Positions 1 to 63,906 of a DNA stretch of 63,906 nucleotides are shown piece by piece. The position numbers and the translations under genes were made by a program. Location of the stretch: contig JAHJGZ010000007.1 of assembly GCA_018823795.1 (NCBI GenBank), positions 1-63,906 of the forward strand, given 5' to 3'. Every line of letters begins with the position of its first letter. Positions within the stretch are counted from its first letter, which is position 1. Source of the stretch: Candidatus Omnitrophota bacterium. GTDB taxonomy: Bacteria > Omnitrophota > Omnitrophia > JAHJGZ01. Below the pieces are notes generated by a model, which was not told where the DNA came from, ran no database searches, and saw only the letters and a program-made list of their open reading frames with translations.

Positions 1-109
1 CAACAATAGCTCCCTCATTATGTTGGCTGAAGCGTTTCCGTAAATCACTCGTAAAACCGGTATAAAAACGATTATCTTTTTTACTTCGTAATACGTATAT
101 ATAATACAT
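1..109 (-). CDS. GIY-YIG nuclease family protein (5' part; runs off left edge)
   Basis: Not in the ORF track. Manual translation from ATG at 109 gives MYYIYVLRSKKDNRFYTGFTSDLRKRFSQHNEGAIV, matching the YxYxL...YxG.T.DL..R..QHN pattern of small GIY-YIG proteins. Confidence 0.85.
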   Translation of the reverse strand, partial: MYYIYVLRSKKDNRFYTGFTSDLRKRFSQHNEGAIV

Positions 110-115
110 AGTGTA

Positions 116-320
116 TCTCTAACGGGGCTGGCTTCGCACTCAATTTACGGAACGTACGTGACGTAAATTGTAGGCCGTTAGGCCGTCTGCGCCTGCCTGC
201 CTGCCGGCAGGAATTAACCCCCCACCAATTATTTCAAATCATTCACATACCCCTCACATAATTGGTGTGGGGGTAAGTTCCGATATACGACTTAGCTTCA
301 TTACTCTCGCTAAGTCGTAT
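116..320. repeat. Cluster of short palindromes/REP-like hairpins
   Basis: TCTCTAACGGGG (116-127); CAATTTACG..CGTAAATTG (141-170); CCTGCCTGCCTGCCGGCAGG (192-211); ACCCCCCACCAAT..ATTGGTGTGGGGGT (217-274); ATACGACTTAGC..GCTAAGTCGTAT (285-320). Confidence 0.75.
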
Positions 321-322
321 CG

Positions 323-1342
323 TCACTCACGTCCCAGAATAACTTTACAGAGCTTCTTTGCCGACAGTGAATGTACCGCAGGACTCCAATGTGGATCGTA
401 TGGTAAACTCCGCTTGTCCGGCGTCAATATAATTGCTTCATCATATAAATCAATATACCGTAAATTTTTATTATGAGAAAGTGATTGTAAATGGCTCCGC
501 ATGGCCATATTCCATGGCTCAGCTGATTGCACGAATACAACTCCTTTGGTATTAAAGGCGAGGAATTCTTTATAAAAATTCGTTATGTACGTACCGGTTC
601 TTTTCCATTCTTCCTCGGTAATACGGTCGCTATTGAAGGGGCGGCGACGAGCAGTATCAAAGGGTATCTTCTTTTGACGCATCTTTTGTTTAAACAGAAA
701 TGTTTCTAAGTCCCCATGAAATACCCTAAAAAGAAAATCATAGAGATGTGAATGATGACGAAAAAATTGTTTACCGGGAAAGCGCATAAGGCCTTTTTCA
801 CCGCCATACAGGTTGTGTGAAAATTTTAAATCATCTTTCGGATCATTTCTACAAAACGTAAACACAATAATATCTGGTTTAAAAACACGGAAATGATCTT
901 TTGCATATGTTATTTCCTGCAACGTTCCCCAGCCGCCAACACCAGCATTGATCACGAGAAAGGCATTACCCGATGCATTCAATAACGTTTCTAGTTTATA
1001 GGCAAAGGTATCTTCCCGATTGACACCATAACCAAATGTATATGAATCACCAAGAAGCAACACCTTTGTAACAGCAGGATTTGACAATCGAGACGCATCA
1101 TAGTCTGTGCCTCTCAATCCCCACCTGTTTGTTTGTATAGTGATCTGATGATCAGAGCCGGGATAGCGATAGTGCTCACTAAAATTTTTCTTCATGAAAT
1201 ATCCGTACTTTTGATCAGGCACTACGCATTGCATCTTGTCATGTTTTGGTGAGAAAATCCTGACGATAATTTCAGCAAGACACAGTGTCAGGCACGTAAC
1301 AACTACCATTATTACTAAAGAGTATATGATCTTCTTTGTCAT
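323..1342 (-). CDS. SGNH/GDSL hydrolase family protein with N-terminal membrane anchor
   Basis: LGDSYTFG, INAGVGGWG, CRND and DPHWS motifs. Start chosen at MTKKII. Confidence 0.85.
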   Translation of the reverse strand: MTKKIIYSLVIMVVVTCLTLCLAEIIVRIFSPKHDKMQCVVPDQKYGYFMKKNFSEHYRYPGSDHQITIQTNRWGLRGTDYDASRLSNPAVTKVLLLGDSYTFGYGVNREDTFAYKLETLLNASGNAFLVINAGVGGWGTLQEITYAKDHFRVFKPDIIVFTFCRNDPKDDLKFSHNLYGGEKGLMRFPGKQFFRHHSHLYDFLFRVFHGDLETFLFKQKMRQKKIPFDTARRRPFNSDRITEEEWKRTGTYITNFYKEFLAFNTKGVVFVQSAEPWNMAMRSHLQSLSHNKNLRYIDLYDEAIILTPDKRSLPYDPHWSPAVHSLSAKKLCKVILGRE

Positions 1343-1367
1343 AGGAAATGTCTCCATAGGATCGCAC

Positions 1368-2087
1368 TTAAAACATTTTAATAAGATTATCTTCAGCACT
1401 CAGTACATCGACATTATCAATTTTCGAAACTTTCCCGTCCTTCATAAAAAAAACCTGTTCGCCGTATTCCCGGATAAAGTTGAGATGATGTGAAATAATA
1501 AAAAGGGTGATCCCTTTTTCTTTATTCAATATCCGGAGCAGCTTAAAAAGTTCCCGCTGCTGTTTTATATCAAGATGGGATGACGGCTCATCAAGCAGTA
1601 AAATATCCGCCTCCTGAGCAAGAACGCGTGCTATTTCAACGCGCCGCCGCTCCCCGCCGCTTAAAGTCAGGACGGAACGGTCCCGGAACTTGAGTGTATC
1701 GGTCATCCGCATGGCTTCGTGCCCCTTCTCTTCGTCTTCCGGCGACTCAAACATCCCGAACGAGGCATGCGCATAACGGCCCATCAAAACAACCTCTTCA
1801 GCCGTGTATGGGTACAGGTATGACGTATCCTGCTCGATCACACCGATGCGGCGCGCGCGCTCACGGTTGGTAAGCACCGCAAGCGGTGTGCCATCGATCG
1901 TAACCGTACCGCACTGAGCTTTGAGAAGACCGCACATAACTTTAATGAGAGTTGTTTTTCCCGCGCCGTTGGGCCCCATAAGAAACGTAAATGCACCTTG
2001 CCTAAGGGTTACGCTGCAATCGGTGATGACCCGCGCTGTTTTATATGCAAAAGAAACGTTTTCAACGGTAATAGCATTACCAGTCAT
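1368..2087 (-). CDS. btuD: Cobalamin/iron-siderophore ABC transporter ATP-binding protein
   Basis: GPNGAGKTT, LSGGERRR and LLLDEP motifs. The ORF-track extension to 2132 runs through a hairpin repeat. Confidence 0.8.
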   Translation of the reverse strand: MTGNAITVENVSFAYKTARVITDCSVTLRQGAFTFLMGPNGAGKTTLIKVMCGLLKAQCGTVTIDGTPLAVLTNRERARRIGVIEQDTSYLYPYTAEEVVLMGRYAHASFGMFESPEDEEKGHEAMRMTDTLKFRDRSVLTLSGGERRRVEIARVLAQEADILLLDEPSSHLDIKQQRELFKLLRILNKEKGITLFIISHHLNFIREYGEQVFFMKDGKVSKIDNVDVLSAEDNLIKMF

Positions 2088-2088
2088 A

Positions 2089-2278
2089 TTTACTCCGTTG
2101 TGTGTATTGTATGACTCATCCCGATTAGACAATACTTTAACTGCTGTCTAACGGGATAAATTCCTGCCTGCCGGCAAGGCAGGCGCACAATAATTTATGT
2201 TTACAAACAGTATCCAGCGAAGCTGGATAAATTCGCACAGTAACTTATGTCGTGCTTTGCACTCCATAAGTTACGTGC
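2089..2278. repeat. Cluster of short palindromes between btuC and btuD
   Basis: ATCCCGATTAGACA..TGTCTAACGGGAT (2118-2157); CCTGCCTGCCGGCAAGGCAGG (2163-2183); TATCCAGCGAAGCTGGATA (2211-2229); GCACAGTAACTTATG..CATAAGTTACGTGC (2235-2278). Confidence 0.75.
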
Positions 2279-2282
2279 TCAT

Positions 2283-3341
2283 TTATACAATCCTTCGTGT
2301 TTCTTTTTTCTTTAAAAGAAAAATAAAAAACGGGGCGCCGATAAACGAGGTCACCACCCCGACCGGCAGTTCCTGCGGCATAAGGATCGTGCGCGCAATC
2401 GTATCGGCGATCACCAAAAACATCCCGCCCACAAGCGCGCTCGCCGGAAGGCTCAGCCGGTGGTCAGGCCCAAAGAGAAGCCGCACGATATGCGGCACGA
2501 CAAGCCCCACAAACCCAATCAGGCCACTCACCGCGACTGAGAGACCGGTAATAAAAGAAGCGCCGATAAAACAGATCGCTTTGGTCCGTTCGGTCGAGAC
2601 GCCTAACTGCCGCGCTTTTTCATCGCCGAGGGTAAGCAGGTTGATGTTACGGGTCTGGGAAAAGAGCACGGTGACACTCGCACACACCGCTACGGAGACG
2701 ACTACAATAAGCGTCCCGTTCACGTTCGAGAGGCTTCCGAGCAGCCAGAAAAAGATGCTCGTCAGCTGGTCATGGCTGACGATCGTTTCGATAAAAATGA
2801 CAATCGAAATAAAGAACGAGTTTAAAATCACCCCGACAAGAAGCAAGGAATAGACCGACAGTTCCCCCTTGCGTTTCGATAAAGCGTACACCAGTCCCAT
2901 CGCGCCGAGAGAACCTGCGAATGAAAAAAACGGGACGGTGATGATGTTCTGTAAAAAAATGGGGATGCCGCATGCCGTGGCAAGCACCGCGCCGAGCGCG
3001 CCGCCTGATGAAGTCCCGAGAATATGCGGATCGGCAAGCGAGTTCCTAAGCAGTGCCTGAAAGATACAGCCGCTGACCGCAAGAGCCATCCCGACTACGA
3101 ACGCAAGCATGATCCGTTTCAAGCGGATATCCCACACGATAAGGCTGATGCGTGCCTCGACGTGCGGCACGTCGGGCTGCGTCATCTTCTCGATGAGGCA
3201 GGAGACAATATCACGCGTCCCGATCTTAAGCACACCGCAATGCAGCGCGCCGAAGATGACCGCAAGTGAAAGGAACATAAGAATGCTCATGATCACTATG
3301 ACGCGGGCGGCCGTGAGCCTGGTTGTCGTCCCTTGTTCCAT
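2283..3341 (-). CDS. btuC: FecCD/BtuC family ABC permease
   Basis: RNSLADPHILG, A.QLGV, GLIGFVGLVVPHIVR and GAPFF motifs. Confidence 0.85.
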   Translation of the reverse strand: MEQGTTTRLTAARVIVIMSILMFLSLAVIFGALHCGVLKIGTRDIVSCLIEKMTQPDVPHVEARISLIVWDIRLKRIMLAFVVGMALAVSGCIFQALLRNSLADPHILGTSSGGALGAVLATACGIPIFLQNIITVPFFSFAGSLGAMGLVYALSKRKGELSVYSLLLVGVILNSFFISIVIFIETIVSHDQLTSIFFWLLGSLSNVNGTLIVVVSVAVCASVTVLFSQTRNINLLTLGDEKARQLGVSTERTKAICFIGASFITGLSVAVSGLIGFVGLVVPHIVRLLFGPDHRLSLPASALVGGMFLVIADTIARTILMPQELPVGVVTSFIGAPFFIFLLKKKETRRIV

Positions 3342-3342
3342 A

Positions 3343-4242
3343 TTACTCCGTAATTATCCGTTCACTGTATGTGGTTTCTTCGCCGAAGATCTCAGGATGC
3401 ACAATTTGCGCCATGATATCGAGCATGAGCGGCGTACGCGGCCCCGGCACCGAATGGATATCGGTCTTGATGATATAGACCTGTCCGTTCGCGACGGCGT
3501 CGATACTCTTCACCGAAGACCAAAAATCCCGGATGAGCCTGCGCTGCAAAAAATCGGGTGTCTCATAAAATGTCGCGTCGATAATGATCGCCGGATTGAG
3601 CCGTATGATCTCTTCAATATTGTACTGCGGGTAGCGCACCGCGCTTTCCACAATGCATTGTTTTCCGCCCGCGACCGTGATAAGGTCGTCTTCATAGGTT
3701 CCGCATCCTGCCACATAGAGCGGCTCGTGGGAGCGCACAAAGAGCACCAGCGGGCTCGCCGCCTCCTGCACGCGGGATGAGATACTTTTCATACGGCCGC
3801 GTACGGTATTTTCGAACGCAATTGCTTCCTGTTCTTTGCCCAGCATTTTCCCTATCACTTTATAGGCATCGATAAGTTCTTCAATCGTATAAAAACTAAC
3901 GACCGTATTCTTCACCCCGAGCCTGTCAAGCCGGGACTGGATCTGTTGCGTACCGCTATTGGGGGAAAGGATCACCATGTCTGGGGAAAGTGAGACGATC
4001 TTCTCAAGGTTCGGGTTAATAAAACCACCCACCTTTTCTTTCGTGAACGCAGCCGGCGGATAATCGCAGTAGTCACTCACACCGACAAGCACATCCTCGG
4101 CGCCGAGCGAATAAATGATCTCGGTAATAGCCGGAGCGAGCGAGACAACGCGCCGGACCGTATCATCGGCCCCGGCCACGCTAGTCATAGCAAAAAACGC
4201 TGCCGTTAGCACTAACGTAATTGTTCTTTTCATCATGTTCAT
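3343..4242 (-). CDS. btuF: Cobalamin-binding periplasmic protein
   Basis: Signal peptide; RVVSLAPAITE, VGVSDYCDYP and PGPR motifs; downstream of a B12 riboswitch. Confidence 0.85.
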   Translation of the reverse strand: MNMMKRTITLVLTAAFFAMTSVAGADDTVRRVVSLAPAITEIIYSLGAEDVLVGVSDYCDYPPAAFTKEKVGGFINPNLEKIVSLSPDMVILSPNSGTQQIQSRLDRLGVKNTVVSFYTIEELIDAYKVIGKMLGKEQEAIAFENTVRGRMKSISSRVQEAASPLVLFVRSHEPLYVAGCGTYEDDLITVAGGKQCIVESAVRYPQYNIEEIIRLNPAIIIDATFYETPDFLQRRLIRDFWSSVKSIDAVANGQVYIIKTDIHSVPGPRTPLMLDIMAQIVHPEIFGEETTYSERIITE

Positions 4243-4249
4243 CCTCGTT

Positions 4250-4294
4250 TCCCGCTTCGCGGGATAATTCCTGCCTGACGGTAGGCAGGGCAGG
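4250..4294. repeat. REP-like palindromes upstream of btuF
   Basis: TCCCGCTTCGCGGGA (4250-4264) then CCTGCCTGACGGTAGGCAGG; same families as at 192 and 2163. Confidence 0.7.
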
Positions 4295-4454
4295 CGGCCT
4301 TATAACTTACGCTCACTTCATCCATCAACACACTCTTCATTATCCCCCCCATGTTTCTTTCAGGTACGCTATCCCGATACAATACTTCGTATTGTACGGG
4401 ATTAATTCCGGCATATCAGTTATGTCGTTACACTTCATAACTGATGCCATCATT

Positions 4455-4498
4455 AAAAAAGAGCTCTTACTTCCACAATAAGGAAATAAGAGCTCTTT
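4455..4498 (-). terminator. Intrinsic terminator (B12 riboswitch expression platform)
   Basis: AAAGAGCTCTTATTTCC-loop-GGAAGTAAGAGCTCTTTTTT on the minus strand. Confidence 0.75.
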
Positions 4499-4571
4499 GA
4501 GTCGTTTGCATTGATTTAATCTTTCCTTTTTATCGAAGGCGTCCTTGACATTGAAAAAATGCCAAGTGTCT

Positions 4572-4825
4572 TTTGGGTCTCCTGACTTACGGATCATTTT
4601 ACTAATCGTACCTTCCCGGAATGAGCAAGTAAAAAGGAAAAAAGATAAAGGATAAAACAAATACAGCCTTTATTTGTTTTTCCTTTTACCTTTATCCTTT
4701 ATCCTTGTCTCCCCCAGTGGCCATTACGACGTTCATCCCCGTTCACAGTGGCGCAACCGCGTGGGATTTTCACCCAACTTCCCCGTATATCAAAAATCAT
4801 AAGTGGCGGAAATTATACCTCTTTT
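4572..4825 (-). ncRNA. Cobalamin (AdoCbl) riboswitch containing an ~90-nt heptamer-repeat hairpin insertion
   Basis: Minus strand has GGGAA-GTTGGGTGAAAATCCCAC-GCGGTTGCGCCACTGTG...GCCACTG...GGGAAGG...AGTCAGGAGACC; lies upstream of btuFCD. Ends are approximate. Confidence 0.85.
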
Positions 4826-4852
4826 GCCGCTTCGTGTACATCCTTTTTTATG

Positions 4853-6733
4853 CTACTGACTATGTCGAAACGCAGGCGGAAATAAAGAGTCTCCATGTTC
4901 TTCGTGTGCCCGCTCAAGCCGCTTTTTTTGTTCATCAAGTATGGTAAATAAAATATCAGGTACATTCTTCTTATGTTTTGTATAAAATTCTTTAATTCGC
5001 GCAATCTTCGCACAATTTTCCAAAACCCTTATAGAAAACTGCTTCAGATAATCCTCTTCTGTATATTCTTTATTGAGTACTTCCTTAAATAATCGTTTCA
5101 GATCTTCATATTCCGGAATAGATCCGGTAGGCAATTTAATCGCATCGACATCCCCATGGACACGCAGTTCCATCCATTTTATCCATACACGCTTGTCCTC
5201 CATAGCGGTTAAATAGTTCCCCTCTTTATCTTTCTGGAAGTAGTTGACGAGAAAGATACGCGGCGGTTTCTCAATCCCTTTAACAATCTGTAAATTGTTA
5301 TTAATATACGTTCCCAGATAAATTGAAAGAAAGTCAAGGTTCGACATCGGATTTATTTGCCGGACCCCTTCTTTTCCTAAGGTCGCCGCTGTTGTCTCCG
5401 ATTCCAGTGAAGCTCCCATGGTTATGATCCCATGCTCCCAGTTAAATGCTTCTTGTACGGGTGGTAAAATACTCGAATCTCTGCCGCCATAAATAATACC
5501 GCGTACGGGAACGCCGTGTGGATTATCTAATTCACTATCAGTATTGCTGAGATCATATAAACTAATGGTGTAGCGCGCATTTTTATGTGCAGAGGGAATC
5601 TCTTTCCCGTCAGCATCTTTTTTCCCCTTATGCCATTGTCCAGAAAAATTTATCCCCTTTTCAGGAGCCGGTCTTCCGTCACCTAACCAGCGGGGATGAT
5701 TATCATCACAGACCAATACATTAGAAAAAATAGCCTGTCCCGGCGTTGAAAGAACCTTCCAAATAACCGGATCATCCTTGTCGTTAACATCCTGAATAAT
5801 GCCGAAGATCCCACACTCAACATTGACTCCATGCAAGGCGTCCTTATATTTTCGTAAATAGGCTATATCGTCACCGATAATCGTTTCTCCGGGTAACATT
5901 GCTGTCGATGTTTTTCCGCACGCACTGGGAAAGGCACCACTAAAATAGGTTTTCCTGCCCTTTGGCCCATGTACTGCCATAAGAAACATGTGTTCAGCAA
6001 GCCATCCTTCACGAGATGCCTTCTGAATAGCCAGCCGCAGGGAAAGCTTCTTAAGACCAACGGTATTGCCGGCATATTGCGTATTTGTACTGTATACAAT
6101 ATCCTCTTCAATATCAATGTAGACTCTCCGCTTATCAACATTCTTACTCACACCATTTTCTAAATCGCCAGCACTGTGCACATAGCGGAAAAATGCTTCT
6201 GATGAGCCAATTTCTTTAAACTGTTCATACCCAGTTCGACAGAGTATGTATTCTGAATGCCCGACATAGCTTGAATCGGTAAGCTGAACACAGGGAATAG
6301 AAAACTCAGACCCCGTCGGGCCAAGACAAAAGAACAACACATACATCTCTTTTCCAACCATTATATCCTTGAGAATCGAACGAATTTCTTCTATTCCCGG
6401 CCCTTTTTCTATTGCATTTGGTACTGACGTTAAATCAGCTCCGTGTGGTAAAAGATACTTCGTTTGTGCTTTATCTCGCGCTTGATCCTGCGCCCCGTCA
6501 AAATGGATCGTATGCCCCTTAATGGCAAGACTTTTTTCTTCTCCATTCTTCAACGCTTGTTGTCGTATATAGGCCCTATCTTCCTTTGCATCTGTACCTA
6601 CATAGATTGAATTCGGGTTACATAATTCGGCATAGGATGCAACAAATTCATGTAGTTTCGTATTCCGAAGCGCCATAAGCTTCTCGTAGCTTGCCGGGTT
6701 GCATTTTTCTTTTAATAATTCGTTATTCGTCAT
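4853..6733 (-). CDS. pckG: Phosphoenolpyruvate carboxykinase (GTP)
   Basis: YAGNTVGLKK, WLAEHM, AFPSACGKT, GDDIAY and IIYGGR motifs. Confidence 0.95.
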   Translation of the reverse strand: MTNNELLKEKCNPASYEKLMALRNTKLHEFVASYAELCNPNSIYVGTDAKEDRAYIRQQALKNGEEKSLAIKGHTIHFDGAQDQARDKAQTKYLLPHGADLTSVPNAIEKGPGIEEIRSILKDIMVGKEMYVLFFCLGPTGSEFSIPCVQLTDSSYVGHSEYILCRTGYEQFKEIGSSEAFFRYVHSAGDLENGVSKNVDKRRVYIDIEEDIVYSTNTQYAGNTVGLKKLSLRLAIQKASREGWLAEHMFLMAVHGPKGRKTYFSGAFPSACGKTSTAMLPGETIIGDDIAYLRKYKDALHGVNVECGIFGIIQDVNDKDDPVIWKVLSTPGQAIFSNVLVCDDNHPRWLGDGRPAPEKGINFSGQWHKGKKDADGKEIPSAHKNARYTISLYDLSNTDSELDNPHGVPVRGIIYGGRDSSILPPVQEAFNWEHGIITMGASLESETTAATLGKEGVRQINPMSNLDFLSIYLGTYINNNLQIVKGIEKPPRIFLVNYFQKDKEGNYLTAMEDKRVWIKWMELRVHGDVDAIKLPTGSIPEYEDLKRLFKEVLNKEYTEEDYLKQFSIRVLENCAKIARIKEFYTKHKKNVPDILFTILDEQKKRLERAHEEHGDSLFPPAFRHSQ

Positions 6734-6832
6734 TAGAACATCCTTTTTTCTTGTGATTTAAGTATCCGAGAATTGTGTCGTTATAAAATAGTATCAAAAA
6801 ATTGAAATTTATCAACTACTATTTCAAAACGC

Positions 6833-7465
6833 CTAAAATCCTTCCTCCTGTAACAATTGTGCCGTAAGAGAAGATTTCTCTCCTTTTAAATGTTGTTTAA
6901 CATACTTCGATAGAATATCGACTTCAATATTCACCCGATCATTAACTTTCAAAAGAGTGAATGAGGTGTTTTTAAAGGTATGAGGAATAATGACAACGGA
7001 AAAAGAATCGGAGCTCATCTCCTGGATAGTTACACTCACACCATCAACTGCCACCGACCCCTTCATCACCATGTTGTTTCGTATCGCAGGTGAAACACCG
7101 ATGTGTAAAAAAATATCCTTTTTATTCTTTACAATTCTTTTTATCTGTCCCATCCCATCAACATGCCCCTGAACCCAATGCCCGCCAAGCCGGTCACCAA
7201 TACGTAATGCTCGTTCTATGTTTACGAAAGCGCCTTTCTTGAGTAACCCTATAGTAGTCACCGCAAGCGTCGGTTGTGATGCATCAGCAAAAAACATATT
7301 TTTCTTAAAACCGGTAACCGTAAGGCATACACCGTTCACTGCAATACTTTCCCCTATTTGAAAGTCGTTCCACAGTGTATCAACAGCAATGCACACCTCA
7401 TGCATATCAGATTTTGTCTTTTTCGCCTTCAAGGTACCAACCTTTTCAATTATCCCCGTAAACAT
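6833..7465 (-). CDS. ribE: Riboflavin synthase (alpha)
   Basis: MFTGIIE start; SIAVNGVCLTV and GGHWVQGHVD motifs. Confidence 0.95.
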   Translation of the reverse strand: MFTGIIEKVGTLKAKKTKSDMHEVCIAVDTLWNDFQIGESIAVNGVCLTVTGFKKNMFFADASQPTLAVTTIGLLKKGAFVNIERALRIGDRLGGHWVQGHVDGMGQIKRIVKNKKDIFLHIGVSPAIRNNMVMKGSVAVDGVSVTIQEMSSDSFSVVIIPHTFKNTSFTLLKVNDRVNIEVDILSKYVKQHLKGEKSSLTAQLLQEEGF

Positions 7466-7497
7466 CGATCCTCCAGTGAAACATAATGATTATACGG

Positions 7498-9033
7498 TTA
7501 CGCTGCTTCTTCATCAGATTTGTTTAGACTGAGGTCATACAGATAGAGTGATGCACCAATAGTCTTCATTGAACCAACCCTTTTGCCTAAAATATCTAAA
7601 TAATATAACATAAGCATTTCTTCATCAACGCCTGACTGACTATAGACGCCACAAAACACCATCCACACTCGTTTTTTGCCACGCAATAGAGATAACCGAT
7701 ACCAATATTGGTTCCAATCATCATAGCTGGGCATTATACAATGGATATTCTTTTCTTGCTTTTGTATAGCATTATATCTTTTAATATAGTATTGAAACGG
7801 AGCATTAGCCCAATGATACAGACATATATAATCACCCTCTCTAATATGCTCGTCGAGAACAGCCATAACCTCCCGTACCTCCCAAGCACGATATTTATTA
7901 ACAACCTGTTGACTCGTTGTAATCAAAGAAGGCAAAATCAACAATCCTCCTATTATTATTCCTATTTGAAACCGGTTTCGCGAAAGAAGTGTAACAATAA
8001 AATAAAACCCATTTGCTATGATTAATAACGCTAGAGGAACTAAAAATAATAACAATCTGCCACTAAACGGATATTTATGTAAACTGTATGCTATTAAAAC
8101 AAATGGTACTGGTGAAAGCACAATAAGTAAAATCCTCTTTCTCCTTACATACATTGCAATGCACCCTATTAAGAATAGGGCAATCCCAAGACCATGAAAA
8201 TATATTCCTAAAGGATCTGAAAAAAACGATACCAAAAGGTCTGAAAAGATTTTTATATCAGCAAAAGTTTTAAACGGAAGGGGCACAAAATGCCAATCCC
8301 AATAATTTACCAAATAATTAAGTTTTTCGATAAATCTAAGAGATACTACATAGGTGCTGATGAAACTTATTATCCACATGAGCCCTATCGGCACAAGCTG
8401 GGCCATTTTTCTCCACTGTTTTTTATAAAAAGATATGACAAAAAAAGCACATCCAATACCAGCTAAAACAAATACGGCCGGATACGAAAAATAAATTGCA
8501 CATGCACCAATCGCACTATAAAAAATCCCCCGAGAGACAGTCATCTCCTTTTCTTGTATGTGTGCACACATAATCAATAGGAGTAATGTCACGACCACAT
8601 CACTCATATACGGTTTTGCTTCGATGGAATAATTAATTAATTGCGGGGAAAGTGAAAATAAAAAAACTGCAAAAGGAACGGTCCATTTGATGAGATACTT
8701 TTTCGCGACTGTATAGAATAAAAAGAGTGACACAATACCACATACAAAGGGCCACAATCTAAGAAAATACTCATTATTGATAAATGTCTGAATACTACTT
8801 TTTTCAACAAAGACAAAACCGATCGGATAGTGGACTTTTTGTATAAGGGACAAAAAGGAAAGTCCCCCAAAATTTAATTCATTTGCGAACCGTGCTTCAT
8901 CTCCACTCAGTGATCTATTCGAAATAAAGGCATATGTTCTCAGGAAACATCCAAGGTATATTATTATCCGACAGAGTACTGTTGAATGAAGCGCTTGTAT
9001 CATTAATTCTTTACATCGAGATTGCGTAGACAC
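7498..9033 (-). CDS. Polytopic GT-C (family 39/PMT-like) glycosyltransferase
   Basis: RSLSGDEA loop after the first TM, YSIEAKPY motif, many TM helices. Confidence 0.7.
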   Translation of the reverse strand: MSTQSRCKELMIQALHSTVLCRIIIYLGCFLRTYAFISNRSLSGDEARFANELNFGGLSFLSLIQKVHYPIGFVFVEKSSIQTFINNEYFLRLWPFVCGIVSLFLFYTVAKKYLIKWTVPFAVFLFSLSPQLINYSIEAKPYMSDVVVTLLLLIMCAHIQEKEMTVSRGIFYSAIGACAIYFSYPAVFVLAGIGCAFFVISFYKKQWRKMAQLVPIGLMWIISFISTYVVSLRFIEKLNYLVNYWDWHFVPLPFKTFADIKIFSDLLVSFFSDPLGIYFHGLGIALFLIGCIAMYVRRKRILLIVLSPVPFVLIAYSLHKYPFSGRLLLFLVPLALLIIANGFYFIVTLLSRNRFQIGIIIGGLLILPSLITTSQQVVNKYRAWEVREVMAVLDEHIREGDYICLYHWANAPFQYYIKRYNAIQKQEKNIHCIMPSYDDWNQYWYRLSLLRGKKRVWMVFCGVYSQSGVDEEMLMLYYLDILGKRVGSMKTIGASLYLYDLSLNKSDEEAA

Positions 9034-9052
9034 TCTCTTTCTCCTTAATTAT

Positions 9053-10165
9053 TCAATATATCGGATATCCCTCAAATAAATAATCATTTCCGCTTTTCGA
9101 ATAAGAAACATTTCGAAAGCGAATTGCTTTCTTTATACATGCCACGCCATTTCCTTCAACTGAAGTCGGCGCGTGCATACCGCCAATGATCAACGGAGCA
9201 CAAAACAAAAACATTTTATCAACTAATTTTCGTTCAAAAAAAGAAGCGGCCACATTCCCCCCACCTTCAACTAAAACGGTTCCTATATGAAAATCGACTA
9301 ATCTTTTCAACACAAAGGCTACATCTATCTTTTGCCGGTACAAAGGGGCTTGAATGACTGAAATTCCCTTTTTTTGATACAATGCTATTTTACGAGAAGA
9401 AACTTTTTTAGAAACAACAATAATTACCTGATCACGTGTGGCATAGTGAAATACCTTCTTAGTAAGAGGAATTTCTCCTTGTGTATCTAAAATAACCCGC
9501 GCCGGATTCTTCGTGGATGAAACAAATCGCACCGTAAGGGATGGATCATCATAAAGCACCGTTTGTTTTCCGACTAAAACAGCATCAACATTTTTTCTTA
9601 GTTGATGCACACCGGTGCGCGACGTAATACCGCTAATCCACTGTGAATCGCCCGTTCGTGTTGCACTTTTCCCATCAAGGCTCTGAGCCATTTTGACGGT
9701 CACAAAGGGGCGTTTTTTACTCATACGAGTAAAAAAGGCTTCATTCTGTTTTTTTATCTCATTTTTGAGCAGACCAACTGAAACAGCTATATTATTTTTT
9801 CGTAATATACGAACACCGCGCTTGTGATGCTGTGGATTTGGATCAAAGCTTCCAATAACAACTTTTTTAATGCCGCTTTGTATGATCGCCTCAGTACATG
9901 GCGGTGTTTTTCCCTGCGTCGAACAGGGTTCTAACGTTACATATAATGTTGCGCCGTTGGCCGCTCGCCCCGCCCGTTTCAGTGCAACTATTTCTGCATG
10001 AGGCCCGCCAAAAAATGCATGATAGCCACGAGAGCGGATGACGCCATCCTTCACGACAAGCGCACCGACTAACGGATTAAGCTTTGTATGCCCTCTTCCG
10101 CGTTCGGCAAGCCAGAGTGCTTCACGCATGAAGGCTCCATCACGAGTTTTTTGTGATATTTTCAT
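9053..10165 (-). CDS. ribD: Bifunctional riboflavin deaminase/reductase
   Basis: HAE, LYVTLEPC, SLDGK and VEGGG motifs. Confidence 0.95.
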   Translation of the reverse strand: MKISQKTRDGAFMREALWLAERGRGHTKLNPLVGALVVKDGVIRSRGYHAFFGGPHAEIVALKRAGRAANGATLYVTLEPCSTQGKTPPCTEAIIQSGIKKVVIGSFDPNPQHHKRGVRILRKNNIAVSVGLLKNEIKKQNEAFFTRMSKKRPFVTVKMAQSLDGKSATRTGDSQWISGITSRTGVHQLRKNVDAVLVGKQTVLYDDPSLTVRFVSSTKNPARVILDTQGEIPLTKKVFHYATRDQVIIVVSKKVSSRKIALYQKKGISVIQAPLYRQKIDVAFVLKRLVDFHIGTVLVEGGGNVAASFFERKLVDKMFLFCAPLIIGGMHAPTSVEGNGVACIKKAIRFRNVSYSKSGNDYLFEGYPIY

Positions 10166-10559
10166 GGTGATTGATATGATCGAGGACACCGTTTACAAAT
10201 TTTCCTGAATCTTCTTGAGAATATTTCTTTGCAATATTAACCGATTCATTAATCGTCACTTTGGGGGGAATATCAGGCATAAAAAGCAGTTCATAGGCAC
10301 CAGAGCGCAGGATATTTTTATCCAAGATCGCCATACGTGAAAGATCCCAGTTCTCGGTATGACGTACGATAGTCTCATCAAGTATCTTTGTCTGAGCAAG
10401 AACTCCCTGAATAATCCGCTCAGCAAATGCTTGCACTTCTGCATCCACAGGATTATGTTCCCAAAATTGTTCTCGGATACTATCAAAATCTTCTTTGACT
10501 ACTTCGAGCTGATATAAAACCTTTAGTGCGCATTCACGTGCAATTGTTCTCTTCCTCAT
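10140..10559 (-). CDS. nusB: Transcription antitermination factor
   Basis: RTIARECAL, INESVNIAKKY and KFVNGVLD motifs; follows ribH. Confidence 0.95.
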   Translation of the reverse strand: MRKRTIARECALKVLYQLEVVKEDFDSIREQFWEHNPVDAEVQAFAERIIQGVLAQTKILDETIVRHTENWDLSRMAILDKNILRSGAYELLFMPDIPPKVTINESVNIAKKYSQEDSGKFVNGVLDHINHHENITKNS

Positions 10560-10581
10560 AAAAATGTCCTTACGATAATGG

Positions 10582-11055
10582 TTATTTTTTCTCAAAAGCG
10601 GAAAGGAGATTTGCCATTTCTATAGCAGACTCGGCTGCGTGAGCTCCTTTATTACCACTCTTGGCCCCCGCACGGTCGATTGCCTGCTCTAAGGTATCAG
10701 TTGTGATGACACCAAAAACCACCGGTATTCCTGTGTCAAGAGAAATGCGCGCAATGCCCTTTGCAAGCTCACTGGACACATATTCAAAATGCGCTGTTTC
10801 ACCACGAATCACTGCCCCCAGTGCAATCACTGCATCAAATTTGTTACTCTGCGCCATTTTTAAACAGGCAAGCGGAACTTCAAAAGAACCGGGAACCCAT
10901 ATCACTTCAATGCTGTTATCCGCTACGCCGGAGCGCATAAGACGGTCAATAGCACCATCCAAAAGGCGTTTCGTAATAAATTCGTTAAAACGAGAAACAA
11001 CAAGTCCAAAACTTTTTCCTTTACCGGTCAACGTACCTTCATATATCTTTGCCAT
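10582..11055 (-). CDS. ribH: 6,7-dimethyl-8-ribityllumazine synthase
   Basis: [12 protein letters not shown] and [13 protein letters not shown] motifs; GGAGG RBS. Confidence 0.96.
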
Positions 11056-11072
11056 ACGACCTCCTTTGGTTT

Positions 11073-11107
11073 AAAAAGATAAAAGTTAAAAGATAAAAGT
11101 TAAAACA
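11073..11107. repeat. Heptamer array, downstream flank of four-helix-bundle gene
   Basis: AAAAGAT AAAAGTT AAAAGAT AAAAGTT AAAACAA. Confidence 0.8.
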
Positions 11108-11108
11108 A

Positions 11109-11489
11109 TTACACATCTTTACGAAAATGTACTTTCTTAGATATACTAGCAAAAATACTTTTTAACTCGAATGACTCTTGTAATAATCTTTCCAACTCTT
11201 TGCCTTCGGTGATCTCTACTGCCTCAATAATCCTTAACCAATAGTTGCTTTCCTTTGACTCCCGAAAACAAATACTAATCTTATATTTAAAATCATCTTT
11301 ACTAAAGGCTCCTTCTGCTTCCTCATAATTTGCCCCTATTGACGTAGCGGCTTTTGCGAGTTGATATCGAATAATATCATTTTCTTTTGATAGTCTTATT
11401 TTCTTTAAAAATCTTATTACCGCTACTGCAAAATCAAATGTTCTTTCCTTTAAATCCCTTCCTTTCGTACCGTTTTTTTGCCCTTTCAT
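11109..11489 (-). CDS. Four-helix-bundle protein (23S rRNA intervening-sequence protein family)
   Basis: DLKERTFDFA..QL..AATSIGANYEEA....SKDDF..K..I..RE..E..YWL pattern. Confidence 0.9.
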   Translation of the reverse strand: MKGQKNGTKGRDLKERTFDFAVAVIRFLKKIRLSKENDIIRYQLAKAATSIGANYEEAEGAFSKDDFKYKISICFRESKESNYWLRIIEAVEITEGKELERLLQESFELKSIFASISKKVHFRKDV

Positions 11490-11507
11490 CTCGTGTTCCT
11501 TGTATAT

Positions 11508-11563
11508 TTTTTATCCCTTGTCTTTTTTCTTTTTTTATCCTTCATCCTTTATCCCTTATCCTT
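11508..11563. repeat. Heptamer array, upstream flank of four-helix-bundle gene (inverted relative to 11073-11107)
   Basis: Minus strand AAGGATA AGGGATA AAGGATG AAGGATA...AAGGGATAAA, beginning at the ribBA stop codon. Confidence 0.8.
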
Positions 11564-12753
11564 TACAGTAAGTGTCCTAGTTTTTCTTTTTTTGTTTGTA
11601 AATATTTTCTATTATAAACTGTAGATTTTACGTGAAGCGGAATCCGTTCAACAACTTCCAGTCCAAATCCTCCAAGTCCGATAATTTTTCGGGGATTATT
11701 TGATAATAATCTGATCTTCTTGACCCCGAGTTCGACAAGAACTTGCGCTCCTATCCCGTAATCACGCAGATCCGGCTTAAATCCTAACCGTTCGTTTGCT
11801 TCAACGGTGTCCATCCCCTTATCCTGCAGTTCATACGCTTTAATCTTATTAATAAGCCCGATTCCTCGGCCTTCTTGACGAAGATACAGAACGATGCCGT
11901 TACCCTCACGATTGATCATATCCATGGCAGCATAGAGTTGTTCTTGGCAATCACAACGCAGGGAACTTAATACCTCACCCGTAAAACATTCAGAATGGAC
12001 CCTGACAAGCATAGGGTCTTGTGTAATGGTTCCTTTAATCAATGCAATATGTTCTTTAGTATCAATAAATGACTGAAATGCAATAATTTTCCATTCACCA
12101 AAACGTGTCGGAAGAATTGCTTCTGAAACACGCTCAACTAATTTATCAAACGTACGCCGGTATTCAATTAATCGGGCAATGGTACTTATTTTTAAGCCGT
12201 GTTTTTTTGCAAAAATGAGAAGATCATCCATCCGTGCCATTGATCCATCATCATTCATAATTTCACAAATCACCGCTGAAGGACGAAGCCCTGCAAGACG
12301 GGCTAAATCAACGCTTGCTTCTGTATGACCAGCACGGACAAGCACCCCCCCTTTTTTCGCTCGCAAAGGAAAAATATGTCCCGGCACCGTCAGATCCGAG
12401 GAACTATATTGAGGATTTGCCAAAATATCAACCGTGCGTGCACGGTCTGATGCAGAGATACCGGTGGTAATACCCGCTTTCGCATCAACTGAAACGGTAA
12501 AGGCAGTATTGAAACTATCCTCATTCCGTTCCACCATATCTTTCAATTCAAGCGCTTGAAGTCGTTCTTCTGTTACGGGCACACAAATAAGCCCGCGGCC
12601 GTATTTTGCCATAAAATTTATTTTTTCCTTATCCACATGCTGCGCGGCAAAAATAAGGTCCCCTTCGTTCTCCCGTGATTCATCGTCGGTAAGAATGACC
12701 ATCTTTCCTTGCTTGATATCTTCTAGTATTTCTTCTATTGAGTTCAATTCCAT
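11563..12753 (-). CDS. ribBA: Bifunctional DHBP synthase/GTP cyclohydrolase II
   Basis: [27 protein letters not shown] and QEGRGIG motifs. Start set at MELNSIEE. Confidence 0.96.
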
Positions 12754-13195
12754 GATTACACAGATTTTTAAAAAGATTACACGGATTACATGCTGTATCT
12801 TTTCACCTGACAACTTTTATTGCTAAAATTAATTAATAATCCTACTTTAAGGTGTGACGCTCTAAGATATGACCGTATCTGATACTTAAAAACATCTGGC
12901 ATATAGCCCACCACCGCCTTTATTTCTACTATTACTTTATTCTCAACAACTAGATCGACAACGCAATAGCCAACTTTTCTTTTTATATATGACATATCAT
13001 ATCGCTTCTCGGTTTCATAGGACAATCCTTCGTCAGCAAAAGCAAGGAGAAGCGCTTTGTGGTATAACTTTTCGCTAAATCCCGGCCCTAATTCAGAATG
13101 AACTTTATAACAACATGCAATGATGCGTTCCGTTAAAGAATCTCTGTTAGTTTTATTCATAATCTAGGTAATCTTTTTCTAATCTTTCTAATCAT
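12752..13195. mobile_element. Putative inverted-repeat-bounded GxxExxY element
   Basis: Left arm ATGATTACACAGATTTTTAAAAAGATTACACGGATTA (12752-12788). Right arm, reverse-complemented, ATGATTAGAAAGATTAGAAAAAGATTACCTAGATTA (13160-13195). Confidence 0.6.
12786..13160 (-). CDS. GxxExxY protein (PD-(D/E)XK-like)
   Basis: [32 protein letters not shown] and GLLINF motifs. Confidence 0.9.
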
Positions 13196-13196
13196 C

Positions 13197-13238
13197 AAAA
13201 AAAAAGAGACCTGAGGACAATCCTCGGGTCTTTTTTTT
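13197..13238 (-). terminator. Intrinsic terminator of FMN riboswitch
   Basis: AGACCCGAGG-ATTGT-CCTCAGGTCT followed by a T-run on the minus strand. Confidence 0.8.
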
Positions 13239-13497
13239 TATCTTCTCCCATCCAGACTATACTGTCGGCTTCAGAATTACACTGAATCAAGCTAAAGCAT
13301 GATTGCACAGATTAGAAAAAGATTACATAGATAATCCCTCTTTTCTTACTGCTTAATCATCCTCGCGCTTCGCGGGCTTTCACCGCCGGTAGGGAATAGC
13401 AAATTCAATTACAAATTAAAAATTACGAATTCAAAATTAATTTTGAATTGCTCATTTTGAATTTTTCATTGAGCTCGCATCACCCATCCCCGAAGAT
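13239..13497 (-). ncRNA. FMN (RFN) riboswitch with two repeat-hairpin insertions
   Basis: ATCTTCGGGGATGGGTGA[82 nt]ATTCCCTACCGGCGGTGAAAGCCCGCGA...TGATTCAGTGTAATTCTGAAGCCGACAGTATAGTCTGGATGGGAGAAGA, upstream of the rib operon. Confidence 0.9.
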
Positions 13498-13529
13498 TTA
13501 TGTACATCTTTGTGTAAAAGAGCGTGTTG

Positions 13530-13558
13530 TTTATATCAATAAACCAACATTATGTCAA
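13530..13558 (-). promoter_or_regulatory. Putative sigma70 promoter for rib leader
   Basis: TTGACA-17 nt-TATAAA. Confidence 0.6.
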
Positions 13559-13700
13559 GTAAAGAAAGATACCAGCAACGCATGTTACCGGTATACCCTG
13601 TTACATTCATTACTGAACGATATGATTATTTACTGTACCACTTTACGGATTATATCTAACCCTTTATATAAGAATAAGATACATCAAAATAATTAAACCA

Positions 13701-15290
13701 TTATTTCTCCTGATTGTATTTTTTCGGCAATCGTGTTTCTAAATCCTTTTCCTTCTGATAGCGACGAATAAAATCTAAAAATTCAGGTTGTACAAAACAG
13801 GCAAGGTCCGGTGCTCGCCTGCCACATGAGGCAACAGCCTTATTCCAATAGTGAAAAGACGCATCATAGTGCTCGGTTTTATAATAATGGCACGCCAAGT
13901 AAAGGTACGCGAGCTCACAGGCAGGGTTAAGCTCGATTGCTTGCTTAAATAACTCGACAGCGTGTTCTTTTTCATCAAGAGCGTAATAATCAAACCCAAG
14001 GCTGAGGTATCCCATCCACGCCTTTGGATTCTTTTTAATTAATGTTTCCCAAAAAGTAAAGCGATTACGATATCCCTGAATTAAAGCAACCGATGTCAAC
14101 GCCATATGAAATGTTATGACAATAACCATTGCAACGAGAAATGTTCGTACTTCTCTTTCATATCGAATATACAACCTATCATATATCGTGTCCCATAAAA
14201 AGAGCACACTTGAACAAATCAATAGAAAGAGTGCTGGTGTTGACAGATAGGTAAAATGATCGGCAACATAGGAAAACCGAATCATAGGGAATACTTTTAA
14301 AAATCCCAAGACGGGAAAGATAGAAATACCATAAAACAGGAAAAGTGCTACCACTCCTCGACCAAGAATTTTGCGGTAATAAAAAAGGAGAAAGGCAGCG
14401 ACGATAACACTGCACGGAAAAAGCCACTGCCACAGGACTGAAACGTTAATATCCCAGTTAGGATAAAAAGTCATAAAATTAATCGGGAGGCATATCTGAT
14501 ATATATAAAACCAGAATATCCTTCCCGCAAGAATAACACGTTCGAAAATTGAAAGCTCCCAGTCAAATTTATACGCCCCGACTTTATACAATTCTAAATA
14601 CGATGTGTGTAGTGCACTGATGAGACCGATGAACAATAAGGGTAATGAAAGCAAAATATTCTTTCGTCGAACGGTTCCCGTTCGCCACCATGCGTACAGC
14701 ACCGGAACAAAGACAAAACACGCCGAAATAGATTTACTCAGCAGCGCGCACACAAAAAAGATGCACATACACGTATAGTATCTATATTTTTCTGTCTGAT
14801 TAAATTTAATATACTGTGTTGTGGCAGATAAAAAAAAGAGAAGGCTCAAGAGATTCTTTCGTTCCGTAATCCATGCTACCGTTTCGACTTGAATAGGATG
14901 CACAGCAAAAAGTAAAGCAACAAAAAAAGCAACGCGGGGATAGAGGCATTGTATAATAAAAAAAAGGAGACATGCATTTATGATATGCAGTAATACATTG
15001 ACCACATGATAGCCGCACGGATTATCGTGCCACAGCGCATATTCAATCAAAAAGGATGTAAAGGTTATGGGGTAATACTGAGGTGTTTTATGCGAAAACC
15101 AAATATCGTGCAATCCGTCAGGACTTTTAATGGTGTCATTTGAATACACATATGAGTCATCGTCCCAGATAAAATCATTATAGAGAGAAGGAAGATAGAC
15201 AAGAAACGCGCAAAAAATAATGAAGACAATCTGAAATTTCTTCGAATGAAATACGGGGCTTAGCAGTACACTACTCTTATTGGACACCAT
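13701..15290 (-). CDS. TMTC-like GT-C membrane glycosyltransferase with C-terminal TPR
   Basis: FIWDD, YYPIT, HPIQVETVAWITERK and ADHFTY motifs; TPR tail. Confidence 0.8.
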   Translation of the reverse strand: MVSNKSSVLLSPVFHSKKFQIVFIIFCAFLVYLPSLYNDFIWDDDSYVYSNDTIKSPDGLHDIWFSHKTPQYYPITFTSFLIEYALWHDNPCGYHVVNVLLHIINACLLFFIIQCLYPRVAFFVALLFAVHPIQVETVAWITERKNLLSLLFFLSATTQYIKFNQTEKYRYYTCMCIFFVCALLSKSISACFVFVPVLYAWWRTGTVRRKNILLSLPLLFIGLISALHTSYLELYKVGAYKFDWELSIFERVILAGRIFWFYIYQICLPINFMTFYPNWDINVSVLWQWLFPCSVIVAAFLLFYYRKILGRGVVALFLFYGISIFPVLGFLKVFPMIRFSYVADHFTYLSTPALFLLICSSVLFLWDTIYDRLYIRYEREVRTFLVAMVIVITFHMALTSVALIQGYRNRFTFWETLIKKNPKAWMGYLSLGFDYYALDEKEHAVELFKQAIELNPACELAYLYLACHYYKTEHYDASFHYWNKAVASCGRRAPDLACFVQPEFLDFIRRYQKEKDLETRLPKKYNQEK

Positions 15291-15437
15291 GTGAAAATAA
15301 AGACTTTGGTATATTTACAAATTTGTGAATTTACTATTAATACGATACCATTTGATCGAGCCTCAGATGTTTATTATTATTTTCGGATACGAAAATAAAT
15401 AAAACCTTAGTGTGTCTCTCGTATAATGAGATGCATT

Positions 15438-17261
15438 TTAATTCCTCTCATATATAGCAATGCCAAATTCGAGAGTTGTGAAAGGAAATGGGCCTATCTG
15501 TTCAACCATCGTATAATTTTCATTAATCCATGCCATTATCCCTCGTGCATAATCAATGCCAAAAAAAGCGGCCCCAAATTCATGCGTAAAACGAGACGTT
15601 AAAACAATATAATCAGCTTTCACCTTAATGAATTGATCAATAATGTTTTTCTCACCAATTATATCGACAATGGGAGGAACAATCCCATAATTCCTTAAAG
15701 GATTTCTCCTCTTAGAAAAATAATTAATACTTGCACCTTCAGGAACAACAATAACGGTGGCATCGTGCGGTGTCTGGTTCTTTAAATACTCAACGGTTTT
15801 CCATACACGCCTTGTACGCTCATCATTGAAGCTTTTCATCACTCCTCTTTCATTGCCTATCGTAGAGTTATAACCTGAATACCACTGAGCAGAATATTGC
15901 CAAAATGAATTAATGAATGCGAGAAAAAAGACTACGAGAACCGCATGATACAAATAGTGAGAGTGTGGATAAAAAACTTTATCAAACGATCTTTTGATAA
16001 GCGTAAAGAAAAAAACGTAATAACAAATAAGTCCCAATGGCATCAAGCTAAATCCATACGATATAGGAGTTATTCTGAAAAATATTCGAATACTAAATAA
16101 TAGTGCGGTTGAGAACAAGGCAAACAAGGATAGATTTTCCTTAAAATCAGAAGAATTAAATATGCGAAGAAAAAATATGACTGAGCACGACACCAGTATA
16201 AGACTTAAGCACCTAAATTGCCAAAAATAATAACTTTTATATTGCGGAATTAAAAAAGCGGCCGTAATAAAGATTATGCCGATTATAAGTGATACATATA
16301 AATCTTTTTTTTTATCAAAATAACCAGACACTAAGTGGCAGCCTGCACCTATCAATATAACAGCACCGACATTCATGAAAAATGATTTGAGGATAATGTA
16401 ACTATAAAGCTGAATGTTATTAAACCCTCCCATGCTCAGAACAAATCCGTTGGTTCTGGTATGAAAGATATGATCGATTATTGATTCTCTAAATCCACTA
16501 AACGCATCTGCCATGCCAATAAACAATCCGTAAATGACACTGACGCAAACCAACGGTAAAAACATTAGTGCTATAACGCTCAAGGACTTTGCATTTCTTT
16601 TTTTGATAATGTAAGCAACAGCCGTACAAAAAAAGCCAGCCCAAATCAATAAAGACAATTCTATGCGAGACAAAAACGCACATGACATAAAAAGATTCCA
16701 CAAAAAGAGATAACTCCGTTTTTCTGTGTGTATAAATAAAAGAAAATAATATAAGGCTGCTAATATAAAAAGGGAGAAAAAAACAGAGGCAAAACTATAC
16801 GGAAAGATAAAATTAAAGATGCCGGTATACATATACCGACCAAAAGCACACACATAAAGAAAGGTCACAACGACAAGCGTGGAAATAATTCTATCCAAAA
16901 ATAACCGGGAAATTTTATACAACAATAATGCCATCGCTATTGTAACCCCGACACCACATCCGACAAATGTGTAAACATGCAGTCCAAACAATTGACACAG
17001 CATTGCTAAAAAATAAGGGGCAAAGATTCCATAGGAATAAAAAAAATCTTTATAAAGAACTTTTCCCTGAAGGATTTTTTCCGCCGCTAAAGGGTCGCGA
17101 AAAGTATCGATTATCAGTGATCCCCATTTCCCCCACGATATAAATAATAAATAACAAAAACACAGTGAAATCACTATTAAGGGCAAACGAGCAATAATGA
17201 ACTGTCGTATTCTTTGCTCACCAGGAAAATTGAATGATATATTCTCATGTTTTTTTATCAT
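15438..17261 (-). CDS. Polytopic membrane protein, probable GT-C glycosyltransferase
   Basis: G.VLYKDFFYSYG motif, many TM helices, soluble C-terminal domain. Confidence 0.65.
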   Translation of the reverse strand: MIKKHENISFNFPGEQRIRQFIIARLPLIVISLCFCYLLFISWGKWGSLIIDTFRDPLAAEKILQGKVLYKDFFYSYGIFAPYFLAMLCQLFGLHVYTFVGCGVGVTIAMALLLYKISRLFLDRIISTLVVVTFLYVCAFGRYMYTGIFNFIFPYSFASVFFSLFILAALYYFLLFIHTEKRSYLFLWNLFMSCAFLSRIELSLLIWAGFFCTAVAYIIKKRNAKSLSVIALMFLPLVCVSVIYGLFIGMADAFSGFRESIIDHIFHTRTNGFVLSMGGFNNIQLYSYIILKSFFMNVGAVILIGAGCHLVSGYFDKKKDLYVSLIIGIIFITAAFLIPQYKSYYFWQFRCLSLILVSCSVIFFLRIFNSSDFKENLSLFALFSTALLFSIRIFFRITPISYGFSLMPLGLICYYVFFFTLIKRSFDKVFYPHSHYLYHAVLVVFFLAFINSFWQYSAQWYSGYNSTIGNERGVMKSFNDERTRRVWKTVEYLKNQTPHDATVIVVPEGASINYFSKRRNPLRNYGIVPPIVDIIGEKNIIDQFIKVKADYIVLTSRFTHEFGAAFFGIDYARGIMAWINENYTMVEQIGPFPFTTLEFGIAIYERN

Positions 17262-17361
17262 AGTGTATGCCTTACTTCGATTTTTACCCTATAGGTGACT
17301 GATGTCTCACCGGTATATTGATGCTGTCCGTATTGCGAGCATTATATATGTACCAATGTCG

Positions 17362-18372
17362 TTACGATGTTTCTGTAAAGCTATCACCTGGACTATAAAA
17401 AATAATTTGACTGCCAGCAGTTTGGAATTTAAATGGAACATACAAAAGCTTTCCGAGCCTTTCGCGTATTTTCAATTGATCCTCGGGCCGGGCAAAAATA
17501 AGCATAAAACCCCCACCGCCAGCCCCTAATAATTTACCACCTAAAGCACCAGCATCGCGTGCCGTTTCATACATTTCATCAATATGCGCATTGGTAATTT
17601 TTGATGATAAGGTTCGCTTCAACTCCCAATTTTCATGTAACAATTTCCCAAAATTGTCAAGATCATCGTGGGTATTACAAAGTATTGCAATAGCTTCTTC
17701 TGTCATGGCCGTCATCGTTTTTAATTCTTTCTTTTTGACAGGAATATTTTTGATTTGCTCTTTTGCAATATCTGTTGCGTTTCGTGAGAAACCAGTAAAA
17801 AATAACATCAAGCAGTTCTGCAATTCTTTCAGTTTATCTCTGTCTATAATCACTGGCGAAACTTCTATCCTTTGCTGTTTATGAAACGTGATCCTATTAA
17901 ATCCACCAAATGCGGCTATCGTTTGATCTTGGGAACCGATATTCTCACCAACTCGGTCTTGTTCGACGTGCATGGCATCTAAAGCTAATTGTCGCTTCGA
18001 AACCATCTTCCCTTGTAACGCATATAATGAATGAAGCAATCCAACGGTAAACGACGAACTGGACCCAAGTCCAGACCGTGCAGGTAAATCAGCATTGTGC
18101 GCTATTTCTACACCACGATTAACCTGTAAATACAACAAACATTCTCGCACTGATGGATGTTGTATTTCTTGAATAGTATTTGTTTCCTCCCTTTTGGTAT
18201 AGCGGATCCGATATTTATGATCAAAAAAAGGTGGAAGATACCGGCAGGTAATATAACAATACTTATTTATCGAAGTACTCAACACCACCCCTCCCTGTTC
18301 CTCATACCAATCAGGATAATCTGTCCCCCCTCCAAAAAATGAAATCCGAAAAGGTGTTCTACTTATATTCAC
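17362..18372 (-). CDS. hddA: D-glycero-alpha-D-manno-heptose-7-phosphate kinase (GHMP)
   Basis: RTPFRISFFGGGTD, GLGSSSSF, GSQDQ and GKLLGAGGGGF motifs. Confidence 0.85.
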   Translation of the reverse strand: MNISRTPFRISFFGGGTDYPDWYEEQGGVVLSTSINKYCYITCRYLPPFFDHKYRIRYTKREETNTIQEIQHPSVRECLLYLQVNRGVEIAHNADLPARSGLGSSSSFTVGLLHSLYALQGKMVSKRQLALDAMHVEQDRVGENIGSQDQTIAAFGGFNRITFHKQQRIEVSPVIIDRDKLKELQNCLMLFFTGFSRNATDIAKEQIKNIPVKKKELKTMTAMTEEAIAILCNTHDDLDNFGKLLHENWELKRTLSSKITNAHIDEMYETARDAGALGGKLLGAGGGGFMLIFARPEDQLKIRERLGKLLYVPFKFQTAGSQIIFYSPGDSFTETS

Positions 18373-18450
18373 ATCAACCTCCTTAAACTATTTAGATACA
18401 AACACTGACTTCAATTAATACTATTTTGGGCATTTATCTACGAAAAATAT

Positions 18451-19827
18451 TTATGCTTTTTTTAATTTAAATATTTTATTCATAATATAAAAAGTATAAA
18501 ATCGATCATGTAATTTCTTAAAAAAAGCATTTGGAGGAATTATTTTAATTACAAACAAAGCACATTGATACAATGGAAAAGGCAATTTTGTTATTATACT
18601 GCCTAAGAGATAAATATTATAGCGAATATCTTTCTCTTTTTCTGAAAAACAAGAAAGAGTCGACTTCTGGATACATCCCGTCATATCACTTTTATGCAAC
18701 GTGCTGTTAATATAGCCTCTTTCAACACAATGATTAAATAAACGAGTACCTTTAATCGGGACAGTGGTTGAATAATTAGTATACGTCACTTTACCTTCAC
18801 GGCTCATTTCTATTGAATCAAGATCATCCTGTAAAGAAGATTCTGGCACCGCAAGCATATAATTGACCCACGTATTGATTCCATACCTTTTAATTTTTTT
18901 TAGCATATCAGAAATGGGAATCGCTTTCATGCTTCTATTTAATACGTGTTCCCTGATATGCTGCGAGGTACTATCAACAGAAAGATGCACTGAAAAACAA
19001 CCAGCCTCCTTGAGCAGCTTTAGCATCGCATCAGTAATACAATCAAATCTCAAATAACAATTGAATGGAATGCCGATTCGCTGAGCATATTTTTTCGTAA
19101 ATTCTTCAAGCCATGGATCGGCTTTCATAGCAAATAAATCATCACCAAACTTGATAAAAGACATTTGATACTCACTTCGCACCCTCTCAATTTCCTGAAT
19201 AATTCGTTCCACCGAAAAACGTCTTACTAATGGACCTTTGCCCTTGTACAAATCTTGATAATAATTATTACAGCAATATGCGCAAGAAAAAGGGCATCCT
19301 CGAGTTGCATAAAAAGTTTTTTTTTGTGTATCCTTAAGAAAAGAATTCGCTAAAACTAAATCTCTATCAGCAGGAGGAAGCGTATCCAAATCACTAATTA
19401 ATGATCGTATCGGATTAATTCTGTTTTTCGTAATAAGATTCTCTACAAAATCAAAAGATTCGCCTTTCTCAACATTACGCAAAAATTCCTGAAACGCGTA
19501 CTCCCCTTCCCCAATGCAATAGGCGTCTACACCACTTTCTGAAAATGTCTCTGGAGAAAATGTTCGATGAGGTCCTCCCATAATAGAGATAAATGAATGT
19601 CTCTTACAAGCCTCCTTATGGGCTTTAACCAGTGGAATAAATCCCTGGATATTAACTGAATACGCTATCACATCGGGTTTAATTGCATCAACCATAGAAA
19701 AAAAATCGTGACTATCAAGTGAACAAAAAAATGTTGAATGATGCAATTGTTTTGCCATAGCTGACAAATACGCAAGGGCAATATGGTCAGCGTATGAAAG
19801 TTCATAAATAACAAAAAGGATTTTCAT
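18451..19827 (-). CDS. B12-binding radical SAM protein
   Basis: GGPH..GEGE B12-binding domain; RGCPFSCAYC. Confidence 0.88.
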   Translation of the reverse strand: MKILFVIYELSYADHIALAYLSAMAKQLHHSTFFCSLDSHDFFSMVDAIKPDVIAYSVNIQGFIPLVKAHKEACKRHSFISIMGGPHRTFSPETFSESGVDAYCIGEGEYAFQEFLRNVEKGESFDFVENLITKNRINPIRSLISDLDTLPPADRDLVLANSFLKDTQKKTFYATRGCPFSCAYCCNNYYQDLYKGKGPLVRRFSVERIIQEIERVRSEYQMSFIKFGDDLFAMKADPWLEEFTKKYAQRIGIPFNCYLRFDCITDAMLKLLKEAGCFSVHLSVDSTSQHIREHVLNRSMKAIPISDMLKKIKRYGINTWVNYMLAVPESSLQDDLDSIEMSREGKVTYTNYSTTVPIKGTRLFNHCVERGYINSTLHKSDMTGCIQKSTLSCFSEKEKDIRYNIYLLGSIITKLPFPLYQCALFVIKIIPPNAFFKKLHDRFYTFYIMNKIFKLKKA

Positions 19828-19847
19828 TCTATTTTTGTGGTTCTAAA

Positions 19848-20546
19848 TTAAAATTTTAAAAGTTGATCGATAAAGAAGGATGGTATATTAAAAAACTCTT
19901 CAATGATAATAAACAACTCATTTAAACCATTTTTTACCGTATGTGTATAACTTTTCCCCGCAATGCGTTTCGGTTCATCACCCGATATCTCAGCAACTTT
20001 ATAACCTTTTTTTGCTAACCGAGCACTCAACCGTGTCTGAACAGGACGCCGCTTTATTTCAATACCTGCTTTTTGATACACATCACGTCGACAGGCACGA
20101 AAGAAATTGAGTACATCGGTATACTGTGCCTTAAACAAAACATTGACTAATGTAGTAAATAACCAATTACCAAGCCCACTGATGAGTGTATCATCATAGC
20201 TTTTTGCGTTATCCTTATAACGAGATACAATCACCATATCATACCCTTCTTTCATTTTCTCAACTAATTCAGGAATTTTTTCTGGTATACAATTACCGTC
20301 AGGAGTAAAATCAATTATTACATCACCCGTTGTTTGGTCAAACCCCTCTTTATATCCCTGTATAATGCCTTCTCCTTTTTGTGATAAAACATAAAACCCT
20401 TGCCCTCGTGCATATTCAACACTGCCATCTGTTGATCCTCCATCCACTATAATTATTTCATCGACCCAGGTCTTATCAACTCTTGGTAGAATTATTTTTA
20501 AACATTCAAATTCATTTAAACAAAGCATCACTAAAGAAAATTTCAT
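19848..20546 (-). CDS. GT2 glycosyltransferase (DPM1-like)
   Basis: IIIVDGGSTDGS, FTPDG and DMVIVSRY motifs. Confidence 0.88.
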   Translation of the reverse strand: MKFSLVMLCLNEFECLKIILPRVDKTWVDEIIIVDGGSTDGSVEYARGQGFYVLSQKGEGIIQGYKEGFDQTTGDVIIDFTPDGNCIPEKIPELVEKMKEGYDMVIVSRYKDNAKSYDDTLISGLGNWLFTTLVNVLFKAQYTDVLNFFRACRRDVYQKAGIEIKRRPVQTRLSARLAKKGYKVAEISGDEPKRIAGKSYTHTVKNGLNELFIIIEEFFNIPSFFIDQLLKF

Positions 20547-20557
20547 AATACAACCCC

Positions 20558-21532
20558 TTATCTCCCTTTACATTGACTGCGATACCATGTAATCGTTTTT
20601 TTTATGCCATCCGTCAATACGGTTTTCGCCGTAAATTTTAAAATACGTTTTGCTTTTGAAACATCAATTAATCGTTTGGGAATCATTGTTGGCTTAGAAG
20701 AATTAAAAACTATTTTTGCATCACAATAATTATCCGCAACTAACATAGCTTGTAATGCTTGTTTAATGCTACAGGGCTTGCCGGTGCCAATATTAACAGG
20801 GTCAAACGTTTCAATTTTTTCCATAGCTTCCAGTATTCCTTCGATAAAATCATCGATATATATAAAATCTTTAATATCATTACCGTCTCCCCACACCTCG
20901 ATCGGATCATGACGTTCAGCTACTTTTCGCATCAAGGCTGGCAGGACATGCGACGTTTCCCATTCAAAATCATCATAGGGCCCATAAATATTCGCTGGCC
21001 TGATGACTCCCACCTTCATAGGATTTTTAATCTTCTCGGCATACATTTGACATAAAATTTCTGTAAAACGTTTCATCCATCCCACACAAAAATACTTTTC
21101 AAACAAGTCACCTCCGACATCCTCTTCTTTTACGGGATAATCAGCAACTGGATAAACCGTATTACTGCTCAGCCATAAAAATTTATCAACTTTTGCCTGA
21201 TAGGCAGCATCAAGCATCAAAGTATTCATGATAATATTCGGCGTAACGTGGACAAGCGGGTCTTTCTCCATTACTGCTGCACCGGACGTATTTGCTGCAC
21301 ACATAAACACATAGTCCATGCCCTCAACAACTTTACGACAGTCTTCTTTCCTTGTTAAATCACATTTTATAAATTCAATTCTATCATCAACCAGTTGTGG
21401 TTCTCGAAGATGTACGGTAGCCCGAATGCGTACGTTATAATCAAGAAGTCTCTTTATGAGGTTCGTTCCTACAAAACCGGCTCCACCAGCTATCAATATC
21501 TTCCTATTTTTAAAAAATTCTGACACGATCAA
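20558..21532 (-). CDS. NAD-dependent epimerase/reductase (GDP-fucose synthase-like)
   Basis: GGAGFVG, RPANIYGP and SHVLPAL..VWGDG motifs. Confidence 0.85.
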   Translation of the reverse strand: MIVSEFFKNRKILIAGGAGFVGTNLIKRLLDYNVRIRATVHLREPQLVDDRIEFIKCDLTRKEDCRKVVEGMDYVFMCAANTSGAAVMEKDPLVHVTPNIIMNTLMLDAAYQAKVDKFLWLSSNTVYPVADYPVKEEDVGGDLFEKYFCVGWMKRFTEILCQMYAEKIKNPMKVGVIRPANIYGPYDDFEWETSHVLPALMRKVAERHDPIEVWGDGNDIKDFIYIDDFIEGILEAMEKIETFDPVNIGTGKPCSIKQALQAMLVADNYCDAKIVFNSSKPTMIPKRLIDVSKAKRILKFTAKTVLTDGIKKTITWYRSQCKGR

Positions 21533-21539
21533 ACTCCTT

Positions 21540-22043
21540 TTATAATGAATCTCTTTTTGAAAATATCGGGTTATCTACCGGCCAAGAAATATTAAACCGT
21601 TCATCATTCCATGCATACGTAAACTGTCTTTCACGATTATAATAGGTAGACTGCTTATAATGAAATATTACTTTATCACTAAGTGCGACATGCGCATTAC
21701 CATACAGCGGCGGCACTAATATCTGCTGTCGATTGTCTTCAGAAAGAATAAAAGATTGCCACTTTCCAAAATGAGCACTCTCTTCATCACAATTAACCAC
21801 AACAAAGAAAAACTTTCCCTGTAAACAGGTAATAAGCTTCCATGTTTGACGGTCACCATGAATGCCACGGAGTACATTCTTCTTCGATACCGAAATATCA
21901 TCCTGGATGAATTTAATCGTTATTCCATTATCGTTATACAGTTGCTCGTTATAAAGCTCAATATATTTACCGCGATGATCACAAAAAACATCGGGTTCAA
22001 TCACCAATACACCATCTAATTCTGTTGTAGTAACTTTTATCAT
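21540..22043 (-). CDS. RmlC-family NDP-sugar 3,5-epimerase
   Basis: DHRG, QDDISVSKKNVLRGIH and WND..I.WP motifs. Confidence 0.88.
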   Translation of the reverse strand: MIKVTTTELDGVLVIEPDVFCDHRGKYIELYNEQLYNDNGITIKFIQDDISVSKKNVLRGIHGDRQTWKLITCLQGKFFFVVVNCDEESAHFGKWQSFILSEDNRQQILVPPLYGNAHVALSDKVIFHYKQSTYYNRERQFTYAWNDERFNISWPVDNPIFSKRDSL

Positions 22044-22046
22044 GAT

Positions 22047-23030
22047 TTAAGTAAAATAATTCTTCTTTTTCTTATATTCATCCTGATGATTGACAAACCA
22101 CTCCCATGTTTCTTTCAGTCCATCCAACAAAGATGTTGTGGGGTTATAATCAATGAGGCTCTTTGCTCGGGATATATCCATAATTCTTTTTGGAAAACCG
22201 CTCGATTTGGTAGTATCAAAACGGTAGTTAAACGGCAAAAAGTTTGCAAGTGTTTCTACCAATTCTTTAATGGAATAACCTTTGCCGCTCCCTAAATTAA
22301 CAAATGATCCTTTTGTTCCATGATACAGTGCCAAAATGACTCCTTCGGCAACATCACGGCTAAATGCAAAATCACGAATAGCCGTTCCATCTCCCCATAC
22401 AACGACCGGATCTTCTTTGTGGTATATCCTATGCATTAATGTAGGAATAACCATTGCATTATGAGGATCGAAATTATCACCCGGGCCATACACATTACAC
22501 GGTCGCACAACAGAAAAATTGTCCGCATTATACTGAATTGCATAAGCCTGTATCTGTAGCTCTGCCATACGTTTAGCCCATCCCGGAAACATATCCATCG
22601 GATCCCCCTGAAAGCCATCGCACTCCTTAAAAATCTCGGCACTACCATAGGCGCCAATGGAACTTGTATATACTATCCTTTTAACTTTATTTTGACGACA
22701 TGCTTCAAGTACATTGGTATTAAACATTAATAATGGTACAAAGAAGCTTGCCGGCTTTTTCTTCGTTACTTCAATCGACCCTTTTACGCCTGCTAAATGG
22801 AAGACACAATCCATATCTTTGGTAAGTTTCTTACATAACGTAAAGTCAGTGAGATCCCCAAAAACATGTTTTGCCTTCTTATGAACTTTAATATCATCAA
22901 GTGAAACAATAACAACATGTGCAGCAGCAGAACAAAGTAAATCAACAACTCGTCTACCAATAAGTCCGGTACCACCCGTTACTAAAACATTTTTTCCTGC
23001 AAAACTTTTCAGCACTTCATCTTTGATCAT
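22047..23030 (-). CDS. NAD-dependent epimerase/reductase (GDP-fucose synthase-like)
   Basis: GGTGLIG, RPCNVYGPGDNFD and VWGDG..RDF motifs. Confidence 0.85.
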   Translation of the reverse strand: MIKDEVLKSFAGKNVLVTGGTGLIGRRVVDLLCSAAAHVVIVSLDDIKVHKKAKHVFGDLTDFTLCKKLTKDMDCVFHLAGVKGSIEVTKKKPASFFVPLLMFNTNVLEACRQNKVKRIVYTSSIGAYGSAEIFKECDGFQGDPMDMFPGWAKRMAELQIQAYAIQYNADNFSVVRPCNVYGPGDNFDPHNAMVIPTLMHRIYHKEDPVVVWGDGTAIRDFAFSRDVAEGVILALYHGTKGSFVNLGSGKGYSIKELVETLANFLPFNYRFDTTKSSGFPKRIMDISRAKSLIDYNPTTSLLDGLKETWEWFVNHQDEYKKKKNYFT

Positions 23031-23060
23031 AGTAATCCTTACATCCTTTACTTGAAAAAA

Positions 23061-24386
23061 TCAATATACCATTTGATGTTCTTGAAGGTAATGTTGTAAC
23101 TCTTTAATATTATTAATAATATCCGCTCGTGAAAAGGCCTTGCCCCAGCGGGTTGTTTCCTCATATTCAAACGGTAGGCCAAAGTGTTCTTCATCAGAAA
23201 AACGATACAACAAATGCGCGTGTTTTCTCCAATCATTATCGATATATTTAATTCCATACTGCGTACTATTCTTAAAAATAGCAGAGCCCGGCATAGGACA
23301 AAACCCAGAAATGTTTACATAATCAGGTTGCACCTCATCAATAAATTTTCGTGTACTCTCAACAATATTCAATGGTTCCCCGGGCAGTCCCAAGATAAGA
23401 CACATTTTTACTTTAATGCCAACGGATTTACATGTGTCAATAAAAGATCGTGCCTGCTGCACCGTCTGACCTTTATGTATTATATCTAATACCTCTTGCG
23501 AAGCACTTTCAACACCTACCGCAAGTTCAACGCAACCAGCATCATGCGCTAATTCAAGTATCTCCTTCGACGCACCAATCCGTGTCTGTCCTCGCCACAG
23601 AACCTGCTGTCGTCCAAGAGCACGCACATAGGGAGTAGCCACTTCCGGTTTAACGGGGATACATATTTCATCTCTTAAATTAATTCCTTTCACCGCATAG
23701 GTATCTTTTAAATAGGCAATTTCCGATTCTATAAGCTCAGGTTTCCGCATATGCACCATAGGGGGAGTATTATACACACAGTAGGCACACTGAAAATTAC
23801 AACCACGAGAAAACATTGCTGAGGTTCCCGCAATACCGTCAAATTTTTCAAAAAGCACGGTATTAACAATAGTAGATTCCGGTAAATAATGTCTGCGAGG
23901 AAAAGGATATTTATTAAAATCGCTGGATTGCCAATCAGACGTATATATTTTTTTGAGTTCCCCTTTACGACAATCATTAATAATAGTAATAAACGATTCT
24001 TCCCCGGGACCGGTTACGAGGGCGTCGAAAGATTCTGCGCATTCCGGTAAAAAATTGTCAATATGTGTTCCACCTGCAGCATGTTTTGCTTTTTTGTATA
24101 TGTTGCGGATCGCATTCACAACATCGACGATTTCAAAATAATCTGCTGATTTGGCAATCCAATAGAGATACAAATCATGCTCTGCAATATATGAAGCTAT
24201 TTTCTCTCGCTCTACCTGACCATCACGGTTACGCAGCTGCCGTAAATCAATAACACTAACCGTCACGCCTTTACCGGCGAAACGATCATCAATAACCGTT
24301 GCAAAATAGAGCTCGTTTAACGGCTGCAATTTAAAAGGATTCTTAAAATAATGCCATGTCGGCACAATTATACCGATTGAAAACAT
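23061..24386 (-). CDS. B12-binding radical SAM protein
   Basis: GGTH..GPGE, RGCNFQCAYC and GVESASQ motifs. Confidence 0.88.
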   Translation of the reverse strand: MFSIGIIVPTWHYFKNPFKLQPLNELYFATVIDDRFAGKGVTVSVIDLRQLRNRDGQVEREKIASYIAEHDLYLYWIAKSADYFEIVDVVNAIRNIYKKAKHAAGGTHIDNFLPECAESFDALVTGPGEESFITIINDCRKGELKKIYTSDWQSSDFNKYPFPRRHYLPESTIVNTVLFEKFDGIAGTSAMFSRGCNFQCAYCVYNTPPMVHMRKPELIESEIAYLKDTYAVKGINLRDEICIPVKPEVATPYVRALGRQQVLWRGQTRIGASKEILELAHDAGCVELAVGVESASQEVLDIIHKGQTVQQARSFIDTCKSVGIKVKMCLILGLPGEPLNIVESTRKFIDEVQPDYVNISGFCPMPGSAIFKNSTQYGIKYIDNDWRKHAHLLYRFSDEEHFGLPFEYEETTRWGKAFSRADIINNIKELQHYLQEHQMVY

Positions 24387-24503
24387 CTATGCTCCTCTTA
24401 AAACAAAATATTTTTTCGATTGTGTAAAATTTATTTCTCTGTACGTAATTGCTCTGTTACACACTATTGTTCAGTGTAAAAAACTCTTATTGCCTGCCCG
24501 TAT

Positions 24504-25262
24504 TTATTCCAACACAATGTATGATGTTCGAGACGCATAACGATACCGTTCGATTTTAACCGTATAATTTTTGAGCACTTCACGCAATGCGATTGTTTCA
24601 CCAGGAGAATCGGGATCGTTTAATTCATCGAAACCTATGACACTCCCCTTTGCGACGTGTGGCAAAATAAGCTTCAAACATTCCTTCGTTGGTTCATAAA
24701 GGTCAAAATCAAAATAAGCAAGAGCAATAATAGTCTCGGGATGTTTTGTAAGATACTTTTTTATTCCAACAATCGCATCGCCGGGACATAATTCAAATTT
24801 CTTAATATGTGCAAGAGGATTATCTTTTTCCTGCAACTCTAAAATCTTCTCTAAATATTTGACATAATTTTTAGAAACACATAGATTCCCTTTCTTCATC
24901 AACTCAGAGCTGCCATCTTTCTGTGATATTCCGGGGAACCCTTCAAATGTATCAAAACCAATGATTTTTCTATGACGATTAAACGTATCGTATATTCCAC
25001 GAAGCGCCGCAAATAAAGCCAGATTTTGTCCCCAGCGTACACCAAATTCAACAATACTGCCTTGCAGGTCGATAATTTTTCGATAGAGATGGTCCATAAA
25101 AAGAACACGAGACAAATTTTTAGAATTCAAAAATAAACCTAGATTAGATAAAATCTGTTCATCGGGAATAGGACATTTTTTAAAATGGCGAACAAATTGC
25201 AGCAGAGTCTGTTTTTCTTTCTGGCTCGCATAGGTCGTATTCGCGAGCTGTTTCTTTTTCAT
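24504..25262 (-). CDS. TylF/MycF-like sugar O-methyltransferase
   Basis: GSIVEFGV, GFDTFEGFP, DFDLYEPT and FDE...PGE motifs. Confidence 0.8.
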   Translation of the reverse strand: MKKKQLANTTYASQKEKQTLLQFVRHFKKCPIPDEQILSNLGLFLNSKNLSRVLFMDHLYRKIIDLQGSIVEFGVRWGQNLALFAALRGIYDTFNRHRKIIGFDTFEGFPGISQKDGSSELMKKGNLCVSKNYVKYLEKILELQEKDNPLAHIKKFELCPGDAIVGIKKYLTKHPETIIALAYFDFDLYEPTKECLKLILPHVAKGSVIGFDELNDPDSPGETIALREVLKNYTVKIERYRYASRTSYIVLE

Positions 25263-25286
25263 AACTAATCTCCTCCTCTTACCTGT

Positions 25287-26402
25287 CTATTCACTACACA
25301 CATAAATGGGAACATCTTTTTCCCAACCATACGCAATAACTAATGCCCAATAACGAATCCTTCCTTCTATTAAATCATAATCATACTGACCACTTCTGTC
25401 CGTTGTCTTGATAACCCGTAACGGCCGTATCCTCTCTTCACCCTTTATTTTTTCTGCTAAATCAGCAGGACTGGGACAGAAGCCTAATTTGTTTTCGCGT
25501 GCTTCGGTAAGTGAATAATATGTTTGTAACTGTTTATTTTCTACAACACGTATACGTTTCGGTGCACCATACACACATTGGGTCGTAAATACCGCATTAA
25601 TTTTCTTATAATCCTCTTCTGATAGTTTGAAATCAGTCGCGGCTGCATTTTCTTTTATATGGATTAAACTTTCTGCTTTAGGAATTGCAACAACAGCGTT
25701 ATGAGAAACAAGCCAATTAAGAGCAACTTGAGCGCCTGTTTTTTTATATTTCACCGCAATATTCTCCAACAGTTCAAGCTTTTCCTGACTATCGGCGATT
25801 GCTCCCCTGTTCAATGGACTATACGCAATCAATGTTATCCCATTCTGCTCGCAAAAGGGGAGTATATCATCTTCAATACTACGATCGAATAAATTATACT
25901 CAAGTTCAATAGAAACAATACTTGAAACAGAAAGGAGCTTTTTGATTTCTGTACATGCTTTTAACGAAACATTGCCAACGCCAAGATAGCGCACTTTGCC
26001 ATCCTTTACGAGTTGTTCCATGGCACGCACGGTCTCTGAAATAGGAATGGTCGGATGTGGCCAATGAATTTGATATACATCAATATAATCGGTCTGTAAT
26101 CGACGAAGGCTGCCCTCTGCAGCATTCAAGACACCCTTGTAGTCACTATGTTCAGGAGAAAATTTTGTTGCTACACAGACCCGTTTCCGTATACCGCGAA
26201 TAACCTCTCCTATCATTTCTTCTGCAGCACCACCGCCATACTCTTCAGCAGTATCAATAAAGGTCATTCCTAATTCTATTCCCAATCGCAAAGCATCCCT
26301 TTGTTTTTCTCCATACTGAGCACTTCGTGCTAACGCACCTCCAATACCGGTCCCCTGACCTATAACCGGTACCATTTGATCAGTATTTCCCAACCTTTTC
26401 AT
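25287..26402 (-). CDS. Aldo/keto reductase with C-terminal extension
   Basis: IDTAEEYG, ATKF, YQIHWP, AYSPL and IPK motifs. Confidence 0.85.
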   Translation of the reverse strand: MKRLGNTDQMVPVIGQGTGIGGALARSAQYGEKQRDALRLGIELGMTFIDTAEEYGGGAAEEMIGEVIRGIRKRVCVATKFSPEHSDYKGVLNAAEGSLRRLQTDYIDVYQIHWPHPTIPISETVRAMEQLVKDGKVRYLGVGNVSLKACTEIKKLLSVSSIVSIELEYNLFDRSIEDDILPFCEQNGITLIAYSPLNRGAIADSQEKLELLENIAVKYKKTGAQVALNWLVSHNAVVAIPKAESLIHIKENAAATDFKLSEEDYKKINAVFTTQCVYGAPKRIRVVENKQLQTYYSLTEARENKLGFCPSPADLAEKIKGEERIRPLRVIKTTDRSGQYDYDLIEGRIRYWALVIAYGWEKDVPIYVCSE

Positions 26403-26445
26403 GGACTGGTAGTTCCCCTATATAATTTTTTTAAGAGTAGTATCC

Positions 26446-27405
26446 TTACATCTCTTCAAGCCACGCTCGAATTGTTTTTGTTATACTCGTCACATCCAAA
26501 CCATACAGTGAATGCATCCACGATCGGTCTCCGTAGCCATTATATTTGAGATCGGCTAGAGCAATACGTTTAAGAGGAATTGATTTTTTCGTATCGGTAA
26601 GTAATTCACTAATGATACTGCCAATGCCACCACTCATTGAATGTTCTTCCAACGTTACAATAGATTTATACTGCGCAACATAGTGCAATAGTTCTTGCTT
26701 ATTTAACGGCTTTATTCTATACATATCAATAATACCGGCATCAATGCCGTCTCGAGCTAGTGCAGACGCAGTTTGATGCGCCTGATGAACCATACTACCT
26801 GTTGCAATAATCAATACACTATTCCCCTCCTTCACGTGAGCAATGCCGCTTGAAAAATCATACTCGTGATCATACAAAACAGGCCATAGTCCTTTATCAA
26901 GACGTACATAGATTGGACCATCACTTGTATACGCTTGCTGTGCAAAGCGAGACGCTGCTATCGAATCAGCAGGACTTAAAATAGTTATCTCAGGAAGCAC
27001 CCGCATAATGGCAATATCGTGAATGGCATGATGCGTCGGCCCATCACTATTGTATGCAATACCAGGACCAACACCGATCACGGTTATGGGAAGAGCCATA
27101 CCACACACATCAACTTTAATTTGTTCATAGCAACGCTGCGTTATAAATGAAGCGATTGCGTATATAAAAACCCTCTTTCCCCCGAGTGCCAATCCTGCTG
27201 CAACACTGACCATATTTTGTTCAGCAACACCAACATTAATATATTGCTGAGGTAAATCTTTTTTAAAACGAACGAGGCTATGCGCACTCATATCAGCGGT
27301 AAGGAAAATCACTTTCGGATCATTTTTCGCAATCTGATACAATGCATCAAAAAAAGCATCTCGTATATCAATGTCGGATAACGCCATTCTTTCATCCTCA
27401 TTCAT
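26446..27405 (-). CDS. Transketolase-like, C-terminal subunit
   Basis: NVGVAEQNM, GPTHH and TLEEH..GGIGS motifs. Confidence 0.88.
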   Translation of the reverse strand: MNEDERMALSDIDIRDAFFDALYQIAKNDPKVIFLTADMSAHSLVRFKKDLPQQYINVGVAEQNMVSVAAGLALGGKRVFIYAIASFITQRCYEQIKVDVCGMALPITVIGVGPGIAYNSDGPTHHAIHDIAIMRVLPEITILSPADSIAASRFAQQAYTSDGPIYVRLDKGLWPVLYDHEYDFSSGIAHVKEGNSVLIIATGSMVHQAHQTASALARDGIDAGIIDMYRIKPLNKQELLHYVAQYKSIVTLEEHSMSGGIGSIISELLTDTKKSIPLKRIALADLKYNGYGDRSWMHSLYGLDVTSITKTIRAWLEEM

Positions 27406-28228
27406 TATAAGACAGTTCTTTCCTGGCAATTGCTAGTTCCTGTTCCGTCGGAATGCCGTGATGCCATTTAATCGTGCCTTCCATAAAAGAAACCCCTTTA
27501 CCCTTAACAGTATGCGCAATTATGGCAAGAGGCCTGTCTGAAGGCCGATCATGAATATTCTTTAAAGTCGATACTATTTCTTTAAATGAATGGCCATCAA
27601 TAGTAGCGACATCCCACCCAAACGACAACCATTTATCCTTAAGCGGTTCTAAACGATTGCAATCTTCAGTACAATCGGTTACACAGTGTTGATTACGATC
27701 AATCACCGCAATAAGCTTACCAAGCCCGTGATGTCCCGCAAACATGGCCGCTTCCCATACCGATCCTTCATAACATTCCCCATCACCAAGCATAACAACG
27801 GTTATAAAACTTTTGTTATCCATCTTTCCACTCAATGCTAATCCGGCACCAATACCCAATCCATGGCCTAAAGAACCGGTATCTGCTTCAACACCAGGTA
27901 TACGTTTATCAGGATGTCCGCCCAACATACTTCCATTCTGACAAAATGATTTTAATTCACTCTGAGAAAAAAAACCCAAATCCGATAATAATGCATAAAG
28001 AACCACTCCTGAATGCCCCTTACTCAGGATAAACCGATCCCTTTCTTTCCAATCGGGCTTTTTCGGATCAATATGTAAAAATCCGCCATAATACAATGCT
28101 ACTAATATATCCGTACAAGAAAAGGCCCCACCAATGTGTCCTTTCCCTGAAGATACAATCATTTCTAATATTTGACGCCGTATATATCGTGCCTTTTTCT
28201 CAAAATCCGCGCTCGTAGTTATTTTCAT
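27398..28228 (-). CDS. Transketolase-like, N-terminal subunit
   Basis: GHIGG, DRFILSKGH, TGSLGHG and GDGECYEG motifs. Confidence 0.9.
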   Translation of the reverse strand: MKITTSADFEKKARYIRRQILEMIVSSGKGHIGGAFSCTDILVALYYGGFLHIDPKKPDWKERDRFILSKGHSGVVLYALLSDLGFFSQSELKSFCQNGSMLGGHPDKRIPGVEADTGSLGHGLGIGAGLALSGKMDNKSFITVVMLGDGECYEGSVWEAAMFAGHHGLGKLIAVIDRNQHCVTDCTEDCNRLEPLKDKWLSFGWDVATIDGHSFKEIVSTLKNIHDRPSDRPLAIIAHTVKGKGVSFMEGTIKWHHGIPTEQELAIARKELSYNE

Positions 28229-29272
28229 TTAAAAAGGTCCTTTGAACTTATTTTCGTAACTATAAAAGTCTTCTCCTGATAAATCGGTTTCCGGTAATCC
28301 TAACTTTTCTTCCACTGCGCGAATAATATTGATCGCATTTGGATAGAAACAATCTTCAAGCGGACGCGTACAAGGGCATGGCGTAAATGCAAAACCGATA
28401 CGCCGCACAGGACTCTTGAGGAGACCAAAACAGTCCTCAGCAATACGGGCTGCCACTTCAGCACTAAATCCGCAATGAAGCCAATCATTATCAACAACAA
28501 TACAATGCCCGGTCTTCTTTACTGAATTAATAAGCAGCAATTCATCAAGCGGAGTTATGGATACCGGATCAATTATTTCAATAGCAACCCCTTGTCGGTG
28601 TAAAACCTCCGCAGCTTTTAAAGCCTCAACGTTCATCCACGAAGTTGCAATAATGGTCAGGTCTTTTCCTTCACGTAATACCCGTCCTTTTCCCAGGGGA
28701 AGTGGATCCGCTTCAATAGGAACCTCTCCGACGACATCATATAACCACCGATGTTCAATACAAATAACCGGATTATCATCTCGTATTGCTGCAATAAGTG
28801 TTGCTTTCACATCACGTGGTGTCGAAGGTAAAACAACCTTCAACCCGGGAACATGTGCAAAACATGAATGCATTGTTTTACTATGCTGATATGCCTGTCC
28901 CCACCCTCGACCGACAATGGCCCTAATAACCATAGGGACTTTGATATGACCATTTGTTCCATAGCGATAGCTTGAAATCATATTCACCAGTTGATTCATA
29001 GCCAGCAACATAAAATCGACTCGCATATGAACATGAATAGGCCGCAAGCCGTTGATGGCAGCGCCAAGACCAAAACCGCTCATCGCATCTTCTGACAATG
29101 GCGTGCTAAAACACCGTTCGGGACCAAATTTTTCTAATAATCCTTTTGTAGAACCAAAAATACGCTTATGGTCTGCTACATCAATACCATATACAAAAAC
29201 GGCTGGATCGCGTTCCATTTCACTGATAAGTGCCTCATTAATTGCATCACGATACGTTATCGTTCTCATCAC
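28229..29272 (-). CDS. Alpha-ketoacid dehydrogenase E1 beta-like subunit
   Basis: FGPERCFSTPLSE, QHS..PGLKVV and DNPVICIEH motifs. Confidence 0.88.
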   Translation of the reverse strand: MMRTITYRDAINEALISEMERDPAVFVYGIDVADHKRIFGSTKGLLEKFGPERCFSTPLSEDAMSGFGLGAAINGLRPIHVHMRVDFMLLAMNQLVNMISSYRYGTNGHIKVPMVIRAIVGRGWGQAYQHSKTMHSCFAHVPGLKVVLPSTPRDVKATLIAAIRDDNPVICIEHRWLYDVVGEVPIEADPLPLGKGRVLREGKDLTIIATSWMNVEALKAAEVLHRQGVAIEIIDPVSITPLDELLLINSVKKTGHCIVVDNDWLHCGFSAEVAARIAEDCFGLLKSPVRRIGFAFTPCPCTRPLEDCFYPNAINIIRAVEEKLGLPETDLSGEDFYSYENKFKGPF

Positions 29273-30222
29273 AAAACCTCTTTATATAAAGTACTCCCGT
29301 CAGCAAATGGATCTTTTCGTGCTTTCCGGATACTTTCATCAACCTTATGTTTAATACACTCTTCGATTGAGAGTATTTCTTCTTCGGTATGTCCCGTTTT
29401 CTTTAATTTCTTCCGCTGTAAAAGTACAGGGTCTTTCTTCTGCCACTTTTCATATTCAGCTCTTGAACGATAGCCTGCATGGTAATCTTCATGAACACCG
29501 ACATGTTCGAGGTATCGATAACATTGCATATGGAGGAAAAATGGTCGAGGATTATTTTGAATATCTTTAATAGCTTTCGTTGCTATGGTATAAATTTCTT
29601 CCACATCCGTTGAGGCGGTGGTAACCGTCTCACAGCGGAACTGCTTCATAACCTCCACTATTGAATCAAATCCATATCGTTTTGAAGATGGATTATGAAC
29701 TGCATAGCCATTATCTTCACATACAAAGAGAATAGGAAGCTTCATAAGGCATGCTCCATTAACACTCTCCCAAAATGCGCCTTCATCAACCGCCCCATCA
29801 CCAAAAAATGCAGCAACTAACTTACCATTTTTAACACGCACATTAGCAAATGCAGCACCAACAGCAACAGGAATAATACTTGCGACAATTGCTGAGGTTC
29901 CCATAACGCCATGTTCCGGGGCGCACAAATGCATAGACCCACCTTTGCCGTGGAGTAATGCGGTTCCCTTGCCGTATATTTCGGCAAAAAAATCATCGGT
30001 ATTCTGCGTCTTCGCTAAATATAAGGCATGAGAACGATACGTGCCAAAAACCTGGTCCTTACTGTTTAACGCATGGCACATACCAACCGCAATTGCCTCT
30101 TGCCCCATCGACATATGCATGGGGGTCTTCATGTCATCTTCATGATAGCACTCAATAATTTTCTCTTCACTGCGTCTGATGAGATACAATTTTTTATACA
30201 GTTCAATATTTAATTTTGACAT
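29269..30222 (-). CDS. TPP-dependent dehydrogenase E1 alpha-like subunit
   Basis: H.S.GQEA, GKGGSMH, FFGDGA and YRYLEH motifs. Start set at MSKLNI. Confidence 0.88.
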   Translation of the reverse strand: MSKLNIELYKKLYLIRRSEEKIIECYHEDDMKTPMHMSMGQEAIAVGMCHALNSKDQVFGTYRSHALYLAKTQNTDDFFAEIYGKGTALLHGKGGSMHLCAPEHGVMGTSAIVASIIPVAVGAAFANVRVKNGKLVAAFFGDGAVDEGAFWESVNGACLMKLPILFVCEDNGYAVHNPSSKRYGFDSIVEVMKQFRCETVTTASTDVEEIYTIATKAIKDIQNNPRPFFLHMQCYRYLEHVGVHEDYHAGYRSRAEYEKWQKKDPVLLQRKKLKKTGHTEEEILSIEECIKHKVDESIRKARKDPFADGSTLYKEVL

Positions 30223-30263
30223 ACAATACACATTTCCTTTATCAGTATTGTTTTTTTTATCTC

Positions 30264-31256
30264 TTACCGTACAACGACCGCAGCCTTCCAAGGAAACAGT
30301 TTGAGTTGCTCGCGCCAATAATTAAGCAAATCTTCTAACGTTTGCTGAGGCAAAATCTCCGGTTCCCATCCGGTAATTTCCTTAAACTTTTCAATACAGG
30401 GAATTTGAAGAGTCACATCTGAAGGACGCAGCAACTTTTCATCGACAACAACGTTACACTTGACCCGTGCAAATGAGAGTAGAATATCCAATGCTTTTTG
30501 GATGGTCATGGTATGACTGCCGCCAATATTGTAACACTCTCCCGGCACACCATGCTGTATGAGTAACCAATATGCTTTCACCGCATCACGAACATCACAA
30601 ATAGTACGCACCGATTTTAGATTTCCTACAGAGATACACGGTTCCTTAAGCCCTAATTCAGCAGCTGCAATTTGATTTGCAAAATAAGATAACGCAAAAA
30701 CATCTCCTCGCCGGGGCCCGGTATGAGTAAACATTCGTGTTCGAATAGTCTTCATACGATACGAAAGCCAATACTGGAGCGCTACCATATCTTCACCAAC
30801 TTTACTAACACCATATGGCGACGCTGGCCTGAGGGGGCAGTCCTCTTTAATCGGCACATCTTCTTCCCTTACTTGCCCGTATACTTCTGATGATGAACAA
30901 ATATGTATACGAGGGTTAAGCTTTAGAATTCGAAGAGCTTCCAACAGGTTAGCTGTTCCAATAACATTTGTCCACAATGTTTGAAAAGGTACGTTAAAGC
31001 TTGCTACGACATAACTTTGAGCTGCCAGATGAAAGATAATATCCGGCTTAATAGTTTTCAATTCGTGTATTAAAGAACCGAGGTCGCAGATATCTGCATT
31101 AAAAAGCATTATTTTTTTATATATATTGGCAAGATTTTCCCGCGAACTGCGCCATCGGCACAATCCATAAATATCATGTTTTTCATTGAGTTGGATAATA
31201 TATTCTGCTAAATGGCTTCCTACAAAACCAGTGATTCCTGTTATCAAAATACGCAT
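30264..31256 (-). CDS. gmd: GDP-mannose 4,6-dehydratase-like
   Basis: GITGFVG, HLAAQSYV, SSSEVYG, SPYGVSK and GNL..R motifs. Confidence 0.8.
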   Translation of the reverse strand: MRILITGITGFVGSHLAEYIIQLNEKHDIYGLCRWRSSRENLANIYKKIMLFNADICDLGSLIHELKTIKPDIIFHLAAQSYVVASFNVPFQTLWTNVIGTANLLEALRILKLNPRIHICSSSEVYGQVREEDVPIKEDCPLRPASPYGVSKVGEDMVALQYWLSYRMKTIRTRMFTHTGPRRGDVFALSYFANQIAAAELGLKEPCISVGNLKSVRTICDVRDAVKAYWLLIQHGVPGECYNIGGSHTMTIQKALDILLSFARVKCNVVVDEKLLRPSDVTLQIPCIEKFKEITGWEPEILPQQTLEDLLNYWREQLKLFPWKAAVVVR

Positions 31257-31331
31257 AACTTCTTTCTCCCCTTTTAATTATATTAAACAGTCGATTCTCT
31301 TTGAGTTATAAATGATATTCTAAGCCTTGCT

Positions 31332-31359
31332 ATTATACAAAACACACGTATCTTATCAA
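31332..31359 (-). promoter_or_regulatory. Putative sigma70 promoter of sugar cluster
   Basis: TTGATA-16 nt-TATAAT. Confidence 0.5.
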
Positions 31360-31426
31360 GAAATAATATAGAATGCTCGCAACAGTTGCTTTCAGAACAT
31401 ATTATGATGTTTTAGGATAAAACTGA

Positions 31427-33487
31427 TTATTTGACTTCACTGAAGGACGGTGAGCCTGTTTGACCATAGCTGAGAGCTCCTATTTTCTCCCTCTCTTTTT
31501 CTCCCCTTTCAATCTGCCGGAGCTGTTCATAACAATAGGCAAGATTACTGCGGGCAACGCATACGTACGGATCAACAGATAAGACTTTTTGATAAAAATG
31601 AGCTGCTTCCTCAAAAAGGTAATTAAGCCGATAGACAGATGCTAAGCGAAATAATGCCTTCGTATCTGAAGGATTTGTCTTGATTCGCTCTACATACATT
31701 TCAATAACATCCTTTTGGCTGCTATGCTGATACAGAAAATCGGCAAAATATCGCGCAAGAGAGCTAAACGTAGGCTTTAACGACAATGCCTTTCGTATGT
31801 TTTCCTCAACGAGAACATAATCATTCTTTGCTATATAGACATGAGCTAAAAAGAAATAAAAAATGTGACAATCAGGAAATAAATCAATACCAAGGTGACA
31901 CACATTACGCAATTTTTCAAATTCATATACCCGGCTGTAAATAATAGCAAGGTTAATATATGAATTAGGCTTTAGTGCAATGTGTCCCCATTTTGATTCG
32001 AGTATTGCTATTGCTTGCGTAAGGAGATGGGCGGCGGCATCCAAATGGCCCTTCTGTGCATATTGAATGGCCAAATCATTGCGAAATTCACTGCTGTACG
32101 GAACGTGCTCCAATACTTTTTGATTGTAATCTATTGCATTCGTCCAGACAATATTGTAATACATAGTTAAAAAAGAAAAAAGAAGCACAACACTAATAAA
32201 AAACCATACGCGTATATTTTGCACAATTTTTTTTAATGAATCCTTTGTAACAACCGTATCAGAATAAAAGAAAAGGCGACCGATAACGATACAAAACCCC
32301 ACTAACGGGATATGCAAAAATTGTTTGCCAACAAAAAATGTATATGGCGCGATTTGTCGCCATAACGGGATAACATTAGAGGCAGGAAAATATGTAATAA
32401 GAAACCAGCCAATGCCAAAAAAGATCACCTTATCACGCCGCCAACTCAATCGCATAACACTCAAAAGGATAATTAAAAAAAACAAGGACATCCAAAACTC
32501 TTTTCCAAACGGAACGGTTACGAGCGGTATATAACGCCAATAATAATAGACAGGAAAAGGGAAAATTATCGTTTTGATCTGGGAAATAAGGATCGTGACA
32601 ACCGTAAGCATTCTCAGATAAAAATAGGGAATACAAAAAGCACTCTTTACCATGTCTCCCATTCCAACGCTTACAGCGTTTCGTCGTATAATAAGATAGA
32701 GAATGAAAATAAAAAAAAATGAGCTATACGTACCCGCCTGTCTGAACCACTGATGATACAACCTTTTCTTTTGGTTCGGATGAGAATGGTTACTTGCATC
32801 CGGATTATCCGGTGGAAAACAAAGGTCATATACTATGAGGAGAGCAGGAATGACGATCCCTATTTCTTTAGAAAGCAGTGCACAGAAAAAAGAACTTAAC
32901 GATACAAGAATATAAATGTTTTTTCGAACAATAGAATTCGCACCCCTGAAGTACGCATATGAAACAACAGATAAAAGTATAAAAACAAGACAGAGCAAAT
33001 CGGTCCGACCTGACAATGAGGCAATATGCGGTGACTGAAGTGGATGAGTAAGAAAAATAGTTGCCGCAATAAATGAAAAAAGAACCCGATTGAAAATACA
33101 CTGTAGAAAAAGAAAGAAAAGAATCACACTGACCACATGGAGCAGGATATTCGTGAGATGGTACCCAAACGGAACAAGGTGCCAGATGGTGTAATCAAGC
33201 AAATAACTCATAATGATCAAGGGGCGGTAATACAGGTGCTTAAAAAAAACGTAATCCCGCATACCGCCACTATCAAAAAAAGGGAGGGAAAAGAGTCGGG
33301 CACTATTGGCGAGTGAAAAATTATAAATATTAGAGTTCTCGGTAATAAGGGAAAAATCGTCTCCGATAAATTCACCGTCAAGACTATTATAATAGAGCAT
33401 CCCGCCAAGAAGAATAAAAAAAATTATACAATAAAAGAGCTGACGGTTCCGGGAAATTTTTAACGGTGAAAAGATGTGAGCAAACAT
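31427..33487 (-). CDS. TMTC-like GT-C glycosyltransferase with TPRs
   Basis: FIGDD, YYRP, GYHLTNILLH, HP..SGR and LSKE motifs; C-terminal TPRs. Confidence 0.8.
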   Translation of the reverse strand: MFAHIFSPLKISRNRQLFYCIIFFILLGGMLYYNSLDGEFIGDDFSLITENSNIYNFSLANSARLFSLPFFDSGGMRDYVFFKHLYYRPLIIMSYLLDYTIWHLVPFGYHLTNILLHVVSVILFFLFLQCIFNRVLFSFIAATIFLTHPLQSPHIASLSGRTDLLCLVFILLSVVSYAYFRGANSIVRKNIYILVSLSSFFCALLSKEIGIVIPALLIVYDLCFPPDNPDASNHSHPNQKKRLYHQWFRQAGTYSSFFFIFILYLIIRRNAVSVGMGDMVKSAFCIPYFYLRMLTVVTILISQIKTIIFPFPVYYYWRYIPLVTVPFGKEFWMSLFFLIILLSVMRLSWRRDKVIFFGIGWFLITYFPASNVIPLWRQIAPYTFFVGKQFLHIPLVGFCIVIGRLFFYSDTVVTKDSLKKIVQNIRVWFFISVVLLFSFLTMYYNIVWTNAIDYNQKVLEHVPYSSEFRNDLAIQYAQKGHLDAAAHLLTQAIAILESKWGHIALKPNSYINLAIIYSRVYEFEKLRNVCHLGIDLFPDCHIFYFFLAHVYIAKNDYVLVEENIRKALSLKPTFSSLARYFADFLYQHSSQKDVIEMYVERIKTNPSDTKALFRLASVYRLNYLFEEAAHFYQKVLSVDPYVCVARSNLAYCYEQLRQIERGEKEREKIGALSYGQTGSPSFSEVK

Positions 33488-33501
33488 AGAAACTTCAAGC
33501 C

Positions 33502-34461
33502 TTATCCTTTGAACAAGAGTACCAATTCATGAAATATAGTTTTATCAATCTTTCCTTCAAATTCTTTATGCATAACTTCTATTGAATGAAAGGTATCAGC
33601 CGCTTCTTTATAGGGCCGGTTAGTATTGAGTGCATCAAAAATATCGGCAATACAAACAATTTTCGCATAGAGCGGAATGGCACGCTCTTTCAACCCATCA
33701 GGATAGCCAGAACCATCCAGCTTTTCATGATGATAGTTAATCACCTGCAAGATATCACTATGAAGATTTTGATATTTCTTGATGAGACCGACACCCCGTT
33801 GCGGATGTTCTTTAATGATCTCCCATTCTTCATCGGTCAGCTTGCCTTTTTTCAGTAAAATTTCAGGTGAAATAGTTTTTTTACCGATATCATGTAAAAG
33901 TGCACCGGTTCCTAAATTGGCAAGTTTATAGGGTGAGTGTATATCCATGCGCCGAGCCAGTGAAAGAGCATAAATACACACATTGATCGAATGAGTATAC
34001 GTATAATAGGTATGCGGCACGAAGCTAATAATATTGAAAAAAAAGTTTCGCTCTTTGAGGATGTACTGGACGGTATTTTTGATAAAGTCCCGTACTCGAT
34101 CAATCATGGCACCGTTCAGTGTACCTTCCATGACCTCCTCCATAAGATCACGTGCTGCCTGGTAAACAATACGAGCCTTCTCGTCCGAACGCAATTCAAC
34201 ATTTTCAACAATCTGATGTAAATGCGTCTCAATATACTGTTGATACTGCCTCCGTTCATGCGCCGTAATAAAGAGCAAAGAAATACCATTTTCGATAAGC
34301 AGGTGACGTCCTTTTTTACTAAATCCGGTTTGGTGTGGATGATACAAAACATAGGAATTCTGAATGCGGTCATACAGATAAAGATTAAAATTGAGAACGG
34401 TATTGGTAATAAGCGATTCTAAAAAGATAGGGATGAACTGCTCTTGTGCCTGTTCATTCAT
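33502..34461 (-). CDS. HD-GYP cyclic-di-GMP phosphodiesterase
   Basis: LLHDIGK, HHEKLDGSGYP and DIFDAL..RPYK motifs. Confidence 0.92.
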   Translation of the reverse strand: MNEQAQEQFIPIFLESLITNTVLNFNLYLYDRIQNSYVLYHPHQTGFSKKGRHLLIENGISLLFITAHERRQYQQYIETHLHQIVENVELRSDEKARIVYQAARDLMEEVMEGTLNGAMIDRVRDFIKNTVQYILKERNFFFNIISFVPHTYYTYTHSINVCIYALSLARRMDIHSPYKLANLGTGALLHDIGKKTISPEILLKKGKLTDEEWEIIKEHPQRGVGLIKKYQNLHSDILQVINYHHEKLDGSGYPDGLKERAIPLYAKIVCIADIFDALNTNRPYKEAADTFHSIEVMHKEFEGKIDKTIFHELVLLFKG

Positions 34462-34556
34462 GGGACAATACGATACGTTGGTGTAGTATACATGACAAAT
34501 TTATTTATAACGATCTATTATACGCAACAATATGCTTTGCCGTAACCTTTGCATAC

Positions 34557-34594
34557 AAAACTGGCTAGTAACTTAAAAGATACTAGCCAGTTTT
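34557..34594 (-). terminator. Intrinsic terminator after major pilin
   Basis: AAAACTGGCTAGTA..TACTAGCCAGTTTT hairpin. Confidence 0.75.
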
Positions 34595-34631
34595 TATTCT
34601 TCTATAAAAAATTTAAATTTCTAATTAACTA

Positions 34632-35099
34632 CTAAAATTGATTTTCAGCATTAGTGCTTGTATTAGCGTAAAAAATACCTGTTGTTGAGCAATATGCCCA
34701 CCCTGCACTTGTTCCAGAAATAGAACGACTATTTGCATTGGGAACATCTACGGCAACGATAAAGTTTCCGACTGCAGCCGCTGCAAGCGGATTTGCAGGC
34801 ATTTTAGAATCTAATGGACAGGTATCAAGTGAAACGCCTGACGCTGTTGACGATGCTGCAAGTTCCGCATATAACGGCCAATAATTACCATCTTTTATTG
34901 CACTTGTACCCGTTATTAGATTATTAGATTTTGCAATAGACAGTGCTGAACGTACGTTACCAGAAGTCCCTTTTACAGAAGCTAATGATGCTTCCTCCCG
35001 GATGTCTGCAAATTTTGGTATAGCAACAGCAGCTAATATACCAATGATGATAAGCACAATGACCAACTCAATTAAAGTAAAACCTTTCTTTCCTCTCAT
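34632..35099 (-). CDS. Major type IV pilin (MshA/PilA-like)
   Basis: Short leader MRGKKG|FTLIELVIV..AVAIPKF; AGGAGG RBS; own promoter and terminator. Confidence 0.88.
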   Translation of the reverse strand: MRGKKGFTLIELVIVLIIIGILAAVAIPKFADIREEASLASVKGTSGNVRSALSIAKSNNLITGTSAIKDGNYWPLYAELAASSTASGVSLDTCPLDSKMPANPLAAAAVGNFIVAVDVPNANSRSISGTSAGWAYCSTTGIFYANTSTNAENQF

Positions 35100-35169
35100 A
35101 GTCTCCTCCTTTGATTGTTTGATTGTTCTTTTTTTTCTATTATTATAATTTTTTGATCTCTATAGGTAA

Positions 35170-35198
35170 AGTATAATGCAATCTTACAAAAATTACAA
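35170..35198 (-). promoter_or_regulatory. Putative sigma70 promoter of major pilin
   Basis: TTGTAA-17 nt-TATACT. Confidence 0.5.
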
Positions 35199-35304
35199 CT
35201 AATAAAATGTCTTTGTTGAATATTTAAAATATCGCGTTAAAAATCGCACAATGTTCACACCCACAGCTTTAAAGTACTTAACGGCATATTGTTCAATAAA
35301 CTTT

Positions 35305-35409
35305 ACCCCGTGAGAGTGTGATCCTAAAAAGGATATCTATACTAAAAAAATATTCATGATGTGACGTCATGTAATAAATCTATTTAAAAAAGTCGCTCTC
35401 TAACGGGGT
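35305..35409 (+). mobile_element. MITE-like unit (105 bp), intergenic, inverted relative to pilin-leader copies
   Basis: ACCCCGTGAGAG...CTCTAACGGGGT ends; interior homologous to 39113-39221; TTTAC at both junctions. Confidence 0.75.
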
Positions 35410-36975
35410 TTACTTATAATAGGCAATAACGAGGCGCGGCCTGACATCGGGTGTAAGAGGATTATTGTCTGGATCTGGGTTGCTTTCCTGGGATTTAAAC
35501 GCATAGTAATCATCCACGCTAGCACTTTCATCGGTTATTCGGACCAAGAAACCATAATTGCTCCAATCGCCGATCACCCACTTTTGTACCGCTACAGTAA
35601 CATCAAAGCTGAGATACGCTGGTGGCGACGAAGCAAAATATTGTTCGCCTTGTTTATCACTATAATCATCATCCACATCAGTCCACGCATGGTTAGTTGA
35701 ACTTTCATTCCAGTTACCACCGGTAAACCGATGGACCTCAACGGTATCAGACCCAGCTATATGATCAGTATCGTTAAATAATATTAATTCAGCAAAGACC
35801 ACTTTTGAACTACTCGTCAAACCAGGAGGCTTCCCTGCTCCTGTTAAATCGAATTTCAATAAAGCCCGACATGATGTTACGCCAGACCCGAGATCTGCTC
35901 TGCCAACAATAAGATATTCATACGGGTCTCCACCTCCCACTGGGCTTTCTGGGTCATAGGGATCAAGATAATTATAATCGTTACCGGGAAAATCAACCAT
36001 TTTATCCTGATGTACTTCTGCAGTCGTATCGCCTGTTTCCCGCAAACCATACGCTGGTGCAATAACCGGGTAGACAATATTGAATTTTTGGCGTTCGGAT
36101 GTTGGAGAAACAAAAATATAGGTTGACAATACATTGTGGAGCGCACCACCCTCTTCTCCCTGCCAGTAAGGGTCAAACCGATTGGTATTCCATGGTGTTA
36201 ATGGTGTTATCTGTAACCGATGATATCCGTAGGGGACATTATCAGCAGTAAAATATTTGGTAGGACCACCGCCTGCGTCAGTCATAGCCTGCGTCTGATA
36301 GATCAAGTCGGTCTGCGCAATACTCGGATCAAAGACAGGTGGATGATACAGACAAACCGTTAAATCAGTATCATCAAGAATAGTATGTCCCCACTGAGGA
36401 TCTAATACCCCGAATGTCGTAGTATTAACAAAATAATCATCAGTATTACCGGTAACCGTTGCATTACCAGAAACGCTCGCATCAACAATACGAACCGCAA
36501 TATCACAACCGGTACGATACGCTTCTGTTATCGAAATAGACCTGTCAGCATCATCACCCGTACCAGCGGCAAGCTTATCCCGCCCAAGACTTGTAATCGT
36601 ATAATTGCCTCCACCACTAGCTAAACTAATCGTACCATACGCATCTTCCTCAGCCAATGAACTACCATCCGACCTTTTAAAGGCATCCACATCCGCCATA
36701 AGGGCGTTGATCTCTGTAGTCCCGGGAAACGTCGTTGCCTCTGAAAAATTACCGGTGTTACTACCCGCATCATTGTGACACAAATATCGATGTCCTATGA
36801 GGCGGGCTTCGACACCGCGCAGCCGCTGCCATGATAATTGTCCACGCTCCGCTGAAACAACCTCATTTAATAAGTACATTGACGTAGACAACACTATCGT
36901 AGATAAAACTATCAAAACGATGATACTTACTAAAACAAATCCTTGTTTTTTTATGCTCCTATGACTTTTATTCAT
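35410..36975 (-). CDS. Minor pilin/adhesin with C-terminal DNRLRE-like domain
   Basis: KKQG|FVLV hydrophobic N-terminus; C-terminal RALLKFDL..FDVT.AVQ.W..NYGFL..PRLVIAY. Confidence 0.65.
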   Translation of the reverse strand: MNKSHRSIKKQGFVLVSIIVLIVLSTIVLSTSMYLLNEVVSAERGQLSWQRLRGVEARLIGHRYLCHNDAGSNTGNFSEATTFPGTTEINALMADVDAFKRSDGSSLAEEDAYGTISLASGGGNYTITSLGRDKLAAGTGDDADRSISITEAYRTGCDIAVRIVDASVSGNATVTGNTDDYFVNTTTFGVLDPQWGHTILDDTDLTVCLYHPPVFDPSIAQTDLIYQTQAMTDAGGGPTKYFTADNVPYGYHRLQITPLTPWNTNRFDPYWQGEEGGALHNVLSTYIFVSPTSERQKFNIVYPVIAPAYGLRETGDTTAEVHQDKMVDFPGNDYNYLDPYDPESPVGGGDPYEYLIVGRADLGSGVTSCRALLKFDLTGAGKPPGLTSSSKVVFAELILFNDTDHIAGSDTVEVHRFTGGNWNESSTNHAWTDVDDDYSDKQGEQYFASSPPAYLSFDVTVAVQKWVIGDWSNYGFLVRITDESASVDDYYAFKSQESNPDPDNNPLTPDVRPRLVIAYYK

Positions 36976-37096
36976 ATCGTATTTATCTCATTATCCCCCT
37001 TGAGAAAGCATCTTTTCGTACAGAACATAATGACTCCCACTTTTATTAATAAGTTATATGGTACAAGAAATAACACTCGCCCTTAGAACTTAAATT

Positions 37097-38350
37097 TCAA
37101 TTGAGTATTACATCATAGCTTCCCGTTTCATCCGGCGACAACACGCCCGGTAGCCGCACTTCAAAGCACTGGGTCACATTCAATCCACGGGGATATACCG
37201 TAATCACTTTTTGGATATATGTTTCGCCATTCCCCGCAAGGTCATCAAGACCGGCTAAATCATCTTGATGGCAAAATTCGCCCTGCTGCGCCGAACCTTT
37301 TGGCGTTGGTACAACCGATACTAAATAAAATCCTGCGGGGAGATTAATAACCCTCACCGCACCTGAATCATACGTTATATCGGTACCCGCCGGCCCTCCG
37401 GCAGCTCCACCACCTGCATTTGATACAAAATAGTAGTGAGCGTTAGAACCAAAAGTAGTTATGTCTACCCGATATATCTGATGAAAATAGTAAGCAGTCT
37501 CTGCTGCATGATTTAATCGGAGTAATGTTCCGTTGGCATCTTTGATAAAGATTGCTATTTTATTTCTCGTATAGGCATAGGTACTAGTATCCATTAGATA
37601 GGTAATATTCTGCTCAAAACGGTCGGCACCCCCACCATCGGTTAATGAGCCAGTAGGGGGTATACTGTAATACCCGTCACTTCCGTAACTTTCAATTTTA
37701 CGTTCATAATCACTACCAAACTCATTCCATCGAAACCGATATTCCTTTCCCCATTCATCCATTAAAAAATCGTGTATACCTGCCTCGGTAATCCCCTTCG
37801 GTTCTGCCGTTAATTCATACATTACAAGCGCAACTCCATCCCGATCATCACCTGCCGGCCAACCATGATGCAGCCCAAAATAGCCAAAACCTGCCTGATG
37901 GCCAGTCTGAACTTCTTCAGGCTCTCCTACCATTGCATGAGCTACTTTTTCCATCTACGTCATCGTCTTTTTGTATCTATTCGCATCAATCAAGTCATGC
38001 GATAATGACGCACCCGCAAGAAGAACCACGGTCATAATGACAAATCCTATAAGTAATTCTAAGAGGCTGAACCCCGTTAGAGAACGATCTTTAAATAAAC
38101 ATTTTTTACCTACAATAATATTATGAATATTTTTTTTAGTGGAGACACTCTTTTGGCAAGGGGTATACTCTAACGGGGTGAACCCGGTTAGAGAACGATC
38201 TTTAAAGAAAGATTTTGTAAATCTCATAAGACTATAACTATTTTTTTTAGTATATACCCTTTTTTTACTAGGGACGCACTCTAACGGGGTGAACCCTATT
38301 ACAGCGCGTTTTTTAATAACAAGATTTTGTAAAGTATCTGTTTTCATCAT
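37097..38350 (-). pseudogene. Prepilin-like gene interrupted by in-frame TAG (37955-37957)
   Basis: ORFs 37955-38500 and 37097-37954 are in the same frame and abut. GFSLLEL...YKKTMT*MEKV aligns with paralog YKATVKEMKQ. Likely start at MMKTDT. Confidence 0.75.
38071..38290 (-). mobile_element. Two tandem 109-bp MITE-like units (38071-38179, 38182-38290) in a prepilin leader
   Basis: Terminal inverted repeats ACCCCGTTAGAG/CTCTAACGGGGT; 111-bp period equals 37 codons. Confidence 0.8.
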
Positions 38351-38357
38351 GAACTCA

Positions 38358-39266
38358 CTATATCTCAAGAGCATTAAGAGCGCCCGGTAAACGCATAACA
38401 ACAACATGAACCCGACTTGCTCCTTTTGGATAGACAACAATATCTTGAGAAAAAGTAGTATTCCCTTCATTAAGACAATTTTTCCAATTAGTACCGCCAC
38501 TGCCCGAATTATCCTGAACCGTAACGACCACGGGATGTGTTCCTACATCAACACCCGTTACACTAAAGATACCCGCACTATATGCTGCAGCCCCACCAGA
38601 CAACGTTACCGAGGTTATCTGGTAATTCGATTGAGTATCATTCCCCCGCAAAAGGTTTCCTTTTATATCGTATACCATAATCCTTACAATGTTGTTTGTA
38701 TATAACAACTTATTAATGGTAAGGACGATATCTTCATCGAAAGGATCACCGCTCGCTGCACCATCAAGGCCATCCCGCCCACGACTGGTCACCGTAATCA
38801 GGCCAGCTGCATCAGCATACACATAATCCCTTCCCCATGCATCTTTATCATAGTCAGTATTTGCACGAAAATAACTTGAAATATTACTTAATGCAGCCGG
38901 CCAAGAACCATTATCTCCCACATAGCCAAAATCTACCCGCTGTTTTCCTTCAACCGCATTCTCATCGCCGACCAAAGCTTTCTTTATCTGTTTCATTTCT
39001 TTTACTGTTGCTTTATACTTGGATACTTCAACACTATCCCCCATACCCCGGATACCGACCGCACCAACAATACCAATAATAACAAGGACTAAAATAAATT
39101 CTATAAGGGTGAACCCCGTTAGAGAACGACCTTTTAATAAATATTTCTTACCGACAATAACATCGTGAATATCTTTTTTAGCATAGATATTCTTTTGAGG
39201 GAGATTACACTCTAACGGGGTGAACCCCGTTAAGGAAAAAACTTTTTTCTTCATCAGCTGTTTCAT
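38358..39266 (-). CDS. Prepilin/GspG-like pseudopilin with repeat-expanded leader
   Basis: SLTG|FTLIEFILV, DFGY and DAWGRDY motifs. Confidence 0.8.
   Translation of the reverse strand: MKQLMKKKVFSLTGFTPLECNLPQKNIYAKKDIHDVIVGKKYLLKGRSLTGFTLIEFILVLVIIGIVGAVGIRGMGDSVEVSKYKATVKEMKQIKKALVGDENAVEGKQRVDFGYVGDNGSWPAALSNISSYFRANTDYDKDAWGRDYVYADAAGLITVTSRGRDGLDGAASGDPFDEDIVLTINKLLYTNNIVRIMVYDIKGNLLRGNDTQSNYQITSVTLSGGAAAYSAGIFSVTGVDVGTHPVVVTVQDNSGSGGTNWKNCLNEGNTTFSQDIVVYPKGASRVHVVVMRLPGALNALEI
39113..39235 (-). mobile_element. 109-bp MITE-like unit (39113-39221) plus adjacent lone end
   Basis: Same terminal inverted repeats; junction palindrome TCTAACGGGGTGAACCCCGTTA. Confidence 0.8.
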
Positions 39267-39314
39267 GGATCTTTTTATATTTTTTATTGTTTATAAATTG
39301 CGTGTATCTTTTTT

Positions 39315-40442
39315 TTATAATTCCTTAACATCGACAACACCGGGCAACCGAAATTCAATATAATTGGGAACTTTTGGACTTTTTGGATATATGGGAACCC
39401 ATTGAGAAAGAGAACTATTCCCCCGCATTAAATCATCTCTATGATCTATTTTTCCTGCTGAATTCTCACCCGGCCACGACGAATAAGTGGTAGGATACAC
39501 TACTATGCGATAAAAACCGCAGGGAATAAAATATTCTGTCGCTCCTTGAACATTCGCAAATATACCATGAGAATAAAATAATTCATACCCGCTCGCTCCC
39601 TCAGTCTCAAGGATAGTATTACCATCAACATCGATAACATCCACCTGGTAAATCTGATGATCATAATTGGCACCTGCATAACCGCGAAGGATTGTCCCAT
39701 TCACATCCATGACGTTCATAAGCAAAAGATTTTCTGTATAGAGATCCTGGCGTATGATAATGTGAAAGTCTCCATAAAAAATCGTTGTCGTCCCACCCGC
39801 TGCACCATCTCTGCCTAAACATTTAATCTCAACTGCATCATAATCGGTTCCTCCTAACGTAATAGTTTCTGTGGTACTATACACAAAATCATTTCCCCAG
39901 GCATCCTGTTTATAGCTGTCAGCCACATTGGCAGCACCGATTGTTTCTTTTTGAGGTGCAGGAGGAAGGAAATCTGCTAGCCCAGAATTTGCGGGGGTGA
40001 CCGCATCATGCCCATCAGTAGGAACCTCATCACCATTTTCTGGATTAGGAAATACTCCATACCGCTCCACAAAGCCGAAATCGACCCGCGTGCCTAAATT
40101 ATTAAGCCGCTCATCACCGATAAGAGCCCGTCGTATGGTAACCATGGTATGGCAACTCTCGACATATTTTTGCGCATCAATGGCATACACCGCGTAGCGA
40201 GACCCCGTAATAGCAATAATCGAAAGAATAATGAGAACAAGAAGAACTTCAAGAAGGGTAAACCCCATTAGAGAACGATTTTTAAATATACATTTTTTAC
40301 CTATAATAATATCATGAATGTTTTTTTTAGTAGGGATACTTTCTTGGCCAGGGACATACTCTAACGGGGTAAACCCCGTTAGAGAACGATTTTTAAAGAA
40401 ATATTTTGTACATCTCATACTAGTATGACCACTTTTTAGCAT
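39315..40442 (-). CDS. Prepilin/GspG-like pseudopilin with repeat-expanded leader
   Basis: SLMG|FTLLEVLLV, RVDFGF and DAWGNDF motifs; start codon lies within a repeat unit. Confidence 0.8.
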   Translation of the reverse strand: MLKSGHTSMRCTKYFFKNRSLTGFTPLEYVPGQESIPTKKNIHDIIIGKKCIFKNRSLMGFTLLEVLLVLIILSIIAITGSRYAVYAIDAQKYVESCHTMVTIRRALIGDERLNNLGTRVDFGFVERYGVFPNPENGDEVPTDGHDAVTPANSGLADFLPPAPQKETIGAANVADSYKQDAWGNDFVYSTTETITLGGTDYDAVEIKCLGRDGAAGGTTTIFYGDFHIIIRQDLYTENLLLMNVMDVNGTILRGYAGANYDHQIYQVDVIDVDGNTILETEGASGYELFYSHGIFANVQGATEYFIPCGFYRIVVYPTTYSSWPGENSAGKIDHRDDLMRGNSSLSQWVPIYPKSPKVPNYIEFRLPGVVDVKEL

Positions 40443-40479
40443 TCACATTTTTGCTTTTCGTATCACACTCTAACGGGGT
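40262..40479 (-). mobile_element. Two tandem MITE-like units (40262-40370, 40373-40479)
   Basis: Same terminal inverted repeats; 109 and 107 bp. Confidence 0.8.
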
Positions 40480-40618
40480 AAAGTTTTGCAAAGATTGTAT
40501 GCTTTGTAAGCGATTTCTTCGCATGTTTTATTTAGACAATTAAAAAAATATCCACTCTGAAACATCTTTATATAATACTTCAAACAAAAAACATCGCAAC
40601 GCACTCTTCTTTATGAGA

Positions 40619-41158
40619 CTAGCCACCGGTTCCTTCATACTGAAATGATACTTCAATATCATCAGTACCCCCGGTACTGGTAATGGTAATTGCACCATCA
40701 GTCGTTGCATACCCATAGTCAACTCCCCATGCATCTTCTAAAGAATCAGCGGTGCCATTACTATCATTATCTTTGTCATCAACATACGGACCATACCATC
40801 CAGTGCCTGAAACGGGATCTATCGCACCGTCCGCAGGAGTATTGACCAGTTCACTTAATCCGGTCGGAACTCGATACATGTGCGGTATAAACCCATGAAA
40901 CTGTGTATCAACATTGCCAGCAATAGCAGAAATAAGTTCCGCCATTTCTGCCTTTGTAGCCTGTATCCGCGCGGTTTCTTGTAAATCCCCAAATTTAGGG
41001 ATGAGCACACTCGCTATGATGCCGATTATTACCATAACCATAACACACTCGATAAGGGTAAACCCGGTTAAAGAACGATCTTTAAAGGAATGTTTTTGTG
41101 ATATGATCGATTGGTTTTTTCCGGCACGTGGTACCATGGTGTGTGTTCTCTTCTGCAT
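40619..41158 (-). CDS. GspG-like prepilin (degenerate unit end in leader at ~41062-41090)
   Basis: FKDRSLTG|FTLIECV, W.GPY and DAWG motifs. Confidence 0.8.
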   Translation of the reverse strand: MQKRTHTMVPRAGKNQSIISQKHSFKDRSLTGFTLIECVMVMVIIGIIASVLIPKFGDLQETARIQATKAEMAELISAIAGNVDTQFHGFIPHMYRVPTGLSELVNTPADGAIDPVSGTGWYGPYVDDKDNDSNGTADSLEDAWGVDYGYATTDGAITITSTGGTDDIEVSFQYEGTGG

Positions 41159-41203
41159 GAGGACTGTTTAAGAAATAAATCTATCGAATTAACGTTTTGT
41201 TAT

Positions 41204-41770
41204 TCACGAATTCTTTATATTGACGACAATATTACCACCACCACCGCCGGTACTCGTAATCGTTGCAGCACCCGCAGCATAAACATACGCATTGCCCCAT
41301 GCATCGTACAATATATCAATATTGCCATCTCGTTCTCGTACATCAATATACGGACCGTTCCATCCTGTTTGGGTCAGTGGATCATAATCGGCTTGAGCAT
41401 CTTGAGTATATAATTCTACCAATCCGGGAGCCCCATCCACCGGCAATCTTCCCATATCATCATAATATCCTCTAAACCCTTGTGAAGCATCGCCAATAAT
41501 TGCTCGCACGAGTTCCATCATCTCCTTTTCGGTTGCACTACGCCGTGCATTGTTAGTAATCTCTCCCATTTTAGGAATAGCAACCGCTGAGACAAGTGCT
41601 AAGATGACAATTACCAGAATTAACTCTGTTAAAGAAAATCCTGCGGTGTTGTCTACTGATGCTTTATGTCTTTGTAGAAATTTATTCAAAAGACTCTTTT
41701 TGAGAGGTGTAGTGACATTATTAGAAATTCTTTTTTTACTATTCATAAATATCTTTTTGAAGACGCACAC
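41204..41770 (-). CDS. GspG-like prepilin
   Basis: G|FSLTELILV..AIPK, WNGPY and DAWGNAY motifs; start uncertain. Confidence 0.82.
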   Translation of the reverse strand: MCVFKKIFMNSKKRISNNVTTPLKKSLLNKFLQRHKASVDNTAGFSLTELILVIVILALVSAVAIPKMGEITNNARRSATEKEMMELVRAIIGDASQGFRGYYDDMGRLPVDGAPGLVELYTQDAQADYDPLTQTGWNGPYIDVRERDGNIDILYDAWGNAYVYAAGAATITSTGGGGGNIVVNIKNS

Positions 41771-42297
41771 TACTCGCCCACCTTGACAACAATATCATCC
41801 GCCGTACTAGAAGTTTTATCAGGCCCATCGCTTGTAATGGTTGACGGAGAGCCAACAAAATCAGGAACATAGGGCTGGTCCCATGCATCGTACAGGATGT
41901 CTAATTCAAGCTCACCACCATCACCTAAAATATCCCTCTTGCGCTGGTCAATATACGGGCCATTCCAACCTGTTTTGGTAAAAGGGTTATAGGGAGATTC
42001 ACCACTACTGGAATATAAATTTGATAACTGTGTTGGTAATGATCCTATATCATCAAGATATCCCTGAAAACCGGTTTCAGGATCACCAATGATCGCCCGC
42101 ACGAGCTCCATCATCTCCTTTTCTGTCGCACTAATTCGTGCATTCTCAGCAATTTCCCCCATTTTAGGAATAGCAACTGCTGCAATAATCGCCAAGATGA
42201 CAATGACAAGGATTAATTCCGTTAAAGAAAAGCCTCTGGAATGAAGTCTCATATCCCGCTCGACGTCTACATGCCCTCTTCTTTTTTTTGCTTTCAT
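41770..42297 (-). CDS. GspG-like prepilin
   Basis: G|FSLTELILV, WNGPY, DAW and SDGPD...DDI motifs. Confidence 0.85.
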   Translation of the reverse strand: MKAKKRRGHVDVERDMRLHSRGFSLTELILVIVILAIIAAVAIPKMGEIAENARISATEKEMMELVRAIIGDPETGFQGYLDDIGSLPTQLSNLYSSSGESPYNPFTKTGWNGPYIDQRKRDILGDGGELELDILYDAWDQPYVPDFVGSPSTITSDGPDKTSSTADDIVVKVGE

Positions 42298-42346
42298 AGC
42301 CTCACCCTTACCGTTTATACATTTTAATAATAACTTTTGTATTATA

Positions 42347-43567
42347 TTAATGAGCGGTCTGTGAACCTGACATACTCCATAATGGTAAAAATACTCCGAG
42401 TGCTAAAACAACGACAATGCCAGCGATAAATAACAAGAGGAGTGGTTCGAGCAACAATGTTAAATTATGAATAGTATAATCCGATTCTCGCTCATAGTAA
42501 TCAGCTACCATTTCCATCAACTCATCAATTCTTCCTGCCTCCTCGCCGGAGGCAACCATCTGTATAATCATGTCAGGAAAAACAGTTTCTTCGCTCATAG
42601 ACGCTGCTATTGATTTTCCTTCACGCACTTTTTCTTTTACATTGTTCATTGCCCTAGTAAGAACAACATTGTCGGCTGTTTGCCCTGCTAAATTCAACGT
42701 TTCTACGATAGGAACACCGCTTTTGACCAGCGTTCCTATCGTACGAGCAAAACGACACATAAAAATTTTAGTGAACAAAGGGCCAAAAATATATACCTTC
42801 AAAAGAAAGCGATGCCATAACAATTTTCCTACGGGAGTACGGGTAATAAATCGAAAGGTACAAATAAATACGACAATACCAATGATGACATAATACCAAT
42901 AATGTTGCAAAAAATAACTTGATCGCATTAAAATCTTTGTAAAAATAGGAATTTCAACATTAAATCCTTCGAAGAGTGTCATAAAACGAGGGAGTACAAA
43001 AAGACCAATGGCAAGGATCGCTATAATAATGACCGCAATAACGATGACCGGATAACTCATAGCCTGTTTAATCTTCGCTGTTACTTCCTGATCCTTCTCT
43101 ATCGACTCAGCAAGCCGGCTTAAAACTTCAGGCAACGAACCAGATGCCTCACCGGCTTTGATAGTACTACAATATATTTTATTAAATGCTTTAGGATACT
43201 TTGTAAGCGTAGCGGAAAAACTTGAGCCACTTTCAATATCGCGTCGAATGTCCTCAAGCATTCCTCTCATTGTTTTATTTTTAGTTGAATTTGATAAAGA
43301 CTTGATCCCCTTTACTAACGGCAACCCTGCGATACACAACGCATACATTTGTCGCGTGAAAAGCATCACATCTTTTATACTGACTCCTCCTTTAAGAAAA
43401 AACAATTTATCAGCAAAAGAAAAGCGGGTACTTTGTTCTTTCAATACCAGTAATACCATTCCCATTTCTTTAAACCGCTGCGCAGCATTTTGTGGGGAAT
43501 CAGCACGTATAACTCCTTCATTAAGTTTTCCTTTTTTATCACGTGCTTTATACTGATACGTTTTCAT
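42347..43567 (-). CDS. pilC: Type II secretion F/PilC platform protein
   Basis: AGEASGSL, AMSYP, SGVPI, GEEAG and LLEP motifs. Confidence 0.9.
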   Translation of the reverse strand: MKTYQYKARDKKGKLNEGVIRADSPQNAAQRFKEMGMVLLVLKEQSTRFSFADKLFFLKGGVSIKDVMLFTRQMYALCIAGLPLVKGIKSLSNSTKNKTMRGMLEDIRRDIESGSSFSATLTKYPKAFNKIYCSTIKAGEASGSLPEVLSRLAESIEKDQEVTAKIKQAMSYPVIVIAVIIIAILAIGLFVLPRFMTLFEGFNVEIPIFTKILMRSSYFLQHYWYYVIIGIVVFICTFRFITRTPVGKLLWHRFLLKVYIFGPLFTKIFMCRFARTIGTLVKSGVPIVETLNLAGQTADNVVLTRAMNNVKEKVREGKSIAASMSEETVFPDMIIQMVASGEEAGRIDELMEMVADYYERESDYTIHNLTLLLEPLLLLFIAGIVVVLALGVFLPLWSMSGSQTAH

Positions 43568-43622
43568 ATATGGTTACTCCTCATGTTATTATGTAGTGTC
43601 ACGGCTGTATGTTCCATTATAT

Positions 43623-45296
43623 CTAAAGATATTTCGTGGCCTTTATAACTTCGTCGGGTGTTGTGATACCCGCTTTAATTTTGTCAACGCCATCATCACG
43701 CAGTGATAGCATCCCCTCTTTTAAAGCAATTTTACGTATTTCAAGATGAGTTTCCTTATGGGTAATCGCTTCTTGCAAGCGTGCTGATACTTCCATCAGT
43801 TCAAAAATTGCTATGCGACCATGATATCCTGTATTGCGACACTGCTGACATCCTTTTCCTCTATAATATTTCATGTCTGTATGAAAAAGACGTAATTCTT
43901 CAATAATTTCCTTTGACGGAGTATATTCTTCCTTACAATCGGGACAAATAACGCGTACCAAACGTTGCGCTATTGCTCCTACTAATGTTGAAGCAACAAG
44001 AAAATGTTCGACCCCCATCTCAGTAAATCGGCTTATGCATGCGGGTGCGTCATTCGTATGCAATGTCGTAAAAACCAAATGTCCCGTCATGCCTGCTTGT
44101 ACAGCAATATTAGCTGTCTCCAAATCACGAATTTCTCCTACCAAAATGATATCAGGATCTTGTCGCATGACACAACGCAATCCGTGCGGAAAGGTAAAAC
44201 CAGTTCTCGTATTTATTTGTGACTGTCGAATTAACGGCATTTGATACTCGACGGGGTCTTCCAAGGTCATAATATTTCTATCAACCGAATTAATTCGTCC
44301 GAGCGCTGCATAAAGGGTGGTTGTCTTTCCACTCCCCGTGGGACCGCTTGTCAAAATAATACCATAGGGTCTTTTGATCCACACACTAAATTGCTCGAGA
44401 CCTTTTTTCGAAAGGCCTAAATCCTCAAGCCCCATTAAGACACTCCCTTTTTTTAGGATCCTCATGACAATATTTTCTCCATGAACAGTAGGAAAGGTCG
44501 ACAGACGAATATCAACCGGCTGATTATCAATTTTCATGTCAATTCTTCCATCCTGCGGCATTCGTCGTTCAGCAATATCCAAGTTAGCAAGAATCTTTAA
44601 ACGAGAAATAATAGCCGGTTGCAGTCGTTTCGCCGGCTGTGCAACCTCTTGTAATGCGCCATCAATACGATACCGAACACGCAATATCTCTTCCTCAGGA
44701 TTAATATGGATATCACTTGCTCTATCTCGTATCGCATGTGAAATAAATAAATTTACGAGTTTAACAATCGGCTCATCACTTGCAGCTTCAATTAATTCTG
44801 CTGGCGCATCCAGCTTGTTTGCCGCCTCTTCATCCTCTATTGTTTCGATGACATCACTGACCGAGTCTTTTACACCGTATGCTTTGTTAATGGCATCGTC
44901 AATAGCTCTGCGCAATGCTAAAATGGGTTCAACACCATAACCTGTTTTTACTCTAATTTCATCCATTGCATGAACGTCAGAAGGATTAGCAGTTGCCATC
45001 ATAAGGGTGTTTTTAATCTTAAAGAGGGGGAAAACTTGATACTTCTGGCAAAGATTCATTGTCATAAGTTCGACAACTTCTGCATCCGGAGTATAAAAAT
45101 GCAGGTTAACGCCGACAATGCCGCTATATTTCGTAAGGATATCAAGAAGAACATCCTCTTCAACAATTTGTTGTTCATACAAAATATCGACTAATGACTT
45201 CTCGGTTGAAACCATTTGTTCAGCTTTTTCAAGCTTGTCAGTAGCAACTAAATTTTGTTCGAGGAGAGAATCCTTCAGAAAATTATTTATATCCAT
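43623..45296 (-). CDS. pilB: GspE/PilB assembly ATPase
   Basis: ASDIH, GPTGSGKTTT, EDPVE, RQDPDIILVGEIRD and HTN motifs; CxxC pairs. Confidence 0.92.
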   Translation of the reverse strand: MDINNFLKDSLLEQNLVATDKLEKAEQMVSTEKSLVDILYEQQIVEEDVLLDILTKYSGIVGVNLHFYTPDAEVVELMTMNLCQKYQVFPLFKIKNTLMMATANPSDVHAMDEIRVKTGYGVEPILALRRAIDDAINKAYGVKDSVSDVIETIEDEEAANKLDAPAELIEAASDEPIVKLVNLFISHAIRDRASDIHINPEEEILRVRYRIDGALQEVAQPAKRLQPAIISRLKILANLDIAERRMPQDGRIDMKIDNQPVDIRLSTFPTVHGENIVMRILKKGSVLMGLEDLGLSKKGLEQFSVWIKRPYGIILTSGPTGSGKTTTLYAALGRINSVDRNIMTLEDPVEYQMPLIRQSQINTRTGFTFPHGLRCVMRQDPDIILVGEIRDLETANIAVQAGMTGHLVFTTLHTNDAPACISRFTEMGVEHFLVASTLVGAIAQRLVRVICPDCKEEYTPSKEIIEELRLFHTDMKYYRGKGCQQCRNTGYHGRIAIFELMEVSARLQEAITHKETHLEIRKIALKEGMLSLRDDGVDKIKAGITTPDEVIKATKYL

Positions 45297-45447
45297 AATA
45301 GTTCCCTTATTGTCTTACTCACTGCCCTGTGCCCTTATAGATAAAAAATATAATAGATACAATAGTCGTATTATCCGTTTAACTTTAAAAGTGCTCGTTC
45401 TTCTATTACCATTGACGTGTAGCCAATACCTCTTTAAGGACATGCCG

Positions 45448-45834
45448 TTAATTCTGATGTTCTGCAACCATTCGCTCGATTTTCTCAATAACCGCTTCGG
45501 TATCTAACGGTTTCGTCATGAAGCTATTAAATCCCATTCGTTGCGCTTCATCTTGTGTTTCTTGGCGGCCAAGTTGTGTTATTGCTATCATATAAATATC
45601 TTTATACCGCTCATCAAACTTTAAAAATCGTGCAACGCGGAATCCGTCAAGTTTTGAAAGTAATATATCTAATAAAATAATAAGCGGTTTTTCTTTTCGA
45701 GCAATCATTAATCCGTCCTGTCCGTTGCTCGCTTCTAATATTTCATAGCCGCGAAGAATGAGAGGAATTTTTAAACTTTCCCGAATATTAATATCGTCAT
45801 CTACTATTAATATTTTTCTGTTTTTACCGACCAT
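45448..45834 (-). CDS. Single-domain response regulator
   Basis: ILIVDD, LLDI and TKP motifs. Confidence 0.9.
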   Translation of the reverse strand: MVGKNRKILIVDDDINIRESLKIPLILRGYEILEASNGQDGLMIARKEKPLIILLDILLSKLDGFRVARFLKFDERYKDIYMIAITQLGRQETQDEAQRMGFNSFMTKPLDTEAVIEKIERMVAEHQN

Positions 45835-45921
45835 GTCCGTCCTTTTAAATTTTTTATACAGCGCTATCGCGTATACATAACAATTATCTTATATTACAGT
45901 CTATTATAAAGCGTTTTACAC

Positions 45922-46425
45922 TTAAAGGAAACTATAAAATGTATGTCCTCCTAAGGTGAGCAGCGTAACAATAACTCCGGCAATAAATACTCCGCAGGTA
46001 ATGCTTATAAAAGATTTTTTCCGGTCAATTCCCAGAATAAATGCCGCAACACTCCCGGTCCATGCTCCGGTAATCGGAAGAGGAATTGCTACAAAAAGCA
46101 TTAATCCCCATAATTCAAAACGCTCGATCACTTTTGTTTGTTTCTTAACCTTGGCAAGGTACCATTGCAAAAATGTATTGGAAAATTCATACCTTTTTAA
46201 TAACTGTTCGACTTTTCCAAAGAACATTAAAAGGGGAAAAATGGGTAGTGTATTCCCTAAACAACACAAAAAATATGTTTTAATTGGATGGAGTTTAAAT
46301 AATAAAACACCAAGAGGGATTGCTCCGCGTAGTTCAGTTATTGGCAATGCTGACAACACTATTAATGAAAGTTCTTTCGAACTGAATTGTATATGATTGA
46401 CAAGAGATTGAACGATTTCATCCAT
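45922..46425 (-). CDS. Small multidrug export family (COG2426-like) membrane protein
   Basis: PITELRGAIP and FVAIPLPITGAWTG motifs. Confidence 0.85.
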   Translation of the reverse strand: MDEIVQSLVNHIQFSSKELSLIVLSALPITELRGAIPLGVLLFKLHPIKTYFLCCLGNTLPIFPLLMFFGKVEQLLKRYEFSNTFLQWYLAKVKKQTKVIERFELWGLMLFVAIPLPITGAWTGSVAAFILGIDRKKSFISITCGVFIAGVIVTLLTLGGHTFYSFL

Positions 46426-46482
46426 GAATGTGAATACGCACTTAATTACTTACAGAATAATAATAGTATCTTAACCCTACCC

Positions 46483-47445
46483 TTACAAAAATCCTGCTCT
46501 GAGAAGATCTTGCACATCTAACAGGCCAACAGGTTTATCCTCATCATCGACAACAGGAAGTTCATCTATTTTATTTTCTTTTAGAATATTGAGTGCTTCA
46601 GCAGCAAGTTTGTCTTGGTGGATAGATCGGGGATTCACCGTCATGACTAATGATATTTTCTCGCGTGATAAATCTTGTGCGTCTTCTTTTTCAAAATGAC
46701 GGCGCAAATCACCGTCAGTAAATATACCCGTTAATACTCCTTTCGTATTCACCACTGAACAACTTCCGGCTCGAGCACCGGTAATAGCGAGAAGTGCCTC
46801 TTTAACAGTCACCTTTTCTTTGACTATCGGATTGGCGTCACCTTTACGCATAATATCTGCTACCGTAAGCAGTTGTCTACCCAAGTTACCACCCGGATGA
46901 TAAAAAGCAAAATCTTCCGCTTTAAATCCTCGTTTATCTAACAAAGTGACGGCAAGTGCATCCCCCATTGCAAGCTGAGCAGTGGTAGAAGCAGTAGGCG
47001 CTAATCCTAACGGACATGCTTCCTTGTCAATACATATATGAAGGACAATATTACTGTTTTTTGCCAATGTTGATTTTTTATTACCGGTTAACGATATTAA
47101 TTTTGCTCCGATCTTTTTGATAGTGTTAAGAAGCTTTACAATTTCCTCTGTCTCTCCACTATGTGAAATTGCTAAAACGACATCATCTTTTGTAACCATA
47201 CCTAAGTCACCATGAATTGCTTCTGCAGGATGTAAAAATAAACTCGGTGTTCCCGTTGACGCTAATGTCGCTGCAATTTTTCGACCAATGAGTCCTGGCT
47301 TTCCCATACCGGTAACAATAACGCGTCCTGAGCACTGAAACATCAGATTAACCGCGTTTTCAAAATTTTCATCAATAACATCGATTAACCGCCTAATCGC
47401 ATCAGCTTCTATTGTGAGTACTTCCTTAGCCAATTCACATACCAT
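46483..47445 (-). CDS. kdsD: Arabinose-5-phosphate isomerase (KpsF/GutQ)
   Basis: SIS domain HGDLG, APTASTT and HPGG motifs plus CBS pair. Confidence 0.92.
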   Translation of the reverse strand: MVCELAKEVLTIEADAIRRLIDVIDENFENAVNLMFQCSGRVIVTGMGKPGLIGRKIAATLASTGTPSLFLHPAEAIHGDLGMVTKDDVVLAISHSGETEEIVKLLNTIKKIGAKLISLTGNKKSTLAKNSNIVLHICIDKEACPLGLAPTASTTAQLAMGDALAVTLLDKRGFKAEDFAFYHPGGNLGRQLLTVADIMRKGDANPIVKEKVTVKEALLAITGARAGSCSVVNTKGVLTGIFTDGDLRRHFEKEDAQDLSREKISLVMTVNPRSIHQDKLAAEALNILKENKIDELPVVDDEDKPVGLLDVQDLLRAGFL

Positions 47446-47470
47446 ACAATGATTTCCTTTTTAATGAGTG

Positions 47471-47618
47471 CATTACTTACGGAATAAAATGACGTAAGTG
47501 ATGTGCGCGAATTAAATCCTTGACTTTTTTTCTTGATTTCATGTGCAAAATGTCAAGGATCAAGTTCAGACACACACCTTATGGAGACTGCCTATACGGC
47601 AGACTCCATAAGGTGTGT
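47471..47618. repeat. Two intergenic hairpins
   Basis: CATTACTTACG..CGTAAGTGATG (47471-47503) and ACACACCTTATGGAG..CTCCATAAGGTGTGT (47572-47618). Confidence 0.7.
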
Positions 47619-47620
47619 CT

Positions 47621-48439
47621 TCACTCGATAACTTTCTTTATTGCACTCAGTACGGTTAAAAGGTCTTTTACTTCCCCTAACGGCAATGTATTGGGGCCAT
47701 CACAAAGCGCTTTGCTCGGGTCTTCGTGCACTTCTAAAAAAATGGCGTCAACTCCAGCGGCAATTGCACATTTAGAAAGCATCGGAATAAACTCCCTCAT
47801 GCCTCCCGAAATTTTTCCTAATCCACCCGGCATTTGAACAGAATGCGTTCCATCAAAAACGACCGGATATCCCATGGCACGGATAATTGGAATTGATCGA
47901 AAATCATTTACGAGATTATTATAGCCAAAACTAAAACCACGCTCGGTAATTAAAATCTTTTTATTCCCCTGTGATAGAACTTTTTTAATAATATTGATAA
48001 CTTCCCACGGAGATACAAATTGTCCCTTTTTTATGTTCACCACCTTTCCCGTCTTGGCCGCCGCAAAGATCAGATCAGTCTGGCGACATAAAAATGCGGG
48101 GATTTGAATAATATCTAATACCTCTTGTGCAACAGTTACTTCTTCAACAGAATGGACATCGCTTACTACAGGAATTTTATATTCCTGCTTAATTTTTTTT
48201 AATATTGACAGCCCTTTCTTTAATCCGGGGCCTCGATAAGAAGTATGAGAACTACGGTTGGCTTTATCAAAACTGGATTTGTACACGAATGGTATCTTCA
48301 AGTCAGTGCTTAAACGAATTAATTTTTCAGCATGGCGTAAAGCACTTTTTTCATTTTCAATAACACACGGACCGCCGATAAAAACAAAACGCTTTTTCTC
48401 GCCAAAAACAATATTGTTAATTTTTATTTTTTGTATCAT
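47621..48439 (-). CDS. kdsA: KDO8P synthase
   Basis: GPCVIE, KSSFDKANRS, PAFLCRQTD and DGTHSVQ motifs. Confidence 0.96.
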   Translation of the reverse strand: MIQKIKINNIVFGEKKRFVFIGGPCVIENEKSALRHAEKLIRLSTDLKIPFVYKSSFDKANRSSHTSYRGPGLKKGLSILKKIKQEYKIPVVSDVHSVEEVTVAQEVLDIIQIPAFLCRQTDLIFAAAKTGKVVNIKKGQFVSPWEVINIIKKVLSQGNKKILITERGFSFGYNNLVNDFRSIPIIRAMGYPVVFDGTHSVQMPGGLGKISGGMREFIPMLSKCAIAAGVDAIFLEVHEDPSKALCDGPNTLPLGEVKDLLTVLSAIKKVIE

Positions 48440-48474
48440 AGTATTTCTACTTATTTATATAAGAAAATCCTGTC

Positions 48475-49197
48475 TCATCGTGACAATCTTTTCTCAACTT
48501 CATTTAAATCATCTAAAGTATCGATACCAACCGAATCTTGAGTAACTTCAACCATTTTAATAGCATAGCCATTCTCTACGATACGAAGTTGTTCCAACCT
48601 TTCAGTCTCTTCTAAAAATGATTTTTTCATTCGGGGGATTTTTAAAAGAAACGTGCGACGATATGCATAAATACCTAAATGTTTAAAAAATTCTATTTCT
48701 CTTGATTTCTGAAAATACGGTATTGGTAAGCGAGAAAAATAAATTGCATTATTATCCTTATTTTTGACCACCTTCACCACATTGACATCATGGTATTGCC
48801 TTTTGTCAGAACTCTTACAGCAGAGGGTTGCCATTTGAACAGTTCTATTTTTTGCAAAAACGCTCACTAATTTATCAATTGATGCGGGTTTCATGAGCGG
48901 TTCATCCCCCTGAATATTAACAATAATGGGGAATTTATATTTCCGTGCAACTTCAACCACGCGATCTGTTCCACTTTGATGGGACGGATGGGTCATAACC
49001 ACGTCTGCTCCAAAACTGGTTGCAATATCTTTTATGCGCTCATGGTCCGTCGCAATAACCACTTTGGATAATTTACGTGCAGCTCGCGCATTCTCCCATA
49101 CCAATTCTAAAATATACTTATCACATACCTTTCGAATTAACTTCTCAGGTAAGCGTGTCGAATATAAACGTGCTGGTATAACTCCGAGTGCTTTCAT
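48475..49197 (-). CDS. kdsB: CMP-Kdo synthetase
   Basis: IPAR..STRLP.K, SGTDR, NIQGDEP and LEQLR motifs. Confidence 0.95.
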   Translation of the reverse strand: MKALGVIPARLYSTRLPEKLIRKVCDKYILELVWENARAARKLSKVVIATDHERIKDIATSFGADVVMTHPSHQSGTDRVVEVARKYKFPIIVNIQGDEPLMKPASIDKLVSVFAKNRTVQMATLCCKSSDKRQYHDVNVVKVVKNKDNNAIYFSRLPIPYFQKSREIEFFKHLGIYAYRRTFLLKIPRMKKSFLEETERLEQLRIVENGYAIKMVEVTQDSVGIDTLDDLNEVEKRLSR

Positions 49198-49213
49198 GAT
49201 TTACCACCTCACC

Positions 49214-50230
49214 TTATGTATTAATTGATGAAACGAGCTCTTCTTTTGTTATTGCTGCAGCTCCTACTTTTCCCACTACAATTCCCGCTGCACAATTGGC
49301 AATTAGTGCTGCATCTTGAAAATTTGCTCCGGCACCAAGCGCTAAGGATAGAACAGCAATAACGGTATCTCCCGCACCCGATACGTCAAATACTTCTTGT
49401 GCCGCTGTCGGTATTTTTGATATTTTTCCTTTTCCCTCAAAAAGAGCCATCCCTTCTTCACCAAGTGTTATGAGTACTGCTTGACACCCAATTTTTTTAA
49501 GAATCCTCTTACCCACATCCTCGATCGTCACCTGTTTATCTTCAAGCGAAACGCCGACAGCACAATATGCCTCTTTTTTATTTGGCGTAATAATAGTAAC
49601 GTTTTTATAATATTGAAAATGCTTTTCTTTCGGGTCAACAGCAATAAATTTATTGTAACGTTTAGCAAGAATAGAAATTTCTTTAAGCAATTCAGGAGAA
49701 ATGACCCCCTTGCCGTAATCTTCAATAATAATACCATCAACATCTTTGACTTTCTTCCGACAAAAATCTATTACCTTCCGTCTCTCGTTATGTGAAATGT
49801 CTTCTCTGCTTTCGCGGTCAATACGAACAACCTGCTGTGAATGAGCAATAACACGCGTTTTTAATGTTGTTGGACGCTCGTTATCGATAATAATCCCGCT
49901 ACTATCTATTCCTTCACTTTTAACACGTTTGAGAAACATTCTACCATACAGATCCCTGCCAATAGCACCACAGGGAAATACTGTTGCACCTAATTCCTTA
50001 ATATTGTTTCCCACATTTAATGCCCCACCGGGGACATACGTTTCTCGACGTACATCAACATCAACGACAGGGACAGGAGCTTCAGGAGAAATCCGTGACA
50101 CCTTCCCAAAAATATACTGATCAAGAATAAAATCTCCGATAATGAGAAGTTTAACGCGTGCAAATTTTTCAACAAGTTCTGTTAATTGTTTCTTTTTCGT
50201 CTTTGTCAAAGTTATTCTTTCTTTCATCAA
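49214..50230 (-). CDS. rfaE1: D-glycero-beta-D-manno-heptose-7-phosphate kinase
   Basis: RISPEAPVPVV, DYGKG and DVSGAGDTV motifs. Confidence 0.92.
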   Translation of the reverse strand: MMKERITLTKTKKKQLTELVEKFARVKLLIIGDFILDQYIFGKVSRISPEAPVPVVDVDVRRETYVPGGALNVGNNIKELGATVFPCGAIGRDLYGRMFLKRVKSEGIDSSGIIIDNERPTTLKTRVIAHSQQVVRIDRESREDISHNERRKVIDFCRKKVKDVDGIIIEDYGKGVISPELLKEISILAKRYNKFIAVDPKEKHFQYYKNVTIITPNKKEAYCAVGVSLEDKQVTIEDVGKRILKKIGCQAVLITLGEEGMALFEGKGKISKIPTAAQEVFDVSGAGDTVIAVLSLALGAGANFQDAALIANCAAGIVVGKVGAAAITKEELVSSINT

Positions 50231-50241
50231 TGTACCGTATA

Positions 50242-51225
50242 TTATATATATTGCGTTGTTTCTAATAGAGCAACGTACTCTTTTACTGCATCTTCAAGCT
50301 TTAAAAACGATGAAGAAAAACCGGCTTGACGCAATTTTGTTATATCAGCCTCTGTAAAATACTGATATTTTTCACGTAATGTGTGTGGCATATCGAAATA
50401 TTCAATGGAGGGGTTCAAGTCTAACGCTTTAAAAATAGCACAGGCAAGCTCATTCCAGCTATGCGCTTTGCCCGTTCCCACATTATAAATTCCCGTTTTT
50501 TGGGGGTTATTAAAAAAGTACCCTACAACGTCAACAGCATCCTGAACATACATAAAATCCCGTTTTTGCTCTCCATCGCCATATTCTTTACGATATGATT
50601 TAAACAGGCGGATGGTTCCTTTCTGCTTAATGTGCTGATACCCTTTATGAATCATACTGCGCATGTCTTCTTTATGGTACTCATTAGGACCGAAAATATT
50701 AAAAAACTTAAATCCAACAAATATCTTTTGAAGATTATTTTTAAGGACCCACAAATCAAACGCATGCTTTGAATAGCCATACATATTTAACGGCATTAAC
50801 GTAGGAGCAACGGTGTCCCGGTCGGAATATCCCTTTTCCCCTGCCCCATATGTTGCGGCACTACTTGCATATAAAAAGCGTTTTTTATTCCGGATCGTCC
50901 ATTCCGCAAGCTTTTTTGAGTAATTAAAATTGTTGTCCATTAAATACGCAGCATTTGTTTCAGTTGTTGACGAACACGCACCAAGATGAATAATGCAATC
51001 TATGGTTTTATCAAACGTTCCCTTGGAAAGTGCGTCTAAAAAAAAATCTTTATCTACGTAATCTTCATACTGCTTCCCAAGGAGGTTCTTCCATTTTTCA
51101 GTTGAGCCAAGTTCATCAACAATAACAATATCCGTTATTCCTGCAATATTAAGTTTTTTCAGCAGGCAACTTCCGATAAAGCCAGCACCACCGGTAATTA
51201 CGATACTCATATGTTTTCTCGACAT
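50242..51225 (-). CDS. rfaD: ADP-L-glycero-D-manno-heptose 6-epimerase
   Basis: GGAGFIG, HLGACSST, YASSAATYG and YQYFTEAD motifs. Confidence 0.95.
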   Translation of the reverse strand: MSRKHMSIVITGGAGFIGSCLLKKLNIAGITDIVIVDELGSTEKWKNLLGKQYEDYVDKDFFLDALSKGTFDKTIDCIIHLGACSSTTETNAAYLMDNNFNYSKKLAEWTIRNKKRFLYASSAATYGAGEKGYSDRDTVAPTLMPLNMYGYSKHAFDLWVLKNNLQKIFVGFKFFNIFGPNEYHKEDMRSMIHKGYQHIKQKGTIRLFKSYRKEYGDGEQKRDFMYVQDAVDVVGYFFNNPQKTGIYNVGTGKAHSWNELACAIFKALDLNPSIEYFDMPHTLREKYQYFTEADITKLRQAGFSSSFLKLEDAVKEYVALLETTQYI

Positions 51226-51271
51226 TCTTTATATACTACTTTTTCTAACTCTATTTAAAAAATAGAGTTAG

Positions 51272-51300
51272 ATTTTAACACTAGCCCTACACAGTGTCAA
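51272..51300 (-). promoter_or_regulatory. Putative sigma70 promoter for rfaD-kds operon
   Basis: TTGACA-17 nt (ending TGT)-TAAAAT. Confidence 0.6.
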
Positions 51301-51370
51301 CAAAACAATATTAACATAATGCTGTAACCTATTGAAAATAAAGGTATTATAAATATTTCGGCGGGTTTTT

Positions 51371-52429
51371 TTACGAGAGGAGGTAGGAAAAATGCTTTTT
51401 AATAACCGATAGCACGTCATCGACACTAATTGCCCGGAGACATAAAAAGCCTTTTTTACAATTGTGCGCAGAGCATGAAGCACATCCAACATCTTTATGC
51501 ATAAACAAACTGCGCGGGCCTAATGGCCGCCATCGTGTTGGACTTAAACCGCGGTCACTACGGCCAAATAAAGAAATAACAGGAACATTTAAACTTGCGG
51601 CAATATGAACAGGGCCACTATCATTTGAAATCAATAGGTTTGACCTTTTAAACAATACCCCCAGCATTTTTAATGATACTTTTCCTGTTAAGTTTACCGC
51701 CGTTTCTTTCATATAATGCATTACTTCCTCGACCGTCTTTTTATCATTCTCACTCCCGACAATAACAATCTGTTTTTTATATTTTTTATTGAGTATATCA
51801 GCAAGTTGTGCAAAACGCTCAGGTGGCCACATTTTTGAGCGACAACTCGCACCGGGAAATAAAACAACAAAAGACGATAAGGCAACCGGTAAAGTATTCA
51901 ATACGATATCTAAAGCTTTTTCATCTTTCTGATCAATAAAAAATAAAGGCTTTATTTCCCGTGGGGGTTCAATACCCAACAATTTTACAAGATCAAAATT
52001 ATATTCCGCTTCGTGTTTCGCCCCCGCTGCCTTTTTTTCCTCAATCGAATGCGTAAGAAGAAAATGACACTTCTTCTTGTACCCAATACGTATGGGAATA
52101 CCAGCAAAAAATGATATCATGTGGACACGGTTTGTGGGATGTAAATGAATTGCAATATCGATTTTTTCTTTACGAAGATGAAGCGCAAACTGTACCGTCT
52201 TCCAAAAGCATTTATGCTTCCCCCTTTTATCATAAATAATAATGTTCTCTACATAAGGATTGCCTTCAATGATCTCATAGGTAGCGGGAAGAACAAGCAT
52301 GCTAATCGATGCTTTTGGGAACACCTCTTTTAAAACCTTGCATATCGGCGTGCTTAATATGACATCACCAATGCGATCGGTTCTCGTCACCAATATCTTG
52401 TGTATCGATTTCAGATGTATAGGCTTCAT
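51371..52429 (-). CDS. GT9 heptosyltransferase
   Basis: RIGDVILSTP and SNDSGPVHIA..LFG motifs. Confidence 0.9.
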   Translation of the reverse strand: MKPIHLKSIHKILVTRTDRIGDVILSTPICKVLKEVFPKASISMLVLPATYEIIEGNPYVENIIIYDKRGKHKCFWKTVQFALHLRKEKIDIAIHLHPTNRVHMISFFAGIPIRIGYKKKCHFLLTHSIEEKKAAGAKHEAEYNFDLVKLLGIEPPREIKPLFFIDQKDEKALDIVLNTLPVALSSFVVLFPGASCRSKMWPPERFAQLADILNKKYKKQIVIVGSENDKKTVEEVMHYMKETAVNLTGKVSLKMLGVLFKRSNLLISNDSGPVHIAASLNVPVISLFGRSDRGLSPTRWRPLGPRSLFMHKDVGCASCSAHNCKKGFLCLRAISVDDVLSVIKKHFSYLLS

Positions 52430-53412
52430 ATCGTTTTTTGCAGTAATTCTAATGCAAGCGGTAGTACTTTTTCCGGGGTAAGTTTTTCAAGACATTCACG
52501 TTTATATTTACAAATACTTTCTTCACAGGGTATACAGTGAAGATCTAACCGTGCAATACGTGCAGTCGGCAGAGAACTACCATATTTCGCAACATTCGTT
52601 GGCCCAAAAATGCCAACAACAGGTCTTTTGTAAAAACTGGCAAAATGCATAGTCGCACTATCATTCGAAATGACAAGACGTGCTCGTTCGACAAGTATCG
52701 CCAATTCTTTCTGAGTGATTTTTCCACAAAGATTAATAACATCCATATTCGTAAGCAACGGCTCTATTTCATGCGCTGCAGCGCAATCAAAATCATCTCC
52801 CACAAGGATCACTGCCATTTCTTCTTTTTTTACAATTGAACTTATCAACGCTGCAAAATACCGTGCTGGCCATCGTTTCATTAAAAAACGCGCTCCCGGT
52901 GATATAAGTAAAATATTCTGCACATTAAATAATCCTTTTGAATGTAGCTTCCGCATTAAACGATCATTATCCTCTCTTACATATAATGGTAAATACGAGA
53001 AATCAACGGTAGGCAAATGAAGTAGTTTAATAATATGTTGATATCGTTCATATCGCGATGGTATCTTACGAGCCTGTCGGTTAAGCCACCAGTTATTACT
53101 TGGTTTTCCTAATAGGTACGGCAATAATGTATCTTTAAAATCCAGAACAAGATCAAACTTTTCAGCACGTAACATAAGAACAAACTTTAATTTTTACCAC
53201 AATGAACTTTCTTTTCTGTAGCAAATGACTTTTTGTAAGGCTGGGTTTCCGTGGAGTAAATCAAATGCCTTCTCCCCCACGACTACCTGTATTTCAGCGT
53301 CGGGAAAAGCTTTTCGCAATGATACAATAATAGGAATGGTGAGTACAACATCACCAAGATTACTTAAGGTAATAACCAATATCTTATGGTACGATTTTTT
53401 ATGTACTGTCAT
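52426..53412 (-). pseudogene. GT9 heptosyltransferase interrupted by in-frame TAA (53194-53196)
   Basis: TGG TAA AAA TTA AAG TTT GTT CTT ATG joins ORFs 53194-53412 and 52426-53175 in one frame; NLGDVVL and SNDSATMH motifs. Confidence 0.75.
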
Positions 53413-54449
53413 AAAGCTTTAACCAATGTATTTTTTTTAATACAATTTAAAACGTCATCGGCTTTTATACGTTTCATACATTCACTGGTAGAACATCTTT
53501 CCTGAAAACACGGGATATCGCATTGCTCTGGTAGATTTTGAAGAACAAAATAGATACCATTTCCGCGAGGACCGGTTATGACAGCATCAGTAGGACCAAA
53601 AAGAGCAACGACCGGTGTGCCAACACCACTCGCTATATGGAGCGGACCACTATCAGCTGAAATGACAAACTGTGCGAAGTGAAAAAGAGCGCCGAGTTGT
53701 ATAATATTTGTTTTACCACATAATGAAATCGGTTTTTTTCCCTTTATTCCAGCAATAATCTGTTTCGCTAAAGCATCGTCATCACTCGTCCCGGTAATAA
53801 GACAGGGGACATCATAGTGCTCATTAAGTTTGTTTATTAATTCGATAAAATATGCTGTTGGCCATCGTTTTTTATCCCAATTTCCGCCGGGATGTATTGC
53901 AATGAATGAATGTGGTGTAACTTCATGTGATGCCAATAACGATTCCACAAATCGTTCATCGCCCGTGTCATAATACAATGAGTATGCATACGCCAGTGAA
54001 TCTTCAATAAACAGCAGTGTCTCTTTTAAGATATGTAAAAAATAATCAACACGGTGCATCTTTTGTGTGGGCTCTTGAATGGGCTGTGTAAGTAAAAAAC
54101 CTCGTTGCTTTGTATTATACCCAAACCGTTCTGGAATAGAAGCAAGCCACACGATCAATGCTCGTGAAAATGAACGATGTAAAATAAACGCCTTAGTGAT
54201 TTTTTTTTCTTTGAGTAATTTAATTAATCTGAGTGCTGCAATAATTCCTTTATCTTTTTTTCGGTCGTCAAAACCGATCACTTCATCAACATAAGGGTTT
54301 GCCGTTAAAATATCCCGACAACGGTAATTAGTAACACAAATAATATAGGCGCTTTCCCATTTTCTCTTGAGTGCACGAATAAAAGGTTCTTCAAAAATAA
54401 CATCACCAAGCCAATTTTTAGTGAACACCAGTATCCGTTCTTGCTTCAT
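53409..54449 (-). CDS. waaF: LPS heptosyltransferase II-like (GT9)
   Basis: NWLGDV and DSGPLHIA..LFGPT motifs. Confidence 0.8.
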   Translation of the reverse strand: MKQERILVFTKNWLGDVIFEEPFIRALKRKWESAYIICVTNYRCRDILTANPYVDEVIGFDDRKKDKGIIAALRLIKLLKEKKITKAFILHRSFSRALIVWLASIPERFGYNTKQRGFLLTQPIQEPTQKMHRVDYFLHILKETLLFIEDSLAYAYSLYYDTGDERFVESLLASHEVTPHSFIAIHPGGNWDKKRWPTAYFIELINKLNEHYDVPCLITGTSDDDALAKQIIAGIKGKKPISLCGKTNIIQLGALFHFAQFVISADSGPLHIASGVGTPVVALFGPTDAVITGPRGNGIYFVLQNLPEQCDIPCFQERCSTSECMKRIKADDVLNCIKKNTLVKAL

Positions 54450-55573
54450 TGTTTATTTTTGTTCTCCCTCTCGACCTCAAGTTCTTTGTACACATTGATG
54501 ATACTCTCAGTCATCTTTTCAATTGAAAAAACTTCACGAGCAATTTGACGACTATTTTCGCCCATGGATTTAAGAAGCGTCGGATCTTCGATTAACCTAT
54601 TAATAGCTGTTGCTAAAGCAGAAATATCACCTGGTGGGAGGAGCCAACCATTGACCCCCTCTTTTACCAGTGCATACACTCCTCCTAAATTTGAAACAAT
54701 GATCGGCTTCCCTGCTGCCATTGCCTCTAATACCGCAAGGCCGAATCCTTCACTTGAAACAGAAGGAAGAACGAAAATATCGATAAGCTCTAAAACAACA
54801 TCGACATCTTCAACCTTTCCGGTAAAAACAAGTTTATCTTCTATATCTAGTTTTCGAGCCAACTTCATTAACTTTGCTTTATACTTCCCTTCACCAATTA
54901 AAACGAACTTTATCTTCGGATGTTGCGCAAGTACTTGCGGGATACATCGAATAAGACTTTGATATCCTTTAATTTTTTCAAGACGTGAAATACCGCCCAC
55001 AATTAATCCTTCTTCACCAACGTTGTAATACCGCCTTAATTCTTCTTTATCAAAGCTTGATAAATTCACTTCAAACTTTTCAGGTTCAACGCCATTGTAG
55101 ACTAAAGAAATTTTTGACTTTGATACTTTGAAATCATTTACTAAATGTTCACGCACCGGATCACTGATAGCAATGATTTTATCTCCCCATGCAGGAAATA
55201 TTTTACGAAAAAGTCGCCTTTTAAAAAAACCATGGCAGGTAGTAATAAATTCTATATTGCGGATCTTCTTCAGTACTGCTCCGAGAACTTGAGCAACCCG
55301 TGTATGAGCATGGAGATGGGTAATGCCTTCTTTATCAATGATCTCTAAAATTTTAAAAAAAGCGAATAAAAGCTTTATATGCAGTTCATTCTTTGTCTGT
55401 ATCGGAATAGTATAATGCTTAATACCATTTCGATCTAATTCAGATAAAAGCGTACCTCCAGCAGAAGCACAGACTACTTCGACCCCTTTTTGTTTTAAAT
55501 GTTTTGCGAGTGTTGTTACATACGTACTTACGCCACCAACGTTTAAATGTGTTGTAAGAAATAATATCTTCAT
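54446..55573 (-). CDS. GT4 glycosyltransferase
   Basis: GGV, HAH, RL..KG and EGFG..LEAMA motifs. Confidence 0.9.
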   Translation of the reverse strand: MKILFLTTHLNVGGVSTYVTTLAKHLKQKGVEVVCASAGGTLLSELDRNGIKHYTIPIQTKNELHIKLLFAFFKILEIIDKEGITHLHAHTRVAQVLGAVLKKIRNIEFITTCHGFFKRRLFRKIFPAWGDKIIAISDPVREHLVNDFKVSKSKISLVYNGVEPEKFEVNLSSFDKEELRRYYNVGEEGLIVGGISRLEKIKGYQSLIRCIPQVLAQHPKIKFVLIGEGKYKAKLMKLARKLDIEDKLVFTGKVEDVDVVLELIDIFVLPSVSSEGFGLAVLEAMAAGKPIIVSNLGGVYALVKEGVNGWLLPPGDISALATAINRLIEDPTLLKSMGENSRQIAREVFSIEKMTESIINVYKELEVERENKNKQ

Positions 55574-57675
55574 AACCCTAACTGTCCTTTCACCGCTTGA
55601 AAAACATCCTCTACATTAATTTCTCGCATGCATCTATACTCACAAGAACACTGTTCTTTATAACAAGGAGCACACGCCAAATTTCTTCGTAATACTTTAT
55701 GATTTGTGCCCGGTGGCATATGCCTTCGCGGATCCGTTGGTCCAAATAATGCGACTATTTTTGTCTTCATCGCACTTGCAATGTGTAACGGTGCAGTATC
55801 TCCACATACGATGCAATCAAGTTTTGCAATAAGTGCTACCAGTTGCGTAATAGTAGTACTGCCGATCATATCAAGCACCTCATTGTTTCGCGTCGTAAAA
55901 AAAAGATCACGTTCTTTCTTTGAATTCAAATCACCAATAAGAACAACACGGCATCCGAGCTCTTCAATGAGCCGGCGAGAAAGAATAACAAAATTTTCTG
56001 TCGGCCACCGTTTCGTATACCACCGCTTGCTGGCACCAAGAATCAAGCCTACTTTTTTTTGTTTTTGACTTATCCATGCTCCACTAAAAATAGTATCAAT
56101 ATAGTGTAAATCTTCTTTCTGTGGCCATAATTCTAATCGTTCATCATACTGCGAAACACCAAGAAGACTGAGCACGCGAAACTGGTGCTGGACCGGTGGC
56201 AAAGGATCAGAAAAAGAACCGACTCTATGCGTCAATAAGCTGCCGAACATATCACGCTTATATCCATACCGAGAAGAAATTCCTGCCAAAAAAGCAATAA
56301 GATGTGTTTTTTTATTATTCTGAAAATCAACGGAGATATCAAATGAATAGCGTCTTAGTTTCTTAATAAGATTTTTCATTTGAATAAATTGTCTCTTTTT
56401 GTCTTTTCTTTTAAAGGGAATAATCTCATCGATATAAGGACAATTTTCAAGGCAGAGAATAAAATCAGCGTCTATTAACACCGCAATATATGCTTTGGGG
56501 AATTTTTTCCGTATCATCCGTAAACTGGGGATTGCTAAAACAATATCACCGAATGCACCTAGTTTAATAACTAAAATGCGTCGTTGGTGCCGGACATCTC
56601 CATACACCCTCAGGGTGTTATCAATCATCGTTTTCACCGTAAAAACACTTTCCACTTTTTTCCTTAAGTTTAATACACACGTACGTGTTAACGTATGATG
56701 TTGTAACATGTGTACAATAGCATTGCTCATTTTTATTTCATCACGAGGAGGGACTAAAAGACCATGTTTACCATCATCAACAATATCGGTAACACCCCCC
56801 ACTTTAGTAGCAACAACGGCAACACCGCTTGCTCCCGCTTCAATGATAACGCGACCAAACCCTTCTGGATAAGTCGTAGAAAGGACAAGAAGATCAACTT
56901 TTTTAAGTAGCTCAGGAATATTTTTTTCAACACCGACAAATTTAACCACTGTATTCATTCCCAACTTGTCTACTAATATCTTCAGTCTGTCCACATACTT
57001 CGTGTGCCGTTTTGATGCTCCCCCAACAATCCACGCCTCTATCTGAGGGAAATGATGTGATACTAAATGAATCGCTTTGATGAAATATTCATGTCCCTTA
57101 ATCGGTGTGAGGCGGCCAATATTTGCAATGATTATTTTTTCTTTTCCTCTAAGCCATCCAGCGTCATATTTTGCTTTATCAAACGAATACTTTGACAGGT
57201 CAATACCACGATGTATTAAGGTGATTCTCTCGGGAAGAACGCCAAAATCATCTATCATATGACGCCCAATAGCGCGTGAAATAACAATTACCTTCTCTCC
57301 CCATCCCATGATAGTCGATAACAAATGTTTTGAATAATACCCATGACAGGTGGTAACAAATTTTGCATCGGTATTACGGATAGCAAAGTACGCGATCCAA
57401 GCAGGAATACGACTCCGCGCATGAACGATATCAATTCCTTCTTTTACGATAATCGCCCGTACTTTTTGAATCATGGCAAGTGTTTTAAGCGATTTAGCAT
57501 GTACCGGAAGTTCATAGTGTTGCACCCCCATCTTAATCAACCGCCCAACCAATTCTCCCCCCGCTGAAATGACACATGCTTTATGCCCTCTTTCGATGAG
57601 CGCCTGCGCAAGATCTACCGTTCCCACTTCGACGCCGCCATAATTAAGCTGAGGAAGGATCTGCAATACGTTCAT
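55570..57675 (-). CDS. GT4-GT9 fusion glycosyltransferase
   Basis: N-half GGVE..HARSR..EGFGR; C-half KLGAFGD..DTAPLHIA..LFGPT. Confidence 0.85.
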   Translation of the reverse strand: MNVLQILPQLNYGGVEVGTVDLAQALIERGHKACVISAGGELVGRLIKMGVQHYELPVHAKSLKTLAMIQKVRAIIVKEGIDIVHARSRIPAWIAYFAIRNTDAKFVTTCHGYYSKHLLSTIMGWGEKVIVISRAIGRHMIDDFGVLPERITLIHRGIDLSKYSFDKAKYDAGWLRGKEKIIIANIGRLTPIKGHEYFIKAIHLVSHHFPQIEAWIVGGASKRHTKYVDRLKILVDKLGMNTVVKFVGVEKNIPELLKKVDLLVLSTTYPEGFGRVIIEAGASGVAVVATKVGGVTDIVDDGKHGLLVPPRDEIKMSNAIVHMLQHHTLTRTCVLNLRKKVESVFTVKTMIDNTLRVYGDVRHQRRILVIKLGAFGDIVLAIPSLRMIRKKFPKAYIAVLIDADFILCLENCPYIDEIIPFKRKDKKRQFIQMKNLIKKLRRYSFDISVDFQNNKKTHLIAFLAGISSRYGYKRDMFGSLLTHRVGSFSDPLPPVQHQFRVLSLLGVSQYDERLELWPQKEDLHYIDTIFSGAWISQKQKKVGLILGASKRWYTKRWPTENFVILSRRLIEELGCRVVLIGDLNSKKERDLFFTTRNNEVLDMIGSTTITQLVALIAKLDCIVCGDTAPLHIASAMKTKIVALFGPTDPRRHMPPGTNHKVLRRNLACAPCYKEQCSCEYRCMREINVEDVFQAVKGQLGL

Positions 57676-59621
57676 ATTAAATTCCTCAACGCATTACTAA
57701 TAATGTCTTTTTCATCACTGTACGGTTGCTTTTCTCCGCGCCGTTTCATCATTACACGGAATGAGTTACTGATATTTTCATACGTATTGACGGTAATAAG
57801 CTTTTCGTCAATTAAATTATTCTGAAAACGCACATGTTTTTTTGAAATTCCCTTTTTTGCCATTTTTATGACGATTACCGGTTTTCCTGACTGGACGCTT
57901 TCTGAAATCATTGAAACACTATCTTCTGTAACAATAATGATGCGCGCAACATCAATCATACCATAGACGATGTTTTCAATATTGTTTTCAGTCGGAATTA
58001 CTAAAAGTTTACAACAATCTTCTTGAAAAAGTTTTTCTTTAACGAGATGAATGATATCCGGCCGGGTACGTCGTGATGTCGTCACGAGTAAAAAACCATT
58101 GCGCTCTCTCGTTAAACGAATTAATTCATCAATGGTTTTCTCAACCATATTCACATCATACACATAGTCTTTTGTATCGCCACCCACTAATACACTCATT
58201 ATGTTATTATTTGAAAGCATTAATTTTTCTTTCAACTTTTTCCCCTCACTCTTCAGTTTATCTGTATCAGTAGGACTGAGTGCCACTGTAAGCTTAATAA
58301 TATTTTTTCTCTTTACCGGACAATAATCGTGTTGAGGTATAAGCATAAGGTCAAAATTACAATGATTATACGGAAAGGGCGGTTTCATAATCGCAATATT
58401 TTTTGCTCCATTTTCATGTTTCAAAAGTATGTTAAGTGGAACTGCGCTGGCGCCACACGAAACAACCACATCGGCATATGCGGTACGCACCTTTTCATAT
58501 GATTCGGGAAGAAGAAAAAATCTGAGGAAGGGAATGTATCCTTGCATCCATCGACCACATAAAAATGCAATGACAAAAAGAAACATACGATGAATCTCGC
58601 TTTTATATCGTACCGTACATATTTCTGTCGTAAGCTGTAATCCTTTTTCTTGTGCAACGTCCTCAAATAACTCTAACAGAGCCTGAACTTGTGAACGATG
58701 TCCTGCTTTATCGTCGGTCAAAAAAACAACAGATCTATTCAATGTGTATTTCCATCGCTTGTGTCCCCAGAGCCACTGATCAGGATATTTTCGAACATAC
58801 TGTTCTAATAACTGGAGGTAATTCCGCAATCCTACCTTGACATCTTCTTTTGCATTGCCCGTCGCCGGTATTTCGAGTGGTTCATGGACACACACATGCT
58901 GACGACCTTTCTGTTTTCGTACGATAAATGCAGGAAGTACAACACATCCCGTCCGTTGTGCAATACTAATGACTCCCGGTGGCGTTGACGTTTTACGGTC
59001 AAAAAGATCAACATAAACACCATCCGGCCCACCCGATTGGTCGCTCGCAAACGCAACAATTTCATTATGACGCAATGCTTGCATAATCTCCCGCACTGCC
59101 ATTCCCTTGCCAATAACTTCATTATCATGTGTTGATCGAAGTCTGTTTAAAAAACCATTAAGGCGTGAATGTTTTTGTTCACGAGCTAAAATTTTCATCG
59201 GAAAACCCCTAATGGCTGAGGCGATCCCCATTAATTCCCAGTTTCCAAAATGCCCTGTCAAAAACATAAGCCCCTTCCCTTTTTTTAATGCCTGGGGAAT
59301 TCTTTCCATGCCATCCATTTGTACGTATGTATCAACGTATGCTTCATCAAGATAAGGGAAACGAAACATTTCAACCGCTATTTGTGCAATATGCACATAC
59401 GTACGTCGTGCTATTCTCTTTAACTCTCGCGGCGTGTATTGAGTACCAAAAGCGGCTTTAAGATTAACATACGCTACTCGCTTTCGTTTATGGCAATAAT
59501 AAAACACCGCTCCGAGAAAACGTCCCACGGCTAATGCCCATTGAAACGGCAGCGCATTAATACAACAGGCGAGCAATCTAACTGCCCAATATCCTATCCA
59601 ATCGACGAGAAAATGTCCCAT
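57672..59621 (-). CDS. LpxL-type lipid A acyltransferase fused to ELM1/GtrOC1-like domain
   Basis: HFGNWE..DQ..PDQWLW.HKRWK, then D.KAGH..PQHD..LVGG..TTSRRT..VTEDSVSMISE. Confidence 0.82.
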   Translation of the reverse strand: MGHFLVDWIGYWAVRLLACCINALPFQWALAVGRFLGAVFYYCHKRKRVAYVNLKAAFGTQYTPRELKRIARRTYVHIAQIAVEMFRFPYLDEAYVDTYVQMDGMERIPQALKKGKGLMFLTGHFGNWELMGIASAIRGFPMKILAREQKHSRLNGFLNRLRSTHDNEVIGKGMAVREIMQALRHNEIVAFASDQSGGPDGVYVDLFDRKTSTPPGVISIAQRTGCVVLPAFIVRKQKGRQHVCVHEPLEIPATGNAKEDVKVGLRNYLQLLEQYVRKYPDQWLWGHKRWKYTLNRSVVFLTDDKAGHRSQVQALLELFEDVAQEKGLQLTTEICTVRYKSEIHRMFLFVIAFLCGRWMQGYIPFLRFFLLPESYEKVRTAYADVVVSCGASAVPLNILLKHENGAKNIAIMKPPFPYNHCNFDLMLIPQHDYCPVKRKNIIKLTVALSPTDTDKLKSEGKKLKEKLMLSNNNIMSVLVGGDTKDYVYDVNMVEKTIDELIRLTRERNGFLLVTTSRRTRPDIIHLVKEKLFQEDCCKLLVIPTENNIENIVYGMIDVARIIIVTEDSVSMISESVQSGKPVIVIKMAKKGISKKHVRFQNNLIDEKLITVNTYENISNSFRVMMKRRGEKQPYSDEKDIISNALRNLI

Positions 59622-60615
59622 ACATGTCCTGTAATTCAAAAGTTATTTTTAAAATATACGGATTAAGTTCCTTTTTCATTCGTAATTGATCTCTCATAAA
59701 ATCTTTTTCAGTCGTAATAATAGCCAAAGAAGAATCGGTCTTTTTTTCATCCTGTATGGCTAAAAAATCATCAGAACTATAGACGTGATGATCATCAAAC
59801 GTAAAATATTGTACTATAGTAACCCCAAGCTTCTCTAAGGAGAGCTTCAATGACGTCGGCGAACCAATGCCGGAGAATACCAGCGCTTTCTTCCCCTGAA
59901 ATGTTTCAAGAGGAATTGTTTCTTGCGGTGTACTAGCCTTATAAAAGTAAAGAGGCTTATGGACTCCCTCAAGAATGTTTTCTTCAGCAATAAAATCTTT
60001 TAAGCAATTTTTGATCTTCGTCCTCATCTCTTCGGAAACCAAAGAAGCATTGGTCAGAATAACACAATGTGCTCTTTGCAACGTAGATATTGGTTCACGT
60101 AAACTCCCCCGAGGAATAAGATGCCCATTCCCCCACGGATCAAGACAATTCACTGTTACTATATCAAAATCACGACAGAGCTCCCATTGCTGAAATCCAT
60201 CATCAAGAAGAAAAATATCCGTCTTGTTCACTGCCAGATGTGCCATTGCATTTTTATACCTCTTTTTTCCACAAATAACCGCAACATGCGGATACTGCGT
60301 TCGCAACAACACATCTTCGTCATTGCCGTAACCACGCATTAAAACGGCAATTTTTTTCCCTTGTTTATTTAACTGTTCTATTAAAAGCCCAATAAGAGGC
60401 GTCTTGCCGGTCCCACCCCACGTAATATTGCCAACACTGATCACCGGATGTGGTAACTTTTTTTTATTCCCTGTACTCACTTCTCTTACAATATAAAGCA
60501 AAACACGATAGCAATAACTCCCCACAAGAAGCAACATCCGAAGCACTTTTGCATCTATGCCATTTCTCTTATGCGTTACTACGTTAAGGAAATATTGTCT
60601 CATCGTGATCACCAT
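59578..60615 (-). CDS. lpxK: Tetraacyldisaccharide 4'-kinase
   Basis: SVGNITWGGTGKTP, LDDGFQ, PRG.LREP, DHH and TTEKD motifs. Confidence 0.95.
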   Translation of the reverse strand: MVITMRQYFLNVVTHKRNGIDAKVLRMLLLVGSYCYRVLLYIVREVSTGNKKKLPHPVISVGNITWGGTGKTPLIGLLIEQLNKQGKKIAVLMRGYGNDEDVLLRTQYPHVAVICGKKRYKNAMAHLAVNKTDIFLLDDGFQQWELCRDFDIVTVNCLDPWGNGHLIPRGSLREPISTLQRAHCVILTNASLVSEEMRTKIKNCLKDFIAEENILEGVHKPLYFYKASTPQETIPLETFQGKKALVFSGIGSPTSLKLSLEKLGVTIVQYFTFDDHHVYSSDDFLAIQDEKKTDSSLAIITTEKDFMRDQLRMKKELNPYILKITFELQDMYGTFSRRLDRILGS

Positions 60616-61898
60616 TAAAAGAATATTCGCCCAAAAAGTAAGAAAATAAGTGTTGCTATCACTAATGAAATAAGTGTTAAAACCGATGCGGTCTTAATCC
60701 ATGTCTTCATAGATAATGGGCGTTCCGAACGCTTTAAAATCGAAATACATACCACACCAGCTGCCGAACTAATCGGGAGCGCATTACCGCCAAATCCAGC
60801 ACCGACTGCAAGAGCCCACCATAGTGTCTCAGTCTGTTCAGGAAGAAGCGGAACTTCTTTAATAACCGGAATAGCGGCTGCAGTAAAGGCAATACTGCCA
60901 ATAAAAGTAGAAAAGAATGATGCACACCACATCAATAATACAGCACACCATGAAAAATGCATCTTTGCTAAATGAGTAATCCCTTCCGTAATGACAATAA
61001 AGAGTCCTGTTTGTTCAACTGCTCGTACGAGAACAAAAAGCGCAGCAAAGAAAAACAAGATATCCCATTCAACATCACGAAAGACTTCGTCAGGGTCAGG
61101 ACGTACTAAGATAAGCGCTAAACTTCCTCCAAAAAGAGCAATAAATGCCGGCTCAAATGGAAAAAATGTAGGGAAAATAAGCATAACTAATACCACCCCT
61201 AATGAAAAAAGGGAACCTCGAACCCCTTTGTGATCACTAATAGCCTTCCTTTCATCCATAGCAAGGACTGCCTCAAAATTATCTCCGCTCATTTTTAACT
61301 CTCGCCGAAAGATAATCTTGATAAAAAAAGTCAATATAATAAGAACTATGATGACAAGAGGAAAGAGGTGTACTAAAAAATCATTAAAAGTAAATCCTGC
61401 TGCTGATGCAATCATAATATTTGGCGGGTCACCGATTAACGTTCCGACTCCACCGATATTTGAAAAAATTACTTCTGTAATAAGAAAGGGGATTGCTGAA
61501 ACACCCAAAATGTCCGCAATCAAAATTGTCGTTGGTCCTATGATGACCAACGTTGTTACATTATCAATCAACATAGAAAGAAACGCAGTAGCAAATCCCA
61601 AGATAATCATCAGTGAAAAAAGATTCCCTTGTGACGCTTTAGCACTTTTAATCGCAATATAGGTTAAGAACCCCGTTTTCTTAATAATCGCTACTAATAT
61701 CATCATTCCCATTAAAAGACCAATAGTATTAAAATCAATTGCCTGTAACGCTTCTTCTTGTGTAAGAAAATGTGAGTATTCACCAATCAACACAAGCAAT
61801 AATGCTCCAACCATGGCAACGATAGAACGAGGAATTTTGTTCCACACAATGAGAATTAAAACAATAAAAAAAATACAAAGCACAATACCGACAATCAC
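60615..61898 (-). CDS. ArsB/NhaD (IT superfamily) ion transporter
   Basis: IDNVTT and SNIGG..TLIGDPPN motifs; many TM helices. Confidence 0.85.
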   Translation of the reverse strand: MIVGIVLCIFFIVLILIVWNKIPRSIVAMVGALLLVLIGEYSHFLTQEEALQAIDFNTIGLLMGMMILVAIIKKTGFLTYIAIKSAKASQGNLFSLMIILGFATAFLSMLIDNVTTLVIIGPTTILIADILGVSAIPFLITEVIFSNIGGVGTLIGDPPNIMIASAAGFTFNDFLVHLFPLVIIVLIILTFFIKIIFRRELKMSGDNFEAVLAMDERKAISDHKGVRGSLFSLGVVLVMLIFPTFFPFEPAFIALFGGSLALILVRPDPDEVFRDVEWDILFFFAALFVLVRAVEQTGLFIVITEGITHLAKMHFSWCAVLLMWCASFFSTFIGSIAFTAAAIPVIKEVPLLPEQTETLWWALAVGAGFGGNALPISSAAGVVCISILKRSERPLSMKTWIKTASVLTLISLVIATLIFLLFGRIFF

Positions 61899-61899
61899 G

Positions 61900-63252
61900 T
61901 TATGAATTTCCTTTCTGCATCACAGATAGCATTTGTATAATATGATTACTATTCCTTGTACTAGCCCCTTTCATCTCCTGAAGCCATGCATATGCCCTAT
62001 CAGCCATTGCCTGTGTTCGTTTTTGATCACCTAAAAGACCTTCAATCGCCTGAACATACTTGTCAGGGGAAGAAACTTTTATAATAGCATCCAATTCGAA
62101 AAGCGTTTCATAAATATCAGCAAAATTAAAAATATGCTTACCAGTCACAATCGGCTTTTTAAACACAATCGCTTCCAAGGGATTTTGTCCGCCGTGTTTA
62201 ATTAAACTGCCTCCCATAAAAACAATATCCCCTATGGAATAAATCGTACGAAGTTCACCAATAGTGTTAAGCAGGTAAACGTCAAAATTGGTATCCTTCT
62301 TTTTGTTTACTAATTCCGGTGAAATGGCTGATGTATCTGCTACATTAAACGACAAGTCAGCATTGTTAAAAATACCAAGAATTTCATTCACCCGTTCAAT
62401 ATGGCGAGGAACTATTAAAAGCTTAAGTTCGGGATACGATTGCTTTAGTCTACGATACATATCACACAGAAATACTTCTTCACCACGATGGGTACTTGCA
62501 GCAATGAGAATTTTATCCTGTCGTTGGAACCCACGCCGTACTTTTTCTTTCTCAGAATGTTCTCCCGTATCGGGTTTAACAGTAACATTATCAAATTTCA
62601 TATTACCCGTTACTCTAATTTTATTGTCTGGTACTCCAATTCTTTTTAAACGTTTTGCATAACGCTCAGTTTGCATAAGGCAAAGATCTATCTTTCTAAA
62701 AACTAAACGGAGTAATCTTTTTACCCGGTAATAACTGCGAAATGACTTCGGGGACACCCTCCCATTCACAATTGCAACTTTAGCACCATATTTCTTAGCC
62801 GAAAGGATAAGATTCGGCCATAGTTCTGTTTCCATTAAAATAATAAGCTGCGGTTTTAGGAATCGCACTACCCTATTAGTAATCCAGCTGACATCCAAAG
62901 GTAAATAAAAAACCTCTGCTTTATTTTCTATTATCTTTTTTGCGATACGGTTACCGGTTGGTGTCACTGTTGAAAATACAATTTGATAGCCTGAAACTGC
63001 ATTCGAGAGCTGTTGCAAAAAATTTTGTGCCGCTAAAACTTCGCCGACACTGACTGCATGAATCCAAATAATTTTTTTCTGAGATACCTTCTCTTTAAAC
63101 TGAGTAGAAAAAAAACCAAATCGATCAAGCAACAATCGTTTTTTATTTTCAGCCTGTTGAAGCTTAACAAAAAAAATCGGTAAATAAAATATCATGAAAA
63201 CAATAAATATTACATCATACAGTAAAAACATCATGCCCTCTGCTCTGTTCAT
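61900..63252 (-). CDS. waaA: Kdo transferase
   Basis: WIHAVSVGE, ETELWPN, TGNMKFD, ASTH.GEE, PRH.ER and GGQNPLE motifs. Confidence 0.95.
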   Translation of the reverse strand: MNRAEGMMFLLYDVIFIVFMIFYLPIFFVKLQQAENKKRLLLDRFGFFSTQFKEKVSQKKIIWIHAVSVGEVLAAQNFLQQLSNAVSGYQIVFSTVTPTGNRIAKKIIENKAEVFYLPLDVSWITNRVVRFLKPQLIILMETELWPNLILSAKKYGAKVAIVNGRVSPKSFRSYYRVKRLLRLVFRKIDLCLMQTERYAKRLKRIGVPDNKIRVTGNMKFDNVTVKPDTGEHSEKEKVRRGFQRQDKILIAASTHRGEEVFLCDMYRRLKQSYPELKLLIVPRHIERVNEILGIFNNADLSFNVADTSAISPELVNKKKDTNFDVYLLNTIGELRTIYSIGDIVFMGGSLIKHGGQNPLEAIVFKKPIVTGKHIFNFADIYETLFELDAIIKVSSPDKYVQAIEGLLGDQKRTQAMADRAYAWLQEMKGASTRNSNHIIQMLSVMQKGNS

Positions 63253-63258
63253 CGCACG

Positions 63259-63906
63259 TTATGCCCGTGGATGCGCTTGGTCATACACTTCCTTTAACCG
63301 TTTCGTCGTTATATGAGTATAAATCTGCGTTGTTGACAAATTTTCATGCCCGAGCAACTCTTGGACACTTCTTAAATCTGCCCCTCTATCCAGGAGATGT
63401 GTTGCAAAACTATGCCGTAACGTATGTGGTGAAACCCGTTTTTTAAGGGCAATACGTTGTGCATATTTTAAGATAACACGGCGAATGCTCCGATCGGTCA
63501 ATCGTGTACCACTTTTGTTTAAAAACAATGCGTGTTTATTTCCCGTTTGCTGGACTTCGCGTTTTTCTAAATACTGTTCAATTGCTTTCACCGCCATAGA
63601 ACCAAAAGGGACAATGCGCTCTTTCTTTCCTTTTCCGCGTACCTTAAGCAATCCACCAAAAAAATCAATGTCCTCTGTATTAATATCTTGCAATTCACTT
63701 ACCCGAATACCGGAGCTATACAAAAGTTCCATAATCGCTTTATCTCTTCGTTCGATCTCAGAATCCCCTGCCGGCGCATCGAGTAAACTCACCACTTCGG
63801 CTTGATCAAGAAAAAGTGGCAATTTTCGTTCACGTTTTGGCGTAGACACACTTACTGCCGGATTCGAACTAATAACATTCTCCCTATTTAAAAATTTGAA
63901 AAATGA
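63259..63906 (-). CDS. xerC: Tyrosine recombinase XerC/D (5' end beyond window)
   Basis: G.R.SEL, GKG.KER, HTLRHSFATHLL and LLGH..TTQIY motifs; frame stays open to the right edge (SFFKFL..NPA). Confidence 0.88.
   Translation of the reverse strand, partial: SFFKFLNRENVISSNPAVSVSTPKRERKLPLFLDQAEVVSLLDAPAGDSEIERRDKAIMELLYSSGIRVSELQDINTEDIDFFGGLLKVRGKGKKERIVPFGSMAVKAIEQYLEKREVQQTGNKHALFLNKSGTRLTDRSIRRVILKYAQRIALKKRVSPHTLRHSFATHLLDRGADLRSVQELLGHENLSTTQIYTHITTKRLKEVYDQAHPRA

Follow-up and report, generated by a model that had tools for sequence, protein, structure and literature searches.

A ~277-bp, very probably mobile element with a GIY-YIG nuclease as its only gene in Candidatus Omnitrophota and other bacterial phyla

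As far as the examined sections of Chenal et al. (2025, PMC11893778) extend, the closest published system to the element described here is that of the Ssn nucleases (cd10448) and their NTS/SRM repeats. Ssn proteins are single-domain GIY-YIG proteins, which cut single-stranded DNA beside NTS/SRM hairpin repeats; these repeats flank the ssn gene and are dispersed in hundreds of copies, and the arrangement NTS-ssnA-NTS is likened by the authors to an insertion sequence, to IS200/IS605 and to REP/RAYT (PMC11893778). Since that comparison is drawn in the Discussion of the paper, the concept of the original prediction for the present locus, a REP/RAYT-like element with a GIY-YIG enzyme, was already in print. 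GIY-YIG ORFs were also reported in non-intron insertions of CPR rRNA genes, the ends of which are not described in the accessible part of that source (PMC11270868), a GIY-YIG protein is merely listed among predicted transfers in the part of PMC12455944 at hand, and the examined passages of PMC1564403 contain nothing on repeats. In the full-text literature, with most subscription journals outside the scope, no account was found that assigns terminal inverted repeats and target duplications to a bacterial GIY-YIG element, or that places such an element in pilin leaders.

The characteristic signature of DDE transposition is terminal inverted repeats combined with a target duplication of constant length. 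RAYT proteins are HUH Y1 enzymes, which are usually single-copy and make no target duplications, and homing endonucleases of the I-TevI type combine a catalytic domain with a DNA-binding extension, reside in an intron or phage gene and spread without target duplication. Rickettsia palindromic elements are short palindromic units tolerated in frame in protein-coding genes, for which no enzyme is known. Characterised GIY-YIG enzymes leave 3' overhangs or nicks, and we know of no GIY-YIG enzyme that joins DNA.

The window, i.e. the whole 63,906-nucleotide stretch of DNA analysed (C94:1-63906), was taken from contig JAHJGZ010000007.1 of a Candidatus Omnitrophota bacterium (GCA_018823795.1) and starts at contig base 1. 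The 12-mer TCTCTAACGGGG lies on the plus strand at 116-127 (minus-strand reading CCCCGTTAGAGA), and bases 110-115 form a 6-nt spacer between it and a minus-strand ATG at 109-107. This start codon opens the minus-strand ORF 2-109 (MYYIYVLRSKKDNRFYTGFTSDLRKRFSQHNEGAIV; 36 codons, open at its 3' side), which matched Pfam GIY-YIG PF01541 with an E-value of 7.1e-10 at profile positions 1-34 and was aligned with the full copies C130, C178 and C73. The anticipated terminal repeat 6 nt before the ATG of a GIY-YIG ORF was thereby borne out. As the window begins at the first base of C94, the gene is truncated by assembly and not by biology, and the window copy could be aligned with complete genomic copies from its terminal repeat to its own last base. 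Comparison with C130 extended the repeat to a perfect 14 nt: the left terminal inverted repeat CCCCGTTAGAGATA occupies 114-127 on the minus strand, including the 12-mer, and is separated from the ATG by a 4-nt spacer (110-113, minus strand, by sequence reading). Positions 27-39 (minus strand) hold the left arm of an internal inverted repeat (GGAAACGCTTCAG, coding RKRF), the partner of which, CTGAAGCGTTTCC, sits 3 nt from the right terminal repeat in the complete copies. The flank GCGAAGCCAG at 128-137 (minus strand) is not a target duplication; the same end of C130, C178 and C73 carries it too. Window positions 1-127 are best read as the left end of one copy of a ~277-bp mobile element, consisting of 14-nt repeat, 4-nt spacer and 36 codons. 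At ≤1 mismatch, TCTCTAACGGGG was matched 12 times in the window against 0.13 expected, a number reached by 0 of 100 shuffles; 55 exact copies were counted in the 250-contig, 3.19-Mb genome, and none of the reversed control word.

Inverted copies of TCTCTAACGGGG were paired across the genome, which gave size classes of ~105 bp, ~135 bp and 263-388 bp. The last of these comprises the GIY-YIG genes: six complete paralogous copies, each with the gene between inverted repeats, were located at C29:9663-9932, C60:3268-3530, C73:3773-4160, C89:3398-3679, C130:18935-19212 and C178:10765-11041, and two further GIY-YIG copies are cut by contig ends, the window copy on C94 and one on C180. Joining C94 to C180, a contig that ends 43 nt past a repeat with the last GIY-YIG codons, was rejected, because ~30 codons would be missing between them. 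All six complete copies have the ATG a few bases inside one repeat and an ORF that runs through the other, ending ..NRLKRFLSLTG; its C-terminal LSLTG is coded by the right repeat, and the triplet directly beyond the element serves as stop codon. The element, bounded by inverted repeats of 13-14 nt (YCCCGTTAGAGAY...RTCTCTAACGGGR), lacks a stop codon and in many cases a start codon as well. Most local gene copies are broken (TAG at codon 2 in C130, a frameshift in C178, an interruption in C73, decay in C60 and C29), the sole intact one being that of C89 with 86 aa; its GAAAT end variant was also found in several gene-less copies. C73 holds a nested 108-bp unit, which is missing from every other copy. 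The local gene-bearing copies are placed as GGGG/TAAAGGAGG-N5-ATG, immediately before a ribosome-binding site, and as the flanks GCGAAGCCAG and TAAAGGAGG are common to four of them, these may have spread inside a larger repeated block.

Outside this genome, the predicted order of repeat, GIY-YIG gene and inverted repeat was found again in three intact ~280-bp copies from other genera (L014, L015 and L016, the latter from G039) and in 75 of 80 foreign loci; in the paralogues and foreign loci the inverted repeat lies, as proposed, at the 3' end of the gene, a position which in the window is lost with the contig end inside the gene. The 80 loci were fetched from Patescibacteria, Omnitrophota, Planctomycetota, Elusimicrobiota, Thermodesulfobacteriota, Nitrospirota and one archaeal MAG, and the 75 showed a clean YCCCGTTAGAG...CTCTAACGGGR pair, 273-314 bp apart; these counts overstate independent events, as one and the same insertion is in some cases represented by loci from related MAGs (e.g. 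L096/L097, L030/L031, L086/L088). More than 2390 database relatives of the C89 protein were recorded, mostly of 86 aa, and the best 120 of them, with ~66-77% identity, were named from Omnitrophota, Patescibacteria and Planctomycetota. Elements of this kind are present in many bacterial phyla and, as far as found, have apparently not yet been described as a transposon. In a set of 41 genomes (the source genome and 40 relatives, which are not independent samples), the motif was present in 20 and a full-length homologue (residues 1-86, E ≤ 1e-28) in seven, namely G000, G001, G013, G019, G020, G030 and G039. The suspected co-occurrence of motif and gene held among these related genomes: all seven with the full-length gene carry the motif, and none of the 21 motif-less genomes gave a full-length match, three of them showing shorter matches to other GIY-YIG lineages. 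With the same query, no GIY-YIG gene was found in G028 (12 motifs) and G031 (14 motifs).

Intact ORFs encode 86-87 aa and match PF01541 over residues 1-68 (E 3e-13 to 3e-17), with no other domain. The ORF is intact in 75 of 76 elements and open from the first base to the last in 43. Median pN was 0.20 against a median pS of 0.76, and dN/dS was 0.19 in 166 unsaturated pairs; judged from these sequence comparisons, the GIY-YIG protein is under purifying selection, and it is ~65-75% identical across distant phyla. Its best solved-structure relative by sequence is UPF0213 BH0048 (1zg2; E 1.1e-5, residues 2-66 only), one of the UPF0213/bacterial Slx1-like minimal GIY-YIG proteins; the PDB search otherwise returned only a weak Slx1 match. 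The repeat-encoded tail ..KRFLSLTG distinguishes the present protein from UPF0213 and is specific to the element, and no mobile context of BH0048 is known to us. NCBIfam TIGR01453 (group I intron endonuclease) was matched with 31.7 bits, under its cut-off of 56.

The sequences around the elements were categorized according to reading frame. A stop codon stands at the first base after the element in 56 of 76 cases. The element's last A followed by TG rebuilds an ATG in 34 of the 76, mostly with the TCCC...GGGA variant at ATGAA, and in 26 of these 34 an ORF of at least 60 codons then follows. Sixteen of the 76 continue the frame of a host ATG no more than two codons upstream, some of them without an ATG of their own (L037, L090, L095), and five are read in frame into a pilin N-terminus (..FLSLTG/FTLIE). 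As a separate observation, a gene-bearing element and exactly one 4-bp repeat are often followed by another left end (L040, L044, L093, L096/L097, L099, C89:3679-3694).

Perfect terminal repeats of 13-15 nt were present in 69 of 79 elements. A second, inner stem is formed by 10-16 nt that lie 3 nt inward of the right repeat and are exactly complementary to the RKRF-coding segment at ~position 90; it was found (≥10 nt) in 68 of 79 elements, with sequences that differ between lineages. For the covariation alignment, 15 of the 79 sequences were hand-picked for diversity, and on these RNAalifold returned exactly the terminal stem and the inner stem. In the 15 sequences, 97.8% of the cells were paired, compared with 88.5% in shuffles and 32-57% in slid controls, and two-sided changes occurred at 11 pairs, which was reached by 0 of 500 shuffles; 8 of the 13 pairs of the inner stem covary. 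One-sided (G-T) changes are almost absent, which points to a constraint at the DNA rather than the RNA level. A single copy folded as DNA gave z = -2.65.

A second GIY-YIG lineage in the genome has its own ends, ACCCAGCACCCAG, with 14 pairs: two decayed genes (C110:60580-60853 and C215:12199-12471) and 12 gene-less pairs of 44-137 bp (e.g. C130:18751-18875). Another GIY-YIG lineage in the genome has the ends CCCTTGACGTTTTGCCAT, and GAACGAAGACT may be the end of a further one, for which the reversed control was noisy. On these comparisons, protein lineage and end sequence appear tied together. A family with a CCCAGCAC core has been noted in another genome.

Target duplications were scored on 58 local repeat pairs (80-420 bp apart, ≤3 mismatches). 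Perfect 4-bp direct repeats surround 28 of them, with ~0.2 expected by chance, and 30 are without. The duplicated words are TTTA/TAAA and TTCA/TGAA in the ~105-bp class, TCTA, TTAG, TGAG, CTAG and CTCA in the ~135-bp class, and TAAG at the intact gene copy C89. Among 75 foreign pairs, 31 have perfect 4-bp duplications (TGAA 18, TTTA 7, TGAG 4, TAAA 2), 8 have 3 bp and 36 none. Inverted-looking flanks occur at some copies (TTTA..TAAA, TTTA..TGAA), including the nested C73 unit. The 4-bp duplications are real, since the flanks in pilin genes read GGG TTY A, element, TTY ACC, and an uninterrupted gene would have a single TTY A. Public contigs of four runs were screened for empty sites over window positions 30000-49999, where none was bridged by any contig; the joints found there were short-sided and repeat-typical (40387>40454; 39126>40468 with 7 other letters). 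At L014 (G013:C23, 470-870), the start of the host gene downstream (~47 nt; ATGAAACG...AATATGG) stands in diverged form on both sides of the element, besides a TGGA duplication; the element could have arrived there together with foreign flanking sequence.

The gene-less copies fall into two groups. Those of ~135 bp keep both stems, terminal and inner; the inner hairpin, with a loop of 14-19 nt, was found in 12-14 of 50 short pairs, again 3 nt from the right repeat. These copies are clearly to be read as internal-deletion derivatives of the gene-bearing element, an assignment made from sequence; between their 5' part and the first 75 nt of the gene no convincing alignment was found beyond the end repeat and TTACGGAAAC. 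The 105-109-bp units, which the original prediction had taken for derivatives of the gene-bearing element, have in common with it only the 11-nt ends, the 4-bp duplication and the TTYA target. A second stem was absent in six window copies of 105-107 bp, in which the terminal stem stands alone and inner pairs are weak and G-T rich. Without second stem and internal similarity, the descent of these units from the gene-bearing element is not shown; they are plausibly its non-autonomous partners, and it is the ~135-bp class to which the predicted derivation applies.

In the window, a gene-less unit of 103 bp with the same 11-nt ends lies at 35306-35408 on the plus strand, flanked by TTTA on both sides. 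Five units are placed on the minus strand at pilin leaders, and all five end in the same word as the terminal repeat at the window's start, as had been noted before. The prepilin-leader unit at 38072-38178 (107 bp) is in frame (...RSLTG/FSLLELL) with plus-strand flanks TGAA/TGAA, and a tandem second unit at 38183-38289 has one 4-bp repeat in common with it (38178/38183). A second prepilin-leader unit lies at 39114-39220 (..RSLTG/FTLIEF) and a third at 40263-40369 (..RSLMG/FTLLEV), the latter with a tandem unit at 40374-40478 and a single TAAA between the two (40369/40374). The distal unit of each tandem pair contains an in-frame ATG (MRFTKSFFKDRSLTG). One 107-bp unit and its 4-bp repeat add up to 111 bp (37 codons), stop-free in the pilin frame and ending ..RSLTG/F, and three prepilin leaders are affected; the leader could consequently be translated through and then removed by prepilin peptidase. 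Insertion seems to favour the junction between an element end and its 4-bp repeat, a sequence similar to the prepilin ACG GGG TTY ACC. At C178:53779-53888 of the same genome lies a 110-bp unit, open in frame and flanked by duplicated TTCA; after it comes FTVIFGGGEPLL.., which resembles the start of a radical-SAM-type protein. Genes besides those for pilins may also tolerate short units in frame. Unlike Rickettsia palindromic elements, the present units have an enzyme-bearing partner, and their preferred site within coding sequence is a leader removed by the cell.

That the locus belongs to a mobile element whose only gene encodes a GIY-YIG nuclease is, in our view, very likely. We also consider it probable that this nuclease is the element's own mobility enzyme, a claim made with less confidence because the joining step is without precedent for the fold and many copies lack a clean duplication. 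3' overhangs or nicks, as left by the characterised enzymes, would not give a 4-bp duplication, and the integration step would thus be without precedent. In the proposed course of events, the small nuclease would recognise the ends of its element, probably in a folded form (single-stranded or cruciform DNA) of the kind that Ssn nucleases have been shown to act on, and would cut at the repeat boundaries. A break staggered by 4 nt would open the target at T-rich sites (TTYA, TGAA), to be filled and sealed by host repair, and gene-less copies would be moved in trans. Copies would survive where insertion is cheap: on a start codon, rebuilt by the element's last base, directly ahead of a ribosome-binding site, which is the local situation, or at the G/F cleavage codons of prepilins.

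The element shares with insertion sequences and MITEs the terminal inverted repeats, the fixed 4-bp duplication, internal-deletion derivatives, and nested and tandem insertions, and differs from them in that its only ORF is an 86-aa GIY-YIG protein of no known transposase class in a total length of ~277 bp. Given such inverted repeats and duplications of fixed length, the units might be ordinary MITEs moved by a DDE-type transposase that is encoded elsewhere and has the same ends, with the GIY-YIG gene as a passenger or addiction-type cargo. A full insertion sequence could have been lost from the 250-contig MAG, because repeats often fail to assemble, and G028 and G031 hold 12-14 motifs with no gene found. 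Among the 135 end motifs of the genome (≤1 mismatch), 105 of them paired, no pairs 700-6000 bp apart were found other than chance combinations, however, and the only orphan motifs near contig ends were the window copy and C180, both of them GIY-YIG fragments. No DDE, HUH, serine or tyrosine recombinase was found between the ends, where the GIY-YIG ORF stands alone. In the better assembled genomes G020 and G013, all pairs among the matches listed were ~90-130 bp or ~280 bp apart, the only longer pair being the GIY-YIG copy. In 75 of 76 elements across phyla the ORF moreover crosses the right repeat, in many cases also the left, it shows purifying selection, and each GIY-YIG lineage has its own ends, all of which speaks against cargo of a foreign transposase; we regard this explanation as unlikely. 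Equally improbable in our judgement is a domesticated host system of the Ssn type, currently immobile, in which nuclease and repeats serve the cell (e.g. in the control of incoming single-stranded DNA). It draws on Neisseria, where Ssn and hundreds of hairpin repeats modulate transformation and domestication was proposed, according to the examined sections of PMC11893778, and on the protein found here, which is of similar size and likewise consists of a single GIY-YIG domain. Several decaying gene copies per genome, target duplications, nested and tandem insertions, a patchy presence among relatives (7 of 41) and ~70% identity between phyla argue against it, as does the SRM consensus HGTCWYN(0-2)YYVSBRHN(0-5)WNVSBRGN(0-2)RNCYNB, which gave 4 matches in the genome against 6-7 in three shuffles, with none ≤300 nt from 15 GIY-YIG loci.

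GIY-YIG is also the classical fold of homing endonucleases, the sub-threshold TIGR01453 match is a weak pointer in that direction, the prepilin sequence ACG GGG TTY ACC resembles joined element ends, and the diverged host-gene start flanks the L014 element on both sides. A free-standing homing endonuclease gene, copied by double-strand-break repair into homologous sites in pilin leaders and at gene starts, with repeats derived from the target, would account for the locus only if these outweighed unrelated flanking genes, a 4-bp duplication constant in length and variable in sequence, and the spread of gene-less copies as well. The protein has 86 aa and no DNA-binding extension, and its element shows duplications, in both respects unlike the I-TevI type; we hold this reading to be very improbable.

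The reading of a mobile element with its own nuclease can be set beside the Ssn system. Likenesses, as far as the examined sections of PMC11893778 go, are a single-domain GIY-YIG protein of ~90 aa, a gene with its own repeat on either side, many dispersed repeats without a gene, and co-variation of protein and repeat. The present element differs in having its ORF enclosed by long-range terminal inverted repeats that are in part translated, whereas Ssn repeats are local 20-50-nt hairpins beside the gene, and in its target duplications, stop-less ORF, and start-codon and prepilin sites, which those sections do not describe. In the readable supplements of PMC11893778, no names of Omnitrophota, Patescibacteria or Planctomycetes were found. 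The paired protein and end specificities could be useful as sequence-specific DNA tools, as has been argued for Ssn. The predicted likeness to REP/RAYT stands in part: with REP/RAYT and IS200/IS605 the element shares a small enzyme gene, many short palindromic repeats and a likely action on folded single-stranded DNA, and a GIY-YIG analogue had already been published. The enzyme here is GIY-YIG and not HUH Y1, multi-copy and decaying, with duplications, which looks more like an insertion sequence with MITEs.

We see about an even chance that the element represents an undescribed class of prokaryotic DNA transposon with an 86-aa GIY-YIG nuclease as its sole protein. At ~277 bp, it would be among the smallest autonomous elements, making 4-bp duplications, accompanied by gene-less MITE partners and crossing phyla, and its cost would be limited by a start-less and stop-less ORF that takes its start codon from the host and restores it, or turns into a giant, peptidase-removable prepilin leader. 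Were the 86-aa nuclease to move the element, transposition with target duplication would be carried out by an enzyme family not known for it, in a package far smaller than known insertion sequences, and a mechanism and natural history would be provided for nuclease/repeat pairs of the Ssn type. It would also explain common contig breaks and odd 'GIY-YIG-pilin fusion' gene calls in MAGs of Omnitrophota and Patescibacteria, and add start-codon rebuilding and a leader removed by host peptidase as a new way for selfish DNA to reside inside genes.

Just past the element end, the window contains at 141-170 and 218-273 a hairpin with a 9-bp stem (CAATTTACG..CGTAAATTG), a GC-rich palindrome and a 56-bp inverted-repeat unit (CCCCCCACCAATTAT..ATAATTGGTGTGGGGG). 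Modules similar to window 141-273 precede C178, C130 and C73, and gene-bearing copies may therefore sit in clusters of other small repeats. Eight element-bearing loci were searched against Rfam at E ≤ 1, where nothing was matched except for one chance snoRNA-like hit. For the window, Rfam returned a single match above threshold, a cobalamin riboswitch (RF00174; 62.8 bits, E 3.6e-13) at 4554-4815 on the minus strand.

Follow-up and report, generated by a model that had tools for sequence, protein, structure and literature searches.

Three kinds of small genes in the genome of a Candidatus Omnitrophota bacterium are bracketed by mirror-image arrays of short repeats, and the same repeats also occur without genes, in the form of hairpins. 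The window, that is, the whole analysed stretch of 63,906 nt (GCA_018823795.1 JAHJGZ010000007.1:1-63906), was previously described in a first-pass annotation as containing three small-gene elements, each in both a filled and a gene-less hairpin form, and such forms are indeed seen for the repeats of all three families (Table 1). We consider it about an even bet (probability of roughly 0.5) that these elements are intervening-sequence (IVS)-type stem-loop cassettes located outside rRNA, protein-repeat partnerships in transcribed spacers similar to those of REPINs and RAYTs. The interpretation of the elements in the first-pass annotation is partly supported. In the literature, we found no paper that states a general rule of repeat-bracketed small genes.

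Under the IVS-type reading, a filled cassette would consist of one small gene, encoding an Avd-related four-helix-bundle (4HB) 'IVS protein', a GxxExxY protein of the PD-(D/E)XK fold or a GIY-YIG nuclease, with inverted arrays of short units on either side. The cassette would sit in sense within a transcribed spacer, either intercistronic or between a riboswitch terminator and the gene it controls, so that the host operon would express the cassette gene. The flanking units would most likely serve the enclosed protein as cognate nucleic-acid sites, in the way that REP sequences serve RAYTs, and the gene-less hairpins would be non-autonomous relatives that survive only where the added helix does no harm. 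In the transcript, the arms would close a predicted duplex of ~30 bp around the gene which, by analogy with the 23S IVS of Coxiella, would be a stem of the kind cleaved by RNase III; the assembly encodes an RNase III.

Table 1. Repeat-associated genes, arrays and hairpins in the window. G001 (same family) and G002 (same order) are the nearest genomes compared.
Feature	Position	Strand	Description
GIY-YIG gene fragment	8-109	-	PF01541 41.9 bits, model positions 1-34; cut at contig start
GIY-YIG element end CCCCGTTAGA	118-127	-	exact match beside GIY-YIG fragment
Cobalamin riboswitch aptamer	4554-4815	-	RF00174 62.8 bits, gathering score 31.5
Gene-less heptamer hairpin (AAAGGAT / TTTATCC arms)	4623-4712		fills terminal loop of cobalamin aptamer
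Downstream arm, 4HB cassette	11074-11105		TRF AAAAGAT x4.6 (+ strand)
4HB / 23S-rRNA-IVS-protein family gene	11109-11489	-	between ribBA and ribH; PF05635, TIGR02436
Upstream arm, 4HB cassette	11509-11565		TTTATCC-type heptamers (+ strand); TRF 11521-11565; inverted partner of 11074-11105
Downstream arm, GxxExxY cassette	12752-12795		GATTA-type units, read from sequence; stops at ribBA ATG
GxxExxY (PD-(D/E)XK) gene	12786-13160	-	between FMN riboswitch terminator and ribBA; PF13366, TIGR04256
Upstream arm, GxxExxY cassette	13160-13198		GATTAG-type units; TRF 13176-13193; arms pair in fold
Terminator-like hairpin + T run	13199-13240	-	putative; likely FMN riboswitch expression platform, read from sequence
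FMN riboswitch aptamer, interrupted twice	13236-13500	-	RF00050 over 13236-13416; 5' part to ~13500 by G001/G002 alignment
Gene-less GATTA-type hairpin	~13290-13365		FMN aptamer terminal loop; 68 nt vs 10 in model; z -2.97
Gene-less heptamer hairpin (AATTACA/AATTAAA)	~13405-13475		second FMN aptamer terminal loop; z -3.05
Gene-less CCCCGTGAGAG...CTCTAACGGGG unit	35306-35408		just 5' of ORF 35410-36975 start; z -4.69
Two tandem gene-less ~107-bp units	38072-38289		in frame, prepilin N-terminal extension
Gene-less unit	39114-39220		in frame ahead of GFTLIE, prepilin ORF 38358-39266; z -4.87
Two tandem gene-less units	40263-40478		within prepilin ORF 39315-40442

The 4HB gene of the window scores well above the cut-offs of both family models (PF05635, 55.5 bits against 33.8; TIGR02436, 78.6 bits against 24). 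The structural model of its product consists of four helices (pLDDT 95.9), with predicted similarity to 2rld (TM 0.89) and 2gsc (TM 0.86), each of which comprises 5 chains; a pentameric toroid has been reported for the family (PMC4990558). The model also resembles, at TM 0.75, the Avd protein 4dwl and likewise Avd within the ribonucleoprotein of diversity-generating retroelements (DGRs), in which Avd has the same fold and belongs to the same family as 4HB, and one 4HB paralogue matches the PHROG 'Avd protein of DGR' at 4.9e-12. Located between ribBA and ribH, the window's cassette is neither an IVS in a 23S rRNA helix tip (no 23S rRNA was found in this assembly) nor the source of Avd for a DGR, reverse transcriptase and template/variable repeats being absent nearby. 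On the other side of the gene from the AAAAGAT array, TRF detects TTTATCC x4.6 at 11534-11565. The heptamer AAGGATA, previously taken as the 4HB motif, is the type of the window's one copy rather than of the family; the AAAGATA type of the window matches 25 solo arrays. From one gene-less AAGGATA hairpin to the next, the loops are unrelated, so that these hairpins are not simple copies of one master element, a point against the IVS-type reading.

Gene-less hairpins also fill terminal loops of the two riboswitch aptamers. The cobalamin aptamer loop spans 90 nt, compared to 6 in the model, and its hairpin (TRF arrays 4633-4656 and 4677-4706) has a predicted energy of -34.8 kcal/mol and z -6.12; the syntenic aptamer of G001 (82.7 bits) has a short loop without the hairpin. 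The FMN aptamer scores 66.0 bits with RF00050, just under the gathering score of 66.2. Its counterparts in G001 and G002 score 102.8 and 107.4 bits, respectively, and the alignment exposes two hairpins inserted into the window's aptamer. A 24-mer of the GATTA-type hairpin (blastn 13309-13332) matches the upstream arm of the GxxExxY cassette, ~130 nt away, at 96% identity. The second hairpin, which the first-pass annotation did not separate, combines a TRF array (13407-13440) with its inverted partner (13441-13470). The fold z-scores of five gene-less hairpins range from -2.97 to -6.12.

The genome encodes 13 4HB paralogues, 10-42% identical to each other, each with its own heptamer. Accordingly, GxxExxY and GIY-YIG bear out the proposal of one repeat type per family, whereas 4HB, with arrays that vary by copy, does not. 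Heptamer similarity climbs with protein identity (Spearman 0.38, a value reached by 0/999 label permutations), although this link may reflect common descent of the gene together with its flanks. Arrays of period 7 with at least 3 copies number 102 in this genome, whereas periods 6, 8 and 9 yield 37, 23 and 21. After merging of period-7/14 arrays, an inverted partner exceeding the 95% null exists for 40 of 136, and the gap between partners is either 0-87 nt (hairpins) or 268-764 nt. The long gaps all enclose a TIGR02436 gene, with three exceptions: a tandem gene-less pair on contig C78 and weak A/T-rich cases on C246 (gap 521) and C91 (gap 725).

The same arrangement recurs in other genomes of the phylum: in 25 of 29 4HB loci, drawn from 29 genomes, the gene lies between inverted arrays, mostly of period 7, with flank scores exceeding 23, the second-highest shifted control (median across the 29 loci, 39 vs 16 for controls). 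Among plasmid 4HB loci, 8/10 beat their own controls, in cyanobacteria, Bacteroidota, Alphaproteobacteria and Gemmatimonadota (Geminocystis, Nostoc punctiforme, Azospirillum, Riemerella, Gemmatirosa, Picosynechococcus, Stanieria and Calothrix). The best period is 7 in 40/52 upstream and 40/51 downstream 4HB flanks, compared to 36/190 controls. Several observations run against the IVS-type reading: some copies lack arrays (C136, C113 and C14 downstream, and the Nostoc 7120 locus, which scores 16), a Pseudanabaena copy has direct rather than inverted arrays, and the assembly contains heptamer families, such as TTCTGTC, without a 4HB partner. Neutral slippage of polymerases on 7-nt units, with nearness to these genes being incidental, is already disfavoured and seems to us highly improbable. 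Slippage has been invoked to account for the excess of heptamers in many bacterial genomes (PMC4679880, PMC4692102), and repeat number reportedly differs between Coxiella strains (PMC4990558), but slippage fails on the matched inverted arrays that a single gene family has on both sides in five or more phyla, on heptamer cores that follow protein subfamily, and on the long gap class that mostly encloses 4HB genes.

As tandem 7-nt units in intergenic DNA, the 4HB arrays resemble the cyanobacterial STRRs, the Xanthomonas GGGAATC repeats, reported to form 70-75 convergent pairs capable of stem-loops (PMC4692102), and the Beggiatoaceae TAACTGA repeats; here, however, the repeats are tied to one protein family, and the heptamer changes by locus. 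The accessible portions of the literature on these three repeat groups yielded no link to 4HB genes. In work by Vioque from 1997, STRRs are said to lie inside the gene for RNase P RNA in heterocystous cyanobacteria. The pattern in other bacterial groups may tie the long-noted excess of heptamer repeats to one protein family.

The GxxExxY gene is assigned by PF13366 (112.5 bits) and TIGR04256 (117.6 bits, cut-off 35). Its translation contains GFSEKLY and D...EIK, which we take to be the motif residues (E, D and ExK) of the GxxExxY PD-(D/E)XK nuclease. By flank-inverted-repeat score, the cassette ranks 17th among 2576 crude ORFs. The arrays consist of ~10-nt units (period 9-13) with a common CRCRGA core, which is also found in Bacteroides, Bernardetia and Treponema. 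Across genomes, 8/13 loci exceed all controls, and, against the IVS-type reading, a Fusobacteria copy carries direct rather than inverted arrays.

The IVSs of 23S rRNA with an S23p ORF (Coxiella, Leptospira) encode the same protein family, PF05635, and there, too, the gene lies in the loop of a terminal-inverted-repeat stem, in sense within the host transcript. Gene-less short IVS forms occur in Salmonella. In Coxiella, 2-3 tandem GACAGAT heptamers are reported just 5' of the S23p gene, and RNase III is reported to cut the stem at the first of these (PMC4990558). In contrast, the elements described here are hosted by mRNA spacers and riboswitch aptamers, the gene has arrays on either side, and each copy has its own heptamer. 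Non-intron insertions in the rRNA of CPR bacteria reportedly include 23S_rRNA_IVP and GIY-YIG ORFs as well as shorter ORF-less forms, mostly at the tops or bases of stem-loops (bioRxiv 10.1101/2024.02.27.582315); those insertions reside in rRNA, however, and the accessible part of that report does not describe flanking arrays. With REPIN-RAYT systems, the elements share a gene placed within its own inverted repeats and dispersed gene-less hairpin doublets in spacers. RAYTs are described as single-copy genes, each paralogue with its own repeat flavour, read as co-evolution, and with largely vertical inheritance (PMC3116915). Here, each arm repeats a 7- or ~10-nt unit in tandem instead of being a single 16-25-nt palindrome, and the cargo is a 4HB, PD-(D/E)XK or GIY-YIG protein, not a Y1 (HUH) transposase; Y1_Tnp genes lie elsewhere in the genome, with other repeats.

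In both window cassettes, the arms are paired in the MFE as well as the centroid fold (z -2.60 and -2.34), such that terminal complementary sequences close a predicted stem around the insert, as in an IVS. The earlier claim that the arms pair in RNA thus stands as a folding prediction but finds no sequence signature in its support: among arm mismatches, G-U is not in excess of A-C, either in 4HB loci (37 vs 30, with 110 of other kinds; 32/42 loci usable) or in GxxExxY loci (9 vs 14, with 48 of other kinds; 12/17 loci usable). The missing excess speaks for an alternative that we consider rather unlikely overall, a REPIN/RAYT analogue acting at the DNA level only, in which the enclosed protein binds the arrays as ends on DNA, cuts or holds these ends and moves or maintains hairpin-forming doublets via single-stranded DNA, and RNA pairing is a by-product without a role. 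The nuclease folds of two of the three cargo proteins (GIY-YIG and PD-(D/E)XK) point in the same direction; these proteins may be mobility enzymes themselves, which is at odds with the description of the elements as 'transposase-free'. For the 4HB family, however, we know of no catalytic activity, the gene-less heptamer hairpins have no common loop sequence, and strict sense orientation with an exact fit into transcribed spacers and aptamer tips suggests constraint at the RNA level. The neighbour is on the same strand in 37/39 cases upstream and 33/39 downstream, which exceeds the 50% of random insertion but, against the IVS-type reading, not the co-orientation of ordinary genome neighbours (2111/2546, 83%). 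Action on DNA alone would fit the finding that repeat type differs from paralogue to paralogue, just as REPINs differ between RAYTs (PMC3116915), and the flank pattern that is shared with true RAYT-like genes of this genome. In support of the IVS-type reading as well, 11 of the 41 best flank-inverted-repeat scores belong to 4HB, GxxExxY or GIY-YIG genes, and two RAYT-like Y1_Tnp genes, a positive control, rank 4 and 6. In an independent metagenome, the window's elements are unchanged, with no empty allele or excision joint seen, which counts against movement by such a route and also against the IVS-type reading.

Coming back to IVS-type cassettes, the comparison with relatives gives two outcomes. 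The window's own elements are missing at the orthologous places in G001 and G002 and hence are not fixed there, as the first-pass annotation had anticipated. Some other 4HB cassettes (loci L040/L048 and L043/L056/L057), contrary to that anticipation, are syntenic across genera or families and thus not recently mobile, which weighs against the IVS-type reading. Such persistence favours the possibility, in our judgement decidedly unlikely, that the elements are domesticated operon devices, that is, host-kept intercistronic modules for processing or stability, like REP hairpins that shield the mRNA upstream, in which the small protein binds one arm, competes with the stem and thereby tunes its own and neighbouring cistrons. 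The arrays span the distance from one gene's stop codon to the next gene's ribosome-binding site or ATG, the right end of the GIY-YIG element provides GGGGTAAAGGAGG before the next start codon, and two cassettes separate a riboswitch terminator from the gene that the riboswitch controls, all as such devices might; but the window's cassettes are absent from the same operon in G001, G002 and 80 other ribBA loci and are therefore dispensable, the host operons are mutually unrelated (rib, pyrG, cas and polysaccharide genes), and the Coxiella gene is reported to decay (PMC4990558).

The third family of cassettes is built on GIY-YIG genes, with 13 matches to the domain in the genome (10 small ORFs). 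The CCCCGTTAGA end also flanks GIY-YIG genes on four other contigs (C130, C89, C178 and C29). With at most 1 mismatch, CCCCGTTAGA occurs 15 times compared to 2.16 expected, a count attained in 0/100 shuffles. A full copy on C89 weakly matches TIGR01453 (group I intron endonuclease; 31.7 bits, below the 56.05 cut-off). We rejected a homing endonuclease within an intron or intein, given that the Rfam gathering scan of the window yields only the cobalamin aptamer. The elements have fixed 18-nt inverted ends, and the 55 end pairs in the genome measure 30-110 bp (35 pairs), 133-140 bp (14) and 211-282 bp (6), with a GIY-YIG gene in 5 of the 6 longest (263-282 bp) and ~49 gene-less pairs. That gene-bearing and gene-less size classes share the same ends is a further point for action on DNA. 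Among the repeats considered, only the CCCCGTTAGAG family, with terminal inverted repeats and many gene-less copies (~105 and ~135 bp, next to the 5 gene-bearing pairs), resembles MITEs with an autonomous partner; it differs in that its sole gene, of 86 codons, encodes a GIY-YIG protein rather than a known transposase, and in that the right end of the element lies inside the GIY-YIG coding sequence. Between 35306 and 40478, the window contains six units of ~107 bp with ends CCCCGTTAGAG...CTCTAACGGGG and a mean column identity of 78%; 5/6 are in open frame within N-terminal extensions of prepilin ORFs. The gene-less forms thus lie at the tips of aptamer helices, in short spacers separating co-oriented genes and among the leader codons of prepilins, in agreement with the initial suggestion that these elements reside in safe sites.

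The segment 3343-13500 of the window is read on the minus strand, with a riboflavin operon first, followed by PEPCK, a cobalamin riboswitch and a periplasmic binding-protein gene. In the order of transcription, the riboflavin part consists of an FMN riboswitch, a terminator-like hairpin, a GxxExxY gene, ribBA, a gene of the four-helix-bundle or 23S-rRNA-IVS-protein (4HB) family, ribH, nusB, ribD, a PMT_2 membrane-protein gene and ribE. The 4HB and GxxExxY genes, as well as a GIY-YIG fragment, adjoin short repeats, as the first-pass annotation had claimed: TRF arrays accompany the 4HB gene, GATTA-type units the GxxExxY gene, and CCCCGTTAGA, found 15 times in the window with at most one mismatch where 2.16 matches would be expected, lies next to the GIY-YIG fragment. 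We denote such a small gene between inverted short-repeat arms a cassette, and a hairpin of such repeats that lacks the gene, gene-less. The repeat-flanked small genes are a real finding and are akin to the known IVS, REPIN-RAYT and MITE kinds; the function and mechanism of the cassettes are what we infer. PADLOC returned no matches for four proteins.

Features of the window discussed in the text
Feature	Position	Strand	Remarks
GIY-YIG fragment	8-109		at contig start
Dispersed repeat, TTAATTC...CATTAAA type	4370-4463		between cobalamin riboswitch and binding-protein gene
PMT_2-type membrane protein gene	7498-9033		511 aa; within riboflavin operon, ribD on one side and ribE on the other
4HB arm, AAAAGAT x4.6	11074-11105		TRF
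4HB gene	11109-11489	-	above curated cut-offs of PF05635 and TIGR02436
4HB arm, TTTATCC x4.6	11534-11565		TRF
GxxExxY arm, GATTA-type units	12752-12795		stops at ribBA start codon
GxxExxY gene	12786-13160	-	above curated cut-offs of PF13366 and TIGR04256
GxxExxY arm, GATTA-type units	13160-13198
CCCCGTTAGAG...CTCTAACGGGG units	within 35306-40478		6 units of ~107 bp
Pilin-like ORF	40619-41158		without full unit

The source assembly (3.19 Mb, 250 contigs, 39.6% G+C) yields 13 profile matches for TIGR02436 and 4 for TIGR04256. The 13 4HB paralogues are 10-42% identical to the window copy, and most of them lie between heptamer arrays, the upstream and downstream arrays being reverse complements of each other and the heptamer differing from copy to copy. 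Among arrays with at least three copies, this genome has 102 of period 7, 37 of period 6, 23 of period 8 and 21 of period 9. For 40 of the 136 merged arrays, an inverted partner that exceeds the 95% null lies no more than 800 nt away. The gaps between such partners fall into two classes, 0-87 nt and 268-764 nt. The longer gaps enclose 4HB genes, save for two weak A/T-rich rows (contig C246, gap 521; contig C91, gap 725) and a pair on contig C78 (10514-10851), which was considered as a filled-size pair without a 4HB gene and rejected, being two gene-less hairpins in tandem. The genome-wide repeat catalogue proposed in the first-pass annotation contains forms with and without cargo, in these gap classes and in the size classes of the CCCCGTTAGAG family, the GIY-YIG-associated element with fixed inverted ends.

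When 2576 crude ORFs are ordered by the inverted-repeat alignment score of their flanks, 4HB, GxxExxY or GIY-YIG genes account for 11 of the top 41; this score was used instead of RNAduplex flank energies, which were abandoned because GC-rich flanks dominated. Two Y1_Tnp (PF01797) genes with REP-like inverted flanks, C119:8104-8799 and C220:1653-2318, rank 4 and 6 of 2576; they are RAYT/REPIN-like systems and provide a built-in positive control. Several 4HB, GxxExxY or GIY-YIG genes rank low: in some cases the crude ORF overran the arrays, and on contigs C136 and C113 there are no arrays. High flank scores were also obtained for ten further small ORFs, which are HD, HypA, SIS, CxxCxxCC or unassigned and were rejected as extra cargo families. 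A RAYT link was likewise rejected for the CAGAAGA arrays near Y1_Tnp genes on contigs C151 and C162, which are located within the next ORF: these CAGAAGA/TTCTGTC arrays (C151, ~9580-9850; C162, ~2540-2600) belong to the coding sequence of a paralogous family beside Y1_Tnp-like genes, and no 4HB partner of this heptamer type was found in the assembly. The assembly contains no 23S rRNA. A G+C-rich short contig (C14, 2083 bp; locus L024), on which a 4HB gene follows 13 GAAATCT-type heptamers, may be foreign to this organism (contamination estimate, 5.6%).

The rule that a 4HB gene lies between inverted arrays holds beyond this genome, and the pattern is wider than originally perceived. Of the 81 genomes sampled from the phylum, 59 carry TIGR02436, and the matches number at least 194. 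Among 29 outside loci, each the best match from one of 29 genomes, 25 have flank scores above 23, the second-highest shifted-window control, and 14 above 39, the highest, with a median of 39 against 16 for controls; the heptamer is individual to each locus, with an 8-mer in one. Across 52 4HB loci, 7 is the best period in 40/52 upstream and 40/51 downstream flanks, compared with 36/190 control windows. Ten plasmid loci were chosen for taxonomic spread from 35 records with a tblastn match, and eight of these (five cyanobacteria, Riemerella, Azospirillum and Gemmatirosa) score above their own controls; the flank score of the Nostoc PCC 7120 locus is only at control level. GxxExxY (TIGR04256) is present in 10 of 81 genomes, and 8 of all 13 loci outside the source assembly exceed every control. 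Its arrays mostly have periods of 9-13 and a common core (CACGGAT, CGCGGAT, CACAGAT, CACTGAA). Among five of six plasmid records examined, this core is found in inverted arrays in Bacteroides finegoldii and Bernardetia, and as one unit per side in Treponema; the units are direct in the Fusobacteria copy, and none is clear in Persicobacter. The notion that each family possesses its own repeat type survives for GxxExxY, with its shared core, and for GIY-YIG, and fails for 4HB, where the heptamer varies between copies.

On the Pseudanabaena galeata plasmid pPg_01 (locus L083, 400-1100), a 4HB gene has cas6 on one side and cas4 on the other, and its arrays (AGCTAAA ~16x upstream, AGCCAAA ~10x downstream) are direct, not inverted; a Picosynechococcus copy is situated between cmr2 and cmr3. 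Cas loci containing 4HB genes also figure in PMC3936711. The 4HB genes in cas operons may be passengers, not Cas components.

The heptamer appears to track the protein. Within 4HB subfamilies that are 60-70% identical, the heptamers have a core in common and vary at the remaining 2-3 positions (TAAGnnn, GTAYnnn, CAGCnnn, GGGTCnn). Of 42 chromosomal 4HB loci, 12 with an upstream lag-7 identity below 0.64 were left out; over the other 30, similarity of heptamer profiles correlates with protein identity (Spearman 0.38; none of 999 label permutations as high). This correlation is a lead that does not prove recognition, because shared descent of gene and flanks can yield it too. The AAAGATA/AAGGATA type of the window has 25 solo-array matches in the source assembly, a lower bound given that such repeats break the assembly, and arms matching any solo array were found at 7/13 resident 4HB loci vs 8/29 foreign ones. 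A 24-mer of the GxxExxY upstream arm has a 96% identical copy in the FMN aptamer hairpin ~130 nt away.

Thousands of genomes have annotated members of the 23S-IVS/S23p family, GxxExxY proteins and small GIY-YIG proteins, which are not known to have an assigned function. Reports of tandem heptamers go back to 1990, with no known mechanism. We tentatively suggest, with a probability of roughly 0.3, that 4HB pentamers of the IVS/Avd-like type recognise tandem heptamers in a sequence-specific manner, each subunit reading a core of ~4 nt plus ~3 variable bases, and that each paralogue co-evolves with its own inverted arrays. Much of the heptamer excess in bacteria that still lacks an explanation (STRR, GGGAATC etc.) would then stem from this partnership of protein and repeat, a single element class would settle in operon spacers, riboswitch helix tips and rRNA helices, and partnerships of a parallel kind would exist for the GxxExxY and GIY-YIG nucleases. 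The rule itself, a gene within inverted arrays whose unit tracks the protein subfamily, would supply for each protein a candidate ligand that is immediately testable, and would join the rRNA intervening sequences to a broader class of elements in mRNAs and riboswitches. Parts of this picture have precedents in the literature: heptamer excess and convergent heptamer pairs in Xanthomonas and Nostoc (PMC4692102), TAACTGA repeats of Beggiatoaceae (PMC4679880), non-intron rRNA insertions with 4HB and GIY-YIG ORFs in CPR bacteria (bioRxiv 10.1101/2024.02.27.582315) and the REPIN-RAYT logic (PMC3116915). A general link of 4HB and GxxExxY genes to flanking inverted arrays was not found stated in the literature searched, which was mostly without subscription journals and supplements, and the term GxxExxY is found in just 3 papers there.

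The window 4HB protein is modelled as four helices (pLDDT 95.9) that superimpose on BT_0352 (2rld) with a TM of 0.89, on XCC0516 (2gsc) with 0.86, and on Avd, alone and in the DGR ribonucleoprotein, with 0.73-0.76. Crystal entries 2rld and 2gsc contain five chains each, and a pentameric toroid is described in PMC4990558. Pairing of the cassette arms in RNA, as proposed in the first-pass annotation, is predicted by both MFE and centroid folds of the whole cassettes (4HB, 511 nt, z -2.60; GxxExxY, 457 nt, z -2.34), and the source assembly encodes RNase III. Among arm mismatches, G-U (sense) is not enriched relative to A-C (37 vs 30 for 4HB, with 110 others; 9 vs 14 for GxxExxY, with 48 others), so the sequences bear no sign that pairing in the sense transcript has been selected for. 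The strongest outside support comes from the Coxiella 23S IVS, for which PMC4990558 reports a 28-bp terminal-inverted-repeat stem around the S23p gene and 2-3 tandem GACAGAT heptamers immediately upstream of this gene, with experimental RNase III cleavage at the first.

The repeats had also been claimed to occur gene-less, as hairpins in the B12 and FMN riboswitches and in prepilin leaders, and we found both the aptamer insertions and the in-frame prepilin units. In the cobalamin aptamer (62.8 bits), 90 nt replace 6 of the model; the syntenic aptamer of the only same-family genome compared has a short loop at that place (82.7 bits). Alignment to the FMN aptamers of same-family and same-order genomes (102.8 and 107.4 bits) reveals two inserted hairpins in the window aptamer, of the GATTA type and of AATTACA heptamers. 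All five hairpins tested are more stable than shuffles (fold z -2.97 to -6.12). For annotation, this implies that aptamers broken by such hairpins drop under Rfam thresholds, as the FMN aptamer does at 66.0 bits, slightly below the gathering score of 66.2.

A c-di-GMP-I riboswitch on contig C136 (locus L026, 427-546; 60.3 bits) has a 41-nt loop, vs 8 in the model, without clear arrays, and is followed by a terminator-like hairpin and a 4HB gene that also lacks clear arrays. The TTAATTC...CATTAAA-type repeat of the window has at least 15 more copies in the genome, at 74-84% identity, and is present in the same-family genome and one further genome (G011); similar sequences adjoin several GIY-YIG elements.

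Among the 18 gene-less heptamer hairpins catalogued, 7 span spacers between co-oriented crude genes, from at most 20 nt after the stop to at most 24 nt before the next start. The strand of the small gene is that of the upstream and downstream neighbour, respectively, in 37/39 and 33/39 cases for 4HB, 15/17 and 16/16 for GxxExxY, and 5/7 and 9/10 for small GIY-YIG genes. This co-orientation is well over the 50% of random insertion and not over the 83% same-strand adjacency of ordinary genes in the source assembly. In two cases the cassette separates a riboswitch terminator from the gene under riboswitch control: the GxxExxY cassette follows the FMN riboswitch, and the C136 4HB cassette follows the c-di-GMP-I riboswitch.

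Fixation at orthologous positions, which had been named as evidence against such elements, is not seen for the window and is seen elsewhere. In the same-family genome, the ribH-ribBA spacer is 95 nt long, without a 4HB gene, and the aptamers are uninterrupted; the same-order genome has no GxxExxY gene before ribBA and carries there instead a gene-less heptamer hairpin of a different type. A 4HB gene at ribBA was found in none of 80 loci from other genomes, and strong heptamer windows in 5. Elsewhere, loci L040 (genome G009) and L048 (genome G028), from the same taxonomic family, are syntenic, with neighbours 76% and 49% identical at the aa level, 4HB proteins 41% identical and unlike heptamers (TAAGTnn vs GTACnnC); the 4HB cassettes at L043, L056 and L057 are syntenic too. 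Some non-window 4HB cassettes are therefore old residents, and the divergence between L040 and L048 reflects either fast joint change or cassette replacement.

Heptamer arrays immediately before or after ribBA, at the operon junctions of the window, occur in distant phyla: L120 (Geobacteraceae MAG) and L160 (Nitrospirae MAG), in both straight after ribBA at ~2705, and L151 (~1448). In the same-family genome, a ~60-nt unit is repeated four times in tandem downstream of the FMN leader, at a contig end (L013, G001:C103, 886-1126, minus strand).

The proposed check for empty alleles in reads gave none for the window elements in contigs of four metagenome runs compared over 4000-14000. An independent groundwater metagenome from another study (X2) is identical, with zero differences, at the FMN and cobalamin hairpins and at the 4HB cassette. 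Three joints of low likeness, 13278>13370 (separated by 24 other letters), 13270>13370 and 10996>11557 (side 25), were rejected as empty alleles, and we take them to be conserved riboswitch or rib genes of other organisms.

The CCCCGTTAGAG family comprises 55 end pairs in the source assembly, which also has 13 PF01541 matches; copy counts of the GIY-YIG and AAAGATA repeats are lower bounds because these repeats break the assembly, with contigs C94 (the window), C156, C6 and C38 starting within a GIY-YIG element or AAAGATA arrays. The pairs measure 30-110 bp (35 pairs), 133-140 bp (14) and 211-282 bp (6). Five of the six longest (263-282 bp) contain a GIY-YIG gene, and the 211-bp pair, on contig C73, covers a short unit. 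The right end overlaps the final GIY-YIG codons and extends as GGGGTAAAGGAGG before the start of the following gene. A pilin GFTLIE-type motif is located beside 10 of the 35 short pairs. In the window, five of the six units are in open frame inside N-terminal extensions of prepilin ORFs, each tandem unit spanning 37 codons (111 nt). In the coding-strand translation, the ends of the unit appear as ..RSLTGFT and GFTPLE, adjoining the pilin GFTLIE motif. The pilin-like ORF that lacks a full unit still reads ..SFKDRSLTGFTLIE, the residues of the right end of the unit, which suggests either a leftover unit end or a unit end that mimics the leader.

Follow-up and report, generated by a model that had tools for sequence, protein, structure and literature searches.

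This locus raises the question of how a hairpin of tandem 7-nt units came to stand inside the aptamer of a cobalamin (B12) riboswitch, and whether the aptamer tolerates it. The window, meaning the whole stretch of 63,906 nucleotides that was analyzed, contains the riboswitch on its minus strand upstream of three transporter genes. The explanation preferred here, which as a whole is probably correct, is that a gene-less hairpin resembling the intervening sequences (IVSs) of rRNA is tolerated at an unconstrained helix tip of the B12 aptamer. The features of the leader and of the genes behind it are as follows.

4812 to 4840, minus strand: promoter-like site TGTACA-17 nt-TATAAT, directly upstream of the aptamer (consensus scan only, 10 of 12 matches)
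4554 to 4815, minus strand: cobalamin riboswitch aptamer RF00174, full model 1-189 (cmscan 62.8 bits, E 3.6e-13)
4458 to 4498, minus strand: expression-platform hairpin that resembles a terminator, with a U run after it (inverted repeat, 17-nt arms, 94% complementary)
3343 to 4242, minus strand: gene for a BtuF-like periplasmic binding protein, the first under the riboswitch (PF01497, E 4e-31)
2283 to 3341, minus strand: FecCD-type permease gene (PF01032, E 2.7e-94)
1368 to 2132, minus strand: ABC ATPase gene of the same transporter as the FecCD permease (PF00005, E 3.8e-33)

The aptamer score extends over the whole model, compares with a gathering score of 31.5 for RF00174 and was reproduced in the search of the genome (3.19 Mb in 250 contigs), where the match at 4554-4815 was the only one. 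In the cmscan alignment to the RF00174 consensus, the B12 box AGUCAGGAGACC, the sequence GGGGAAG (the GGGAA junction), the L4-type loop GGGUGAAAAUCCC, GCCACUG and CGGGAAGG are all aligned, and the core blocks GGGAA, the GGUGAAAAUCC loop, GCCACUG, GGGAAGG and the B12 box are in place across the full model. The first-pass annotation, a reading of the bare DNA that preceded this analysis, had held the aptamer core to be intact, and at the level of sequence this appears to be so, since the conserved motifs align over the full model. The terminator-like hairpin has 17 bp and starts 56 nt downstream of the aptamer; it escaped a simple terminator scan. The riboswitch is class-I-like, with a terminator-type expression platform, and stands ahead of a btuFCD-type B12 uptake operon. 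In class I cobalamin riboswitches, the P6 extension (P7-P11) is described as a peripheral element that folds back to shape the adenosyl pocket (PMC7367189). The hairpin is located in this extension and has the following parts.

4623 to 4711, minus strand: heptamer-armed hairpin at the apical loop of the GCCACUG/GGGAAGG helix (P6 extension), seen as a 90-base insert in the cmscan alignment and in the fold
4679 to 4706, minus strand: 5' arm of four units, AAGGATA AAGGATA AAGGTAA AAGGAAA (TRF period 7, 4.3 copies, 86% matches)
4657 to 4678, minus strand: non-repeat inner stem-loop of 22 nt that caps the hairpin (fold)
4629 to 4656, minus strand: 3' arm of four units, TTTATCC TTTATCT TTTTTCC TTTTTAC (TRF period 7, 3.4 copies, 82% matches; inverted-repeat pairs)

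A hairpin at 4623-4711, between GCCACTG and GGGAAGG, was the central claim of the first-pass annotation, and cmscan places an insert at 4622-4711: between GCCACUGGGG and UUCCGGGAAGG the window has 90 bases and the RF00174 model has 6. Posterior probabilities are high on either side of the insert, which is confined to one apical loop and pairs as a continuation of the helix, so that its description as an extension of a peripheral helix stands. The arms had also been called complementary. TRF gives them period-7 extents of 4633-4656 and 4677-4706, and the repeat search finds inverted arms of 32 nt that are 78% complementary, with a 16-nt core at 94%. RNAfold of 4610-4725 returns a single hairpin of -41.7 kcal/mol (z = -5.39; 0 of 200 shuffles as good), which stacks continuously on the native CUGGGG/UUCCGG stem. 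Its stem is about 34 bp long with few bulges, and its base is a non-repeat clamp of 7-8 bp, GAGACAAG / CUUGCUC. When folded in a context of 376 nt, the hairpin is kept in both the MFE and the centroid structure, and so is the terminator hairpin. The reading of the insert as a terminator within the aptamer is rejected, because it lacks a G+C-rich stem with a U run behind it. The 22-nt loop between the arms contains no ORF and no visible gene remnant, and inspection of the sequence found no target-site duplication at the hairpin, the flanks ...CTGGGG and ATTCCGGG... having no direct repeat.

The hairpin could be an artefact, namely a misassembly at a dispersed repeat, and the assembler does break at repeats of this kind, given that AAAGATA-type arrays stand at several contig ends of the assembly. 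The sequence itself speaks against this explanation. Contigs of two runs, although these are possibly the source of this DNA, cross 4200-5200 with 0 differences. A third study contributes a contig that matches 4620-4867 without a difference and crosses the 4711/4712 junction only, and a further contig covers 4612-4762, again with 0 differences. No RNA run was among those listed for 4200-5200. No joints or indels were found at the hairpin in the aligned contigs. In addition, both junctions fall inside one conserved riboswitch, the halves of which align to the orthologue described below. Misassembly is therefore very unlikely. The contig ends with AAAGATA-type arrays, of up to ~10 copies, are the start of C156, the end of C168, the end of C184, the end of C243 and the start of C6 in the genome of the window (G000).

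The site as it appears with no hairpin is provided by G001, the only genome of the same family, and the orthologue in G001 was taken as the natural case without the hairpin. This orthologous switch (82.7 bits) has near-identical flanks, and a 15-nt loop, TCATTTATAAAGACT, replaces the hairpin. Comparison with orthologous leaders had been proposed in the first-pass annotation, and in this nearest relative the long helix is absent. An orthologue identical to that of G001 is located on a metagenome contig just downstream of a putative riboflavin synthase gene (its last residues read by eye), which fits the rib genes upstream in the window. Metagenomes scanned with a 29-mer from a conserved part of the aptamer yielded the G001-type orthologue only and no closer relative. 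A scan of named genomes with the BtuF protein gave best matches of <=45% identity over the best segment, in unrelated phyla, and yielded no useful orthologous leaders.

The usual length of the loop was surveyed in 49 riboswitches of the phylum. Of these, 35 had loci or regions from a search of 41 genomes, which lists 38 matches in 31 of the 41, and 14 were long matches from a sample of 151 genomes of the phylum, including all full-length matches of >=245 nt that had not been seen before (such matches number 16 in all, the window's own among them). Measured from CCAYU to GGGAAGG, the loop has a median of ~18 nt in the 49 riboswitches, with six rows corrected by hand and one row without the motif; thus the site is normally short, as the first-pass annotation had assumed. 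Loops longer than 60 nt were found in only 3 of the 49, those of the window (98 nt), G096 (110 nt) and G124 (74 nt), and loops of 10-44 nt occur in other relatives. The long loop of G124 (L089, G124:C22:48632-48891) is a 74-nt helix without period 7 at the same apical loop as the window hairpin. Thus, length alone is no mark of an insertion, and the loop tolerates extensions of other origin. A native long helix in the window is ruled out, because the G001 orthologue is without the hairpin and the unit is dispersed in the genome. We infer that the change was a gain here and not a loss elsewhere: in the ancestry of this genome, a gene-less hairpin of 89-90 nt would have taken the place of the short loop at the apex of the distal P6-extension hairpin. 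The score of the window riboswitch is 20 bits lower than that of its orthologue, and cmscan marks many of its P1/P2 pairs as non-canonical, a pattern that may be that of a decaying switch.

The hairpin belongs, by its unit, to a family found throughout the genome. A pattern of three AAGGATA units with <=3 mismatches has 5 matches in the window, all at the hairpin or at the upstream flank of a PF05635 gene, and 0 expected in 100 shuffles. The unit common to the hairpin and the flank of the gene at 11109-11489, already pointed out in the first-pass annotation, is therefore real. Genome-wide, AAGGATA-type arrays occur at 16 loci, a lower bound because the assembly breaks at arrays, compared with 0-6 for six shuffled units. 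One of the 16 loci is at a PF05635 gene, at least 10 are gene-less hairpins between genes and several are at contig ends. The copy number of the arrays differs by locus, from 3 to ~10. The gene-bearing locus is composed as follows.

11534 to 11566, minus strand: upstream (5') arm of the cassette, AAGGATA AGGGATA AAGGATG AAGGATA (sequence, TRF, pattern matches)
11109 to 11489, minus strand: PF05635 gene (23S rRNA intervening-sequence protein, four-helix bundle), between ribBA and ribH (E 7.5e-15)
11072 to 11107, minus strand: downstream (3') arm of the cassette, TTTTAAC/TTTTATC units (sequence)

No other PF05635 gene of the genome has AAGGATA-type arrays at its flanks, and the cassette (11072-11566) takes up the junction between ribBA and ribH in the riboflavin operon. 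PF05635 genes number 13 in this genome; most are at stop/start junctions of host genes, and most have opposed heptamer arrays on their two sides, the unit being particular to each gene. The arms of the cassette in the window form a duplex of -31.5 kcal/mol in the sense direction and -18.5 in antisense, with 7 and 3 G-U pairs, respectively. In a rough, restricted duplex test, pairing of the arms was better in the coding sense in 11 of the 13 cassettes, with more G-U pairs. This bias fits a stem that would form at the RNA level, as in rRNA intervening sequences. The asymmetry is weak among the gene-less hairpins, of which 7 out of 10 are more stable when read in the same sense as the neighboring genes; the window hairpin folds somewhat better in the riboswitch sense (-31.2 kcal/mol) than in antisense (-25.4). 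One cassette, at C14:360-805, has a 13-copy TGAAATC array and lies on a short G+C-rich contig unlike the rest, which may be contamination of the bin.

The members of the AAGGATA family have little in common beyond the unit. Comparison of the loops of eight AAGGATA hairpins revealed no relationship in 27 of the 28 pairs, and the remaining pair scored above all shuffles. The basal clamps differ among the hairpins, and no terminal motif common to the copies was seen. On sequence, then, the copies are defined by a 7-nt unit and not by a common element, unlike a copy-and-paste element, MITEs or REPs. MITEs, REP/BIME and Rickettsia palindromic elements are palindromic insertions tolerated in functional genes and RNAs; the copies of such a family follow one consensus over the entire element and frequently have terminal repeats along with target duplications. 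The window hairpin is like them in being a small hairpin insertion that survives where the host molecule tolerates it. However, the copies of its family have only the 7-nt unit in common and no duplication was seen, so that neither the whole-element consensus, nor the terminal inverted repeats, nor the target-site duplication of a MITE or transposon was found. By comparison with an IVS, two complementary arms of tandem 7-nt units that form one long stem are present (TRF, inverted repeat and fold), as are a seat at the helix tip of a structured RNA and absence from orthologues, and an S23p/PF05635 ORF in the loop is absent. The first-pass annotation had called the hairpin an empty element. It is gene-less, with no ORF in its loop, but its derivation from a gene cassette is no more than plausible, in that the loops are unrelated and there is neither a remnant nor a duplication. 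On the preferred explanation, the hairpin would be a member of a genome-wide heptamer-armed family whose sole gene-bearing member is the PF05635 cassette 6.5 kb away, and its architecture would be like that of ORF-bearing rRNA intervening sequences. Kinship with the PF05635 gene cassette is plausible.

The same observations bear on a different origin, in which the hairpin would have grown in situ and would not have been inserted whole. Slippage or gene conversion of the 7-nt unit would have acted on both strands of a pre-existing short stem, and the unit would be common through a repeat-generating or homogenizing process specific to this genome, not through descent from the PF05635 cassette. 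Several findings are in keeping with this. First, the family members have the unit in common but not their loops, clamps or ends. Secondly, the copy number of the arrays varies by locus from 3 to ~10, as the heptamer copy number of the Coxiella IVS is reported to vary between strains (PMC4990558). Third, the unit of the G096 riboswitch, discussed below, is dispersed in its genome without an accompanying PF05635 gene. Lastly, a strain in run X3 that is ~94% identical over 4458-4604 diverges on the 3' side of the hairpin loop, where the 29 bases seen before the contig end are of different sequence and contain one AAAGGAT-like word. Against growth in place, the loop of G001 contains no AAGGATA-like seed, the non-repeat clamp and the inner stem-loop are not made by slippage alone, and a further mechanism would be required for two complementary arms to grow in balance. 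Taken together, growth in place is a fairly unlikely account of the hairpin.

Hairpins of period 7 were also found in cobalamin riboswitches of other genomes. The second riboswitch of G096, which is of another genus and another family of the same class, has a 99-base insert at the window's loop with period-7 arms of the AAAAGUC type. The unit of this hairpin has 27 matches in its own genome, compared with 0 for a reversed control. None of the 9 PF05635 genes found in G096 carries the unit and none of the 27 matches is near them, which also argues against the hairpin being an empty derivative of a cassette. The riboswitch of G033 has TTTGGAA/AAATCCC period-7 arrays at two variable sites other than the window's loop, and its unit is that of one of the four PF05635 cassettes in G033. 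In G037, period-7 hairpins are present at the P4 tip and at a variable site near model position 151, and a 31-nt palindrome is at the window's loop; comparison of the PF05635 units of G037 with the riboswitch unit gave no clear match. Thus, the link between riboswitch unit and PF05635 cassette holds in two of the four genomes, and a dispersed family of the riboswitch's own unit was found in both genomes tested, G000 and G096. The same loop of the B12 aptamer was struck independently in two families of one class, by different units. The G037 riboswitch (368 nt with three inserts) was found with the laxer filters used for the 41 genomes and lost with the stricter filters used for the 151, so insert-bearing riboswitches are under-counted. 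This is a practical warning that strict search filters miss such riboswitches.

If the preferred explanation is right, the hairpin would prolong a helix that points outward and its folding would bring the two halves of the aptamer together at once. The sensor core and the terminator decision should stay unaffected, and the insertion would persist because helix tips are among the few harmless sites in a structured RNA. We infer that the hairpin is neutral for B12 sensing; this neutrality is an assumption, because minor alterations of peripheral elements are reported to be able to shift ligand selectivity (PMC7367189).

It is also conceivable that the hairpin is kept for a role in the mRNA leader. 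RNase III might enter at it, separating the aptamer from the mRNA and thereby determining how stable the btuFCD message is; alternatively, the PF05635 protein might bind the hairpin by recognizing its own heptamer there, which would couple B12 uptake to that protein. The stem of ~34 bp is long enough for RNase III, the gene for which (rnc) is encoded in the genome, and IVS stems of like design are described as RNase III substrates (PMC4990558); cleavage of the stem by RNase III is possible. The unit of the hairpin also flanks the PF05635 gene within the 64-kb window, heptamer hairpins recur in B12 riboswitches of four genomes, and the hairpin sequence is identical in contigs from three studies. 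Nevertheless, recurrence at helix tips is equally predicted by the survivorship of neutral insertions, the nearest orthologue serves the same operon without the hairpin, and the units differ between genomes. A role of this kind is quite improbable.

There is also a broader proposal. Riboswitch aptamers, like rRNA, would be natural hosts of IVS-type heptamer hairpins. RNase III would cut after the regulatory decision, so that the btuFCD message would start in a "split" aptamer held by the remaining stem, and the PF05635 pentamer encoded 6.5 kb away would recognize AAGGAUA arrays, as RNA or DNA, and make, maintain or use all 16, the hairpin's among them. We regard this proposal as unlikely. If it were true, the B12 leader would serve as an inbuilt reporter of what the PF05635/S23p family does.

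Several known systems resemble the hairpin in part. In the 23S rRNA of Coxiella burnetii, an IVS in helix 45 is described with an S23p ORF, tandem heptameric repeats that vary by strain and a stem cut by RNase III (PMC4990558). The window hairpin is like such an IVS, as described there, in its stem of complementary ends with tandem heptamers, its position at the helix tip of a structured RNA and its absence from relatives. It also recalls ORF-bearing IVSs in that this genome has PF05635 genes which are mostly bracketed by heptamers, one of them with the hairpin's unit. Unlike an IVS, its host is an mRNA leader (a riboswitch aptamer) and not rRNA, its loop has no ORF and its arms are almost wholly repeat units. 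The P6b stem-loop of the Nostoc tRNA-Leu(UAA) group I intron is reported to consist of two complementary 7-nt repeat motifs, one class of which has been replaced by another several times (PMC4476775). It is likewise a peripheral, length-variable stem-loop of 7-nt repeats in a functional RNA, replaced independently while the core is kept, but it belongs to a cyanobacterial ribozyme intron and has other units, and the hairpin belongs to a riboswitch in another phylum. The account of the P6b repeats in PMC4476775 draws no link to a PF05635 gene. In Geobacter genomes, dispersed heptanucleotide families with four to five copies are described as having no known role (PMC2700814). Lastly, as in the natural variation of the P6 extension (PMC7367189), the site in the window is peripheral and length-variable, whereas the long forms in the window and G096 differ from native variation in being period-7 hairpins of genome-wide families.

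Published examples of heptamer-armed stem-loops come from rRNA intervening sequences and from a single group I intron of cyanobacteria, and a riboswitch is a new host for them: a full-text literature search, in which subscription journals were not covered, found no repeat hairpin described within a riboswitch aptamer. The locus is of interest for several reasons. First, it offers a clean natural test of how much additional helix is tolerated at the tip of the P6 extension of a class I cobalamin aptamer. Secondly, it extends the host range of IVS-like hairpins from stable RNAs to a regulatory mRNA leader, where cutting by RNase III would have a measurable consequence. Third, being short and convenient to assay, it could serve as a substrate for experiments on how PF05635 four-helix-bundle proteins use their heptamers.

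Other structured RNAs and repeats were noted in the course of the analysis. The rRNA genes are not assembled in this genome, and its RNase P RNA is of normal length. A second abundant heptamer family, TTCTGTC / GACAGAA, is present in G000 (C162:2393-2595 and 7261-7296, C157:9406-9441, C59:12782-12816 and C214:12903-12935), and no matching unit was found at any of the 13 PF05635 genes. The GACAGAA unit resembles the GACAGAT repeats given for the Coxiella IVS (PMC4990558). A second riboswitch in G001 (L031, G001:C85:1767-2073) has a long hairpin near model position 151 that ends in ccccgttagaaat / atttctaacgggg, and hairpins with this end motif are also dispersed in G000 (C73:3773, C130:18935 and C178:10765). 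In G025, a cobalamin riboswitch of 328 nt (L027, G025:C100:11572-11899) contains a tandemly duplicated two-hairpin module of ~60 nt in its aptamer, which is not of period 7. Lastly, two short hairpin modules between the terminator and the btuF start codon of the window (4371-4402 and 4410-4447, minus strand) belong to a dispersed repeat family other than AAGGATA, and the depth of contigs from other loci climbs at these modules (37 vs 13). The B12 leader thus houses two unrelated repeat families.

What the first reader, a model, noticed from the sequence alone, without database searches (positions are those of the whole stretch)
38071..41090. MITE-like unit that repeatedly sits at the G|FT prepilin cleavage codons and would be removed with the leader peptide
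Seen: four consecutive prepilin genes carry a 109-bp unit ACCCCGTTAGAG...CTCTAACGGGGT, at 38071, 38182, 39113, 40262 and 40373 (107 bp), plus a degenerate end at 41062. The period is 111 bp (37 codons). Junctions read GGG TTY AC, so each unit translates as TPLE...FKDRSLTGF and regenerates G|FT directly before the pilin helix. Known: prepilin peptidase (PilD) cleaves at G|F before the hydrophobic helix and discards the leader. Inference: a DNA element targeting TTYAC in the GFT codons is neutralised post-translationally, an intein-like safe-harbour strategy that borrows a host protease. The major pilin and two neighbouring paralogs lack it.
Basis: partly seen in the sequence, partly recalled or inferred. 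Interest (0 to 1): 0.9.

Follow-up and report, generated by a model that had tools for sequence, protein, structure and literature searches.

The report
Mobile repeat hiding in pilin leaders
A small jumping DNA repeat has landed again and again, in frame, exactly where pilus-protein precursors are trimmed, so the cell's own trimming enzyme probably discards the inserted piece; in other bacteria full-size relatives carry a small DNA-cutting enzyme gene at the same spot.

Summary
Five 107-109-bp units with perfect or near-perfect 12-nt inverted ends sit at the Gly|Phe-Thr codons of three consecutive prepilin genes, and a fourth gene holds a truncated end.

The units belong to a genome-wide family of 34 copies. 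They are flanked by a 2-bp duplication in a T|TY|A(C) target. Twelve of the 34 lie at prepilin cleavage codons (10 of about 20 pilin genes). Five lie open and in frame in MurE, MurG and three other genes.

A sister genus has empty MurE and MurG sites and filled/empty differences at orthologous pilins. Substitutions fall evenly on the three codon positions, so the 37-residue block is not a selected protein module.

New here: 265-285-bp units with the same ends encode an 86-aa GIY-YIG nuclease. In many phyla (Omnitrophota, Patescibacteria, Planctomycetota and others) such units, including whole nuclease genes, lie in frame between a native prepilin leader and the mature pilin.

Removal by prepilin peptidase is inferred, not shown. 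In an unbiased metagenome sample only 4 of 124 units touch a pilin, so pilins are a hot spot, not the family's only home.

The parts
38071..38179 (-). 109-bp unit, proximal copy of a tandem pair in the leader of pilin gene A. Its right end (coding sense) regenerates ..SLTG|FSLLE.
   Evidence: flanking TC..TC duplication
38182..38290 (-). 109-bp unit, distal copy of the tandem pair in gene A. It carries an in-frame ATG (M-R-F-T-K..) and follows the native leader MMKTD..VIGF.
39113..39221 (-). 109-bp unit in the leader of pilin gene B, open in frame, giving a 51-aa leader.
   Evidence: the same DNA is in run X2
40262..40370 (-). 109-bp unit, proximal copy in the leader of pilin gene C; 87% identical to 38071-38179.
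40373..40479 (-). 107-bp unit, distal copy in gene C. It is not open through, and the first in-frame ATGs of gene C lie inside it.
41062..41099 (-). Truncated right end of a unit forming the last residues (..FKDRSLTG) of the 32-aa leader of pilin gene D.
   Evidence: (83-89% identity over 34-38 nt)
35305..35409 (+). 105-bp copy of the same subfamily in the opposite orientation, between the 521-aa gene and the major pilin gene. Its frames are closed by stops.
   Evidence: 73-78% identity to the pilin copies
39222..39240 (-). Relic resembling a unit right end (..VFSLTGF) at the end of the native leader of gene B.
   Evidence: read directly from the sequence, not tested statistically
37097..38350 (-). 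Pilin gene A. Leader about 93 aa from the ATG at 38350. The in-frame TAG at 37955-37957 reads GAG in the contigs of runs X1 and X2.
38358..39266 (-). Pilin gene B (302 aa).
   Evidence: TIGR02532 19.5 bits, cut-off 16.3, residues 51-71
39315..40442 (-). Pilin gene C (375 aa).
   Evidence: TIGR02532 19.8 bits, residues 60-78
40619..41158 (-). Pilin gene D (179 aa).
   Evidence: N_methyl 23 bits, cut-off 21.2
14..128 (-). Cut-off end of a 265-285-bp nuclease-bearing unit with the same end motif, at the start of the contig.
   Evidence: end motif at 117; protein match at window 14-109

Best explanation
The 109-bp units are non-autonomous members of a family of small mobile DNA elements bounded by the 12-nt inverted ends ACCCCGTTAGAG / CTCTAACGGGGT. 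They insert at T|TN|A(C) sites and duplicate the two middle bases. Unit plus duplication is 111 bp, or 37 codons, and one frame (T-P-L-E ... S-L-T-G) can stay open.

The Gly-Phe-Thr codons of the prepilin cleavage motif (GGN TTY ACN) contain this target and resemble the element's own end-to-end junction (GGGGT TY ACCCC). An insertion there lengthens the leader and rebuilds G|FT in front of the hydrophobic helix.

The next steps are inferred. Prepilin peptidase cuts after the last Gly on the cytoplasmic face and the leader is discarded, so such insertions should cost the cell little. They therefore accumulate in pilin genes, sometimes in tandem. Some subfamilies even bring their own ATG and a short basic leader.

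The likely parent elements are 265-285-bp units with the same ends that encode an 86-aa GIY-YIG nuclease of the Slx1/UPF0213 type. That this nuclease moves the units is inferred too.
For: Shown: ends, size and copy number.
- The 12-mer occurs 61 times exactly against about 0.2 expected.
- There are 34 paired units of 97-112 nt in G000.

Shown: duplication and target.
- Of the 34 units, 23 have identical TT or TC flanks, 3 differ at one base and 4 are irregular.
- T stands at -3 in 21 of the 22 non-pilin copies; A at +3 in 19 and C at +4 in 14.
- In a context-blind metagenome sample 93 of 123 units have identical 2-nt flanks (7.7 expected) and 117 of 123 have outer T..A.

Shown: insertion polymorphism.
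- MurE (536 aa against 499 aa) and MurG lack the block in G001, G003 and G009.
- G000 C167_57820 is empty and its G001 ortholog (72% identity) is filled.
- G000 C167_48758 is filled and its G001 ortholog (57%) is empty.

Shown: in-frame coding copies.
- They lie in MurE, MurG, a 6420-aa ORF, an NHL-repeat protein and a radical-SAM/SPASM protein.

Shown: no protein-level selection.
- Substitutions are even over codon positions, for example 6/8/8, 10/9/9 and 7/9/8.
- The 24 end bases change less than the interior.

Shown: pilin hot spot.
- 12 of 34 units lie in 10 of 20 pilin genes. P = 8e-22 over TTYAC sites and 3.5e-8 over GGNTTYAC sites.
- In G001, 8 of the 13 units seen in the stretches I fetched are at pilins.
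- A prepilin peptidase gene is present (PF01478, 74.8 bits).

Shown: spread beyond this lineage.
- At least 117 genome stretches in many phyla carry the right end joined to F-T-x-x-E; by my arithmetic about 1 is expected.
- In 66 of 92 such matches the whole unit is open in the pilin frame, and 61 of those 66 have an upstream in-frame Met.

Shown: the nuclease units.
- PF01541, E 3e-17.
- The same ends bracket close homologs in five other genomes of the class.
- Other inverted ends bracket more distant homologs. All 9 close homologs have bracketing repeats of 13-20 nt and none of 7 distant ones does.
Against: - Cleavage of these long leaders was not tested. At 51, 60 and about 93 aa they lie far outside the 6-26 aa range quoted in the review (passages).
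- Targeting and tolerance cannot be separated with these data. Empty pilin sites in G000 read the same GGN TTY ACN as filled ones.
- Units in one gene cluster are each other's closest relatives. This fits local hopping but also spread by recombination.
- Only 4 of 124 units in the context-blind sample touch a pilin and 8 of 123 lie open in a long ORF. The family as a whole behaves as an ordinary intergenic repeat.
- No insertion or excision polymorphism was seen between the two samples laid on the window.
- No known transposase carries these ends.
- The interiors of the 109-bp units show no significant similarity to the nuclease units, so only the ends link them.
- Most G000 nuclease copies are broken; 1 of 6 whole copies is intact.
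Confidence: 0.75

Rival explanations
1. The hot spot is a matter of DNA target choice only. The enzyme prefers sites that look like the element's own end junction (GGGGT TY ACCCC), the G-F-T codons happen to match, and leader removal plays no part in the accumulation.
For: Tandem copies and insertions next to existing ends are common. The target GGGT-TY-ACCC is palindromic around the duplicated bases. Most units elsewhere lie between genes.
Against: Even among GGNTTYAC sites the pilin share is about tenfold above expectation. 66 of 92 pilin-adjacent units across phyla are kept open in frame, and their lengths are whole codons once the duplication is added, which implies selection on the reading frame. 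Nuclease genes are also joined at ..LTG to Flp-like N-termini that do not begin with TTY (2 of 120 proteins).
Confidence: 0.15
2. One or a few old insertions were spread among pilin paralogs by recombination or gene conversion through the conserved N-terminal helix codons and neighbouring units, not by repeated transposition.
For: Units of one cluster are most alike: window copies 74-87%, the C167/C62 copies 71-85%. Tandem pairs could arise by unequal crossing-over.
Against: Host pilins are far more diverged than their units: 28-29% protein identity between genes B and C and nothing detectable for gene A, against 74-87% DNA identity of the units. There is no shared sequence upstream of the units to support conversion. 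Orthologous sites in G000 and G001 carry different unit types or are empty. The same subfamily has an intergenic copy with its own TT duplication.
Confidence: 0.1
3. The units are kept because they serve the pilin genes. They supply a ribosome-binding site, a start codon and a leader, or they regulate expression through the 12-bp stem or through gain and loss of units.
For: All five C167/C62 copies keep an AAAGG-like run 6-7 nt before an in-frame ATG followed by a basic 24-residue leader. The window's distal copies and the G001 copies also carry an ATG plus a short basic leader. The ends pair into a stable stem in RNA folds (z -3.9 to -5.1 in 4 of 5 units).
Against: There is no codon-position bias. 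Half of the pilin genes, including the presumed major pilin, do without a unit. The same units sit in unrelated genes and between genes.
Confidence: 0.15
4. The 37-residue blocks are a functional repeated pro-peptide domain of these pilins, duplicated at the protein level.
For: The blocks are whole codons and open in 4 of the 5 window copies.
Against: Substitutions are even over codon positions. Copies between genes are full of stops. The same DNA sits in MurE and MurG, where relatives lack it. Pfam finds no family on the block.
Confidence: 0.03

Closest known systems
Rickettsia palindromic elements (RPEs), in-frame repeats in protein-coding genes
   Same: Short repeats of roughly 100-150 bp, inserted in frame into unrelated housekeeping genes and read through as extra peptide. 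The comparison rests on review PMC10969869 (passages seen), which cites Ogata et al. 2000 (not read). Here the equivalents are MurE, MurG, an NHL-repeat protein, a radical-SAM protein and a giant ORF.
   Different: Only the 12-nt ends pair; the body is not palindromic. There is a clear 2-bp duplication and a defined short target. Nuclease-coding relatives share the same ends. There is a hot spot at a protease cleavage site. That review does not mention pilins or signal peptides (0 occurrences).
Inteins and homing-endonuclease genes
   Same: A selfish insert lies in frame at a highly conserved motif of a conserved gene family. Full-size members encode a small endonuclease, and the insert would be removed from the protein after translation.
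   Different: Pfam finds no self-splicing (Hint) domain on the fused ORFs. Removal would be by the host's prepilin peptidase and would discard the N-terminal part rather than rejoin two exteins. The elements have inverted ends, a target duplication and many short non-coding derivatives, and most copies lie between genes. Homing was not tested.
MITEs with a 2-bp duplication (Tc1/mariner-IS630 type, TA target)
   Same: Terminal inverted repeats, a 2-bp duplication, sizes of about 30-300 bp, many dispersed copies and no transposase gene in the short forms. The TA target of mariner/Tc1 is taken from the abstract of PMC5481204 in the listing.
   Different: The duplicated bases are TT, TC or TG inside T|NN|A, never TA. 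The only protein found between such ends is an 86-aa GIY-YIG nuclease, not a DDE transposase.
Slx1 / UPF0213 (YhbQ-like) small GIY-YIG nucleases
   Same: Pfam GIY-YIG above the cut-off. The nearest solved sequence is UPF0213 protein BH0048 (1zg2, E 1e-5). The modelled domain (pLDDT about 97 over residues 21-100) matches 1zg2 and Slx1 chains best. The motif residues are conserved.
   Different: Here the gene is bracketed by 13-20-nt inverted repeats that change with the protein. It is multi-copy and often broken. In many cases it is fused in frame to a prepilin. I found no paper describing this.

Membership tests
MITE (miniature inverted-repeat transposable element) | Terminal inverted repeats | tested here: met
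   12-nt ends with 0-1 mismatch in the window copies; the ends pair in folds.
MITE (miniature inverted-repeat transposable element) | Target-site duplication | tested here: met
   Identical 2-nt flanks in 23 of 34 G000 units and in 93 of 123 metagenome units against 7.7 expected.
MITE (miniature inverted-repeat transposable element) | Small size, no transposase gene, many dispersed copies | tested here: met
   34 units of 97-112 nt spread over many contigs; the 12-mer hits lie on 40 contigs.
MITE (miniature inverted-repeat transposable element) | Empty sites in relatives or paralogs | tested here: met
   MurE, MurG and two pilin ortholog pairs.
MITE (miniature inverted-repeat transposable element) | Autonomous partner with the same ends that encodes a transposase | tested here: inconclusive
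   The only coding units with these ends encode a GIY-YIG nuclease. No pair of ends 450-4000 bp apart encloses a transposase-sized element. The genome is in 250 contigs, so an insertion sequence could be unassembled.
RPE-like in-frame coding repeat | Inserted in frame in unrelated protein genes with the ORF kept | tested here: met
   5 non-pilin genes in G000 and 2 in G001.
RPE-like in-frame coding repeat | Palindromic over most of its length | tested here: not met
   Only the ends pair.
Type IV prepilin (class III signal peptide) as host | Gly at -1, Phe at +1, Glu at +5, about 20 hydrophobic residues | tested here: met
   TIGR02532 is above its cut-off for genes B and C and N_methyl for gene D.
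Type IV prepilin (class III signal peptide) as host | Short hydrophilic leader (6-26 aa in review PMC4471445, passages seen) | tested here: not met
   The leaders are 51, 60 and about 93 aa, which is the anomaly the units create.
Type IV prepilin (class III signal peptide) as host | Dedicated prepilin peptidase in the genome | tested here: met
   PF01478, 74.8 bits, at G000 C127:6969-7319.
Type IV prepilin (class III signal peptide) as host | Cleavage after the last Gly in the cell | not testable with these tools
   Needs protein chemistry.
Intein / homing-endonuclease insert | Self-splicing Hint domain | tested here: not met
   Pfam lists only GIY-YIG and pilin families on the three fused ORFs.
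Intein / homing-endonuclease insert | Endonuclease that cuts the empty allele | not testable with these tools
   A nuclease domain is present in full-size units; its activity and target are unknown.
GIY-YIG nuclease superfamily (full-size units) | Family profile above the curated cut-off, motif residues kept, matching fold | tested here: met
   PF01541 at 63 bits against a cut-off of 22.6. Invariant Y36, R46 and E70 and near-invariant Y23 and Y25 in 38 sequences. The fold matches 1zg2, Slx1, UvrC and I-TevI domains. Which residue does what is recalled, not tested.
Tc1/mariner-IS630-derived MITE | TA target and TA duplication | tested here: not met
   The duplications are TT/AA, TG/CA, TC/GA, CC/GG and AG/CT; none of 93 is TA.

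The most novel reading that the evidence does not exclude
A previously undescribed class of minimal mobile elements: a gene of about 280 bp for an 86-aa Slx1/UPF0213-type GIY-YIG nuclease, bounded by cognate inverted ends, making a 2-bp duplication and shedding many short derivatives. It has adopted the prepilin cleavage motif as a safe harbour across Omnitrophota, Patescibacteria, Planctomycetota and other phyla. In that site the nuclease is translated as part of the prepilin leader and set free in the cytoplasm by prepilin peptidase. This would be a protease-dependent counterpart of an intein with its homing endonuclease.
Probability: 0.4. Interest if true: 0.95.

Novelty: new variant of a known kind. 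Interest (0 to 1): 0.85.

Why it matters
In-frame selfish repeats are known from Rickettsia, but why a protein tolerates them has mostly been argued from structure. Here the tolerance has a simple, testable cause: the insert lies in a part of the precursor that a dedicated host protease removes.

If cleavage is confirmed, this is a third way, beside introns and inteins, for mobile DNA to hide inside a gene. It would work on one of the most widespread protein motifs in prokaryotes.

It also matters for annotation. Pilin genes with 50-100-residue leaders, or with a nuclease domain at the N-terminus, are named 'GIY-YIG nuclease family protein' or 'GspG' in public records.

The link to a GIY-YIG nuclease with cognate inverted ends would add a nuclease family to the enzymes known to move bacterial DNA. 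It would give a 280-bp element as a candidate for the smallest autonomous one.

The uncultured lineages concerned (Omnitrophota, Patescibacteria) depend heavily on pilus-like machines, so the elements may shape their pilin repertoires.

Tried and rejected
- Descent of the 109-bp units from the nuclease units by internal deletion. Local alignment of the interiors against five nuclease units gave z-scores mostly below 3 (maximum 4.4). This is not supported, and only the ends are shared. The 130-142-bp class does share further segments with the nuclease units (by eye).
- Fixed orientation of the unit relative to the asymmetric target in copies between genes. Interiors are too diverse, and only 2 clear cases (35305 and C176_42363) agree with the pilin copies. 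Inconclusive.
- Codon choice at filled against empty pilin sites. No difference.
- BLAST of a whole unit against 40 relatives found only G000 itself. The 12-mer search then found the family in G001 (44 hits against 4 for the control) but not above the control in G002, G003, G010 or G015.
- Known RNA families. Rfam at E up to 1 on 34500-42500 gave no match on any unit, only one chance-level hit elsewhere.
- Expression. No RNA holder is listed among the public runs.
- Population polymorphism. The contigs of X1, X2 and X3 showed no form lacking a unit. The listed joints (a 66-nt skip at 40387-40454, an opposite-strand joint) lie between repeat copies and I read them as cross-matches of the repeats.
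- The structure model predicts one long helix from residue 88 to 161 across the cleavage site. This says nothing about cleavage.
- Literature. Searches found no paper on mobile repeats in prepilin leaders or on GIY-YIG genes with inverted ends. Only listings were seen, except for passages of PMC10969869 and PMC4471445.

Full report
**What is in the window.** On the minus strand lies a pilus/secretion operon. It holds GspE-like (43623-45296) and GspF-like (42347-43567) genes followed by seven pilin-type genes.

Four consecutive pilins are affected:
- Gene A, 37097-38350.
- Gene B, 38358-39266.
- Gene C, 39315-40442.
- Gene D, 40619-41158.

All four have the G|F-[TS]-L-[IL]-E motif plus a hydrophobic helix. 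Genes A, B and C carry 2, 1 and 2 units of 107-109 bp directly 5' of the Phe codon. Gene D's leader ends in a 36-38-nt fragment of a unit.

Each unit runs from ACCCCGTTAGAG to CTCTAACGGGGT. Tandem units are 111 bp apart. In the gene's frame a unit reads T-P-L-E ... S-L-T-G and the next codon is again Phe.

Leaders become 51 aa (B), 60 aa from the first ATG (C) and about 93 aa (A). A review gives 6-26 aa as usual (passages). The pattern is far beyond chance. It is reproduced without a difference in contigs of a second sample from another study.

**A dispersed family.** The whole assembly has 3.19 Mb in 250 contigs, and the window is contig C94. The 12-mer occurs 61 times exactly where about 0.2 are expected. 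Pairs of ends define three size classes:
- 34 units of 97-112 nt.
- About 15 units of 130-142 nt.
- About 8 units of 260-290 nt.

A sixth window copy, in the opposite orientation and closed by stops, lies between genes at 35305-35409.

**Target and duplication.** Of the 34 short units, 23 are flanked by identical TT or TC, 3 differ at one base and 4 are irregular. In the 22 non-pilin copies T stands at -3 in 21, A at +3 in 19 and C at +4 in 14. The site is therefore T|TY|A(C) with the two middle bases duplicated.

A context-blind sample supports this. It holds 124 units with perfect ends, 94-124 nt long, from 120 metagenome stretches. Identical 2-nt flanks occur in 93 of 123 units (7.7 expected) and outer T..A in 117 of 123. 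The duplications are TT/AA 41, TG/CA 29, TC/GA 17, CC/GG 4 and AG/CT 2.

**It has moved.** G001 is the only genome of the same family held, and it belongs to another genus. It carries the same ends: 44 hits with up to 1 mismatch against 4 for the control pattern. G002, G003, G010 and G015 do not exceed their controls.

G000 MurE and MurG each contain an open, in-frame unit. Their G001, G003 and G009 counterparts align on both sides with the block missing: MurE is 536 aa against 499 and 497 aa.

Among pilin orthologs:
- G000 C167_57820 is empty and G001 C138_680 (72% identity) is filled.
- G000 C167_48758 is filled and G001 C72_7307 (57%) is empty.
- Three G001 pilins carry, at the same G|F, one to three 46-bp palindromic mini-units that G000 lacks. 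One of these three has an empty G000 ortholog, C215_29653.

**Not a protein module.** Within subfamilies (71-87% identity) substitutions fall evenly on codon positions 1, 2 and 3. The 24 end bases change less than the interior. Copies between genes are full of stops. Folding pairs only the ends. No Rfam family matches.

**The pilin hot spot.** Twelve of the 34 units lie at the G|F of 10 of the 20 pilin genes found by motif. A Pfam six-frame scan lists 23 N_methyl matches at E up to 1, including three further weak ones.

Among the other units:
- One lies just upstream of a pilin start.
- Five lie in frame in other genes: MurE, MurG, a 6420-aa ORF, an NHL-repeat protein and a radical-SAM/SPASM protein.
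- One is nested in a nuclease unit.
- The rest lie between genes.

Taking 32 independent sites and 22 pilin sites, 10 hits compare with 0.04 expected over 17,028 TTYAC sites (P 8e-22). Over 694 GGNTTYAC sites the expectation is 1.0 (P 3.5e-8).

In the G001 stretches that I fetched, 8 of 13 units are at pilins. Nine of 14 N_methyl matches there carry a unit or a mini-unit.

Against this, only 4 of the 124 context-blind units abut a pilin N-terminus and 8 of 123 lie open in a long ORF. The family at large is an ordinary, mostly intergenic repeat, and pilins are a hot spot that is very marked in this lineage. Empty pilin sites in G000 have the same codons as filled ones.

**A coding relative.** The 265-285-bp units have the same ends and hold an ORF for an 86-aa GIY-YIG protein whose last residues (..R-F-L-S-L-T-G) are encoded by the right end. 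Evidence for the protein:
- PF01541, E 3e-17.
- Nearest solved sequence is the UPF0213 protein 1zg2.

One G000 copy (C89:3422-3679) is intact and five are broken. One of the broken copies holds a nested 110-bp unit.

Small GIY-YIG genes are multi-copy in 39 of 41 genomes of the class. The 9 closest homologs examined, from G000, G001, G002, G006, G013, G019, G020 and G039 (two), are each bracketed by inverted repeats of 13-20 nt. These are the same CCCCGTTAGAG-type ends in most, and different ends in G002 and G006. Seven more distant homologs have none.

Ends that change with the protein are what a cognate enzyme-site pair would show. The 130-142-bp class looks like an internal deletion of these units (by eye). 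The 109-bp class shares only the ends.

**Beyond this lineage.** The record titles name Omnitrophota, many Patescibacteria groups, Planctomycetota, Riflebacteria, Ratteibacteria, Elusimicrobia, Nitrospirota, Auribacterota and others.

In the 80 stretches held there are 92 matches:
- 91 are followed by a pilin-type helix.
- 66 have the left end F-T-P-x-x open in the same frame.
- 61 of those 66 have an in-frame Met further up.

Unit sizes are 10-50 codons, plus two of 92 and 94 codons.

Those two, L160 and L086, are whole nuclease genes lying in one ORF between a native leader and the mature pilin. A third, L105, has its own ATG and is fused only at its C-terminus.

The L160 ORF scores as follows:
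- GIY-YIG, E 2.9e-17 (residues 22-88).
- GspG, TIGR01710, 124 bits against a cut-off of 88.85 (residues 106-232).
- TIGR02532, above its cut-off.

A protein search with its first 135 residues, restricted to lengths 127-406 and therefore biased towards fusions, gave 197 hits. Of the best 120, 37 join ..LTG directly to F-[TS]-x-x-E plus a helix, 8 have a pilin N-terminus further on and 2 continue into Flp-like N-termini.

In 38 aligned sequences the nuclease motif residues and the Gly at -1 are invariant or nearly so. The modelled nuclease domain is confident (pLDDT about 97) and resembles 1zg2 and Slx1 best.

**How it most likely works.** The following are shown: the inverted ends, the 2-bp duplication, the short target, gain and loss between genera, the open in-frame copies, the pilin hot spot, the presence of a peptidase gene and the nuclease-coding relatives with cognate ends.

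The following are inferred:
1. An insertion at GGN-TTY-ACN adds 37 codons to the leader and rebuilds the cleavage site.
2. [quoted passage not shown] The added piece should therefore be discarded with it, so such insertions are nearly neutral and pile up.
3. Subfamilies that carry an AAAGG-like run, an ATG and a basic leader make even out-of-frame insertions harmless.
4. The GIY-YIG protein cuts at the ends and at T|NN|A sites that resemble the end junction. A 2-nt stagger would explain the duplication. That I-TevI leaves 2-nt overhangs is recalled, not from a call. That Slx1 works on branched DNA comes from the entry titles.
5. Where the whole gene sits in a leader, the peptidase would release the nuclease into the cytoplasm.

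**Comparison with known systems.** The closest are Rickettsia's in-frame repeats, inteins with homing endonucleases, and 2-bp-duplication MITEs. The present case differs from each in a defining feature (see the membership table). I therefore file the window's units as a new variant of in-frame MITEs. I keep the nuclease-in-leader reading as the bolder, unproven case.

**Caveats.**
- Cleavage is untested.
- Targeting and tolerance are not separated.
- Local recombination may add to the spread.
- The collection scans were capped, and one of them was filtered for pilin context.
- Only contigs, not reads, could be laid on the window.
- My literature check is limited to the held library and to listings.

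Noticed in passing
window 37955-37957: The in-frame TAG that splits pilin gene A into two ORFs (37097-37954 and 37955-38500) reads GAG in the contigs of runs X1 (depth 12 of 12) and X2 (4.5 of 4.5). The gene is probably whole, and the stop is a variant or an error of this assembly.
   Followed up: partly
L036:8350-8500, L031:1360-1510, L028:5940-6000 (G001): A second, 46-bp palindromic mini-unit (ACCCCGCCCTTTCT..AGAAAGRGCGGGGT plus TT, 16 codons, reading G-F-[TI]-P-P-F-L-T-T-K-G-K-E-R-A) sits one to three times at the same G|F of three G001 pilins. There is no copy in G000.
   Followed up: partly
L065 (G013) and L066 (G030), around 1430-1830: The nuclease unit lies in the 5' end of a purN-like gene. 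The first 15 or so codons (M-K-R-x-A-F-L-V-S-G-S-G-T-N-M) stand on both sides of it, and the downstream copy has its own ATG, as if the element brought or preserved a replacement gene start.
   Followed up: no
G000 C29:9933, C60:3267, C73:3772, C130:19213, C178:11042, C110:104457: The nuclease units and several 135-140-bp units are followed directly by AAAGGAG(G) and a start codon 5-9 nt further on. They therefore sit immediately upstream of the ribosome-binding site of the next gene. At the other end several copies share flanking sequence (..GCGAAGCCA), so the repeated stretch may be longer than the part between the ends.
   Followed up: no
G000 C73:3875-3984: A 110-bp unit is nested inside a nuclease unit. 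Paralogous nuclease units give the empty site (..ATGT AAACATG..), but the flanks here read TT..AA, not a direct duplication. It is one of 4 irregular cases among 34.
   Followed up: partly
G000 C115:3488-3560; proteins P0057-P0060, P0064, P0065, P0077: The same ends are read in another frame (..Y-P-V-R ... S-N-G..) inside ORFs. One example is a 73-nt unit in a 544-aa ORF of G000. Others are Patescibacteria proteins in which nuclease, a P-V-R..S-N-G-G unit and a G-F-[VI]-A-L hydrophobic N-terminus follow one another.
   Followed up: no
proteins P0042, P0053, P0054, P0056: The nuclease C-terminus ..S-L-T-G is followed by Q-x-S-L-E-[YI] and a hydrophobic helix. This looks like an Flp/Tad-type pilin cleavage site and would not contain the TTY target.
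   Followed up: no
G000 C92 (L039:1-4266): An ORF of at least 6420 codons with no Pfam match in its last 754 residues carries an in-frame unit 95 codons before its end.
   Followed up: no
window 35410-36975: A 521-aa protein inside the pilin operon has a C-terminal CBM96 / disaggregatase-repeat-like region (E 3e-7 and 5e-7) and a hydrophobic N-terminus. It may be a tip or accessory protein of the filament.
   Followed up: no
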